64,000 nt of DNA from Raillietiella orientalis. Lineage: Eukaryota. The stretch is from positions 1,612,001-1,676,000 of the forward strand of contig JAYWIR010000001.1 of NCBI GenBank assembly GCA_036172245.1. The letters run 5' to 3'. Below are positions 1 through 64,000 of this stretch, piece after piece (positions within the stretch are counted from its first letter, which is position 1; every line of letters starts with the position of its first letter). The notes beneath the pieces were generated by a model. The model made no database searches and was not told the origin of the DNA. It saw only the letters and a list, made by a program, of their open reading frames with translations. The translations under genes were made by a program, and so were the position numbers.

Positions 1-3000
1 GTCCGATTTAACGAACCTCGCTCAGGGTCGCGGCGACGGGAGCTCCTGCCTCGCCTCGGACGGTTCCGCCCCTCGCTCCTGTGTCACGGAGCCTCTCGGA
101 GCTTCCAGCCCGTGCCAACAGTCCCAGGGCGTTCAACTGACATCGCGTCCGCGCGGCTTGCCCTCCCTGGTTTCTGTGTCACCTGCTTCCCTCCCCCCCT
201 CTCCCTTGTCGACGTCTTTTCAACGCCCGCAGAACTCTTTTCTGGAACTCCCGGCCGGACGCCTCCACCGCTTAGCTGGTTCGGGGGGGGGGGCCTTCCG
301 CGCGTCCGTCCGTCGGCGAAAAATTGCGTCGTGCCGTCGGGCACCTGAACGACTGCAAAGCCGGGCATGTGATGACCTCCGGTTTTTCGTCATCAACAAA
401 GCCTGTCAAGCCGGGCCGACGAAACGGCGGAGAGAGGGAGAGCGAAAGAGGAAGAGGGGGAAGGAGGAAGAGAGGGAAGGGGGGGGGGGGGGAAGAAACA
501 AACAGTTTGTTCCTTTTGTGCGCCCCTGAATGCTGCAGTCCGTTCCTGACGTGGGCATCTTTTCTTGCAGAGCTGATCATTAATAATGCCTCCGTGTCTC
601 GATGCTACTGGAAGAAGGCTATCATTATCGTGTTTTGTGTGTTCGCTCTGCTGATCAGCGAAGCCGCTCATCCGGCTCAAGAAGTTCAAGACTGGGAGAA
701 GGGTTTCAAGAAGCCCCGCACTGGAGGGAATCCGCCACGACCGAGACACGCCACAGCAGGGAAGGGGTGAGGAGGAGTGGTTCGACCACAAACCGAGGAG
801 TCCAGAGCCACCTTTCCTTCCTGCAAGCTCAAGCGCTCCTTCGTGGACCAACGGGGCTTGCTCTTCCGTCACGCGCGCGCGCGTGCGCGCGCGTTTGGCA
901 CCCACGTAAGAGGGCGCGCGGTCTCCGCTGCCCACACGGGGTAAGCTAACGGCTACTCGGCTCGCCGGAATCCGGACGGAACGCCGCTAGAGGCTTCGAC
1001 AGGGCGTTGGCATTCGGACGGGGGCTGCGCCGCCTACTCCGGCGGTCTCCGGGACTCTTCCAGGACGTCCCAGAACGCCCTACGCGTGGGAGTGTTCCGA
1101 GGGATCGGAAACCTCCAGTCCGGAAAGCGAAACTGTGGGGTGGAAGGGCGGGGGGGGGGAAGAGAGAGGTTCTCGGTTTAAGACGCAGGGTTGCCAGAAG
1201 AGAAAGCGACCACTTTGTCGCACTTCGAGCAGCACGTTTCTTTCCTTTCTTGTTCCTGCAGAGAGAGATTTTCGAACTGCGCAGTCTCTCTCGCTCTCTT
1301 TTTCCGCCTTTAACGCTGAGGTTCCTCTGCATCTTCTGAAATACAGCTCTGCTGCACGAATGGCATGCAGAGAGATGTGAGGAGGCCACGCCGTTGGGAT
1401 TTACGAGCCACTCACAAATACCATCAATCTGAAATAAAGGCCAGATGTGCCGATATAAATTTCCAATAATGAGAAGACAAAGATTGATTGAGGACGTTTT
1501 ATTTTGATGAAGAGTAGGCAACCATCACTCATGATCTTCCTGAGCGAGGCCTGCTGATGCTGCTGGGCGATCCTCCGCGCCGAAAACGCGGAGGAGAGCG
1601 ACTCGTTAAGGCAACCGAGATGCCAAAGACGCATCCGAGGAAAGCGGCTGCGGTGTGCAGAGGGATGCTGCCTGCTGCATGTTTTCCATAGACGGCTCCG
1701 CAGCGACCGATTCCTCGAGGAGAGGCAGAGAGTATAAACAAGGCTGGCGACGGACTTCTGGTGGATTTTTGCCACCATGCTAATCCACATTAGAGAAGGT
1801 CGCTTGGATCAATGGTCAGCAGCAATCCTAATGGACCACCGTCCTTTCTGCGCAGTGAAGAAAAGGAATCGCTCCGTGAAGAGGGTTTTTTTTTTTGTGT
1901 TTTGTATCCCCGGGAGCCATCCTGTTCACAGGAAGCGCGCATCCGCTTCGGCCCTGACGGGAAAGGAGGCAGAGTCCCCTTGTTGTCCTTTTAAAAAAAT
2001 CTCTTCTCCGAGGGCGGACTCGCCTTTAATCTCGACCTTCGCTTTCATCTCCAGCCAGCGGAAAGCTGAGAATCAAGCAGAGCTCTGGAGCTTAAGACGA
2101 CTGTTCGAGAACGCATTAGCGGTGCCTGGCAACCTTCCGCCACCCGAACGGCGGGAGCGAAGCGCACGTGCTTCTTTCGCGGTTCACGGCGGCGTCTACG
2201 CCCGAACCACGCACGCTCCTCGATCCCTCAGGTTTACCACACGGGCGGCGGAACGCAGGAGAGGCGACCCCTTCCCCCTTCAGCCCGTCGAGGCTTCCAC
2301 GGGCGCTGCTGTTGGTGCGCGCTCAAAGGCGGCGTCTCCTAAAAGACACGGCTCGAGGCGGCAGCGTCGTCCCACCCCTGTCCATCCCCAACGGCGTCCC
2401 CCCCCCCCTTTGGAACCGATTGTTGAAAATTCATCGTTCTTCACCTGCGGACCGTTTCGTTCCCCTTAGAAGCCACGCCCTCTTCATTCCCTTCTAAAGA
2501 GTTCGTCCCAACAACCAGGCTGACGAATCCATAAAACTCGAAGACGACGACGCCGGAGCAGCTTTCGGAGCAGCTCGCCGGGCAGTTGCCGAGAGAGCTC
2601 GTAGCAACAGTCCATCAATTTCCGAAGTAAAGATCAACCAGAGCGGCAGAAACAACAATACAGGAAGAAAATCTCCGGGAAGAGGGAACACGGTTTCCAG
2701 CTTGTGTAAACACGGCTCGCTGCGTAAGAGTCCTTCGGGAAGCAGGCACCCCGAGGGGAGGGGGTCTTGTAAACAATGGAGCAGGACAGAAAGAGCCGTT
2801 CCGCTACCACTTCCTACGCGAATCGTAAACAGCGTCGTGGAGAGGGGAACCTGCTCGAGAGGATTCCGTTCCTCGGCTTCACTTCCAGGAACACAAACAC
2901 GGCGTTTCGTGGCGAGTCCTCCGGGCGAAGAGACCACACCGTCTTGCCGGGTTACAACTTGGCAGAAAGTCGATCCAAGCAGCTCCGCGTGCTTTGGAGA

Positions 3001-6000
3001 GGAGGTGACACTCTTGACGGGCGCGTGGCTACTACCACAAGAAGGGGGGGAGGGACGTCCCGAACAAGGGCAACACGAGTTATCGGCGCGGCTGCCGCCC
3101 ATTTCCCAACCGCTCTCACGGCTGGATGCCACGGACACCACGCTCCGGACGAGAGAGAGAGGAAGGGGAAAAGGGCCGTCGCGGGTTTGCCGGGGACTCT
3201 GGGCGTCGTCGGGGAAACCGTCTGGCTCCCCGGGACCCGGGAGTACTCGCGGAGAAGAACGGGTTGCAACGGGGGAGCGGCACGTTCTTCCAGGGATTTC
3301 CGCGGAGGAGAAGACCGGGGGTAAAAAGAACCTCATCGAACGGGAAATCTGGTGACCCTCTAACTGCCCCGACGAAACCTCCTGCGATACACTCGAGGCG
3401 GCTGCTTCCTACGGAAGAGCAGAGTGGTGTGGCTGCTCGGCTACTGATGGCGCTCGCTCGTGCCGCAACCTCCGAGACGACGAACGGAAGCAGAAGAGGT
3501 CGAAACCGCTTGGTCGTTCCCGCCGCCATTATTCTCGTTTTCTTTGAGACCTGCTGTTTCTTCTTTAAGGGTGACGAGGAAGAAGATGGAACGCAAGCAG
3601 TGGTCGGTCCAAGAGGAATGCGTTTGAGGAGATGCAGGGGGAGACGGTTCGTCACCATCTTAAGATGCTTGCGGAAGGCGCACGGCAAGCGACAGACGAG
3701 ACTTTAACGAAAAGAGTTCTTCTTCCCGTAATGACCAGGAAGGAGGCAGGTCGGTGCACACATTACGTGCGCACCTTCGCGCCCGGTCGCGGAGCCTTCT
3801 CTGGGGTGAGGAGGAAAGGGGGGAAGGGGACGTAAACGACAGAGCGCGGAAAGGGGCTGCACTTCAGGCTCTTCGGGATGCCCTGCTGCCATTTTCTTGG
3901 TGCCACTCGCATGTGCTTCCTAAGGGAGAAGGCGAGCTGGTTCGTTTCTCCGGTTCACCACGCAGAGAACTCGCGGGAAGTCTCGTTCTGCAAACGGGAA
4001 AGCAGGTCCATCGAGTTGATCGATGTCAGGGAAAAGTGCAGCGCATAGGGAGGGGACCCAACTCACTCAGATACTGTTTGTGGGACGGAGCGTTCTTTTA
4101 ACGACCACAGGGAACACTTTTTGACGCGTGCACGTCGGAGAGAACGGCGCTTGCGCGTGCTCGCACGCTGCTGCCGGAGGTGTGTCGAGTGAGCGCGAGC
4201 GGCGGTCCACTTTCCAAGTTGGCCCACGGATTCGGGCCCTTTGCGTTTCTGCGGACCACGGAGTTGTCAAAGAGAAAATGCTGAGAGGATGCCCAGGACC
4301 CGCGTTCGCCGACGAGATGATGACCAAAAAAGTGACATGCAAGGGTCACGTAGCGGGGACACACGCATCAAACGTCTCGAGGTCCAGATGGGCAGCTTTT
4401 TACTCTGGGCGCTGAAAAACCACGTTCCACGATCGATGTGTTTTTTTTCTTCCTCCAGAAAAATCGAAATAATAATAATAATCCCCCCTCCCCCCAAAAG
4501 GAAAAGGGGTTCGGGGTTGATTCCGTTCCTTGGCGCCCTCCCGCTACTACTGCGCCGGGATGGTGAGCGACTGACGCCCGGCGGCCGGCCTCCCAGCGAC
4601 AGCTGGGAAACGTTCTGTACTCGGAAAGTCTGTCTACCTGCGTGCCAGCACACGGACCGGCAGGCATTCCAAACATTTCCGCCCCCTTCCACAGCCAGAA
4701 TTTTTGGATGTCATCTCCGTCCTGAAGCCACGTGCTCCTCAAGACTTTTTTTTTCCATAGATCGGTTTACATGCAAACGCATACGCATGCGTGTGTACAT
4801 AGCGATATTCTATCTCGTGTCACGGTTACCTTGAGCATATGCACTGCACGTATTTTTTTTTCCTCCCTCCTGCTCCCTCGTTCCTGTGCCAGCACACACT
4901 CACGGCAATGCGATGCCTACTGCACGGGGGATCCGGGCACGGGCGACTGGGTGTCGCCAAGCTTGCGGGTGCCACGAGCACCTTCGCTCCGCATCGGCAT
5001 CCTAGCAACGGCATCCCCCGCGAGTAGGATTTCGCAAACCGGCAAAGTCGACATGCAATCGCAGCTTTCGTCTCGTTCAAGGCGGCATCACCACCGGATA
5101 GCTCTCGAGGGAGCAGCCAGGCGTCGGATGAATCCGAGCACCGTCTCCCCGCACGCACATGTTGTACGCCCCACGTTGCGCGGGATGGCGGCGGTGCTGG
5201 GAGAAGAACGAGGAGGACCTTCTTGAATTACTCGCCGCTCCTGTCTATCTTTCCTCTCGCTTCCTGATGCGCCTCTTCCTCCCCGTGCCCAGCGCGCTGA
5301 ACGCAGCAAAACCAAGCGACTTGGGTCCAACAAGCTCTTCGGTACAGACTTTTGGTTTGTTCTGTTTTCATCTTTCCTTCTTTTTTCTGATATTCACTTG
5401 CGAACAGGAAACGAGTTTTTTCCTTTTTCTTTTTTCGAAAAAGAGAGAGAGAGAGAGAGGAAAAAGGGTGGTGGTAAGAGAAGCGATTTCTTTCTCTTCT
5501 CTGAAAGAAGATGTCCAGATTCACCTTACGCAATTACGATTTAGTTCTGGGAAAAAAGAAAAAGAAAAAAAGGAAGGAAGGAAGAAAGAAGAAGAAGAAG
5601 AGGAAAAAAAACGGTTTGGATCCCTAGCGCGGGAACCGAAAAATGCTAGCAATGTCAAAACAAACCCTCGGCGATTATCAGTCCAAACCTTTTCAAGAGA
5701 AAATCGGGTACGCGACCGAGCAACGCTTTCATCGTCAGAGATGAAAGAAGTTTCTTCCGAAAGTCCTTTCAGAATGCTCAGCAGAAATACGAGAATCGCA
5801 TATTTTAACTCGAGGCTACGCATCGAGTACAATTTCGTTCCCTTTCATTATTTCGGTCCCAACGAGAAATACCGTTTCCACGGCTACGGCAGCAAACCAA
5901 AAACATCTTTCCTGTTTTGTTTCTGCTATTCCTCGTATTCATGACTTTAGGAAACCAATTTTCAATACTTTCGAAAAACATCTGGCGGCAACATATACGA

Positions 6001-9000
6001 TGACAAAATTACGTTTGCACGTTTTTTTCTTTTTCTTTCTTTCTTCTTTTTCTTCTTCCTCCTCCTTTTTTCCTTCTTCTTTCCCCCGACGTACCCTACA
6101 TTACATAAGCGCACGGCTAGTCGCACACGTCGCACTCCCGCTGGAGACGTTCCCTCACCAGCTCGCTTCGGCCAACAATGCTCCTTCGTTGTCAACGCAA
6201 CGGACGGCAGAAAAGAGGAAAAAGAGAGGAAACCACACAAAAAAATCGGTACCTGGTGCCTCGCGTAGAGCTAGGGAGCCATTCATCCCCCATCCCGGGA
6301 CGCAGAGAGTTTCCTCATCCCGAAAAGCGGGATCGCATGCGACTCGGCGCTGCGGATCCCTCCCTCCACCCCCCCCTCCGTCTTACAACAATCGTCCGTG
6401 TCGCGTCGGCGGGAAAACAAAACAGCGTGCTCTAGGCAACGGCGGTTCCGTAGGAAAGCAGGTGTACGCGCGCACACAACAAACAAACACAAGCAGGTAC
6501 TCGCGCGACGGCGTTACCCGGCAACGGAGCGAAAAACGGGAGAAGGCAACAATGAGATCGCGCGGGAGGGGACGGGGGGGGGGAGGGGGTTGTCACGTCG
6601 AACGGCGCGGCGTACGCAAACAACAAAAAAACAACGAACGCTTGGATGAAGACGGGAGGATGTTTTTTTTCCTCCTCTCTCTCTCTCTCTCGTTACGATC
6701 GCACACTGTGCGTGCGCACCTTTCGGCAAATCGATTTCCATTTCGGATCGTGATGACGGCAATCATCTTATTGCAAATGCAGATGGAGCGGGAAACTCCC
6801 ACAAAAGTTTGTCGCCCGTGCAAGCGTAGCGGACGCGCGGGAGCTCGGCGGCTTCGAACCGAAAGTTCGTCCGTATCTCACGCATCCCGCTTTCGGCGTT
6901 CCGTTGCGAAATCACTGGAAATCGCGCGCACGCCCGCGCGCAGTTGCCGCCGCCATCATTGTGTCTTCCCTCCCCACGTTTTTCCCCCCCTTCTCCTCCC
7001 CTCCCTTCTCTATCCGCAGGACAGGGGAGCGAAGCGGGAGGAGCTCTCCCTCCTTCTTTCCCCCTCTCCCCGCACATTGTTTCTCTCGTTCGGGACTGGG
7101 AATGCGGCACGAACGCGGGGGTCGCAAGGGCGGGCGCCCGGGAAAAGAGGGGCCGTCCGCGGAGCGGGAAATGGCCGCCTCTCCTCTTCCCGATGGCCCT
7201 CCGTCGGCGGCGCCGTGCAAGTCCTCCCGGCGCGGGGGCGGAGAGGCTGTGGCTCCTTGCGTGACGCCGCTTTCGTCCCGAACGGGAGGGCCTGCTGGAT
7301 CGTCGTCGGCCCTGCGCACCCGCGCACTCCTCGGTGCGGCAACCGGACGCACGCGGGGCTACGGGCAGACGAAACGGAGACGGGCGAAGGGGGCGTTTCG
7401 GCTCGCTTACGCGTTCCAAAATATGAGGACGGAATGCGCGTGCGCGCCTTTTGCGTTGTTGTTTTTTTCCTCTCTCTTCCTCTCTCTCGACGCGAGGAGG
7501 AGCGTTGCCGATGATCGGGGTGCGCTCTCTTCGTCGAGACCAAACAAAGAGGGAGGGGGGGGGGAGAAGGAAAGGAAAGGAAGAAAGAGAAAGGAGGGGG
7601 GGGGTTAGGAACACAAAGAAAAGACACGCGTTGACTGCTGCTTTGTTTGCTACGAAGAACGCGCGCTCGTCTTTCTCCGAGAAGGGGAGAGAGGAAAGAA
7701 AGGAAGCAGAAAAAAAAAAAAAAAAAGAAAAAGAAAGAAACATGGCGGAAGAGTCGGAGGGTCTTGTTTTGCTGCCGCTGTTGTGTTCCGCGCACACCTC
7801 GTCACGGGTTGCAGAAGCGTCGAGGGGAAGGACAGCAGGAGTAGTAGTGGAAGAGGAAGAGGCGGCAGCAGGAGGAGGGGTGAGCGAAGAAAGGAAAGCA
7901 GGCAGCAGAAATATCTTCTTCCCTTCTCTCCCCCCCCCCTCCCCCTCTCTCGCGTGCACGCAAACACCGCTTGCGCGGGAACATTCCAGCGCAGAGAAAC
8001 CCGTTACAGCATCATCGACGCCGCATAAAGGGGCCTCTGTCCGGGCTTTCAAGGTCAGCGGGCTTGTGACGTCTCTCTCTTTCCCTCTCTCCTCTGGCCG
8101 GCCTGCTTCTTTACCCGCTGCGCCCCCTCGTCCAACTAGGCAGGCATCGGCGCAGCAGAACGGCCGGAACTCCTCCCCGCCTCTCCTGCTCCCACGTGGC
8201 CGGTGGGGTCGTCGTCGTACTGGACGGGGGAGGCACCCCGTCCCTTCTTCCCATATCCCTCCTCCTGCCGCCGTGCGGGACGGAAGGGGGCCTTGCGAGG
8301 ACGGGCGAGCGGGGAACGCGAGCGAAGACCAGGCCCAGTGGAAACGGGGAGGAAACAATGACAACAACGGCGATGACGTAATCATGGTCATATAATAACG
8401 GTACTTGCAAAAAAATGACGAAAAAAAATAAAAAATAAAAACGGAATATAAAAAAAAACAAACAACGTCTGAAGTTACACCTGAGGTAAGAGGTAGATGG
8501 TGGTCAACGAGTTGTTCGGTCGAACGGTCTTTGTCTTTTTATGTCTTTCTTCTTCTTTGAAGGGGGGGGGGGGACGGGATTTTTCTTCTTCTCCTGCAAT
8601 ATGCCTCCCTCCCTCCTTGGTCCACACGCATCTCCGCCCTCCCGATGCGCGAGGGAGGGGATGGGAAGAAAGGGGAAGGATCCGACGGCGGCGGACGCTG
8701 GCTGCTGCTGCTGCCGCCGGCTTGTCGTCGTGGTCGTCGTCAACTACACACAGCACTTCGGAGGGGGTGAGGGAAAGACAGACAGAGAGGAGAAGGGGGT
8801 GGGGTGGGCAGGGAGAGGAGGTGGAGGAGGAAAGGGGTACAGTTGGGTTATCATCTTATTCTTCGTTCCATTCCTTATTCCCTAAGCTCATGAGCAAGTT
8901 ACATCACACGTAGCCCGCGGGAGGAGGTCCCCGAGGCAACGGCAGGGACGTGGGAGGAGGATCGGGGGAGACGGGACAGGGGCGTGGGAGAAGATGCGTC

Positions 9001-9052
9001 TGCTCCCCATCGTCGTGGAGGCGAGGGAAGAAATGATCTCTCCGTTCGGTTT

Positions 9053-11338
9053 TCATCTCACTGCAACGAGAAAACAGCGCGCTCACACGGGTTGTTCGGC
9101 AGAGAACGCGCGCAGAGGGTGGGGTGGGAGGGGGCAGAGGAAGGGGAAAAGGAGAAGACCCCCTCTCCCCCTTGCCCTTCCGCACACGCGCCCCTCCGCC
9201 TGCCCTTCACCCGCCGCCACCACTACCCCCTTTGACTCTCCGTCCCGTCTCCACTCACCTGAGGCTATCGAGGATCCGGTGGCCGCGTAGGTCGCGGGCA
9301 GGGCAGGGTTTCCTGCCGAGGGGAATTCAGGTACGTGGTTGCGTCCCGCGTCCGGGGGGCCGACGAAGACTTCCTGAGTGTACAGCGGTTCCTGACTATC
9401 CCTGGGAACGGAGTAGGCGGGCCGGCATGCGAACGGCGAGGGGAATCCCGACGGCCCGAGCTCCGCTAGAGGCACTGCTGGCTGGCATTTTCCTGAGGGA
9501 CCGGGACTGTAGGAGGTGGCCGCGGTGGGGAAATGGCGAGACGTGGCCGAGGGCGGGGTAGGCCTGCACAGGACGGCGGCGGCGGCAGGCCCCATGACGT
9601 GGTTGGGGTAGGACTCCTGGGGCGCGAGCACGGGCTGCTGGAAGACGCTGGACGATGCCGCGGACTGCTGCTGCTGCTGCCTGGAGGCTGCTGATACGGG
9701 AGCAGCAGTGTAAGCATGGAAGTAGGGAGGGTACGGTTGCTGCTGCTCGTCCTGGCGGGCCATCTGCACGGGAAGAGACTGTTGCTGCTGCTGCTGGACT
9801 GCTGCAGCAGCGGCGGCCGCCAACCCCGGTGTCAGGCCAGCGCATCGATCGCCGGCGCCCTGCCACAGGCCGTTGGCCCGCATGAGAGTCCCGCCGCCGC
9901 CGCCTCCGGCGTGGTGGTGGTGGTGGTGGTGCACGCCAGGGCTCCCTGCCAGCCCTTTGGAGCGCACAGGCTTCTCTTCGGCGGGCATCTGGCCGCTGGC
10001 GCGCGAGTTCTCCGCATTCTTGTGCGCCGTGGTGGTCAGGTGGCGGTTGAGGTGACCCTTGCGGATGAAGTGCTTGTTGCAGACGTCGCAGGTGAACGGG
10101 CGGGGCTTCTTGTCGCCCCCGCAGCCTTCCTTCCCTTCGGGAGGCAGGCCCGGGGCGCCTCCTTGGCTCCCGTACCGCTGAATACCCTCGGGAGGCGACG
10201 GCCGCGAAAGGGTCATCGGATTGCGGCCCGCGGCGGCGGCAGCGGCGGCTGCAGCCGCACCGTAGATTCCATCGCCGTAGCCCTGGGTCATCCAGTGGCC
10301 GTGTGGAGGAACCGTGCCTTCTGAGGAGGCGGTCTTCCCGTAGGGCGACTCGCAGCGGCTGAGCTTGGCGTAGGGCTCGCCACGGTCGAGCATGGGAGCC
10401 GCTGCCGCGGCAGCAGCGGCGGCAGCCGCTGCGGCTGCTGCTGCAGCGGCCGCGCCGTAGTTCTCGAAGAGAGAGGCAGCGTCCGTGTAGCTGGGAGGCG
10501 GGTAGCAGCCGAAGGGACCGACGTCTTCCTTGCCGCGGACGATAGGAGGGAAGTTCGCGGCCGCTGCGGCGGCTGCAGCTGCAGCAGCGGCCTGGTACCC
10601 CCAGAAGGGCTGGCCGTACTCGGCGGCAGGATTGCCGGCGTGCAGAGGGCCGTGGTACACGTGGAGGCGGTTCGTGTCCAGGTCGAGGATCTCCGAGGTT
10701 TCCTTGACGACCGCGTCGCTGTCGCCCAGTCCGCTGTCGTTGCTGGGCACGCTCGTCTCCGAAGACGCCGTCTCGCTGTTGTACTTCACTGAGGAGCAGG
10801 TCTCGTCGGCGACCTCGTCACTGCCTCCGCCGCCGCCGCTTCCGGCGGCGCCGCCCTGGCGGTCGCCCTCGTAGGCTCGGTAGCCGGATCCGCGGAAGGG
10901 TTCACCGTCTCCGTAGCTCCCAAATCCTTCCGCGTCCTTGCCAGCTGGGGAGGAGCTGTCGTGACTGAGAGGGACGTAGGGGGATAGGCGGTCCTGAGTA
11001 CCGGGAACGTAGGGGGACACGCGTTCCTGAGTAGGAGGAGGTATGTACGGCGAAGTCCTTTCCTGAGAGACGTACGGTGGGGTGCGGTTTTGGGGAAGGG
11101 TGGGGTACGCTCGTTCTTGGTGGTGGCCATGGCTGTAGGCGGGGGCGAAGAATTTCTTCGCGTCGGGATCGTCCGCCTCTCGCCCGTCAGCGAGGTCCGA
11201 CCTGCGGCCGGAAGCTCCCCAGCCGGTCGATTGGTTGTCCCTGTGGTACTGCAGGTGCACCTGCAGGGAGAGATCGCTCTCGAAGCACAGTCTGCAGTCC
11301 GTGCAGTAGCTCAGTTCCCGAGTCGCCGCGGCAGCCAT
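9053..11338 (-). CDS. zld: Zelda (vielfaltig)-like C2H2 zinc-finger protein; main coding exon 11338..9259, predicted intron 9258..9061, terminal mini-exon 9060..9053 (~695 aa; 751 aa if unspliced to the stop at 9083)
   Basis: Long ORF with GC-ending codons. Acceptor ctctctcgtgtgttgcag| (AG 11343-11342) lies directly before gtcATGg (11338). Finger CTDCRLCFESDLSLQVHLQYH at 11305..11243; acidic patch EILDLD at 10693..10676; HX5H (JAZ-type) finger CDVCNKHFIRKGHLNRHLTTTAH-KNA at 10090..10022, resembling Zelda ZF2 (recalled as GHLKRHYNTTLHKNA). Poly-A/Q/H tracts. Donor CAG|GTGAGT at 9259/9258 and acceptor gctgttttctcgttgcag| at 9061. The 3' structure is uncertain. Confidence 0.75.
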
Positions 11339-12005
11339 GACCTGCAACACACGAGAGAGGTCACGGTAGGGGATGCTGCCGTCGGAACGCGCGTCCCTGC
11401 GCCCGCGGAAGGGGTACGCAGGGTGTGTGCGCAAAGTTTCAGGAGGGAAAAAAAGGAGGAGACTCTCGTCGAGCGTACCCTGGGGGTGGGAGACCCCTCT
11501 GGCTGCACCTCTACCCTCGGAATGGGCTCGTTCTGAGTTGTGTTCGCCGGCCGAGCCAATCACGGCGACGCGCGCACGGAGGGACGCACGCACGCGTCGT
11601 TCTGCGTCCGCCGTGGCATCACCGGCCGGACGCGATGCCCAAAGGAAGGTGGGGGAAGGGGAGGAGGAGGCAAAGGGCTCGGACCCGCCCGGCGAGGAGA
11701 CAGGAGGGCTCTCCCGCGCACACCCCGTTGCTCGCGCACGAGCCCAGGCAAGAAGGAGCACACTCCCCGCGCGCGCGTACCGCTCGACCCCCTTCTCTGC
11801 GCCCGCTGCAGCTCGCGCCACTTGGGAGTATTTGCGGCCGAAACGCATTCTCTTCCTCGCCCGCTCCCTCGGAAGAGAGCGGACCGAGCTGCTCGACGGA
11901 GAGAGGCCGCCGCTGCCGAGAACATGTGGGCCGGATCCTCTCAGCTGCATTACTTTTTATCCGCGGCAGCGTCGAATCGATACATCGGGAGGGGGAGGGG
12001 TGGGG

Positions 12006-12080
12006 GAGGAGGAGGAGGAGGAGGAGGAGGAGGAGGAGGAGGGAGGGAGGGAGGGAGGGAGGGAGGGAGGGAGGGAGGGG
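12006..12080. repeat. Compound microsatellite (GAG)n(GGGA)n
   Basis: Read directly from sequence. Confidence 0.9.
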
Positions 12081-12923
12081 ACGCGCGCAGAAGGAGGGAG
12101 GAAAAAGTCGGGCAAAGTCCGCGCGAGCGCGGTCTTCTGCGAACGCGAAGCCACGCTTTCGCTTTCGTTGCGACGGGGCGCTCGCGGCGTGCGGCGGAGA
12201 TCCGCGCACGGCGTGTTGCCCTCGCAACGAAAGCAGGTAGCGGGAGGGTTGATGGCAGCGTAGGGGGAAATGGGGTGGGGGGGGGGAAGGGAGGAGGTTT
12301 GGACTCCCTGCTAGGAACGACGGCCTCGGAGGCCGTGGTGGCGAAGGCGCTGGCCCTTAACGCCGCGTCGAAACCTCGCGGGAGAGAGGGGAAAAAAAAT
12401 GGAATTTGGCGACCTCGCCCCCTCGATCGTGTGGTCCTCCCTGCCCTTCAGAGGAACTGCACGGCCGGTGAATCAAGGAAAAATAATAATAAATAAAAGG
12501 AAAACAAGGAAAGATGCGCCCACCCACGCGCGCCTTCCAGAACGACGCCATCCGGGACCTTGTGCCCGGCTTGTTTTTGTTGCTTCTGCATGGGACGGCG
12601 AGGCGTGCTGCGGGCACGCACAGGACACATGGGGAGTGGGGAGGGGAAGCAGAAACAGAAGCCCAAATAAAAAGGTAAAAATTTTAAAAAAAAGCAACAA
12701 ATGGTGCGGGCGCGGAAATTCGGGATGGGGCATGGTTACCATGTTCGCACCGCGTCGCCGTTGGCAACCGCGACGCCGACGTGCCAGTTGCGGCGACAAT
12801 CGACGACGGCTCACACACGCAGGAAAGCGACAAGCACGCCGCCATGCGGCCCAGCGCTGGAGGCAGGGAGGGGCGGTGGGCACGGGTGGGTGGGAGGGTG
12901 GGTGGCCAATTCCCGAGGCTTAC

Positions 12924-13206
12924 CGAATGAGGTTTCACTTTAAGAGAGCATTCCCGTCACCAGATCCAGCATTCCCGTACTTTCACCGAATCACAATTCC
13001 AGGTTCCAGGGGCGCACAATTTCTTTTCGCATCGTTCCAGCAGGAAAGAAAGAAAAAAAAATTTTTTTTTTCTTCCTTTTTTTTTCCTCTTGTTTTGCCC
13101 ACTCCGCACAGAAAGAAAAGTCCGGTGGGTTCGATTTGCCGTTAATGCGGAAACTAGGAAGCTGTAATCCCAGCAGCTCGATCTAAGCTGGGCTTCTCTG
13201 GAAGAG
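12924..13206 (-). other. Candidate non-coding 5' UTR exon of the zelda-like gene
   Basis: Strong acceptor gatttttctttacag| (AG 13208-13207) and donor CG|GTAAGC (12924/12923) on the minus strand. The coding exon starts with an acceptor, so an upstream exon is required. Confidence 0.3.
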
Positions 13207-13670
13207 CTGTAAAGAAAAATCGATATTCAAATTGTATATAAAACACTTTCAATTTCGGATGACGTCACTCGCGTTCCACATGCACGCATTCTCCTCTCCC
13301 CCCCCCCCTTCCTTCCTTCTCTGAACGCGGGTTTCGGTGCGAAATAGGCAGAAAACACACGGGGACAGTGGAGGGGGAGGAGCACGAATTAAACAAGGGG
13401 GGGGGGAGGAAAGAAAAATTGAAAAAACTGCACGCACGCACGTATTTCGAGATGGAGGATCACCAAAAACTTTTCTCGGACCAAAAAAAAAAGGGAGGGG
13501 GAGGGTGGGAAAATCAAAAGGAAAACACGGACATGAACAACAACAACAACAACAAAAAATCACCACAACAGGGCCGGCCCACATTTTTCGAATCGGATCC
13601 GCGCTGTGGTTTTCCCGGGCGAGAGCACTTTGCGACCACACGACACACGCCGACGAGTGCGCAAAGATTG

Positions 13671-13730
13671 AGGAGGAGGAGGACGATGACGACGACGACG
13701 ACGACGACGACGACCACCACCACCACCACA
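13671..13730. repeat. Compound trinucleotide microsatellite (GAG)n(GAC)n(CAC)n
   Basis: Read directly from sequence. Confidence 0.85.
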
Positions 13731-15213
13731 GGGAAAAAAACGCACAAGCAAAAAAAAAAAAAAAAACTGGTGAACACTGAGGGGAAGCCGAAGGTTTTCG
13801 GTCGGGCAACCACGGCAGCTCGTTCCGACACCTCCTTTCGTGGCTTCTCGCTTTCCCTTCTTTCCTTCTTCTTCTTCTTCTTCTTCTTCTTCTCCTCCTC
13901 CTCCTCCTCCTCCTCCCTCTTGTTCTTCCTCCTTTTTTTTTTCCACGAGATTTTCGATCCCGTCCGTAGGGACACGCACGGAGCCTCTACAGATCGGATG
14001 CCTGCGAGAGGAGAAGCATTCCGCACGGCACGGGAGACGTCACACTCGGGGATTTTTTCCTGACATGCGCAGCAGCAGCACCCGCCGAAAAGCTCGGCGC
14101 TCGCGGACTAATAATAGCAGCCCGCGCGCGCGAATCGGTGCAGCCTTAAAGCACGGCGGAGCCTTGAAACCGATTCACTCGGGCAACGCGGACTGACACT
14201 GCGCTCGCTCGCAGCGGGCAGCGGCGTATAGCAGGGCCTCCGCGCTCATCAAGGTCACGCCGCCGCCGCCGCCACCGCCACCGCCACCGCCCGGCTCGCG
14301 GGGAGGCGGCGGCGGCGGCAGCAGCAGCAGCACCGCAGCAGCAGCAGCAGCAGCAGCAACACGCTGCGGCGGCATCTCTCGGAGCGTTTTTCCTTTCGTC
14401 AAGACCGGGAGCCCGTCGCTCCGGGAGATGGGGTTGCCGATCGGGTGACCTCATGCGGAGACCGAGCGCACTAGTAGGCGAGAGAGGGAGGAGAACTCCT
14501 CCTCCTCCTCCTCCGTCGCCGCCGCCGCCGCCGCCGCCGCCGCTCGCGCGAAATGGAGCAGCGGATGCGACGACGACCGAGCGGCGCGCGAGAGAGGCAC
14601 GCCGAAGGCTCCCCAGGGACGCTACGCCAGCAGCAGCAGCAGGAGGACGGTGCCTCACCACCACCCCCATGCCCGGCGAGCGAGCAAAACGCACGCGAAA
14701 TCATCTCGAGAAATTGTGTGCGGAGATTGCGATCTGGGCAAAAGAAACGACGCTTGCCGATAACGGGGGGAAGGGGGGGGGGGGGAGGAGAAGGAAACCT
14801 GCAAAACTCGCGTCCCTCCCTGCTTCCCTCCCTCTCTCTCTCCCCCTTTTTCGAAGCGCGAGACCTCTTTTGTTCTGCGCAGGCGCCCAGATCGCCGCTG
14901 CTGCCGTACGTCATCGCGACGCATGCGTTGCGACGGCGACGCTGCGAGCGAGCGCGCCGAGGCTTCCCCCATTTTTCCAGAACGCTCCACCAACCCTTCT
15001 TCCTCTTCTTCTTGAGCGCGTTCCACGATGGCCAGCCCGCGTCCGCCACGGGTGTGACCGTGCAGCGGCGGCTCCGACCCGTAGGGTGGCAGCGAGTGGG
15101 TTTCCATGAGCAAATACCGCACCTTCCCACTTCCCCATCCGAGGAATTCGCCTCCAAGGTCACCAGAAAGAGAGGGGTCACACGCAGCATTATTTTTCTC
15201 GAACCATTTCATC

Positions 15214-15215
<2 letters not shown>

Positions 15216-15254
<39 letters not shown>
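15216..15254. repeat. Poly(A) tract (~39 nt)
   Basis: Read directly from sequence. Confidence 0.9.
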
Positions 15255-15256
<2 letters not shown>

Positions 15257-16351
15257 GGTAAACATCATTTAATGAATAATGCTTAGGAATGCGCAGTATC
15301 TTGACAAGAAATTAGATGTGCTCCTCTCCACTCTTCAATTTCCCTTTTTCCCTCCCTCTCCTCCTCCTTTTTTTTCTTCCCCCTCCCCCCTCCCCCTTTT
15401 TTTTTCCTTTTCTCGTAACAAGAAAAAAACTCTAAAACATATTCATCGCTCACTTTTTTGAATAAAGTATTTGAAATGTAATTGGGGCAGGGTGAAGCAG
15501 TTTTGCATTTCCACCGTAATGTATCGTGACACTAATATTAATGTCTAATTAAGAAAGATGGGGAGTTTGCAAAGCAAAAGAATAAATAGAATTCATCGGT
15601 TCCGTTTTCCGCGGTTCCTATGGTAACGCGAAAACGCAACGAAAATAGCGCGATTTCGGAAAAACGCCGCTTCGAGAGCGTTTGATTGCACTTCAGGAGG
15701 AAATGGAAAGGAAAAAAAAAAAAAAAAGAAGACGAGAGAAAGAAAGAAAAGAGAGAAACACACAGAGAGAAAGGAAAGAAAAAAGGAACTCGGGACGGAA
15801 AATTCCCGAAAATGCGTGCAAAGTCGGGGATGCCACCTTGTTCGCCGCAGTGAGGGGAGCGCCGGAGCGGGGTAGATGGAAAATAAAAACATAAAAATGG
15901 GAGAGAGAGAGAGAGAGAAAGGCAGAAAGAGGGAGAGAAAGAGAAGAAGAAAAAAATACAAACACACACACACACACACACGATGCGAAGCAGGAAGAAG
16001 AAATTAGCAGTGCCCGTGCCTCTGCTCCTCGAAAGCGCACCACCACTCGCGCAGTGTTGCCCCCCGACTTCTTTTTTTTTTCCCCTCCTGTCGTGCGTGC
16101 CTGCGCAGCGAGAGCGCCTGGAAACTGTTAGGCCGGAGAGGAAACTGTTACGTCGGAAGCCGCGGCGGCTGCGTTAGCGGGCGCCCCGCGCGCGGAGATC
16201 TGGCGCTGCGGCCGAGCTCGCTACTCGGCAACCCCTCCTCCTCCTCCTCCTCCCCTTTCCCCCCACCGTTTAGCAACGCACGTTAGCGCGGCCCGTCGGG
16301 ACCGGCGACGGGGCGAGCAAACATTCAAAACCAACACACCCCCTCGTGGTA

Positions 16352-16630
16352 ATGACGACGACCCTGCGCCACCCTTTGGTAGTCGCGTGCCTCCTCGCGT
16401 GGGGCGTGCGATGGGCTCGCCCTCGGGGCATTCCTGAGGAGGAGGAGTCCAGGAAGGGCGCGTCCCAGGTCGCCTTGGCGTACAGTCGCGTGTCAGCGGC
16501 GGGCCCGCGACGGTCGCGAGGAGCGCTTTCCGGGCGCGCCCGCCAGCTGACCGCCCGGCCGCTCTCTCCGTCGCCGCCAAGCGGTCGACCTTTCCTCTCT
16601 GAGAAGGCCTTCCTGGACGTCCCGCTCTGA
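16352..16630 (+). CDS. Candidate 92-aa small ORF with signal-peptide-like N-terminus and basic cleavage sites
   Basis: MTTTLRHPLVVACLLAWGVRWARP followed by RK and RRSR sites. No homology recognised; it may be a chance ORF. Confidence 0.2.
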   Translation: MTTTLRHPLVVACLLAWGVRWARPRGIPEEEESRKGASQVALAYSRVSAAGPRRSRGALSGRARQLTARPLSPSPPSGRPFLSEKAFLDVPL

Positions 16631-19619
16631 CCTTCCTGCCGCCTCCCCGTTCCGACGGCAGGAAGCAGCCGTCGAGCCACCCTTCCGCCCCACGCACGCG
16701 CGTGTCCTCGGCGCAACTCGGCCCGCGGAGAGGGCGAGGATCGAGAGAGAGGAGCGGGGGAGGAAGAAGCAGGCGCCGAGCGGCGCCGCAGGCCGAGGAC
16801 GGTGACGGTGCGTCGCACGCTGCTTCAAAAGGGGAAGCGCCCTGATTCTCGATCACACCCCTTTCCCCTCCCTTTGTTGCCGAGCCACTCTGTGCCCGGT
16901 CTCCTGACGCGCTATTCCTCTTCCTCCTCGTATTCCTCCTCTTCTTTTCCTCCATCTCCTCCTTCGTTCCTGCCTCCCTTCCTCCTCCTATTCCCTTCCT
17001 CCCCCACCGATCCCAGCCTCGCCCTTTCACCCTCACTCACTCCCTTCCAGTGCTTCGTCGTCGCCCCTTGTCTGGTGTTTTCGGGGCGGCGTCCCCTCGC
17101 CTCGGCCTCGAAACCCTTTCGCTCTTCGAGCTGCTGGTCCTGCAACGTCTCAGCCTCTTGGATCTCCCTCCCTCCGGAGCGAAGATCTCTCGGTTTTCCT
17201 CAGCGCCGTGCTGATCGGCCTGCGCCCGAGAAGGACGCCTCTTTCCTCCCACAGGAGAGCCGTTCCGTCGCCCCGTGAGCTGTTCCCCTGAGCTCTCGCC
17301 GACTTGGCGAAGGGGTGCCACGAGGCTGCCACGGCGACCCGTAGCCTGATGCAGATTTTCCGGTCCGACCAGAGGGGAAGACTGAAGAGCTCCCCAGACA
17401 GGTCGCTGGCCCACCCCTGAGGCCCTGCCTCAGCCCACCTCTGCCCATGCCGCCGTTAGCACCTGCACCCTCCCTCCCTCCGCCGGTCCGCGCCTGCGCT
17501 CCGCTGCAGTCGCCGCAGACGCGGACACCCCTCGCCGTCCTTTCCATCCCCTCCCCTCCCTCCCCGTTCCGCCTCCTCGTCCGAAAGCGCGACCTCCGGC
17601 TGACGCACGACCTGCCGCCGCCCGTTGTCGAAGGCAGGCTGGAAGGAGACAGAGGTCATGGGACGAGGGGGAGGAAGAGGCGAAAGGTGCCGCCGACCCG
17701 CGCGGGAAGCGCTTCCTCAGCGCCCGTTCCGCCCGCTTCGCGGGCGCACCCCAACCAGGTGGGGAGTGGGCCGGAAGCAGCGGCGCGGACCCGTCGCTGC
17801 TTCTGCGGCAGCACAACCCGCACCCTACGAAAGGGCAGGCGGCTGTGCAGCTCGGAGTTCGTGAGGCAACGAGAGGACCTTCTCGTCTGATGTGAGCACG
17901 GGGCCCTGAAGAGGAAGGAGGAGAAGAAGAGGAGAAGGAGGAAGAGAAGAGAAGAGGAGGAGGAGGAGGAAAGGAGAAAGGGAGAGGAAAACGGAAGAGA
18001 AGGAGGTGAAGGCGGGAATGCAAGAGGAGGAAGGGAAAAGGAGGAAGGTCCTCAAGGCTCGTCTTTTCTCTTCCGAGTTCTTCCCGGAAACGCACCCGAA
18101 AGGCAGGAGCGTCGACTCGGGGAAATGGGAGGGCACTTCGTTGCAGGAAATCTGGCGGATCCATTCCCCCGTGCGCACTCGCCTGCCGCCGTCCAAGTCC
18201 AGGAGCCCCTTCCGGCACCTTCCGCGTGCACACCTTCCGGCGGTCTCCGACGGAGATGCGGGCTGGGGACCTCGAGCGCTCTTTCCCGCTGCCGGTTCGC
18301 GGTGCAGCTGCCGCTGGTCACGGAGGTTTGGCGGCAGCAGAGGGCGACGTTGCTAAGAGAGGAGAGGAGCGGACGCAGCTTCCCGACCGAGCGACCTCGG
18401 GAACCCGCCCGACGTCCTCCCAGCTCCGCGTCCAATCCAGAACGTCTGCCTAAGACATGCGCTCTTCCTGGATTCGGATGTAGCTTCCCGGAGATGGATA
18501 TCATCCTTGCGCATCACGAAATGGTCCATTTTACTCTGGATAAAAAGGGGCGCAGAGATTTTCTTTCGTTGCATCTGCAGATTGAAAGGGAAAATCTCTC
18601 TCCGGAGCCGCTGCAGGCTCTGAATCTCCCGATAAGGAGAGATCGGGTCTGGATGGGGCTGCAGCCGAGCTGTCGCTTTCAGCTGCAGTGGACCACACGT
18701 TTTTTCGACAGCATCCGGAAGGTTCCGCTTCCTCTCGCATTTCCGGGTTCATCCAGGTCCTTTCCTCTCCCTCCTGTGTGCATGGGGGTTTGGCTCTCCC
18801 TTACGGCGCCAGCCGCGCCCTCGTTGCCAACCTTTCCGCCCACACCGTCGTCTCCCGCGGTCGCGGCCTCTTCCTTAGAGGCGTTCCTCACGAGACGCTC
18901 CGAAGAACACGGGCGGTGAGGTGGCAACGAGCGAGCAATGCCCGAAAAGTCTCAGCTCGATCTCCTACAGGTGGATGCTGCCCAGGCTGCTCCCCCCCCC
19001 CCGACTCCAAGTGGAGAATTTCTGGCCGACGACAGCTGCGCTACTCGCGTGAAGGGGCCCACCTATTTGGATTGTATTTCGGGGTCAAGGGAACGAGAAG
19101 TCTGCAGAGGGAAAAATAAATTACCAAATGCTTAACGGCAGCCCCTGATTCCTCTCTTTCTCCTCAACCCTTCCTCCTCCTCCTCCTCTTCTTCCTCTTC
19201 CTCTTCCTCCTTTCTTCCTCCTTCTCTTCCTCTTTCCTGACTTCCTCCTTCCCCTATCCAGGTCTTCACTCTCCGCAGGGATATTTGAAGAGAGGTACTG
19301 AAGAGAAGCCAAATGGGGACATCTCGTTCCGGGGCTGGGTTCTTCTCATTCGGTGGTTTCTAGGAACAGCTCCATCCTCAGTTCGCACCTGGTGCTCTGC
19401 AGCTGTTCGATCACGGCTCGATTCCAGGAATCCTCCTGGAGAGCAGGTCTCAGCCTACCTGGCGGCATGCGTTGTGGAGCACTGCAACCGAACACCCAAA
19501 CTCCGGAATGAGCGTTTGAGGCTTTCCAGTGTTCCCTCCTCCTGGTTTCCTGGGGCCGCTATGCTGACAAGCTCCCGGGAAACTCCTGAAGAAGTAGTCA
19601 GGAGGACGACTGCCCCTTC

Positions 19620-19900
19620 CGAGTAGGTTAACACCAGCTACAGTGATGACGTTGCAAAGGACCGTTGGCAAGGCTTCGAGAGCCAAGGCAGAGCTGGACT
19701 CGACTCCGAAGCACCGTGCGGGTCAGCAGCAGACGAAGACTGCCTGCAGGCTGATGTCCCTGAGGAAGGCGAACAGGAGCCTCGGCCACTTGGGGAAGGA
19801 AGCAGCAGGTGACCGGGAGGCAGCGCGAGCCTGACTTTCCAAACCCGGTCCGAACCCGCCGTGACCCCTACGGCCCGCGTCACGCTTTCCTGGAAGACGA
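19620..19900 (-). mobile_element. Highly decayed non-LTR retrotransposon reverse-transcriptase relic
   Basis: Colinear motif remnants across frames: VGVTAGSDRVWK (~LDVxKAFDRVWH), FPKWPRLLFAFLRDISLQAV (~LLxWIxSFLxDRxxxV), FGVESSSALA..PTVLCNV (~GVPQGSVLxPxLFN). Confidence 0.35.
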
Positions 19901-20127
19901 GAGCGGGTGAGGCGAAGGGTGTGTCAGCCAGACGAGGTCGCTTGAGCCCGACCTCTGCCGCGTTTGATCTGGACTGTGGTGTATTGAAGAGAGGCCTTGC
20001 CATCTCTTCCTACCCAGTCCATGCAAAAGAACGGAACTACCGCGTTCCTGACGTTCCGAGGTCACGCTAGAAGCTTCGAGACTTCCGCAGGAAGATTTTG
20101 AAGAAAGTTTGTCAAGGCCCGGCCTCG

Positions 20128-20885
20128 AAAACCAGGACGAAAAGGAGCCGTTCCTGCTCGCGTTTTGCTGTTCCCGTGCGCCCTCCCGTTCTTCCTCCGG
20201 GATGCTAAGATCAGCTCATCCTCTTGGCTGCTGGTTCATTTCGCATCTTGATGCCGCGATGCTGGGTGGCGAGTGGGACCGTCGACTGGACGACCACGCG
20301 AGTCGGTTGAGTCGCGACCAACTCGACGCTTTCAAATCCCCCCTCCCCCTGGCCCGTGCCCCCTTTCGAGATGGGGCCCTGTCCGGGAGCATCCAGATCT
20401 TAGGATGCGCTTCCCGAACGTTCTGCAAGAGGTCTCGAAGGTCGTCCTGACTTTCCGAAAGGAACGCCGCGTTCTCTTCGGCTGGTTTCACGCGCTCAAC
20501 TCCGCTTCCCGGCAGGATCAGGCCTCCGGGAAGCATGCTCCACCCCTTTGCTCCAATCCTTGCCGACCCTCGCGCACGTTGGCTTCCTCCAGCACGCGTG
20601 TGTGATGTGAAGAAGACCCGGAAGAATAAGGGAAAGCAAAGAAACCATTGGTATCGCTCGCTCCGCTGTGCTCTTGTGCCGATGGACAGCACGCAGCCAC
20701 CTCAGCAAGAAAAAGAGACCACCCGAAAAAGGCACCTGGGAACTGCTTCCGCGGTTCCTCCGAGAAGGGGAAGCTCGCGTGACGACGCACGTGGATCTGC
20801 AGACAGTTGGCCGCTCAGAAGATTTGACGGAACATTCGCGACGATGCAGCACAGGAATACACCGTGCCGTCGGTGATCCTTGCTC
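20128..20885 (+). repeat. Copy A of a 758-bp inverted repeat pair (partner 29575..30332)
   Basis: Reverse-complement match with no indel (coordinate sum stays 50460). ORF translations are identical except for one D/N change (20396 vs 30064). Confidence 0.95.
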
Positions 20886-23800
20886 TGCTGTGCTCTTGTG
20901 CCGATGAACGACACTGTGCTGACAACACTCTAGATGGGCACATGCTGGCAAAATCTCAAATTTGGACCGTTGAAGATGGAAGCGCTGCCTCGATATGAGA
21001 AATTTTCCTCTGCACTCACGTCTTCCGTTTGAGCACCTTCGTTTCTGAGGCTTCGGTGGGGATCCTCAATTTGCGAGTGCGTCGAAACCTACACCCGGTG
21101 GTACAGAGAAGAGAACGAAAGGTGCAATGAGAGAGATGCAAGGATGGGGGCGACTGAAATGGGAGTCGGCCAGCAGCGTCTTCTTGGAAGGGATTCATAA
21201 GAGTTAAGTGCGAACAAGCGGGGCAAGGTCCCGAAATAACTCCGATTTTTTTCGGATGCGCAGCAGTAGACCAAGGTCTTCCTCTTCGCCGGTTCTCTTG
21301 CAGCGATGCGAAAGGAGCCTCGTGGAATGGCTCCACAGGCGAGGTTTTCTCGGAGCGTGGGAGAGAAGCCAGCCGAAGTCACCGCCTCATCTCCCCACTT
21401 TCGTCATCATATGGTGCGGCGGCTCCGAAGGGGACTTCAGCTGTCTCCTGGGTGCTCGGCGGCTGGATAAGAGAGTGTCAGGAGACGAGGTCTTCTCAGA
21501 AGAATCCCAGCAATCCCAGCAAGGCAAGCAGCGTCGGGTGACGCGTGAACCGCTCCCAGGAAGCGGAGGAGTCAGAGGCTGCATCCAAGCAAGGGAGGTC
21601 AGCAGACCGCGAGCTGACGGTACCTCTGACCTTCTCGAGCCTGCTGGCCGTGCGTCCGGGCCTCCACGTCTTCATCTGTCAGAGCAAGGGTTTGCCCCGA
21701 AGCGGAAACGTCGAGCAGAAGCAACGATTCAGGAAACCCTCTTTGCCCCTGGGCTGGCAGCACGGTCGGGTTCAGACCAGCTTAAGAGAAAGGGAGAAGG
21801 AGGAATGGAGGAAGGTCATTGCTTATGGACAGGCATTCGTTCCCAAGAGGGCTCACTCAGGCAAGTGTCCAAGGGGGTAGTGAACGAGCTCCACTTGGTG
21901 CGAAGAGGCCCAGAGGCGTGGAGGCGATCGCGGAGGCGTCCGCAACCTCTTCCTTGGTACACAGGAGGACAGAAAAGCGAAGAAGGAAAGGGAAAAATGA
22001 AGACGCAAAAAATGGGGAAAGAGAAGCAGACTCCCTCGGAGACGGTTTCGAATCCTTTTGTTCGTGGCTGAGAAGCGTCTCCCCATCCTCTCTGGATACC
22101 ATCTCCCGGCCAGGAATCGCCCCAGGTTTCCCATCAAATATTCACGGTGTTGCATTCCATTATCTTCGAACGGCATCGATTATTTATTGCAGACTTCTGG
22201 AAGCTCTCTCCGCCCACTCCCACAAGGACGTTTCCTTTGCTCCCCCAGAAGCTTTGTTGAGCTCATCTCCTCCGTTGACATGGCGAAGGACTCTTCCCGA
22301 TCTCTAAAAGCTGCTCCTTTATCCAACCTTCCTGAATTTTCCTGCCCGGCGTCCGTTCGCTTCCCTGATTTTTGCTCGGTTTGGTGGACACGAAGAATCG
22401 CCCCCCCCCCCTCCCCTCCCACGTGATTGGCCCTTGAAGTTCGTGGGTCCCTTACGCGTGCGATCCCGGTGAGACTCCCTTTCTCCGTTCGGAGGGATAA
22501 CACAAGAGAGAGATGAGAGAAAAAAAAAAAGAGGAGGAGGAGGAGAAGGCAATAAGAAAGCAAGAATGAAAAAAAGACAGAATGAAATTCCATTTGCGGG
22601 GACCACTTTAGGCGGAGGCTGGAAGCGGTGGAAGAAAATGCCTCCTCTTCTTCCCTTCTTCCTTCCCTTCTCCTTCTCCCTTCTTCTCTTTCCTTCCTCC
22701 TCCTGCGTTCCCGACTTCACCTCCTTATCCTCTTCTCTTCCCTTCTCCCACCTCTTCCTCATCATCCTCATCCTTTCCTCCTCCGTTCCTGCTCTTCCTC
22801 CATCCCCCCTGTTCCTTTTCCTCCTCCTCCTCCTCTCTTACTCCTTTGTTTGTCTTCCTCTTCCTGCTAAAGCTCGTTGCCCGCGGGGCCCATGGCTCCA
22901 AGGGCAGTGGGGTCGCAAGAGCAGCCTTCCATGAAGATCCACGGAAGCGCCTGGGGAACGCCGCTTGGAGACGGACTCTTGACCGGGTCAGGGTCTCGGC
23001 ACGTGTCCTCCAGGCAGGGCGCCCAGCTGAAGCGGCAGAGAGAAAGCGAGTTCTCCCCGGGGACCCGATTCCCGACAGCGCCCGTTCCGGGATGAGCCTC
23101 CGTCCACGGGCGGGAGTCAACGGGGGCAGAGAGTCCCCCTCCGCCGCTCCGCCTTCTCCCCCGCAGCGCTCCTTCGTAACTTCCCGGCGCCCTTTCCTTT
23201 CCTCTGTCCGCCCTCGCGAGGGCGCCGCCCCGGCGCGCCCGTCAGACCTGCCTGCCACCCGCGCGCATCGCCTCCGAGAGGGCCCCGCGCCGCTGGCGAC
23301 GCGCGGCGGAGGTCGACGCATGCATCGACTTCCGCCGCCGGGGTTTTCCTCCTCCCCGGGTACACGCTCAGGGAGACATCCTCCGCTCCCCTCCACTGAC
23401 CCCTCCCGAGTGCACGCCGCCTGCATCCTCTGGACACCCTTGTTACCCTTTGCCCAGCTGCCCCGGCCACCGTACCTCCGCTGGTTCACAAGCTGGTTCA
23501 AAGCCATTCCCGCGAGGTTGACGCGCGCCGCAGAGACGCATCCCTCTCGGGAGAGAAGCGACGCGCCCGCCAGACGCGCGTCGCGCCGGGAGCTGCTCCA
23601 GAGGCTGGAGCGCCTCCTTTTCGGGAAAGACGCGGAGATGGGCGGAGGAGGGGGAGCAGCTCACCTCCCTGGTCCGCGCGCGCGCGGCTTCTTGAAGCGG
23701 CGCCAAACTATAAATCGACTATCCGTCATCTCGTTTTATTTTCGTCGCCGCCGTCGCCACAGCAACGCTCGCAGCGCAGGGCCGGGTGCGTGCGGTGAGG

Positions 23801-23939
23801 CGGCTGCGCTCCATCGGCACACCTGGGTTTCGAGCCTGCCTCTTTTTCCTCCTCATCTTCCCTTCTCATCTTCCTTTCTTTCTCCTCCCTTCCCCCCTTC
23901 CACCTCCCTTCATTTTCCTCTTTTTTTCTTCTTCCTTCC

Positions 23940-24040
23940 CCTCATCTTCTCTCTTCCTTCTCTTCCTCTTCTTCTCTTTCTTCTCCTCATCTTCTCTCTT
24001 CCTTCTCTTCCTCTTCTTCTCTTTCTTCTCCTCATCTTCT
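23940..24040. repeat. 45-bp pyrimidine-rich tandem repeat (~2.2 copies) inside a CT tract
   Basis: The unit cctcatcttctctcttccttctcttcctcttcttctctttcttct is repeated. Confidence 0.8.
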
Positions 24041-27000
24041 TTCTCTTCTTGTCACACTCTTCCTCCTCTTGTCCTCCTCAGGTGAGTTGACCGTCCTCGG
24101 GGTCGGCGGTTCCCAGGACTGCAGGGTCGCAAGAGCGGCCTTCGAGGTTCATCCCCGATGGTCCTCTCGTCCACCGTATGTGGGCCGCCTTCCCGAAAAG
24201 GCCCCGTCCTCTCCGAGCTCTTCCTTCTTCTCCTCTGGGGCTCCTTTGCTCCTTTGCGCTCGGCCGGCGCTCTTCCTCCCAGGAGGCACTCGCTTCCCGG
24301 CTCCGGCAGCCTCCAGCGAGCCTAGGATTTCGGGTCAGCGGTCCACCCCGTCCTTCCTTGCCGTTGGCGAGTGGCCGGCGCTTGCTTGCCGGAGGGGCGA
24401 TGGCTCCCTGGGGACGAGGGCGGCGGTCCCCGGCGTGCGGCCGTTTCTCTTCTCTGGTCTCCGGGCGCCGCTCCTCCTGGAGTGGCCCGTCCGGGACGGA
24501 GGGGCGAAGGAGGAGAAGCGGGTCTCGGTGACGGGACGGAGGACCCCCCTCTCCCCCCTCCTTCCTTCTTTTCTTTTTTTTTCCTCTCCCTTCGGTGCCG
24601 CGCGTTTCTCATGTCCCCACGGTCCGGCTGCCGCCGCGCTTCCATGGGTCCCGAGCGGGGGATGATCGATACCCGCAGCCTCCAATTAGTCCGCGCGCGC
24701 CATCCCGCGGCCTCTCTCTCCCCCTCCCCCTTCGCTCCCTGCCTCCCTTCCTCCCTCCCTCCTTCCCCTCCGCTCCCGGAAAACACCGGCGTTCCCGAAA
24801 TACGCCGCGTCGTCCCGGCGACGCTTCGCGGGACGCCGGGCTCCCCTGCGCTCGACACGACTCCCGGCCGGGATCGCGCGGAGACGTGCACCCGGCGAGC
24901 GGATCGATAATCAAATTTAGCGGTCCAGATCGCAGCATCCGCGCGCAGTCCGTCCGGGCGGGAGCGGCTGCCGCCGCAGCTAGGAGCTTCGCCGCGGAGC
25001 CGCTGCGCGCGCCACCGCCTGACCTCCCCTTCGTTTCTTGAGCGGGGGAGGGGTGGAGCCCCCCTTCCTGCTTCCCCTCCCACGTCCCCCCCTCCCTGGG
25101 ATCGAAGCGACGCGCGCGGTCACCTCGCCTCCTCCGAGAGGAGCCCGGGTCGTCCCTCCCCCTCCTCCGACGCGCCTCCGCGGGCGGGACGTCGCTCCAT
25201 CCAAGAGCTTCCCGAGCCGCGGGAGGATGGAGGGTTCCCGCTGCGGCCCCTCCGCTCCCGCCGCGACGCCTCCTTGGGACGCTTCGCCAGGCAGGGCGCG
25301 TCCCGGGAACGGGCGCGTCTGAGGGATTTTTTTTTCCCCTCTTCTTCTTCTTCCCCTTCGTCCCGGTCCGTTCCCGGGACGTCCGGGAGAGGAGAGTCCC
25401 CTCGCGCCAGCTCGTGCCCAGCCCTCGGGACGACAGAACTCCCAGGACGCTCTTCCCCTCGCCTTCCGGGGGGACGCTCCGCTCGGCATCCACGCGGAGT
25501 GGGAAGAACCTTTTGTCCTCCCCCACGATCCCTCGGAATTAGGGTACCGGTGGAGGATTGACTGGCGGCGGTTCCTTAGGGTTCTTGCGGGAGTTGGGAG
25601 CTTCCGAGCGGCGGCAGCCGTCACCCTGAGCGAGCCAGGCAGCGTGCGGGTGTGCAGGAAAAGCAGCGCGCGGTGCCATCGCGACCCCATGGCAGGGAAT
25701 TTCCCAGGAGAAGCTTCTGCAAGGCGGGAGGGACTGTCTGCCCATCGAGGGCTGCCTCCGGCGGCCCGCGGTCCTCGGATGAGCCCCAGGTTCGCCCCTT
25801 CCGCCTCACGGAAAGCCTCTCTTGAGCCACGGATACCGTCGATGAGTCATCCCAGCTTTCGGGACCATCGGGTCGTCGGGACAACGATGGCTGCGTGAGG
25901 GCGGGCGTTGCAGTCCCGCGGGTCGGACGCCGTCTGCTTGATCGGCCGTGAAATCCGCGGGAAAGAGTTGCAGCGCTGAGTTCAGTTCCTTCGGGGAGCT
26001 TCCCGGTCGAGCTTTGCTCCTCGGACGCAGCATCCCTTCCTCTCTGTGCTGTGCGTGTGCCGGTGCTGCGCGACGATCGATTTGCCAACGACGTAGTTCG
26101 TGTTCCAGGAACATCCGTTCTGCGCACGAAGGTGCGGAGGCTGCGGGGGGGAACGCACGCTTCGAGCGTGATCTCTCCCAGTGGTATGCTGTGAAATTTG
26201 ATTCCCGGACCATCCCCACCTCATGCTACGCTCTGCTCCTCACCCCCCGGAAACTGAGGAGCGAAGAGGTCTTTCCCGTCAGAAGTCGTGGTTTTCCTTG
26301 CTTTTTTTCTCCATTCGGAAGGTGTTTGCATTCCGTTTCCCCAGTTACGCCGTTGGTGAATCCTAAGCGCCACGGCACACCCGCGCACCTTCACAGCCTG
26401 CTGGCGAATACCTGCCTCAGACTGTGAAGTTAGCGGGCTGTTGGTAAGCGACGGTTGTCGTCGTCAAGCGACCGCCATTGTTCGCCGAACGCGTCTTCCT
26501 CCTCCTCGGTCAGGTTACATTGTTGGGCTGCTGGCAAGCGACGGACGCCATCGTCAAGTGACCGGGGTTGACCGCACATTCATAGGCACGCTGGAAAAAG
26601 CTTTCCAGCAGCTTCCTTCCCCCCCCCCTTCCTTCTCCCCTTTCCTTCTGGGCATTGCACGGCTTGTTGCAAGGGAACCATACGTTTCTATCGGGAGCGT
26701 CCTGTCGGGACGGGCTCACGTGATCGCGCGCGAAGGGTTTCCCGCCGTTGCCGGATGATTTATCACCATTGGCTGCGCCGCTCACCCAAAAGCCAGTGGC
26801 TCGCATCGGGAGTTCCCGTAACCGGGGAAACAATTCGCGTCAGCGAGGAGCGCTCGCGGGCGCCTCCGCAAGGGGACGGGGCAACCCGCATGGCGCCGCC
26901 GTCGTGTGCATCCGGAGGCTTCCCAAAGAATCCGCCGCAAGCTGCAGTTTCCGCGCGCCCCACGATGGATGCGTGCGTCCCCTGTCTTCGGCGGTCGGGT

Positions 27001-27729
27001 GCTGTCGTTCGTCCCATCCGAGGAAGCTCCGGGAATTTGTGCGGGACCCAGAAGGAAAGGGCGGCAGCCTTCCAGAGCCATGCTCCCCCGTGGTCACCGA
27101 GTCCGGGCACGGCGAAGGGAGGAAAGGGAAGACTCCACTCCCGCTGGAGTGCGAAGGCGTTTCTCCTCCCTCCCGGCTTTCCTTCCTAAGATGGGCTGCG
27201 AGGGCGACAGGAAGGTTGCCGCCGGAAGCAGAGTACCGCCTGCCCGCGGGTCTTCCGGCCTGTAGGTGAAACGTGCGCGCTCAAGGCAGTCGCTCGCTCG
27301 CTCGCGCGGAACGCCAGAAGAGGGCGAGTAGCGGCCACAGAAGCAGCGGAACTGGGCGAAGCGCGTGGGTGGAGGAAGGTAAGGAGACGGGGGACATGAC
27401 CTTCTCCTTCCAGCCTCCTCAGATCTCCTTCTGCCCGGAGACGAGCACTGCTTTCCCGAAGCTACGTGGCCGCTCTAGACCTCCTGGAGCTCAGGGAAGC
27501 GGTGGCAAAGGGGGGAGGGGGTAGAAGAGAAGGTAGTGGCCCCGTAGCTCCAGGGCATCACGAGACCCCGGGACGAATGGCTTCCGGGATTCGAGTGACC
27601 CCATCACCCTGGCATTCCTTGGCCGTCCTCCGCAAGCGCCAGGGACCCCTCCGGAAGGGAAGGAGGTGCTCGCCATCTCTTCCTCCTTCCCTTTCTCCCT
27701 ACTCCACGCCCCTGGCTAGGGCGCGAGCG

Positions 27730-29170
27730 AGCTGAACAGCCAGGAGGATCACGAAGCACCTCCTGCTCCCGAGGCGCCATCTTGACGAAGGCGCGTGTGT
27801 GCTTCTGCTGCTAAGGCAGGAGCACGGCCGCGTCCCCGCAGCTCTCCCTAGGGAGCGGAAAGAAGGGGTCCATTCGGTGACCCCTCGAGATCCGCGCCTC
27901 CTTCCGGGTTCGCTCCCGTGGCGACGAGAGGAAGGTCTGCTGATGAGTCGCAGATAAGCCTGTTCGGAAAGCTCCCCATGGCCTACGGGGAGTGCGCGGA
28001 AGTGGTCGCGCAAGCGGGCGGCCGAAAGGGAGGTGCCTGCTCGACTACCGGAGGCGATGGCCTCTCCTCCTTCACGCCTCCTCCCTGGCGCGAAGGTGAG
28101 ACGCTCGAACCGGGAAAGGTTTTCACCCGAAGGAGTTCATAAGGGTCCCATTTTCCCTGCCCCGACCTGGGGTGAAAACTCCCTTTCCCCGCCTTTGCCG
28201 GCCACAGACGGCCTCGGCCGTTCCCATGAGCAGTCACTTCCTTCCACCTCCTCTTCCTCCTCCTGCTCCCTTTTTCCTCTTCTTCTTCCTTCTCCTCCTC
28301 CTTCTCCAGGTCCGATGGTGAGAACGGAACGTTCCGTCGTTGCTCCTGCGCACGCCTCAGGCGCCCGTCCCGCGAAGAGGATGGGCACTCCGCCTTCGTT
28401 CTTCCCTTCCCTTTCTCCGAGCGCACCTCTTGTCTTCGCACGCCTATCACGCAGTCCAGGAGTTCTGATCATGTATGCTGGACTGGATGCTGAGCTTCCT
28501 GAGGCTGGGGTTCGAGACTCCGCGATGCCACCCGATAGCGGTGAGCGCATCTGATCTTCAGGGTTCCCTCTCTCGGTCCTTGGACCCAGAGACCCTGGAG
28601 ATTTGGCCCTGAAGCCCGTTCGATCTCCTCCCGGGCCTCCTGACAGCGTCGCGTCCGAAGCCCGCGGAAGTCGGGGTCTGGGCCTGCTTTCTTGCGCGCG
28701 CCCGCTGCCTCCGCGGCGGCCTCCGAGGATTTCGCCTGTCTTCGCTGCTGCCCTGACGCCCGTGCGCTCAAAGACATGGACGGATTCGCTTTGGTCCGTT
28801 GGCGCCACGGGCGAAGGAGCGCGACCTGCTGTTCTCCCGTGACTTTGGGAACCACGTGCCCATCGGCAGGGATAGAGGTGATGGATGCCGGGATGGGTGG
28901 GATCGAAGAACCGCATCGTATCTCCTGAACCACGTCCGGAGGCTGTTCGCGAGGAACCCTTCCGCCACGTCAGACCTCCGGGACCTCTCTGAGACTCGAA
29001 CGAATCCTCCTGCAACGGGGATGTTGGAAGGCAGGAAAGGCTCCGCCCTGGCTCGAGCGCCATCCATTCTCAGGGCTCGTCGCTCCAGCAGGCGAGTCCC
29101 TGTGCTGCATCTTCCCATGGCCACCGCTCTGCTGCCCGTAGCAAACAACGCCTTTCGCGGGATCTGGTGA
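27730..29170 (+). mobile_element. Ancient decayed LINE ORF2 relic (I/Jockey/R1-like)
   Basis: Ordered remnants across frames: LPRERKEG..RDPRLLPGS (~PxxWKxA..KDPxxPxSYRP), ISLFGKL, QAGGRKGGACST (~QxGFRxGRS), LEPGKVFTR (~LDxxKAFDRV), later DLLFSRDFGNHV and SSRRVPVLHLPMATALLPV (~RSTPxxxLxxExGxxPL). Confidence 0.4.
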
Positions 29171-29574
29171 GTGCCATCGCCGTGGGCGGGCTCTCCATGA
29201 ACCGACGTTTGGTTCATTCCACAGTGCCGGTTACGCTGACCAGCAGCCGGTCCGCTGGGAGACGTCCGCGGAAGCGGCAGTCTGGCAGACCTCTCGTCCA
29301 CTTAAGACTTGAGAACAGATCGAGGCCACTTCTCCCCCAAGGCCTCTTCTGATCATAGGCTTTACCGGATGAGACTCCCGCTTCGGCGAGCGCCGCCTAT
29401 CTCGAGTGGATCCGGGAAGGCTCAGGAGGAAGGAGTCCTCTCACGCATGGAAGGAAACCCCGGAGGGAACGCTCTCCCTGGCTGTCTCCGAAGGGAACCT
29501 CTCACTCATTCTCTCCGGAAGGATTCCCAGTTTGGGTGCGGGTCGCACCACTTTTCTTCCCCGAAGGGGACCCG

Positions 29575-30332
29575 GAGCGAGGATCACCGACGGCACGGTG
29601 TATTCCTGTGCTGCATCGTCGCGAATGTTCCGTCAAATCTTCTGAGCGGCCAACTGTCTGCAGATCCACGTGCGTCGTCACGCGAGCTTCCCCTTCTCGG
29701 AGGAACCGCGGAAGCAGTTCCCAGGTGCCTTTTTCGGGTGGTCTCTTTTTCTTGCTGAGGTGGCTGCGTGCTGTCCATCGGCACAAGAGCACAGCGGAGC
29801 GAGCGATACCAATGGTTTCTTTGCTTTCCCTTATTCTTCCGGGTCTTCTTCACATCACACACGCGTGCTGGAGGAAGCCAACGTGCGCGAGGGTCGGCAA
29901 GGATTGGAGCAAAGGGGTGGAGCATGCTTCCCGGAGGCCTGATCCTGCCGGGAAGCGGAGTTGAGCGCGTGAAACCAGCCGAAGAGAACGCGGCGTTCCT
30001 TTCGGAAAGTCAGGACGACCTTCGAGACCTCTTGCAGAACGTTCGGGAAGCGCATCCTAAGATTTGGATGCTCCCGGACAGGGCCCCATCTCGAAAGGGG
30101 GCACGGGCCAGGGGGAGGGGGGATTTGAAAGCGTCGAGTTGGTCGCGACTCAACCGACTCGCGTGGTCGTCCAGTCGACGGTCCCACTCGCCACCCAGCA
30201 TCGCGGCATCAAGATGCGAAATGAACCAGCAGCCAAGAGGATGAGCTGATCTTAGCATCCCGGAGGAAGAACGGGAGGGCGCACGGGAACAGCAAAACGC
30301 GAGCAGGAACGGCTCCTTTTCGTCCTGGTTTT
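29575..30332 (-). repeat. Copy B of the 758-bp inverted repeat pair (partner 20128..20885)
   Basis: See copy A. It abuts the 5' side of the L1/Tx1 relic. Confidence 0.95.
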
Positions 30333-30339
30333 TCCGTCC

Positions 30340-33300
30340 CCCCAAGGGAGGGGAGCGGCTCCATTTTCACAACCGGAGGGGAACCGCGAAGGGCTCTTTG
30401 ATTCCTGGAAGGACCCCAGAGGGTCAACTTCCAATAACGGTCAGTCAATGGGGACATCTGGCTTCCACCAGTGACGCGTTTTTCCGCGTCTCCCTTGCAC
30501 TGCCTACCTTCAGACTTCGGAGTTGCCACCCGGGTACTCCCGGGGCTTTTATTAAAAAACTCTACATCACGTGGTCAATAACACCGGACCTGTCGGGACG
30601 CTGGGATGCAGACCAGCGTAACTCTCCTCGGCAGTGAAAGGGGGTGGGGAGAAAACAAGAAGAAAAATAAAGGAACTTCGGAGAGGGTGTCCGTAACGAG
30701 CGGGGGTAACTATGCGCCCGCCGTTACAGCGGAACACCCAACATCCGGAAGCTGGCAGAATTCAAAGAGGGAGCCGAGAGGCAAGCCTGGCAATCCGAAT
30801 CGGCCAGCTTGCTGGACGACGAGGGCCGGGAACTCTCGGCTCCCGCGTAGGTGAGAGGAATCATCCGAAAGTTTTATTCCTTCCTGTACGCGAGAGCGCC
30901 TCCCGAGCGGGACATCGCGCGATTTCTGCTTCCGGAAGGCTCTCCAGCGATCGTAGAGGAGCAGAGAAGAAACCTCGATGAGCCGTTCGCGATGGGCGAG
31001 ATCATCACTGCCATCGGAAAGCTCAAGAGGCGTAAGGCTCCAGGGGAGCACGGCCTGCCTGCGGAGTTTTTCCAGTGCTTCGCGGCAGAGCTGACTCCCC
31101 CGGTACACGAATTGACCTTGCTGATACGCGAAACAGGCGACGTTCCCGCTTCGTTTCGCTCAGCAAAGGTACAGCTCCTTCCCAAAGGAGGAGACCTAAG
31201 GAGCATAAACAACTGGCGGCCGATTACCGTGGCCAACGCGGACATCAAGTTGCTACCGAAACTGTGGGCCGAGCAGCTGGGGCGGTGGCAGAAAGCTTCA
31301 TCAGTCCGGAGCAGTCGTATGCAGTTCCCGAGTGGAGCATGGACGCCAACCTGCTCTCCACTAGCACCTGGTTCGCATCTCAGAAGGAAAAGGAGATGAT
31401 GGGCAACCGGAATTCCGGAGCGTCCGTCGGCCAGGGGTGGGAAGGTCGGGTGGGAGTGGGAGCCCTTGCGGTCGCAGTCGACCTGCACAAGGCATTCGAC
31501 TGTGTTGACCAGGCGCTCCTTCTGGAGCTGCTGGAACGCCTGGGCTTTCCGGCCTCATTGTCGGCCTATCTGTGCTCCAGCTGGCGCCACGCGCTCATCA
31601 GCATCTCTTTCAGCGGGCAGACGGTGCATGGCGTGCCAGTGAGACGCGGTATACGGCAGCCTGAGACCCCTGCTCTTTAGCACCTATTTCGAATTGTGCT
31701 GAGTGCATACAGGGAGACTCTGTCTCCACCCGCGCATATGTCCCGGTACGCCTGCCGTCTCAGCAGACGCGGACGATCTTCTACTGCTACTCCGCATATC
31801 CAACCCAGGATGCGCACTCGACCATTTCTTCGAGCTGTTCAGTCGTAGGACGGGTCTGGTGGTGAACAAGGCGAAGTCGTGCGTGGTTCCCGTTGGTGCG
31901 TCGTGGGCAGAGTGGCCGGACTGGATCCGCCTGGGGATCCCCACGGGCTGGTACTTGAAGTACCTGGGTGTTTCGTTGGGGGACTTCTGCTCCTCAAAAT
32001 CCTGGTCCGGCCGTCTTCAGAAAGCACTGCAGGTGCTCGGCCCGTTCCAAAGAGGCAGCTTTTATCTGCCGGAGAGGGCCGCGGTGTGGAACACGTTTGT
32101 AGTCCCCCCCCTTCCGCCCTTTGCTTTTTGTTTGCCCGCCGCTATGCAGCATTAGAAAGCGGACGAAAAACCTCCTCCAGATCTCCCTATGGAGCAAAGA
32201 GAGGCCACGAATCCGCCTAAAGGACTTGTATGCTCCGCGCCGGGACGGTGGCCTAGGCCTTCTGACGCTGGAGCGAAAGGAGCTGCAGCTCCAGTTTCGA
32301 ACACCGATCCTCATGGAAAAATTATGGAGCACCACCTGGTGCCAACCTGCACGTCTCCTCGTCCAGCAAGCCACCGGCAGCGTGGGACTCGCATCCTTCC
32401 TTGCGCGCCGTCCATGCAGTCGCATCCACGGCGGACTGCTCCTGCGGCAGGTGGCCACTCTAAAGAATAAAAACGGATGGATCTCGTGCCGCCCCGCGAA
32501 CGGTAGTGCCTGGTTACAGGGAACCGTGTGCACGTGGGCGCGGATCCAGGAGCCAAGCGCGGAACAGGTGCGACGTTTTCTGTGCGCGCGTAAGAACAAC
32601 TGCACGCTCCGGGAGATCCTGGAAGATCCCGCGAAGAGTGCGTAGGCAAGCAGAATCTCCCTCGCCGCCACGCTGCCCTCCCTTAGGGAACACTTGGACA
32701 GCAGCCTTACGGTTAGTTGGGAGGAGGTTGCTGTGGAAATCTCTGGAAGGAGGAAAGGGCTGGGCGAGTGGACGACGGGCCAGCTCACCGACGCTGAGAC
32801 CCCGAGTACTTGACCTCATGGGCTTTTGCGCTGAGGCGTGCTAATGGGTATTCCGGAGGAAGACCTGTAGTGGACCCCGGTGCTCAGGAACACCCGCACC
32901 TGCACCCCTCAAAGTGGCATGAGTCAGCATTGATGCTGCTGCACTTGGACCTCCCGTACAACGCCAGCCGCCATCATTGGACACGGGGGTATGTGAACCC
33001 AAACTGTGCAAGGTGCGGGGAGCAGAAATCGATCCTGCACCTGTTTGTGAACTGTTGCCCTCTGGTTCCTTTGGGGACGCTTTGCTGCGACCCTTGGAAC
33101 CCCCGGCGGCAACGCCAGGGGAAGTCAGAACGACAAGGACGCCATCTATTCTGCTGTTTTCTTCATGAGGACAGCGTCAAGATGGCCCCATCTGGGAGTC
33201 TTGAAACAGGAACTTGCCGGCATCCTTGCAACGATATAGATGACACCCTCCAGCACACAGTGATCCCTTCCCGAACCACTCCCCCCTTTTTTGACTGTAT

Positions 33301-33340
33301 ATGTTTTTGTTTTATGTGTTTCTATTTGTTTGTCTCCCCT
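30340..33340 (+). mobile_element. Inactivated L1/Tx1-clade non-LTR retrotransposon (ORF2: RT plus C-terminal CCHC knuckle), 5'-truncated, with frameshifts and stops
   Basis: IIRKFYSFLY; KAPGEHGLPAEFF; VQLLPKGGDLRSINNWRPITVANADIKLL; ISPEQS; VDLHKAFDCVD; RRGIRQ; ADADD (YADD position); TGLVVNKAKS; LKYLGV; LYAPRRDGGLGL; CARCGEQKSILHLFVNC (33005..33055, CX2CX7HX4C); T-rich 3' region. The motifs are split over at least five ORF fragments. The 5' boundary is approximate. Confidence 0.88.
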
Positions 33341-33399
33341 TCCCCTGCGCTGCCGAGGCGACCCCACTGGCCTGCGTGCCAGATCCCTGCAGATTCATC

Positions 33400-33650
33400 T
33401 TCGTAGTTAAGAGTAACTTGGCAGGATCAAACGTCCTGCTACAGATGTGTCTGTTTATTTTGTAAGTAAAGCCCCGGCGTGACCGGTAGCAACCAGTGCC
33501 ACGCCCGAAGTCAGTATCGTCCTGCGGCGGGGACTCGAAACTCATGACGCACCCCTCGTTCTCGGCATTGATGCTTCTCCAGGCGGGATTCGAACCCGTG
33601 ACGCTTGGTACCACGAGCAGAGACCGCGGCCTCACGCCGCCAACGCGGGA
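33400..33650 (-). mobile_element. tRNA-derived SINE-like element / pseudo-tRNA with a duplicated T-arm (B-box) segment
   Basis: Minus strand from 33650: TGGCGGCGTGAGG (A-box-like) ... gcgtcacGGGTTCGAATCCCgcc (T-arm with B box), then a second degenerate copy gcgtcatgaGTTTCGAGTCCccgcc (~33550..33525). The D-arm and acceptor stem pair poorly, so this is not an intact tRNA. Confidence 0.55.
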
Positions 33651-35845
33651 AGAGGGGGGATCAGAGAACCGGTCACTAGACGGTTCTAGTCGCCCTTCCA
33701 TGGGTCCTGCTTTCAGCACCTACGCTCAGGTTGCACGTGGAGGTCGCTTCAAGGCCTCCTCCCTAGCTTCGTCCCGGCCGGGCGCAGAGCTCGCCATGTT
33801 CCGCTTCCAGGAGTCACCTCTTGATTGACAGAGGGGTGCGATGGAAACCGACTCCTTCCCTGCAAGGGTGGAGCCGCCTGGAATCGCAACCGCCTCCCCC
33901 CCCCTGGACCTCTGCCCTAAAGTGGAACCTCTGCGCTCGGCGCTCGGCGCTGCCACCCTGCGGGCAGGATTCCGGTCTTGTGCACTCCCGCGCAAAGCAC
34001 GGTGGACGTTCCTTTCCCGTATCCTCCCGCGAGGACCTCGGCTATCCGACCCGCGGGAGGATACTGTGCCTCTGCAGGCGGTACGCTTGGCTGCGACCTG
34101 ACGAGCGAACCCGTACGCCTGTGCAGAGAGGGTGCGGGTTCCCTCCTCCTCCTCCTCCTCCTCCTCCTCCTGAAGGGTGCTGAAGTGGAAGAAGAAGAAG
34201 AAGAGGGGGGTGGGAGAGACCATCGTTCTAATAATTAGAAGTTCCTCCCTCGATGGAAAGGTACGAATGGGACGGGAAGAGTTTGTTTATTGCGGTACGG
34301 AAGACAAACGAGGCAGGGGAGGGAAAGTGGAAGAAAGGAAACCATGGAAACGCGCGGAAATTGAATCCGAGAGCTGACCAATGAAATCTGCGAGCGGCTC
34401 CGGATTCTTCCCATGCTTTATTGCATCTTCGGGTCACCCAAATCTGCGCTCCGGGTTGCCCGTTCCTCGTCCCCTGAGTCCCGGCACACTCCAGGCGGCG
34501 GACCTCGGGGACGAGCCGCGCTCTTGGGGGACTCCCCTTTTTCCAGCAGGCGGACCGAGGTCCACGAAGAAAACGGAGTCGGTCCTGCTGGTTCCCTCCT
34601 GCAGACGGAGTGAGCGCACGAGAAGGGGAGCTTTGCGAGCTGCCGGGACGGTGAGACCTCGTGAGTGGTGCAGCCTCCGCATCCCGCTGTAGGCTCCACC
34701 GGCAGCAGGCGCTTTCCTCGACCTCTCCCTCGCATCTTCAGAGAGGGGGAAACGCGCTCGCGCGGGCAAACAAAAAAAAGAGAAAGAAAAAAAAAAAAAA
34801 GGTGTGATCTTCCCCTTTTGGTACGCGCGCGCTGAAAGCCTCGCCGCGCGAGGAGGCCGCGCACGACTTTCGGCCTTTCCCACGTGCCGTCCTCAGAGAG
34901 CTGCCGCCGACGTTTCTCTCAAGATTGGTCCCCGCGCCTCGCTGGCGCTCGCGAAAGCACCTCGTAACGGTAATCCATAAATTCCTCTTCGTCCTGTCCT
35001 CCTCCTCCACCTCCCGTTCTGATTGCGCCACGGAAAACCAGAGAAATTGGATTAACCGGATTGGGATCCATCCATTTCTTAAGGAAACTGAAAAATTGAT
35101 AGGTGCGCGGATAGAGGGACGGCAGCGGAACGACGCTATCTAGGAAGGGACCAAAGGGAAGCGTCCTGGATGACGTTTTGTCCATCTGTCGAAAAAAAAA
35201 AATAGCAACCAAAAGGAGAAGAAGAAAAAGAAGAAGAAGGAAAAGAAAAAGGACGCGCGTTCTCCCTCCAGCGCGGGATCATACTGGCAATCACAGCGGC
35301 TTCCATGGCAACGCCGGACGGAACCACGCGCAGCAGCGGTGAGAAATGCCGAGGCGTCTTCCGCACGCCGACAGCGGGCCCTCCGCACTTTGCCGAAGAA
35401 GCGGAGGTCGACCCTTCGGAACGAGTCGCAAACTCGCAATCCCAGGGGATCCCGTCCTGTGACCAGGCATCGGGGAGCAGTGAGGGCAGCTCAGCCTTCC
35501 CTCCGTTTCCGGGACTCGGAATGGACAGTTCCGTTCCTTCCGCACTGTCTCTCCGCAAACGCGCTGACTCCTGGGTGGGAACCGCTCGGTGGTCTTTGGC
35601 GTGGGCTGCCACAGTGCTTGCAACCACCTCCTTCCTCCCCCCTCCTCCGAGGGAGGAGGAAGGGAGGAAGACGACGAGGAAGTAGGGAGGAGGAAAGCTC
35701 CTCCTCCGAGTGGCTTCGCCGATGGTGTTGCTGCCACACCGCGTTCCTTTATCCTTCCGCCCGCTTTAGAGCCTTCCCTCAGCTTCCTTTTGTCCTGCAC
35801 CTCGCACTCGGACGCTCCCTGGACGCGCCGGGTGGGAGGGAGCGG

Positions 35846-36050
35846 CGGACCTGCTGTTCCCCCGTGACCTTGGGAACCGCGTGCGCACCGGCGGGGATGG
35901 AGGTGCGATGGCTGCCAGAGAGCGGCGGGGTTGAGGAACCGAACGGAACCGAATCCCCCAAACCAAGTCCCCGGACGAGGTTCAGGGGTCAGACCTCCGG
36001 GATCTCGCTGTAACCTGAGGGGAACCTGCCGTTCCCCTGCGACAGGGAGC
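35846..36050 (+). repeat. Diverged relative of 28822..29000 (same old LINE family)
   Basis: gacctgctgttc(c/t)cccgtgac(c/t)ttgggaacc and gtcagacctccggga are shared and colinear between the two sites. Confidence 0.7.
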
Positions 36051-38357
36051 GTCGGAAGGCAGCAACGGCTTCCATCCCGGACCGGGAACGCGTGCGAGAA
36101 TTGATTGCCTGTCCGATCCCGTGCAGGAGGAGAAAAGCGCGTTCTTTTCCTATTCCTCCTTCTCCTCCTTTTGGCTGCTGTTTTCGTTTCGGCGGATTGA
36201 CCGCCTGTGAGAGGTGGAAGGGGGCGAATGGAAAGCTGGCAGACTCCACAAACCCCCAAGACGCGCTGCCGGAGAACACATCCGCGAGACCTGGCACGGT
36301 CGGCTGCCCGAGGCGCAAGCACTTTGCTCTTTGAAAGGCTTATCGTGCGCAGCGTACCGTTCGGTTCTTGTCGTAAAGGTGGAGGGGGGGAGGGAGAGGG
36401 GAGGAGAAGGAGGGAAGAGAGAAGAAAAGGGTTTCTTGTTTGGATCGCTAATTGCTCAAAGGGCAGTCGGTCTCCTGGGAAACGCGTGGAAACTTTCCTT
36501 CTGGCTGCGTGGTTCATCCACGCGACCCGGGAGCGGACCCTTTAGGCTCACGGGAGCTCACGCTGTCAGGGACGCGGCGCGGGCAGCAGTCGAGACCGCA
36601 AGAGGCGAAGGAGTTGCATCCTCTTTGGGCGCGTGGCTTTCGGGAGGTCCGTTGGCGCGGCGCCCGCGCTGGCAACAGCGCGGACGCTCGTCCGGAGCTC
36701 TCCTCGAGGAGAGGCGCGTCCCGGGCGAAGCAGGTCAGGAGCAAGAGTCGGGGGTCGGTCGGGAAGCAGGTGCAGAGGCCGGCCACGCAAGCGTCCTGCA
36801 TCCGCGGAAGCGTCGAGGAAGAACCTACCGGCGGGGACGAAGGGAGGATCTGCTTGCCCTCGGGATCGATCGCAGCCGCTCACCTGCGAGATCTTTTCCG
36901 CTGCAGATTTATGCGTATCTCGGGAGCCCGGAAGGAGCGCCAGGAGAGCGTAGCGGGGAAAGACGCAATTAGGATTTCGGTCGCTGCCGCCCGCGTCTCG
37001 GATTGGCGATCCCCGCGTTGTTCAGCCCTGCCTGTTTCTGCATCAACGGACGATGAACAGGATAATAGAAATCCGTTAGAAGTTTCGAGCTACCTGTGCA
37101 CTTCGCGCTGCCTGGCAACAAAAGCATTCAATAAAGGCGATCAGATAATGGGGGGAGTTCAGATTCGCGGATGGCGCCCAGCGCGCATGTGTACGTTCCG
37201 TGCTTGTTTGCCGCGGATAAAGGGAATGCCTCGGCCCGGTTGTTGCAGCGGGAGCGAACGCTTAGCTGAACCCGAACCGCAACCGAAGAGGATGGGAAGT
37301 CCCGATGGTTGTTTTTCTGCCCCAGTCTTCCCCTCTTTCTTCCCACGCTCGGCTCCGGTTGAAACGATCGTCCGCCCGGATGGGCTGCTCGCCAAGGGTG
37401 TTTTCGCGCGACGAGCCCGAAGAAGGACCGTCGTTCCTTGGCTCCCTTTCCAGCCGCATGTTGGTTCCAGCAGCCCCGATGGAGGAGGACCGGAGGGAGG
37501 CAGGGTCTCCCTCCGGTCCTCGGCCACGTCTTCGGCAGGCTGAAGAACTCCTCCGCGGCAGGGAGGAAGCACGACGCAGAGGCGCGCATCTCTATGGACC
37601 AGAGAGCATGGCCCAACGATCTTCTCTTCTTTGCTCTGGTCAGTTCTGGAGCTGTTCCTCGGGTGCGGGACTCCCGTCAGCAGGAAGAGAAGGGACGTGG
37701 TTGCATGCTCCGTGGCAGTCCGCGCCGAAGACCACCGGGTGGTTCCCACCCCGCTGTCGGCGCGCTTGCTGGGGGAGCTCGCCGACGGAACGAAAATCTC
37801 CCACTCTTCCGTCCATGTAAAAGGGAAACCTGGCCGTTGCCGACGCTGCCAACGAGTGTCTCCTTCCTCGCTTGGTGGACGACCCTCCGTTCTCGAAGGC
37901 GTGGACAAATGGATGGACGTCCGAAAAGTTCTCACCGGTTTCTTGGTGAAGCCGCCGAAGTTGTGCGCCCGGATCCCCTGCGAGGGTGGGGATAGGCCGG
38001 CACCAGCCGAACTTCGACGGGTCCCCTCTCTCTGCTGAAGGAGAATGGGCAACCCCGCCTGCTTCTTGCAGCGCAGAGGCCTCTCTCGAACGGGGATCCG
38101 GGGAACGGGAGGTTCTTCTCTTCCCGGTTCCTTCTCCGTCGCAGTTTCTTCATCACGTTCCTCCTCCCTTCTGCTCTCCTCTCTTTTGTTCCTCTGCCAT
38201 TCCTCTCTTTTATCATCGTGCTCTTATTAGATAAAGCGTTCAAGAGCTGCCTCCTCGGTAAAGAAGCCTCGCTAATCTCGTGGAAACGAATTTATAAAGG
38301 GGTGAAGATCCAAAGATGCGAAACTTTCATGATCTGAAAGACAACTCGTCCGAGAGA

Positions 38358-38399
<42 letters not shown>

Positions 38400-40347
38400 G
38401 TTCTCCGTGGATCCGCAGCATCCAAACACTCTACCCGGCTTGAAAGAAAATTAAAAGTGAAAGGGAAAACAATAAAAATCCGCGAATAGGAAAGGCTGGA
38501 AGGCATGGAGATACAAAGGTGGCTGCTGCTTTTTTTTTTTTTTCCTTCCCTGAATCAATTATTCGGAAGGAACGGGAACACGGTGGTTATCGGCGAAGTT
38601 ACGGGGATGAATAGGTTCTTCTGGAAGTTCGGGAGTGGGAACGCTTTCGGAGAAGAATGGTGGTGGAATGTGGGAACCTCTCTGTCTACACTCGGGATTC
38701 ATTCTGCTCCGTTCCCGAGTCCCGTTCATTGAACACAATGATGCGGTGAGGATGAACGAGGAGGCTCCAGGACAGCTGCTACCGCGCTAATTTATTTCTC
38801 CCGCGAAAGATACGTAAAGAAAAAGAAAAAAAGGATGGATGTTCGGCGATCGACACGCAGGCCAGTGGACAAGCCGACTGGCACGCCGCGGCTCCTGAGG
38901 GTGTTTCCTGTGGATGACAGCTGCGACCTGGCTGCTCGGCTCGCTTCGAGGAACCAGCGCTGCTTTCGGCGGGCGAACGGACGGTGGAAGTCATCGGCTA
39001 GCCCCTGGCAGGTACCCGGGGACACGCTTGCGGCCGACGCGGGGAGACTTCGTCCCGACTGCCCGCAACACACTCCAGAAAAAGCGCTAGCTCGGATACC
39101 CACGATCGGTCCCCGAAAAATTTTTCCGAAGCATAATCCTTCTGCGAGGCGACTCGAACCGTCGTTTCCACGTCTCTTTGCTCGAGGCGCACCTCGTGAC
39201 GATGCTCGGAAGAGACGTCAGCGATGCGCTCCTTTTTCGTGTGTGTGTGTGTGTGTGTGAGGTTGTGGCTACTCCTATGATGGGCCGGAGCCGGGGTCGC
39301 GAACGGCGCCCACCAACGGCGCGCTTTTTTCTTCTGCTGACGGTGCATCCGCGGTTCATGCGAGAGAAACGAAGGCGCCGAACGCTCGAAGCCCTCGTGG
39401 AGCTTCTTGCGTTTCCTCCTCCTCCCTCCACTTGCCGAGAAGGCGTGAGCGGAATAGGTGCAACGGCAAGCAGGGAAGCCATTCCTGGGCTCCGATTCCT
39501 CCCTTTCCCCCCCCCCCTTCTCCTTTTTTTTTGTCTTTTTAAACCCTGATTTTCTGCAACGTCTTTGCTCCGTAGCCACAGACAGCGCAGCTGAACGTTG
39601 CATGCATCTGCCTGCTTCAATGACCTCTCAGCACACGAACTAAAGCACTACGCTCCACGACCCTTAAAGAAAATATAATCAGCAGTCAACCGTAATTCAC
39701 TTCAGCTCCGGCTTTATGAATCCATCATCGCGTCAAGAAACCACGGCGATCCTTAGAATTCGTGCTCCCGTTTTTGCATCCCTCATGGTCCTTTGATCTA
39801 CCTTATTTTATTTTTCCTTTTTAAAGTCGCGATCCGAATTATCCAAATGAATGGGGAAAAGCAGGCGACGCTTCCAGTTTCCCATTCTGTTCGCGGAGGC
39901 CAGCGAGGGCATCACGAAGTGAGCGCCGAAGCTGATTGGTACGCAGCCGACAGAAGCGTCCCCGCCATCATGTGGTGCGGAACGCCCGATCTATAAGCCA
40001 TAGATAGATGGATGATTCCACCTCGCCCCACGCACCCCACGAAAAAATGAAAAAAAATGAAAAAAGCATCTGAAAAAAATGGCCGACACAGGTCAGATTT
40101 CAGTCAGGCTCTTGGGTCACCCACTCGCAACGAAGATGCAAGAGGATACGAAGACGTAAGCATCCGACTGGCACGGATCCACAGAAGCGGGAGGCCTTAT
40201 GGTGGATGCTTGGAAAGGGCGGTGGAACGAGAAGACTAAAGAACCCATCAGCAGCTTCTGAAAAAAAAAAAATGAAGCAAAGAAACAATAGAAAGAGGAA
40301 AGGGAAACTCCCTCGGAAAGATCATTCAGGGAAGAATGCCCTCAGGC

Positions 40348-41293
40348 CTTCTCGGAATTTCGAGTCTTTTCCTCCGTCCATGTCGAAGCCCAGGCGGGTC
40401 GGAGGTTCCCGGGCCGGGTGAGGACGCGCGCCGCCGCGGCCTTGGTTTCCGCGGGAAACCGTCGGCCGGACCCTGCCCCGACTGGCCGCAGGGGACGCAC
40501 CATCGGTCCTGCGCGGAGCTGGGCCGACGGCGCGACGGGATGCGCCTTCCGCGCGAGAGAACACGGGCTTCCCTTTTCGGGTGCTCTTCCAGCTTCATCC
40601 GGCCACCGCGGCTCGCATCCCGCCTTGCATCGGCCCCCGCGCGACGAGACAAACCGGAAGGCTTCCTGCGGAGGAAGGAGGGGCAGCGGACGGGACTTGC
40701 TTTCGCTTTCGCTTCGGAGGCGTCGCCTGCCGTCTCGTTCGCCCGGACCCACGAAGGACCCACGAAGGACCCACGATGGGCCGGCCGGCCGGCCGGTCCC
40801 GGCGGCGAACGGCGCGCACGACCGCGACGCTCCTTCTTCGGCTGACGGTGCAGCACGGCGGCTCTCGCGAGAAGCGGACACGCCCAACGCCTGACGTCCT
40901 CGTCGCGCTTCTTGCCACCATCCTTCCTCCGTCCACTCGCCGAAAGGGCGCGGGCGGAACGAGCGCGCGGCAGCGAGAACCTCGCTCGCGCCAACTGCCT
41001 TCCCGTCCGCGCACCGCCGCGTGGACCCGCACTGGACCGTGCAGTTGGACGGGCGAGAGGTCATCTGGAAGCCGTCGGTAGCGGGAAAGGATTCGACGCC
41101 CGTTCGAAGGCGGAGAAGGAGAGTGGGGCTCGGAGATTTGGGAGGTCCTCAACGCGTGGGCCTTCCGGCTGGGAGTCACCTCGCGCTGGCCAAAGAGGCG
41201 GTGTTCTGTTTCGTCTGTGCTGAGGATTGGAAACGAAAGTTGCTGCTGCTCCTTTGCGGAAGGGAGGAGGAGGAAGGAGGGAAAGGGAAGAGG
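40348..41293 (+). repeat. Copy A (946 bp) of a direct repeat pair (partner 50838..51772)
   Basis: Near-identical to copy B. Copy A has one extra 11-bp unit ggacccacgaa (40745..40776 array). Both copies fade into a purine-rich GA tail. Confidence 0.95.
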
Positions 41294-41559
41294 AAAGGAG
41301 AAGGAAGGGAGGAGAGGAACAGGCTATCCTCTCCCGCTTTTTCCGAAGGGATAAGAAGGAAGGTTTATGGGAAGATGAGAGACACGGCAGGAAGTGGTCT
41401 TCCTTCTTCTCCTCCGCTTGCTTTCCTCCTGCATCCCTTCCATGCGAACTCCGAGTAGAGGTGCCGTATTGAGCTAGGAAGAGGGATGACTAGGATGCAG
41501 TCCTCAAGACGGAGGTCAAGAAGGGTCAAAAGGGTCCGGAAAAAAAACCCTCTGGTCCC

Positions 41560-42230
41560 GCAGGAGGCAAGGGCACTCTGCGGTTAGCTCAGGTGGGGGT
41601 AGAGATGAGTCTGCGTCGCCAGAGGGGTCTCCTCTTCTGGCAAGAAAGCTGTCTTCTAGGAACCCCTTGTCCGGATGAAAAGAAGACGGCCATCTCTTCT
41701 CTGAAGACGTGTCCTTTGCCCCTGCTTGTTTCCTTTTCCCCTCCGTTTCCCCCTTCATCGGTTATGGCGTTCCACACGGCGGGTCGGGGTGCCCGAGGTA
41801 TCTGTGGCGGCAGTGAGGGGAGGAGGGGGGGACAGGGGGGGAGTCAGCGTCCACCCAAAGTCGAGGTGATTCCCATGATCACCGATGGCTGCTGGAAGGA
41901 GCAGCGAAGGAATGACGGATGGAGCTCCTTTAGCCGCTCCATCTCGGAGGAAGAAGTCGGAGGTGACGGCGAAGACGACTGATTCCGGTCGTTCGCTGGC
42001 GCTCTCCGGGGATGTTCAGCGCTCCTGCAGACAGCGGAGCAGGCTGGGCGGTGAAGAGGGAAGGCGACTGCTCAGAAAAGAGGTAGGCATTGGGACGAAG
42101 AGGCGCGCGAGCGGGGGCCGGCACGTTTCCTTCGTCCCGGGGACGGAACGGCGGCCTGTCAGGATGGGACGCGAAGTATCCGGTAATTTACTTAACAGCG
42201 AGGCGAGCTGCCGGGTACCTCGGGTACGTG
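41560..42230 (-). mobile_element. Possible decayed CR1/L2-like APE endonuclease relic
   Basis: Ordered remnants: ITGYFASHPDRP..EGNV (~IxGY..DR..GGGV), QPSVIMG (~xxIMGDFN), GFLEDSFLAR (~LEDxFLxQ). Confidence 0.3.
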
Positions 42231-45200
42231 AAGGAGGAGGAGGAGCGGGGAGAATCAGTGTGGTACTCTGGTGTGAGTACGCGAAGGAATCGGGAGGGAA
42301 AGGCCTTCTCGTTGACAGCGGTACTTCGTTTCGATTATCCTGAGGGAACGAACCATTTGCACCTACACGCGGCGCTCGCGTCATGCCATTACTCATTCGC
42401 TCAACATGATGCTGCATCGAGGTAGCTGGGGGTACTACGGGATGCACTCGGGAGCAGCGCTTCCGCTCGGACTCGCTGCCGCTGGCCGCGCGTTCCTCCC
42501 GCCAGGGGCGCTCACCTGGAGCGGCGGAAAGAGGAAAAGGAGGGGGGAAGAAGAAGGAAGGAGGGAGGAGGAGGAAGAAGAAGAAGGAAGGAAGGAGGAA
42601 GAAGGGAAGAGGAGAAAGGAAGTAGGGGGAAGGGAGGAGGAAGGGAAGAGGAGGAAAGAAGCCGACGCCTCGCGGGCGGGAGAAAGAGATCCGCAGGCGG
42701 CAGAGCAAGAGAAGAGCAGCAGAGGTTCGGAGAGCAGGCGCCAGTGGGGAGCAGCGTCCAATTCCTATGGAAACTGCCTCGAGACCTTCACCACGAAGGT
42801 CGGTGGTGCGCGCCGCGCCCTGCTGCCTTGTAGCGGGAAAAGCTCCGCCGAGAACCCTCGGTTCTTGTCACCTTGAGAACCGCGGCAGGAAGACACGTCG
42901 CTCACGCGTCTCTCCCACGAGTGTTGCTCGTCCTCGCCGCCTTGTCCCTCAGCTCAGGCCAGGGGTCGGCGAGCGCTCGCTTCCCTTTCTTCCTGTAGTG
43001 GGAGAAGCGACAGCAATTCCTCCTTGAGCAGCTTCTGTGCTTTGCCACGGCTAGTTCCTGGCTGCTTTCTGCTGTTGAATTCCCGCTCCCCTTTCCTGAG
43101 GCTCCTGTGGGGACGCTTGATGGGGGTGGAATGTGGGGTGCGGTTGACCGGGCGCCGCGTGCCCGTACCATTACGGGCGACCTGCTGATCCTCGGAAGCG
43201 ACGTCCCTGGAGGGTCCTGGGGAGCTGCCGCGTCTGCGGGCGGGACGAAGGTCCTTTCCGCTTCTTCCAGGGACATCCTGCTGAAAGCCGCAGCCTCCGG
43301 CAGCCCCGGGGAGCGTGAAGTTCCGGGAAAGAACCAGGACCTTGAGGCTGCTGTCGAGAGGCTTTCCCGGCCGGGTGGGAGGTTGCCCCACCCAAGAAAG
43401 ACCCTCTGGGCGTGTGCTCTCCCGGTCTTCCGGCGGGAGTGGCCGCTTTCTGCTTTCAGAGAGCCGGTCTCCGCCGCGGCGGAATGAGCCACGCAGCAAC
43501 GCAGGGGTGGAGGCGACCCCTGCGCTGGGCTGCGCCGCCTGGAGGGCAACAGCAGAGACAGGCGGGGAGAGGAAAAAACAACGTTCGCGAAGGCGGCAGC
43601 AACAGCAGAACTTGACTGAGGGGACCGCGGAAGGGATCCCCTGGTCGACCTCGCGCCTCCCTCCCTCATGTCCTGACTCGCGCTCCCCATTCACTCCCCG
43701 TGGATCTCGCAGCCTAAGCTCGAGCGAGGGGTGTTTGAGGGAGCCCCATGTTCCCGTCCGGGCGGAAAGGGAAAGTGGAGCGTCGGCGGATCCGCAGCCT
43801 CCCCGCCGACTCCCGGGAGCGGGAAGGCGGCACGCGTGTGGCAACTCCAACCCCTTCGCCCTTCGCGTGAAGGCTTTCTCGACCCCGTGGGGAGCTTCGG
43901 CCGGCCGGGGAGGAGGCGCCGGTCTCAGCAGGTCTCCTGCCTCTGCGGCGGTGTCGGCATCTCTCAGATGCTTTCCGAACTACGGGGCCAGAGCGACTGC
44001 TCGCTCCTCACCCTCAGTGGTGGTGGGCGTGGCCGGAAGGGATGAGTCCCCCCTGCCTGGGGTTGCTCACCGCCTCAAGGTGCGACAGGGAAAGAACGCA
44101 GTTTAGGCAGCCCACGGTATCGCCGCCTGGCCGCGAGCGCTCCCGGGTGAAAGGGCAGGAGGAGGTAGAGGGTGACGATGATGGCGGTGCGACGAGTCGG
44201 CGGGAGGCCTCGTAGTGAGGACCCAGCACCCCAGAGGCCATCCCGATGCCCGACGGAGCTGCTGAAGCTGGGTAGTCAGCAGCACGGGTCAAACTGCTGG
44301 CTCTCGCTTCGGCCAGTTGCCGTGGAGACCTGCATGCGAGGGGGGAGCAGGAGGTGAGTGAGCTGTCGCGGTTCCCTTGGAATGCGCGCACGCTTCGCTC
44401 GCGGCCCGGTAGCTGCACTCTGACGGGCACTGTCGATTCTGCTTTTCTTTTTCTCTTCTTCTTCTCCTGCTGATGCTTTTTCTTCCTCTTCTTCCTCTTT
44501 TTCCTCCCTCTCCTCTTCTCCTTCTGCTGCTGCTGCCGCTACTACTCCTGCGTTTCCCATCCTCTTCCTCTTCTGCTGCTTTCTCATAGAGGCGAACGTT
44601 GAGGGGCGCGCGCGAACAAAAAAGGAGAGCAGGTCTCTCGGCAACACGGCTTCCTGCCGAGGTTTCGCCGCGGGAGAAACATCCCGCCGAGAGTTCCCAT
44701 CCGCGCCTGTCACCAGCGGCCACGGAAGATGATGGTCCTCTCTCCGGCAGCTTCCCGCGCGGCTGCCGCTTCCGGGAGGGCATCGGCGCCCTGCGTGCTG
44801 TCCGCGGCGCGTTTCCCGAGGGTTCCTGGCCGCGCGATCGGTCACCTCAAGGGAGCACCATCTTCTCGGGGTGCTTCTCCGCCGCCTGTCCCCACTTCCT
44901 GCCCGCCCACGGGGAGGGCTCTACCCCCGCAGAGCCCAAGCAGGGGGTAAGGCTCTTCAGGGAGTTGGACTCGTGTTCGCGGAGCAGGAAGAGAGCGACC
45001 CCCTCCCAGCGCACCCTTCCCGAGAGAATCGCGCGGCTCCGGACGCTAGCTCCGGTCCCGCCCTGGCTTGCCCCTGGGCGGGGGATGGTAACCCGAGTGC
45101 CTAGACCCCTTCCACGTAGGGCGGGACAGTCGTCCTGAAGGGCGGGTGGGAGGATCTGCCATTTTGGGCGCGCACGCGCGCGGGGTGCAAAGAGGGGCGT

Positions 45201-45939
45201 GGCGAGAGGTCGCGCGGTCCACCTGCCGCAGGGGAAAGAGCTGGATAGAAGGGCGGCAACCGGGAGCACCGACTCGTCTGCTGCGGTAGGCGATTCGGTG
45301 CGACCTACGAGCCCTCGGGAGGTCCCAGGGGTGGAGTCGGGGCCTCTCCTGCTGCGGGCTCCTCGACGAGAGGTCAAGAGGCGCTGGTGGCCGCCTCGCG
45401 CTCTACCGGGACGCTGCCTTTGTGTTGGGCTCGAGCACCATTCCGGTCAGGGCCGGCGGGGCAGACCGAGGCGCGGATCGGTCCACCGGTCCAGGAGGAG
45501 GAAGGAGTCCGAAGGGATCCTGTGCTGCTGCCGCCACATCGGCGTCGGGGAGAGTTGGTTCCACCCCCCCTTCAGCAGGGAGCGCCGGGTCGGAAGTGCG
45601 AAGCGTCTCTCGCTGCATCGGGTGTGCTTCTTTAGGCTCACTGCCCGCTCAACTACCGCCGAGCTGCGCGTCACGCAGTGCTGACGACCGCTTGTCACCT
45701 TGCCAGGTAGCCGGCCGTCGGCCATGTGTGCCCCCCTCCCCCAGCCACTCCCGTTGTCCAACCAATCCAACTGGGGTTCCCTGCCACTTTCTCCGCTAGT
45801 GGTGCACCTCAGTGCCCCCATGGGGGCTGGTACCCAGGAGCGAACTGGGTCGGGTCGCCTAGACCGCAGAGTGACTCCGACTCCTCGCTACCACCTACTC
45901 CCACTCTTCCCGCAGGGGCGCTCCCAATCCGCTTCGACT

Positions 45940-46170
45940 CCTCGGTGAGGACACCCCACCACGTGCCTATATGGAGTCCAAGGGCGGAGGCACAAGACCC
46001 ACCCTCCAGAAAAGGACCGACAGTCACGTGAGATGCACCACTCCTTCCCCTCCATTTCATCTTGTCCTGCCATTGGGCGGTCAGTGTCAGGATGCGGTCG
46101 CTGAACCTCCTCGCCTCTTCCGCGAATGTGCGCATCCATCGGGAAACCACCACAGACTTTCCCCCACAGC
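45940..46170 (-). mobile_element. Possible decayed RTE-like APE endonuclease relic
   Basis: VVVSRWMRTFAEEARRFSDRILTL resembles the RTE segment GxxVxxxx...ISDRIxxL. Confidence 0.3.
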
Positions 46171-46344
46171 AACCAAGTCTTCTAGAAGACGTCCGGACTC
46201 GGGTTCCTTATCAACGTTCGAGTATCCTTCGAAATCCGCAGAGAAGTTCCTGCGAGAGCTGAGCTGCGAACCTTCTGGAAAAGTTCCATCCAGTACGTGA
46301 AATCATGAACCTCACCTAGAAGCCGAGGTGAAACCTAGAAGGAC

Positions 46345-46430
46345 CTTCTTTAGGACTCTCCTGAACTCGTTAACACACCTAGAAGGCGTCTTCTAGGTGT
46401 CTTCACGAGTTCAAGAGAGTCCTAGAGAAG
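46345..46430. repeat. ~86-nt imperfect palindrome (fold-back / MITE-like)
   Basis: taggactctc-c-tgaactcgt-taac-acacctagaag [gcgt] cttctaggtgt-cttc-acgagttca-a-gagagtccta; the arms are reverse complements with few mismatches. Confidence 0.85.
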
Positions 46431-48264
46431 TCTTCACCTACAGCTCTTCACTTCGAAAAGAGTTCTTCACCTCAAAGAAAATTGTCTTCACTCTGAAGCC
46501 AGGCGACCAAAGCATAACCAGAAGCCTTTTTCGTCGACGGATGCAGGATGCAGCTGAAAACTGCGGGATGTTTGGTGACACGCAAACATCTTCGGCATCT
46601 GGAAGCGAGCAGCCGCAAGTACGGATTCCCTGAATGCTTGAAGGACACCCTGAGTTGAGGAACGGAGTGATTCCTCCTTGGTTGAAGCTCTGGAGGTCGG
46701 CGAGAGGATGTCTATGCGCCAATTGTGGCTTGAAGGCTCTCAAAGGTGCGCCACGAGTGATACGCGCCCTCCCTTCCGCCTCCACCTTACCTCTTTCCAG
46801 CAGGCGCGCGGAGGCGACGCACCCAGCCACACTCTCTCGCATCCCGCGGCCCCTCCGTGGAATCCTGCTAGAGCGGCCCCAGGCTTCTTGAACCCGGTTC
46901 TTCCGGCAGCCACACGGGTGGCTGCTGGGAAGACCGTGAAGTGCTGCAGGTTCTTCGGTTCTCAGCTGCTACCTGCCAGGATGCGGGAGCGGAGGTCGTC
47001 GCGCCTCGGGGCGAACCTCTGTCACGTGCTTTCCATGCAGCCCAGCTGCGGGACGCTTCCGGCGAAAAGACGAGAAGAATCGGTTTCAAGATGTTGCCTC
47101 TTTCCAAGCTCCATTCCCTCTCTGCCAAGAGGGTGCGGTTTCGCTCGCCTCGCCACCTCGGCTCCTTCGTTTCGTCGGAAACCGAAGGACAAGGAAAAAA
47201 AAAAAAAAAATTCTTTTTCTTTTTTTTTCCAAAAAAAAAGGGTGTGTGTGTGGGGGGGGGGGGGAAGGGACAAACCATCCGTGCAATTTGCAGGACGCGA
47301 AACTCGGAAACGCGCGCTGCGCGGTCGCATAAATCCACACCATCCGCTTTTCGCATAAATCTGCATCCGTGCTGCCGAGGCACTTTTATTGCTCGCGCGC
47401 ACAAAAGCGCTTGGCGGTTTATTTTTACCACTCCGAGTGGCTTCTCGCTCGGCCGAGAGGAGGGCCGGGATCGCTGCGGCGCCACGTGGTCGTGGCTCTC
47501 CTGGAGGAGGCGCGCGCGGAGCGGTCCTGGAGCCGCGTCCCCCTCCCTCCCCCCTCCCTCCCTCTCTCTCTCTCTCTCTCCCAGCACCCTGCGCGCCCCC
47601 GGGGCAGCCGACACCGGGCGGCCTCCGCGAGCATCCGTCCACCCGCGCCGCTGGCGCGCGCCTCCCCCCGTCGACCGGAGCGATCCGCCATAAACTCCGC
47701 GCCTCCGTGGGAGAAGATGAACCGCATTCTTCCACCGCTCGCTTGCATCCGAGTCGCAGCTCGCGAGCGAACTCTTTGCTTTCCGCGGGAAGACACCTCC
47801 GCTGCTCCAGCGCCGCCTCCGAAACACCAACAGCTCCGGAGTTCATTGCACGCACAAAGGGAAGCAGGCGGATTAATTGGGGTCAGGAATTCTTCAGCGC
47901 CGAATTAACGGGTAGCTGAGTGAATATATTTTTAAAACGTCCAAGCGTTTCCCTCCGCCTGGAGTCCGAGGCAGTTCCGCCAGCATCCAATTTGCGCTGC
48001 TCCCATAAAAAGATTTCTGCTCACCTATAAATAGACAGGCAGCATCCGAATCTTTTCCCCCCGTCGTGGGATACATCTGCAAGTGGGAACTTTGGACGAC
48101 GAGTAAATTCAGATCGCATCAGCCCACTTGTGGTCCCACGGCCCGCGGGCCCCCTATTCCGCCGAAATTTCTCGTACGTGCGTGCGCGTGCACCACGGCT
48201 GAGGGACGGCCCCGAAAAAAGGAAACGCCATCCGAAATTTCTTTCCTTCTCTCTCTCTGTGTGT

Positions 48265-48975
48265 GTACGTATGTACGTATATATGTATGATATATATATA
48301 TATATATATTGTCGTTTCGTGTCCTATATCCCTGTATCCGTGTATATATCGAAACTATAGGGAGAGACTATATGTGTATGTATAATCTATCCATCTATCT
48401 ATATCTATATAGGCATCTTCAGATAGATAAATATATATATAGAGAGACTATATGTATAGTCTCTATCTCAATGTATAGGTGGTCTCTCTTTATATATATA
48501 CATATATATGAGAGAGAAAGAGATGATGTATATATATATATATATACGCATCTATAGATATATATATGTTTATATATATATATATATATATATAAAGAGA
48601 GACATCTATAGACAGATAGATACATAGAAACTATCTATCTATTTACAGATACATATCATATATGTATGTATATATATATATATATACATTGATGCATACA
48701 TATAATACATCTATGCCGTTTTCTATGTGATGTATATGTATGTATACATACACATACATCTATAGGTAGATAGATAGATAGCAGCTATGTATCTATCTAT
48801 GTATTTATAGATATGTATCTATATCTGTAGATATGTATGTCTCTCTATATTTATATATAGACCTCTATAGATACATAAATAAATAGATAGATGGAGACTA
48901 TATATATATATACATACATACATATAGTCTATGTATAGTCTCTCTATCTCCATCTATCCATCTATATATATAAGT
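48265..48975. repeat. AT-rich compound microsatellite (TA)n/(TAGA)n/(TATG)n
   Basis: Read directly from sequence. Confidence 0.9.
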
Positions 48976-50837
48976 GAAAGAAATTCAGAAAATAATATAT
49001 ATCTATGTCATTTTCTATTTGATGGTAGAAGGACCCTTTGTTGTGAAATGAATGGCGATGGTAGAGTAGGGAGGAGGGGAGGAGGTTCGACAAATAGGCA
49101 GCGGATCGACTGGTTCTGGAATTTTCCGCAGAGGTTACAACCCGAGGAGTTTTTCGACCGAAATTTCACTGCTGCGGAGGAGGCTGCAGGATCGACGGAG
49201 GTGGTACAGATCTGCGATTGATGCTGCGGATTTCGCAACCTCGGGTCGGATAAGATCCCTGATTTCTCCTCTGCACGCGTGCACATCGAATCCATCTGCC
49301 TGTGCGTACATACATGCACGTACACGTATGGAACTGCACGTGCGGCGGAGAGAGGGGGGGGGGGGGGGAGGGTTACGGCGCAGTGGACGCGAGTCGGCGG
49401 GGGCTTCAGAGGAAAAGGCGCGAACGGTTATGCGCGCCCACGCGACCCTCCCTTCCGAAAAATCGGGAAGCTCCCACGCCAAAGCGAAAGCGCCGCTCGA
49501 GAAAGGAAAGAGGAAGAATTTTCGGGCGCTTCCGAGAGCACTCCAGATTTCATTCGGGGGCCACTTCGAGTGGAGAAAGTCCGACAGCGCGCGCTCGGCG
49601 TCTTCGGATGGGCGCGTTCTCTCTCGCCACGCGCGCGCGGACGGAGAGGGGGGTCGCCCGCGTCTCCTGCCGGAAGGATCCAGGAATCGTGTGCGGCGGC
49701 GTGCGAGCGAGGCGATCCGTCGGCCGGCCGCCCCCGGTAGCCGGAGCGACGGGTTCACCGTCGTCGTTTCCTAGGGAACGCGAGGGAAAAGCGAAAATCG
49801 GACGCGGCTCGTCTCGCGGAAGCGAGGATCCGTGGGGCGCGGGGAAATCCAGACCAGATGCTTAGGTGTGACCGGTGCTCGAGGGGAAGAGGGACATTCA
49901 TCACGCAGCCTCAGAACCAGAAACATCTCTTCCGAACACGGGTCCAGCAAGAGGGGTAATCTCTCGTAGGCAGCCTTTGATGGTCGAGATCCGAGTTGCG
50001 GAGTGAGGATTGTTCCGGAAGATGGAGGACCTCGAAGCGGCTTCGTTCCCGGAACAGCACACGCCCTCCACCCCCAATCCCTTCCTGTCCCAGGGGGACG
50101 AGCGCATCTCGCGGTTGCAGTCTGGGGCGCTGCAAACATTTTTGGAGAGCGGTGGTCCCAGGCCCGTTTCAGGAACACAGCAGCTTGTCAACAAACAGCC
50201 CGTCACCTGGAGTCACTTTCCTCAGCACGGGGGAGGGGAAGCACACGCAGAATAAGAAGAGGAGGAGGAAAAGAGAGGGGGAGGGGGAGAGAGAGAAGAC
50301 ATACCCAGTCAGAACGCCAAGCAACAGCTGGATTTTCGGGATGATGAATGAGCGTTCCATCTCCCGAATCTGCTTTCGAGAGGAAAATGAAAACCATCTC
50401 TCGTGGGAGATCGAAAACAAACCGTATCAAAGAACGCCAAAAGGATAATTCGATAAGAGAGGCGGCAGGAGGAAGGCATCTCCTCCGCCGTTGATTTTTC
50501 GGGTTTTCAATTTTCGCGTCGTCGAAGCGCCGGGCGCGCGCGTCCCGCAAGAGGAGAGAAAGTGGCAGCAAGAAATTTCGAAACCGTTCAATAACAAGGA
50601 GACGTGCCTCGAAGACAGCCAGCCGGGAGGAGAATGAGAGGCGAGAGAAAGATTTTATGGACCTGAAATGAACTCGCGTTGAAATCCCTGGGATCCATAA
50701 AAAAGAGTTTTTCCCGCTCCAGCTGCAGATTCATTTTTTAGCTCGCTCGAATGGCATCTCGCTAAGTGCAAGATGGAAATCCATCTTCGAACCAGTGCAA
50801 GCGCCGGCGTCCACGGACGCGCAAACCCGTTCCGCCT

Positions 50838-51772
50838 CTTCTCGGAATTTCGAGTCTTTTCCTCCGTCCATGTCGAAGCCCAGGCGGGTCGGAGGTTCCC
50901 GGGCCGGGTGAGGACGCGCGCCGCCGCGGCCTTGGTTTCCGCGGGAAACCGTCGGCCGGACCCTGCCCCGACTGGCCGCAGGGGACGCACCATCGGTCCT
51001 GCGCGGAGCTGGGCCGACGGCGCGACGGGATGCGCCTTCCGCGCGAGAGAACACGGGCTTCCCTTTTCGGGTGCTCTTCCAGCTTCATCCGGCCACCGCG
51101 GCTCGCATCCCGCCTTGCATCGGCCCCCGCGCGACGAGACAAACCGGAAGGCTTCCTGCGGAGGAAGGAGGGGCAGCGGACGGGACTTGCTTTCGCTTTC
51201 GCTTCGGAGGCGTCGCCTGCCGTCTCGTTCGCCCGGACCCACGAAGGACCCACGATGGGCCGGCCGGCCGGCCGGTCCCGGCGGCGAACGGCGCGCACGA
51301 CCGCGACGCTCCTTCTTCGGCTGACGGTGCAGCACGGCGGCTCTCGCGAGAAGCGGACACGCCCAACGCCTGACGTCCTCGTCGCGCTTCTTGCCACCAT
51401 CCTTCCTCCGTCCACTCGCCGAAAGGGCGCGGGCGGAACGAGCGCGCGGCAGCGAGAACCTCGCTCGCGCCAACTGCCTTCCCGTCCGCGCACCGCCGCG
51501 TGGACCCGCACTGGACCGTGCAGTTGGACGGGCGAGAGGTCATCTGGAAGCCGTCGGTAGCGGGAAAGGATTCGACGCCCGTTCGAAGGCGGAGAAGGAG
51601 AGTGGGGCTCGGAGATTTGGGAGGTCCTCAACGCGTGGGCCTTCCGGCTGGGAGTCACCTCGCGCTGGCCAAAGAGGCGGTGTTCTGTTTCGTCTGTGCT
51701 GAGGATTGGAAACGAAAGTTGCTGCTGCTCCTTTGCGGAAGGGAAGAGGAGGAAAGAGGGAAAGGGAACAGG
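50838..51772 (+). repeat. Copy B (935 bp) of the direct repeat pair (partner 40348..41293)
   Basis: See copy A. ORFs 40912..41223 and 51391..51702 translate identically. Confidence 0.95.
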
Positions 51773-53769
51773 CGGAGGGGGAGGAGGGTATGCTTAACTC
51801 CTCCTTCGAGATGTGGTGGTCCACGAGTTTGTGTAAGTGTCGCTCCCGGAGGGGTGTGCCCGGATGCCGAACTCCAAATCCGAGTATAAAGTGGCTTTTC
51901 GACTGTCTGCACCCATCGAAATTTTGGCGAGTCCGTGGCGCCGCGTTGCGAGGCGAAAGGATTTCGCGGGGGTCGTCACGTGGCTTTTCGGACGCAACGA
52001 AAACGGATCGGCTGAAGACGAATTTTCCGATCGCGATTCAAGGTGACCCCCTGAGGGGGATGGACGCGAATCGACAGAAGAGCGAGCGAGTGGCGTGCTC
52101 GAGAACGCGAACTGCCGGATAATTCACGGGGGAAACGTGCGACGAATTCCTCGCAAAGCAAATGGAGAAAAAGTGGTTGGACCAACTGCTTCGGCGACCG
52201 CTAGGACCACGGGCAGAAAGGCAAAAGGAGTTTCTGGCACTTGCCGAAGAGGCGCGCTCGCGTGGACGCGGAAGAGAGGCGAAGCCCGGCTGGAAACCCC
52301 CAGGAAAATCCTGCGCCTGGGTTTCCCCGATCTCTTGATGGCGGCTGCAAGTTCGAATCTCTTCCGTCGAATAACGGGAGTTGCGGACGGGCAGCCTCCG
52401 CCGCTAAATTTAAGAAAATCGATAAATCGGAGCCTCGTCTTTAGGAACGTAGCAAAAACGTGCTCCCTCGGGAAGTCCCAACCGCTCATCCAGGCCGGGG
52501 CGCACACCTTCATCCCCTTCGCTAATTTTTACTTCCTTTTTTTTTTTTTTTTTTTCTTGCTTTCCTTTTCCATTTCCTGAAATTGTCATTACCATTGCTA
52601 TTATTACTATTACTATTACAGTTTTATTCCTTCGCACGTAATCTCGAAATCAACGATTTTTGCTTGCACGCACACGCGTGGTTCCTCGATATCTTCAAAC
52701 CGCGATTAAATCAGATTTGAAAATTGATACTCGCAAATGAACATCAGCAACGTCCACCGTGTGTGATGGATAAAAGATTAATGACGAGCCTTCATTCGGA
52801 TACTGCATCGCAGCATCCGAAACGCAGCAGAAATCACAATGCCGATTATCGCAGCCCCAATCGACCTTCGATAATAAAAGCGCAAATCCAATCTGATGGC
52901 AATGGGAGGAGATGGAAGCGCCGTCCTGGATTTCCTCTCCCGTCGCCGCGTTCTCTTGAGGTAGGACGTGCGCGAGATGGTGAGTACCGCGACGGTGAGG
53001 TGAGGAAACAGCTCGGCGTGCCGCCGTCAGCGTGTGAGCTGGTTCCTTCCTCCCAGGTCCTCCGCAGCCTCTCGCCCCGCACGGCTGCGACCTTTCGTGC
53101 TGCTGCCGGCGTAAGCCATTTCGTCTTCCGAGAAGAGGCTCCCTCCTAATCGGGAACCGAAAAAGAAAATGGCGGGAAGGGAGGCTGCGATCGCAACGGG
53201 CAAGCCGAGCAACAACAGATGCAGCGGCAGCACGCGTCTTCTCGTTTCCCTGAGTACTCGGGCAACGCCCCCTGGTTTCATCTTTTTGGCAAAGAAGAGC
53301 GCCGTCTCGAGGAAGGATGCGCACCGATGGGAAGTCCAACCTGGGCGGAACAACGGCGGACCTCTTCCTTTTCCCTTCCTCCTGCTCCTCCTCTCTTACT
53401 CCTCCTCCCTTCCTCTTCCCTTCCGCGCGACCCTTTGCTTCTGGAAGCGAGGGAGGCAGCGGCACAGGGAAACGCCAGAGGAGATCGAGGAGGACCCACG
53501 GGAGTTGCTGGCCGAGGAGGAGTAGTAGTAGTAGAACGGGATCAGCGAGCAGAACATCAGCCGCAGGAGCAGGAGCAGGTGTTCCAGGCGGTGGTCGTCT
53601 TCCAGAACAACGAATTGGAGGAGGGAGCAGGAGGGAACAGTGCTCCTTAATAGAGGACGAGGAGGACCGGTAGCAGACTGGATCTGCGTCCGCGAAACGG
53701 GCGGGAGCACGGATCGCGATGGGCGGGAGCTCTTCCAGGGGATTCCAGGTCGGAACGGAAGCAGGGAAC

Positions 53770-53990
53770 GCAAGATGCATCAGGAGCAGCATCGGAACCT
53801 GGAACGTCGGCCGCAGCAGCTGGGGAGCACGGAAGACAGTGAGTCGTCCGGGAGGAACCGTAGTAGCTGCGGAGGAGGCGTTCCTCGAACCGGGAGTCGG
53901 TGCCCTTGCAAGAGGGAACGGTCAAAAGCAGGCCGTGGAGGAGGCCGCACCTCGGCTCTCCGAAGGGCGTGTTTTCCCCGGGAGCCTCGG
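53770..53990 (+). mobile_element. Possible decayed N-terminus of a LINE APE endonuclease
   Basis: IGTWNV (classic APE start), VVAAEEAFL (~IxAxQETxL), and in another frame GRGGGRTSAL (~RGGGVA). Confidence 0.4.
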
Positions 53991-55049
53991 CCATTCCGGC
54001 TTCCTGCGTCGCCACTTTCCTGGCAGGTGACCCGTCCTGCGAAGCTTCGGGAAGATGGAGAAGAGCGCATCGCGTTTTCCATTGCCGGTTTCCGTTGCTG
54101 ATCAGCCCGTGTCGCCCTGGCCACCAGCAGCGCGGCGGCGGAGGAGGCGGCGACAACGCAATCGCGGAGGTGGAGGCTGGACCCTGACGAACGGCCCAGC
54201 CATGCGAAGGACTTCTCCCATCCCTACTTCCTGTTCCGCTGCCACGGCAACGAAGCACCGTCCTCTGATGAGAACTTCCGATCCTTCCGCAGGGAAAGGG
54301 AGAAGGAAGAAAGAAGGGAAAGCGATGATGGTTTCTCGTTTCGTTTCTTCTTCGCCTGCCGGTTTTGTCCTTTCAGCGGAGCAGAGCGCCATCTCGAGGA
54401 GGGAAGCGCACTGATGGGAAGTTCAACCCGGGCGAAACAAAGGAGCTATCTGCGAACCACGATGGTGTCTGCGGGCAACACACCCCTCCGCCGTGTAAAC
54501 ACACGCGTTCCGCCGTGCCACTGGAAGGCAAAGGCCCCTCAGGGTAAATAAATGATTTATTGTGATTGCGGATCGCAGAGCAAGGGGTACTTACCGCTAG
54601 AGGATGCGCTCGGCCGCGCGGTGGAAAGTGGTCTTCGGTCCATTCCGGTTCGTGGATCGCACTGCCTTCGGGACCTTTTTTTTTTTTTCTTCGCACGGCC
54701 CCGCCAGGGGAGCCCAGAAGCACTCTCGCGGAAGGATTTTGGCTGGCGTGAAAGGCCGGAGGACCGGAGAAAGCGGTGATGAATGATTGGCGTGACCCAA
54801 CACAATTAACACGTTAAATTTTCACTTGTTATGAGGCGGATGGAGCGGAAGCGGAGGAACACAAAAATGGCGTGTTCGGGGGATGAATGAAAATTCCGAA
54901 ACGAAATTCCGGAATCGCCAGCAAGCAGACCCTTGTCTCGGCGTCGCCGCCCCGCCCGCTTACATCTCCTGTTAGGGCGCGGGATGGTGTAGCGGCTCAC
55001 GGCGAGCGGGTCCAGAGGGAGGAGGAGGAGGAAGACGTCGCTCGTCGGG

Positions 55050-55760
55050 CCGCACCAGGCTCTCCGCCAGCGCCCTCAGCTCGAAGACGTCCTGCCACGC
55101 CCTGCCGTCGGGTACGAGGCATCTCCTGACCACCTCCTTTACCTTCCGGGAGAAGACATCGGATGCCAGGGGCGGGTAGAGGGATCTCACGATCCGCCAG
55201 AGCACGAGCCGGCCGTCCGAATTCCTCACGAAGAAGAGAGAGATGTCTCTGCTGCCGTCTCGTACAGCACGTGGACCAGAAGTCCGTCCTGAAGGCGTAG
55301 CCGCGCCTGGAGAAGGGCGTCCACACGAAGGGGTGCGACAGGAAGCTCCCCGTGCTCCCAGGGCGAGGTCACCAAACTTACCTCTCCTCGGCTGAAGATG
55401 AAGATGTTACACGGCTTGGGGTCTCGATGGCAGATGGACTGTAGCTGCATGCAGCTGAGTGCTTAGCAAAGCTATCCAGAAGATGCTCCAGAATGAACAC
55501 CCCGATCCAGGTCGCCCCCCTCGGCTGGCTCCATCACACGAAGAGTTCCCCATTCAAGTGGGAGCAGTCCACGTAACACACCATGTTAAGATGAACCTCT
55601 TCGTCAGGTTCACCACATTTATGGAGCTCAGCCATGGAGCCGGCGCGCCGGTTGCAGAAGACCTCCTTCCACGCTCTTCTCAGGGAGACTTGCAGGCTGG
55701 TCCCTTTGCGACGGGCCACGTGCAGTCTCTCCTGCATTCCCAATCCTTTTTGTCCCATAG
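55050..55760 (-). pseudogene. Intronless, frameshifted NEK6/NEK7-like Ser/Thr kinase pseudogene
   Basis: Colinear subdomains across frames: HLNMVCYVDC..GELF / VMEPAEGGDLDR; LC*ALSCMQLQSICHRDPKPCNIFI (HRD..N at 55429..55406); KFGDLALG (NEK6/7-type DLG); RGYAFRTDFWS; VLYETAA; YPPLASDVFSRKVKEVVRRCLVPD. These match recalled NEK7 motifs ELADAGDLSR, MHRDIKPANVFI, KLGDLGLG, GYNFKSDIWS, LYEMAA, YPPLPSDHYS. Confidence 0.85.
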
Positions 55761-57870
55761 GGCCTTTGTCCCTTCCCTCGGCGAGACGCTGCTAGCACTC
55801 GAAGACCCGGAGCTGCAGCGAGCAAGGAAGTGCAGCTGCGCGGTGACCCGCAAAAGGCGTCGCTTTTTCCAGTGGACCTGGAGGAATTTCCCTGACGCTT
55901 CAGGGCGAGGGAGGAGGAAGATGAGGCTGGCGAAGTTGAATGGAGTCATTGAGATCTGCCTTCCGTCTCCATGGGAACTCGGCCAAAGCGTTTCTCGGAA
56001 AAATTCTTTCATATGCCTGTGCCTCCCCCCCCCACACAAAGCCTCCCCAAGGAAACACATTGCGACCGCAACGTGATGGGAGACAAAGCCGACTCGGGTA
56101 CTCGGAGCTGGGAAGACGTTTCCGCGGCAACTAGTGCGAAAGAACTCTTTTATTTTATTTTTTTCATTTGCCATGCGTGGCAACCGAACGCTCTCACGTC
56201 TCTGTGGGAAATTCCTGTCAGATTCCTGTCGATCGTGGGCCTGGTGTTGTGGTTGAAGAGGTTGCCAGGCGACACCGAACGATCATTACAGAGCTGCTGC
56301 CGCCGCTGTTTGCTTTGGGACGCGGTCGTCACGTCGCGAGCGCCATGCTGGAGCTACCGGGAGCCGGCGCAGTCCAAGGCGCACCCTCCTTCCTCATGGC
56401 CAGCCAGCAGTTTTGGGGAGCTGTTCTTCGGCTCCTCGAAGGAGGAACAGCAGCAACTCCTGTTCCTCCTTTTCCCCTGCATTCCCATCATGCGTATCTT
56501 GACGAGAGGGAATTCATATCCGCAGCGGGGAACTTCCGAGCAAGCGTATCCTCCTCGTCCTCCTCCGGGGAAGGCGCGTACGCAACGCGCGCGCGGTCGG
56601 TTCCCCCCCCCCCTCCCGACTCCTTTTCTCTCCTTGCGAATGCCCCATTCGAATCGATGGAACGAACAGCAGTGAGCCTCCGTGACGGGAAGATTCCACT
56701 TTTCCCGTCCATAGTCATCCCTCGCTTTTTTTTTTTTTTTTTTCTTCTCTCTCTTCTGTGTTCCCGGGAAACTTCCCGCCGTCTCTGAGCCGCGCTTTTC
56801 CTCCCTGCCTTTTTCATCCCGCCTCGGAGGGAGTGAGCCGGGAGGGAACCACCTCAGGGGAGGGGGAGGAGGGAAAGGGAACAAACGGAACGAAGCAGGG
56901 GCGCGCGCGCAAACGCACGCAGCCGCCGCCGCCTCGCAGAGGGAACGCGCCTGCGCGCGCATCCTCTTCTTCTCTCAGCGAAAAAACTGCCCCACTCTCT
57001 CTCCGTTCCCGGTTCCCCGCGCGCGCGGTATTGATTTTTTCCCCTCACATCGTCCCAATTGAAAGTTCCCGAAATACAAAGTGAAGAAAAATCAATGGCC
57101 GTCCTTTTCCAGAGCAGAGCAGGGGGATAACCGAGCGATCGCGTATCCCAGGAGGAAGCCGTTGCGAAGACGATTCATTGCTTCTTAGCGTGACACGTAG
57201 TGATAAAAAAGAAAAAAAAAAAAAAAAAAAGTTCTACATTTCCTGGAATCATTTTATCGATTACGCCGCGTCATCCCGTCGCGAGCGGCAATAAAACACG
57301 TTCGAGGACGTTGAACCAAGAGGGGGAGGAGCGCGAGCGCCCCCTTCTGCGGATGGTCTCGCGGGCGCAAGCAGCAGCAGCAGCCGGGGGTGGTGCGTGG
57401 AGTGGACGGTCCGAATTCTGGAGGCGGCGGCGGCGGCTCCTTACCTCCACCCTCCTGCCACCGTCTTCTCTCCCTTCCTCCGGAGCTCAAGGGAAGGGGG
57501 GAGGAACACCTCGCCACACCCGACGCGGCGGGCCGCGGCGCGCGCGAAGCAGCAGTGGGTCTTCATCCCCCCCCCCCCCTTCCCTCTCCTCCTCGTCCCT
57601 CCCCTTAATTAATGCAGGGATTTTTTCTCCTTGCCGGAGCAGAGGAGGAGTTGCTCTCCTCCGCTGTTTGTTTTGGCGAGGGGAATGCGCGCCGGTCGCG
57701 CCAATCGATTGTCGAGGATCACGCCGATGGCAAGCATCAGTGACCGCCGCCCGCCGCCGCCGGAGAAGAGAAAGTAACAATGCGAGTTTATTGTTACTTT
57801 CTCCTCCCCGGGAACGCGGGGGGATGCTCTTAATGGATTCATCAGGAGGAGGGAAGGAGGAATCCCCCAA

Positions 57871-57907
57871 CGCTCGCTCGCTCGCTCGCTCGCGCGCGCG
57901 CGCGCGC

Positions 57908-57937
<30 letters not shown>
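57871..57937. repeat. Compound (CGCT)n(CG)n(GA)n microsatellite
   Basis: Read directly from sequence. Confidence 0.85.
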
Positions 57938-57940
<3 letters not shown>

Positions 57941-60900
57941 GCCGGTCGCGGAAGAGCTCCTGGCGCGTTCGGCGAAGAGGAGAACGCCGAGGGGCCACCG
58001 CAGCGCGCGCCCGTCTCTCAGGCGGATTCCTGGTTTTTATCTTCTCCCGCTTATCGTGCGCGAGTGCGGCAGAGAGGCGTGCCTGCACGTATTAAGATGA
58101 GATCGACGCTGCGAGCGGCTGCTGTACGTCACTGTCACCGCAGAAGAAGAAGACTCCATCATCGAAGAAACGCGTCCATCTCCTTCTCGACATCTGTGTT
58201 TAAACACACACACGCGGAAAACGAGGATCTTCCATCTGAAAGGCTCGGGGAGACCAAGAGGAAGGAAGCGTCGCCTCGTCCTTCCGCGAGGAGCGAATTC
58301 CCGGAGACCCGTGGGACGCGCGTCGCCTGACGACCCGGCTGCCGTTCCCTGAAACCGAAGCGATGGGGAGGAGAGGGACATCTTGCGCCTGACGAAAACA
58401 GCACCCGGACGTGTGGAACGGATCACTTTGCGAGTCCGGCACACGTGTGGAACGCGAGGCGGGCTGCCGAACTGCCGGCTCGCCCTTCGGCGCCGGAGGG
58501 CGAGCACGCCCTGCCTGGGATGGGTCGGGCAGGACTTTCGCCCCCTGGCCACGGGGCGAAAAACACCGGGACGCGCTTTCCCCCGGCCCTTCCGCGATGT
58601 TGAGGCTGGGCGATGCTTTCGCCCAGCCTCGCCCGCGGTGTTCCGGACTGCGCTGTCCGGCGCGCCCCATGCGGCGGGGGAACTCCTGGGAACGCCTCTC
58701 CCGGCGATCCGCGCGCGCCGCGGTGTGCACTTCCTCTTCGGTCCTGTCCCCTGTCCAGCTTGTCCGCGCGGCTGCCGCCGCGCACCGCGCTCGGATCGAG
58801 AAATTTTTACTTAGTAGCCGAGGAATGCGCACGATAAGAACGATTCCGGGATTTTACGATGTAATAAAATCCAAGATGGCAACGCGAATCTTCTTCTGAA
58901 GCGATGGGACTCGCTAATGAAGAGAACGCGAAAGCGGCGAGGGGGTCGTCGCCAGTTATCTCCAAATAATCCAATTAAGTAATGAGCAGTAATTAAGAAC
59001 CATCAGGCACAGAGTGGGGACGGGCATCCCGAGGAAGGGCGGTTGTTTATTGGACTCGATGGATGACGGTTTTCTGGATCTCCGATGTCAATCGAGTGTG
59101 GCCCCCGCGCCGCGGGGGCCGGGGAGACGCGGCGGGCGCGCGGGCGCTCTGCTGCCGTTTTCTCCCTGGAAACGCGGGGGTCCTGCCGGAGGACTGCGGA
59201 GCGCGTCCCCCGGGGTCAGGGCCTCGCACAGCGCCTCGCGCGCCGAGCACGAACTTTTCCAGAACGCAAGGAGGGAGCAGGCAGTCGCTGGGTTCCCTCA
59301 TCCCCCGTCATCTCCTCCACCTCGCTCTTCCCGCTGATTGTATGATTTACTGGTATTTACACTCTGCTGATGGATCGGTGCAATCCGCCAGAAATTTTCC
59401 CATGCGGATCATGCGCTGCTGCTTAACCTGCGCGCATGCGCGCGCGATGCCTCCCTCCCCCCCCCGTCCCCAGCCGCCGCTCGCACCGGCGTTCGATTTT
59501 AAAAGAGCACATACGAAGCGAGGGACGAGATGAATTTCTAATATGATTCTATTTGCTCTCCGCGAGTCCTCTCGATAATTAATGAAGGGTGCAGCGGATG
59601 GAAGAACATCCAGGCAGCTTCCCGATTACTGCGGGGGAATCTCGGCGCGCTCCGAAACGAAAACAATCGATCCCGGAAAAGAGCAAGACGGCTCGCTGTT
59701 GTACCTCGTGGACAGGTTGTTTGCTATGCATGGGGGGAGGGGGATGGGAGGGGGGGAGGAAAGTGCTGCTGCTGCTGCTGCTGCTGCCTGCGGAAAGCAA
59801 ACACGGGTCGCGCGCGCGCGCCTGCGCGGAGGCATCCAGGGGTTTTCCCCCTCGCCGCCTTCAAGCTTCCCCCCCCCCCTCCCCTCTTCAGCTGCGGCTT
59901 CCTCGACGGATTATCTCCGCTTCGATTAACCCGGAGGAGGAGGGGGAAAAGTGCTGCTGCCGAACGAGGACCGTTCGCGCATCTGGCAGCGTTTTTGGTA
60001 CGTGTCATTCGATTCAATTTCGTTCAGAGCTTTTTACCAATCGATGCCGGTCGCTGCCTGCTGGAACGGACCTGTACAGGGCGACACGCACACCCGGGAC
60101 TTTCGACCGGGGAATGCGCGTGGGCGGGCGGGAAGGAGGAAAAGGGGACGTTGGCTGCGTTTCCTCCGGAGGGAGTCCGTTCCGCAGCTGGCAGCGTGGA
60201 TCCGGATGCCGGCCGCCGCCGTCGCCCCTCCGGATGCGTCTTCGGAAGAGCGCCAACACGGAAGGGGCAAAGGGAGAGACTCCGAGGAGGGCGGCAGCGG
60301 AGAGGAGCTGAAGGCGGACGACCCACGAAAGATGGTGGGTCCGCCCCTGCGGGCCGGTTGCCCCAGATGCCGGGCACGTGCTCGAACGCTAAGCCGGCGG
60401 AAAGATTCCCAAGAAGATGCTTCGCAAGAAGTTCCTCAGGTTTCGAAAGAGGCACGGACTGCAGGGAGGAAGATGCAGCGCTCTCCTCTCTCTCTCTCTC
60501 TCTCCCAAAAGAATCGCACATGTAAGGACAAGGTGCTGCGAGCCCGCCGCTGTCGTTCCAAGGTGTGCTTTCGTCACCACGGCTGGCAGATTAAATCTCT
60601 TCTGACAAAAGCAGCAGCCCCCGTGAGCGGCATGGTAACTTACCATGCGGTTATCAAATTTCGGCGGAAATCAATATCGAAAAGATGGATGCGCTGATGA
60701 ATATCCCAGTCGCGCAGGTATGCACCGTGGCCAAGGAAAATAACGCGTACTGGCAGCACTGCCAAGGAGAACGAGTCAGTCGCATCCGATTGCACGGTGC
60801 CTCTGGGCGAAAATTCCGAGAGCTCCCGAGAAACGAGATGAAAGGGTGTGCATGCCGTAGAGGGAGCGGAAAGCGGGATAGGGGGCGTGAGTCCTGGAAC

Positions 60901-62889
60901 GGCTCGAACGGATTCCGTTCCGTACCGATGGATCTGAAATTTCACCGGGAACTGTGTTCCGAGTGGGAGGGACGGTCGCGTGGGCGGGACGAGCCGCGGA
61001 TGGCCAAGAGCGGAAGAACCCACACAAACACACACCTCTCCCGACGAGCCAGCTCGCGTCCCGTACGGGGTCCTGAAAACTCCGGCACTCTTCGCCGGTC
61101 CCACTGAGAAAAAAAGAGAGGGAAGTCCTTCTCGTCGGAGACGTCATTGTGCGTGGTTTCACCCATCTTCTGTAATTGAGCAGAAGCTGTGCTGAGACAA
61201 AGGCACGGCTGGAGTTGCTTATCCATCAGCGCGCCCTATTATTTCGTGGGTTCCATTGTCACTCCCGTCTCAATGTACGGTCCGCAAACGCACGCACGCA
61301 CGCACGCAGTTCACTCGTTCTCAGATTGCTAAACACATTGTTAAAGACGCCGGATTTTACACATGTGTATGTACGTACGTACATATAAATGAGTCGAGTC
61401 CCCCACCCTTCCCCACGCTTCCGAAATGGGTCGCTTCGAGGCCTGCCGCGGCGCTCGCTGAAGGTTCCTTCTGGGCTTCCTTCTGGAGACCTCAGATACG
61501 GCGGTCTCGCGGGCGCGTCGCTGCGTCCACGTGGGAGCGAGCTGGTGGTGTTTTCGTGGACGAGCGCTCTCTTCCCATGCCGGACGGTGAATCAACAACT
61601 TTTATTGATCATCATGTCGGCTCCGCGCAGAATAACGATGAGCGCCCATTTCCATAACATTAATGTCGAATTAATTATGCATTCTAATCCTATTGGACCT
61701 GCCACGTGTGACATTAGCATGGATGTGCGCGAGCACCGGATTCCCCGTTTTATTGTCATTTCTGGAACTCTGTGCATTCGAGCCGCAGGAATTCCCATGC
61801 TCGTGCGAGGACAAATGCGTCGGACCGTCGGATGGAAGCCGCCGGCAAATAGATATGAATTTTTTAAACGAAAGTGAAAGCCGCGCGGTACCCACAAGAA
61901 TAACACCTAGCAGTTGGGACAAGGAGGGAGAGGGGAAAGTGAAAGTGAACCTAGGAGTCCTTCTGCAAACACCTTACAGAGTTCCCGTCCTCTTGCAGCC
62001 CTAGAGGGCGCACTGGCGGAAGCTCCGCAGCTCCGGCCGGTCGGTCGGCTGCCCGCGGTGCAGGAGTCCCTTCGGCCAGAGAGGCTCCGAGCGAAAACGA
62101 GTGGCTCGCGGAGAAGCCTCGTGGCAAAGCGGCACTGGGATGGGTGGTGGTGGCTGCTTCTGTTTTCAGCAGCAGCAGCAGCAGCTGTTACCCTTCGGGA
62201 GGGAAAGCCGCGTTCTTGGGGTGGCGTCCAAGCAAGCGACAGCCTTCCGTGCCATCAGCCCTGCACCTACTCTGGGGACGGGTGCAAGGAAAGCTCACTC
62301 TGGGCAGCAGCAGGATTGGATTGCCTGCTCGCGACCACGGCACTTCGAGCAAGAGTCCCTCTTTTGGGGTCTTCGGAAATGTTCGCCTCCGGTTCTGGAA
62401 AACGGGCAGAGTGCTGGTGCCAGCCTTCCGGCCTCTATCCCAGCGTCGAGCTCTCTCCAGAAATCCCCGGCAACCCCGAGTCCGCACGCGCGAATCCCCA
62501 AACTCTGGACTCTTCGCGGGTGGGATGGTGTCCGGAATGCCGCAGACACCGGGAGGATTCACTGCCCGGGTCCATCCGAGACGCGTGAGCCCGGCTGCAG
62601 CTGAGAGGCGCTCACGGGAGCTCATCGGTCGAGACGTCGGTCGAGGCTCAGACGGCCAACGGCAGCAGCAGTTCCCGGCACTTCGAGGGCCTTGATGGCG
62701 AGGAAGACCACGGTGCTCTGAGCCCCTTTCCCGGAACCCGCCGTGACCTGGGCTTCGGGTCAGGTACAAAATCCCGAACGATCATTAAAGAATGAACACG
62801 TGTGCTTATTATTCATAGACTGATGTGCAGATTTCTCTTAATGTACACAGTCGTTCATATTTATTAACAGGATTTCCAAGATGATGCAT

Positions 62890-63400
62890 GAAAGGCCATT
62901 AAAAATATGCTTATTATACATATTCACATATATATTTATATAAAGATTAATAATACAGGGATTAATGTATATTACAAAGATTATAATAAATAAATATGCA
63001 TGAAGGTTAGGATAACTAAACTTGCACCGTGATTTTGATATGTATTGACATATATATTTATACACATACGTATATATGTATGTGTACATATTTATTATGT
63101 TTATGTATGTATATATATATATATATATATAGATGAATATCTTTATATATATATTTATGCATGCATTTATATTACCTATAAACATTGATGTACACAATAA
63201 GCATGTATATTTATTTTTCATAATCTTTCATGTTCATATATATGTATATACATATCAACAAGATGATCAACAACTTATTAATTTTATTAATAAAATTTGT
63301 GTCGCTGGATCTTAATAAGCATACCTGTTCCAGTAATACTGCTCTCAATAACATATGTGCCAATTAGTGTGAATAACTGTGTATATAGAAAATACATTCA
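62890..63400. repeat. AT-rich low-complexity block with (TA)n runs
   Basis: Abrupt composition shift from GC-rich flanks, read directly from sequence. Confidence 0.8.
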
Positions 63401-64000
63401 TACGTCAGTCTGTGCAGGATGAGGACGCGCGCGTTTCTCTCGTGAGCTTTCGAGATTCTGCTTGCCTTCTCGAGGCCACGGAAGAATCGGAAGAAGGGAG
63501 GCTGCACTTTGCTGGAAAGGGGTTCAAAAGCTCACGTTTTCGTCCGGTCAAGGGAGGCTGCGGCCAAACCGCTGTGGTGAGTCCCTCTCTCCATCAGCGT
63601 TCCTCAGCCTCGCACCGACGAGGAAGAGGAACGGGGAACCTCCCCCTTCCCCCTCCCCCCTCCTCGTAAGATAAATCGAGGAACGCCAGGAGCAACGTAA
63701 TCCCGGAGCCGCCACCACCCTGTGGCATCTGCCATCCGTGGCAGCGACCCTGACTTGACAGGTCGCTCTTCCCGTCCCTCCCCGGGGAGGCGGGTTTTGC
63801 CTGCACTCGCCTCTGGAACGTTTTCTTTTTTTACCGTCCTCTCTCCTGCAGCTCCCCCGCGAAGAAGCGGTCCGAGGAGGACGAAGGCTGGAAAGTGGCC
63901 TGCTCCTTCGGGAAACCCGGCCGTCCGGTAGCCCAAGAAATCCTCCAGGGAGGGCTTTCTTCGCCGTCTTCGCGAAACGTTCGCTAGGTACCCGAGAACC

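What the first reader, a model, noticed from the sequence alone, without database searches (positions are those of the whole stretch)
9053..11338. Zelda-like protein apparently lacking the C-terminal DNA-binding zinc-finger cluster
Seen in sequence: the N-terminal C2H2 finger, EILDLD patch and JAZ-type HX5H finger occur in Zelda order. The exon ends at a perfect donor (CAG|GTGAGT, phase 1). The nearest strong acceptor (9061) gives GTG AGA TGA, ending the protein at ~695 aa. Read-through stops at 9083, and a weaker acceptor at 8594 adds only ~39 low-complexity residues. I found no HTGEKP-type linker or tandem C2H2 coding sequence in the 9 kb downstream. Established knowledge: Zelda is a pancrustacean transcription factor (the zygotic genome activator in Drosophila) that binds CAGGTAG through four C-terminal fingers; Drosophila makes splice isoforms lacking most of that cluster, and ZF2 has been described as repressive. 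Inference: this could be a DNA-binding-less paralog or isoform (dominant-negative or RNA/protein-binding regulator), or a partial or ancestral Zelda architecture. The alternative is that the finger exon lies beyond the window's left edge.
Basis: partly seen in the sequence, partly recalled or inferred. Interest (0 to 1): 0.8.

Follow-up and report, generated by a model that had tools for sequence, protein, structure and literature searches.

The report
Divergent zelda gene, finger exon unseen
This is the large first coding exon of a very divergent relative of the insect/crustacean embryo-activating factor Zelda; its DNA-binding finger exon is not in the 64 kb window, most likely because it lies past a long intron beyond the window's edge.

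Summary
A 2,080-nt minus-strand exon (11338..9259) encodes an N-terminal C2H2 finger, an EILDLD patch and a JAZ-type finger in Zelda order. It ends in phase 1 at CAG|GTGAGT.

Whole-library HMMER finds real Zelda orthologues at E about 1e-6, one named "transcription factor Zelda" by NCBI. An 11-sequence alignment shows the defining residues invariant.

The four-finger DNA-binding cluster is absent from all 64 kb on both strands by regex, tblastn and a cluster HMM.

That does not show a finger-less protein. Only 9.2 kb lies downstream, and it has no coding periodicity and no AATAAA/ATTAAA for 7 kb. The nearby acceptor is one of 19 equally good ones. Of 22 stored family proteins, 20 carry the cluster; the other two come from short contigs. 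Introns in this interval occur in other lineages.

Best reading, about 0.6: an ordinary but very divergent zelda with a long intron. One real oddity remains: the JAZ finger matches the family consensus at only 15/25 positions, below every other member.

The parts
9259..11338 (-). Large coding exon of a divergent zelda-family gene (693 codons + 1 nt, phase 1 at its 3' end), starting at the ATG
   Evidence: ORF and translation. GC3 0.77 against GC2 0.59. Whole-library hits to Zelda orthologues. Alignment A1.
11243..11305 (-). N-terminal C2H2 finger ('ZF-Novel' of Ribeiro et al. 2017): CTDCRLCFESDLSLQVHLQYH
   Evidence: Regex. C12, C15, H28, Y31 and H32 are invariant in A1. It matches the family consensus at 14/21 positions, within the family range of 11-19.
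10676..10693 (-). Acidic patch EILDLD (residues 216-221)
   Evidence: I217-D221 are invariant in all 11 aligned sequences. The motif [DE]I[LW]DLD is described in PMC5515446.
10022..10090 (-). JAZ-type finger (ZnF2): CDVCNKHFIRKGHLNRHLTTTAH, unusually divergent
   Evidence: Pfam PF12171 scores 24.0 bits against a cut-off of 22.6. C417, C420, H433 and H439 are invariant. It matches the consensus at 15/25 positions, against 18-25 for the 10 distinct JAZ sequences of 33 carriers.
9253..9261 (-). Splice donor CAG|GTGAGT (exon/intron boundary between 9259 and 9258)
   Evidence: Sequence. Codon-position GC periodicity ends here.
9083..9258 (-). In-frame read-through tail of 58 codons to TGA at 9085-9083; judged intronic
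   Evidence: Translation. GC1 0.76 exceeds GC3 0.68, the reverse of the exon pattern.
9053..9062 (-). Candidate acceptor (AG at 9062-9061) followed by TG AGA TGA; would end a 695-aa protein
   Evidence: Sequence. It is one of 19 sites of equal quality in 9.2 kb. There is no RNA evidence.
1..9052 (-). Downstream 9 kb without detectable coding sequence: putative intron (or, under the rival reading, 3' flank)
   Evidence: No C2H2 finger. No tblastn hit of the finger cluster. Weak codon periodicity. No Pfam family in the 5 ORFs of this stretch that I scanned. First AATAAA/ATTAAA only at 2030 and 1503.

Best explanation
The locus is the 5' coding exon of a strongly diverged orthologue of zelda (zld/vielfaltig). 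Zelda is the pancrustacean zinc-finger pioneer factor that opens chromatin at CAGGTAG-type sites. The exon encodes the regulatory N-terminal two thirds of the protein: ZF-Novel, the acidic EILDLD patch, the JAZ-like inhibitory finger ZnF2, and about 250 residues of low-complexity Ala/Gln/His/Pro-rich linker of the kind that carries the activation domain in Drosophila. The transcript is spliced at the CAG|GTGAGT donor at 9259 (inferred). It continues in an exon, or exons, more than 9.2 kb downstream and outside the window. Those exons supply the rest of the linker and the four C2H2 fingers that bind DNA (inferred, not seen). The apparent lack of the DNA-binding cluster is therefore a window-edge effect.
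For: Shown:
- Family membership of the N-terminal part. Whole-library phmmer gives E 1.6e-6 to P0093 over residues 10-232 and E 4.3e-6 to P0107. Cluster mate P0133 is named 'transcription factor Zelda isoform X2 [Onthophagus taurus]'. The finger ligands and ILDLD are invariant.
- Exon end. The frame stops being coding-like exactly at a 9/9 consensus donor. It stops in the middle of the disordered linker, about 250 aa after JAZ. In the orthologues the cluster starts some 130-510 aa after JAZ (finger positions).
- Family-wide presence of the cluster. Of 22 stored family proteins with the acidic patch or the JAZ motif, 20 carry four fingers after JAZ. The two that do not, P0085 and P0099, come from contigs of 1,607 and 2,463 nt. 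P0099 reads into intron-like sequence right after JAZ. P0085 shares its 90% cluster with a 571-aa protein, P0161; I did not check that protein's fingers.
- Introns in this interval. They exist in other lineages. In L021 the JAZ ORF ends 80 nt after the finger starts, and the finger-cluster ORF begins at least 1.7 kb downstream. L014 and L001 are also interrupted.
- No sign of a 3' end nearby. There is no AATAAA or ATTAAA on the gene strand between 9259 and 2030.
- A sparse genomic setting. The window is gene-poor and transposon-rich, with one gene in 64 kb, an LTR-like repeat pair, LINE remains and an rRNA fragment. That fits a genome with long introns (inference).
Against: - The finger exon was not seen.
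- In 11 of 21 related metagenome loci the whole coding sequence, fingers included, is one uninterrupted ORF. Six of these are copies of one gene and some may be transcripts, but L006, L009, L011 and L013 are cut from 25-44 kb contigs. In Drosophila the main ORF is also unspliced (PMC5752043). An intron of more than 9 kb in the linker would therefore be unusual for the family.
- The JAZ finger is the most conserved part of the family, yet it is altered at 7 positions that are otherwise nearly invariant: W423H, T425I, S426R, K431N, Y434L, N435T and L438A. This hints at changed constraint.
- The absence of a poly(A) hexamer is weak evidence, because only about 1 is expected by chance in 7 kb of this composition (my estimate).
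Confidence: 0.6

Rival explanations
1. A real finger-less Zelda-family protein. The main product ends shortly after the exon: 695 aa through the 197-nt intron to the acceptor whose AG ends at 9061, or 751 aa by intron retention. Without the DNA-binding cluster it would act through its acidic patch, its remodelled JAZ finger and its low-complexity region. It could be a competitor for Zelda cofactors (dominant-negative) or an RNA- or protein-binding regulator. It would be either a paralogue beside a canonical zelda or the lineage's only copy.
For: - The cluster is absent from 64 kb.
- A usable acceptor with an in-frame stop lies 197 nt after the donor.
- The JAZ finger is more divergent than in any other family member while ZF-Novel is not, as expected after a change of function.
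- The family's usual single-ORF structure makes a simple long intron less expected.
- A truncated Drosophila isoform is dominant-negative in cell culture (PMC5752043).
Against: - There is no RNA evidence.
- The acceptor is one of 19 equally good sites in 9.2 kb, about one per 480 nt, so one within 200 nt is unremarkable.
- No AATAAA or ATTAAA occurs for 7 kb.
- No natural finger-less member was found among 22 family proteins or 21 loci; all short forms are cut by contig ends.
- The Drosophila truncated isoform is not detectably translated and is dispensable.
Confidence: 0.2
2. A broken or misassembled copy. The gene was cut off from its 3' part by a recent rearrangement or transposon insertion, or by an assembly error. 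What remains is a still-open but functionless fragment, or an artefact.
For: - The region carries near-identical long repeats: 758 nt inverted at 99.7% and 946 nt direct at 98.5%. It also carries LINE remains. Rearrangement or assembly collapse is therefore plausible nearby.
- The JAZ divergence could reflect relaxed constraint.
Against: - The 693-codon frame is intact with strong GC3 bias.
- All eight zinc ligands and ILDLD are kept.
- The break coincides with a perfect splice donor rather than a repeat boundary.
- No repeat copy lies within 1-12,000.
- The window holds no N.
Confidence: 0.15
3. Not a Zelda relative at all: an unrelated low-complexity protein with two chance C2H2 fingers.
For: - Overall identity to the orthologues is only 21-26%.
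- Most of the 320 hits are generic multi-finger proteins matching the JAZ finger.
Against: - Three independent motifs occur in the family's order and spacing.
- Whole-library E-values of about 1e-6 for the N-terminal 220 residues alone go to proteins that are Zelda by every criterion.
- The metagenome scan seeded on GHLKRHYN and the acidic patch returned 21 confirmed relatives.
Confidence: 0.03

Closest known systems
Zelda (zld / vielfaltig), Pancrustacea-specific zinc-finger pioneer factor, architecture as defined by Ribeiro et al. 2017 (PMC5515446; passages read)
   Same: ZF-Novel at the extreme N-terminus, the [DE]I[LW]DLD acidic patch, a JAZ-type finger preceded by a basic K/R-P-K/R stretch, a His run after JAZ, and a long disordered linker. 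ZF1 is absent, as the paper reports for non-insect pancrustaceans.
   Different: The C-terminal four-finger cluster was not found in the window. The JAZ finger differs at 7 nearly invariant positions. RYHPY is reduced to GYRAY. The gene has very high GC and long poly-Ala runs.
Drosophila zld-RD / ZLD-PD truncated splice isoform (Hamm et al. 2017, PMC5752043; passages read)
   Same: A donor inside or at the end of the large ORF leads to a short alternative ending that removes DNA-binding fingers. Such a product is dominant-negative in cell culture.
   Different: ZLD-PD keeps one of the four fingers and arises beside a full-length unspliced ORF at the same locus. Here no finger-encoding continuation exists within 9.2 kb. 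The fly isoform is not detectably translated and is dispensable.
Truncated database predictions P0085 (359 aa) and P0099 (483 aa)
   Same: ZF-Novel, acidic patch and JAZ without the C-terminal cluster, the same apparent architecture as this window.
   Different: Both come from contigs of 1.6-2.5 kb and end at a contig end or in intron read-through. P0085 shares its 90% cluster with the 571-aa P0161.

Membership tests
Zelda (zld) | N-terminal C2H2 finger (ZF-Novel) ending in H-x2-YH | tested here: met
   CTDC...HLQYH at residues 12-32. C12, C15, H28, Y31 and H32 are invariant in the 11-sequence alignment. 14/21 positions match the consensus, within the family range of 11-19.
Zelda (zld) | RYHPY motif between the two N-terminal fingers | tested here: inconclusive
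   The aligned segment reads GYRAY. R149 is invariant and Y153 is nearly invariant, but H and P are lost.
Zelda (zld) | Second N-terminal C2H2 finger (ZF1) | tested here: not met
   No C2H2 lies between residues 33 and 416. The feature is also absent in family members P0064 and P0101. PMC5515446 reports it as absent or degenerate in non-insect pancrustaceans, so it does not define the whole family.
Zelda (zld) | Acidic patch [DE]I[LW]DLD | tested here: met
   EILDLD at residues 216-221. ILDLD is invariant in 11 of 11 sequences.
Zelda (zld) | JAZ-type finger (ZnF2), C-x2-C-x12-H-x5-H | tested here: met
   Pfam PF12171 scores 24.0 bits against a cut-off of 22.6, and the ligands are invariant. 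However, only 15/25 positions match the family consensus, below all 10 distinct family sequences at 18-25.
Zelda (zld) | C-terminal cluster of four C2H2 fingers (the DNA-binding domain) | tested here: inconclusive
   Absent from all 64 kb on both strands. The regex finds only the two N-terminal fingers. tblastn of 7 orthologues gives only cross-matches to JAZ. A cluster HMM against 1,338 six-frame segments gives a next-best E of 0.48. Only 9.2 kb lies downstream of the donor and no genome is held, so presence in the gene cannot be decided.
Zelda (zld) | Binding to CAGGTAG (TAGteam) sites and pioneer activity | not testable with these tools
   Needs protein or DNA-binding assays or ChIP. It also depends on the unseen finger cluster.
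Zelda (zld) | Host is a pancrustacean | not testable with these tools
   The organism is unknown: no genome is held and there is no close protein relative. The only transposon hit is an unnamed JGI protein.

The most novel reading that the evidence does not exclude
In a GC-rich, poorly sampled arthropod lineage, a Zelda-family gene has lost its DNA-binding four-finger cluster and remodelled its otherwise almost invariant JAZ finger. The resulting protein of about 695 aa no longer binds TAGteam DNA. It keeps the acidic patch and the low-complexity region, and it acts as a modulator of genome activation by cofactor competition or RNA binding. It could instead represent a pre-fusion, ancestral Zelda architecture.
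Probability: 0.15. Interest if true: 0.7.

Novelty: new member of a known kind. Interest (0 to 1): 0.3.

Why it matters
Zelda is the model pioneer factor for zygotic genome activation, and the roles of its conserved N-terminal domains are still poorly understood. If this is simply a divergent orthologue with a long intron, its value is modest. It extends the family to a lineage with no close relative in 1.84 billion representative proteins, and it shows that even the JAZ finger, otherwise nearly invariant, can change. If the finger-less reading were true, it would be a natural separation-of-function allele of a pioneer factor and a direct handle on what the N-terminal domains do without DNA binding.

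Tried and rejected
- Own genome: none is held, so the scaffold to the left could not be read.
The small share may be no more than GCN/CAG repeat words, and I draw nothing from it.
- The search for homologous proteins with the whole exon: swamped by low-complexity words, with 2 weak hits among 8,000 scored candidates. It was superseded by the word-free search.
- Closer relatives to compare gene structure: 0 proteins at E<=1e-30. The metagenome scan returned 21 relatives, all distant.
- Naming the organism. Rfam found only an LSU rRNA fragment. Pfam found nothing in the 10 ORFs. The RT-like ORF hit one unnamed JGI protein at 58% identity. The organism was not identified.
- Earlier findings of this scan: nothing on this genome or on look-alikes.
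- Literature. Search (zelda, Pancrustacea, zinc finger, JAZ): 6 papers held all four terms and 4 were listed. Search (Zelda, splice isoform, dominant negative, zinc fingers): 50 papers held at least 3 of the 4 terms and 10 were listed. Search (zelda, crustacean, ortholog, zinc finger, zygotic genome activation; 2018 onward): 65 papers held at least 4 of the 5 terms and 15 were listed. In the listings and in the passages I read I saw no natural finger-less Zelda orthologue reported outside the Drosophila isoforms. I read passages only. The S1 Table of PMC5515446, which lists the crustacean orthologues, could not be opened and may bear on this.
- Considered and rejected: a continuation at the acceptor ending at 8594 (39 low-complexity residues, no periodicity), and any of the other open frames after acceptor-like sites (none has fingers or a coding-like composition).

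Full report
**What is there**

On the minus strand an open frame runs from 11956 to the TGA at 9085-9083, 957 codons. From the ATG at 11338 it reads MAAAATRELSYCTDCRLCFESDLSLQVHLQYH....

A six-frame regex scan of the whole window (64,000 bases, no N) finds exactly two canonical C2H2 fingers, and both lie in this frame. One is at 11243-11305. The other is at 10022-10090 and has the HX5H spacing. Pfam calls the second finger zf-C2H2_jaz, at 24.0 bits against a cut-off of 22.6, E 4.5e-5. The first finger stays below every cut-off. EILDLD lies between them at residues 216-221.

The rest of the exon is low-complexity: four poly-Ala runs, a His7 run just after JAZ, Gln runs and a Pro/Ser-rich tail.

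The exon ends ...GCC TCA G|GTGAGTGG, with its last base at 9259. Its 2,080 nt make 693 codons plus one base.
- the acceptor whose AG ends at 9061, giving V-R-stop;
- the read-through stop at 9083;
- the 39-residue tail after the acceptor ending at 8594.

**Is it a gene, and which one?**

The frame is far too long to be open by chance at this composition (my estimate, about 1e-10). It shows coding periodicity: GC1/2/3 are 0.69/0.59/0.77, with windows up to 0.88 at the third position. That periodicity disappears right after the donor. The read-through tail has GC1 above GC3, and the windows from 9100 down to 1 show a spread of at most 0.16.

A word-free phmmer search of 1.84 billion representatives gave 320 hits at E<=1e-3 and none at E<=1e-30. 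Most are generic multi-finger proteins hitting the JAZ finger. A subset matches over the N-terminus or around JAZ with few stretches: P0093 (E 1.6e-6 over residues 10-232), P0107, P0062, P0064, P0101, P0116, P0124, P0133, P0149 and P0003. Their sequences show the complete Zelda architecture. NCBI names P0133 and its cluster mate 'transcription factor Zelda isoform X2/X1 [Onthophagus taurus]'.

In the 11-sequence alignment A1 the following are invariant: the ligands of both fingers, Y31 and N35 after ZF-Novel, W40, ILDLD, and the N421, K422, F424, G428, H429, L430, R432, T436, T437 and N441 core of JAZ. ZF1 is missing, as in P0064 and P0101. Ribeiro et al. describe the same for non-insect pancrustaceans (PMC5515446, passages).

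I therefore file the exon as a Zelda-family member, though a very distant one. Identity is 21-26% overall. Similarity is confined to the three motifs and is about equal to all members.

**Is the DNA-binding cluster really missing?**

From the window, yes.
- tblastn of seven orthologues finds their C-terminal clusters only as cross-matches to the JAZ finger.
- A relaxed finger regex adds nothing credible.
- An HMM built from the four-finger block of the ten orthologues, run against 1,338 six-frame segments, scores only the Zelda exon itself (E 2.7e-5, on JAZ). The next best is E 0.48.
- In the surroundings I scanned ten ORFs, none with a Pfam family: five in the 9 kb downstream, four antisense or overlapping ORFs, and the in-frame stretch upstream of the ATG. 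One more downstream ORF was in the equally negative set.

From the gene, this cannot be decided. Only 9.2 kb lies beyond the donor and no genome is held.

**Weighing the readings**

For an ordinary zelda with a long intron:
- The coding signal stops exactly at a full-consensus donor, in the middle of the disordered linker about 250 residues after JAZ. In the orthologues the cluster starts some 130-510 residues after JAZ.
- Of 22 stored family proteins carrying the acidic patch or the JAZ motif, 20 have the four fingers.
- The two exceptions come from contigs of 1,607 and 2,463 nt. P0099 runs into intron-like sequence right after JAZ. P0085 shares its cluster with a 571-aa protein.
- Among 21 relatives fetched from metagenome contigs (118 pattern matches, 21 confirmed), seven are cut by contig ends and three are interrupted between or within the domains. 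The interrupted ones are L021, with at least 1.7 kb between the JAZ ORF and the finger ORF, plus L014 and L001. Introns in this interval therefore do occur.
- The proposed short ending has no special support. With the same criteria (YAG and at least 72% pyrimidines) there are 19 acceptor-like sites in the 9.2 kb, so one within 200 nt is expected about a third of the time (the fraction is my estimate).
- No AATAAA or ATTAAA lies on the gene strand until 2030.
- The window otherwise holds only repeats and transposon remains, the setting of a large genome with long introns (inference).

Against it:
- In 11 of the 21 loci the whole coding sequence is a single ORF including the fingers. These are not 11 independent cases. 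L006, L008, L009, L010, L011 and L013 are copies of one 1,119-codon gene, and short contigs may be transcripts. But four of them are cut from 25-44 kb contigs and are certainly genomic.
- The Drosophila main ORF is likewise unspliced (PMC5752043).
- The JAZ finger is odd. The block C-x2-C-N/D-K-W-F-T-S-S-G-H-L-K-R-H-Y-N-T-T-L-H-K-N is almost unchanged across 33 carriers, which give 10 distinct sequences with 18-25 of 25 consensus positions. Here only 15 of 25 positions match, with seven replacements at nearly invariant sites. ZF-Novel is ordinary for the family at 14/21, within the range 11-19.
- That asymmetry is what a change of function or relaxed constraint would produce. It could also reflect a long, GC-biased branch.

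**Verdict**

I put about 0.6 on a normal but highly diverged zelda whose finger exon lies outside the window. I put about 0.2 on a truly finger-less product, about 0.15 on a broken or misassembled copy, and a few percent on a non-Zelda protein.

**How it would work**

Under the main reading the exon supplies the regulatory part of a pioneer factor.
- The acidic patch was proposed to contact histones (PMC5515446).
- The JAZ-like ZnF2 restrains activation in Drosophila (PMC5752043).
- The low-complexity region carries activation.
- DNA recognition comes from the unseen four fingers.

All of this is inferred from family membership; nothing functional was tested.

Under the rival reading the protein would lack DNA binding and could only act through partners. 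The Drosophila precedent is weak. The truncated ZLD isoform is dominant-negative in cell culture, but it is not detectably translated and is dispensable in vivo.

**Novelty**

This is a new, very divergent member of a known family, seen incompletely. The finger-less architecture is not established.

Noticed in passing
window 10022-10090 (-): The JAZ finger differs from the family at seven otherwise nearly invariant positions: W423H, T425I, S426R, K431N, Y434L, N435T and L438A. It matches the consensus at 15/25, against 18-25 in 33 other carriers. The N-terminal finger is within the family's range.
   Followed up: partly
window 40348-41293 and 50838-51772: A direct repeat pair of 946 nt at 98.5% identity, about 10.5 kb apart. 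It looks like the LTRs of a retrotransposon.
   Followed up: no
window 20128-20885 and 29575-30332: An inverted repeat pair of 758 nt at 99.7-100% identity, with 8.7 kb between the arms. It could be a mobile element, a recent inverted duplication or an assembly artefact.
   Followed up: no
window 29005-29390 (-): An isolated fragment of eukaryotic large-subunit rRNA (Rfam RF02543, 69 bits, model positions 967-1380). It lies beside one arm of the inverted repeat and near decayed LINE-like ORFs.
   Followed up: no
window 30851-33403 (+): A chain of frame-shifted ORFs with reverse-transcriptase-like motifs. ORF 31703-32152 matches one unnamed 619-aa RVT_1 protein at 58% identity (E 4e-45). Pfam itself found nothing at E<=0.01 in the four ORFs tested.
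   Followed up: partly
window 48290-48974 and 63026-63181: AT-rich (TA)n/(TATC)n-like simple-repeat blocks that stand out in an otherwise 55-68% GC window.
   Followed up: no
P0009 (619 aa, Henosepilachna vigintioctopunctata): A Zelda-like beetle protein with three tandem copies of an approximately 83-residue unit containing the JAZ finger, followed by the four-finger cluster. This is an unusual internal triplication within the family.
   Followed up: no
L021 8406-8522 and P0099 C-terminus: In one lineage an intron sits immediately after ...TTLHK of the JAZ finger. Gene predictions that read through it give falsely finger-less Zelda proteins.
   Followed up: partly
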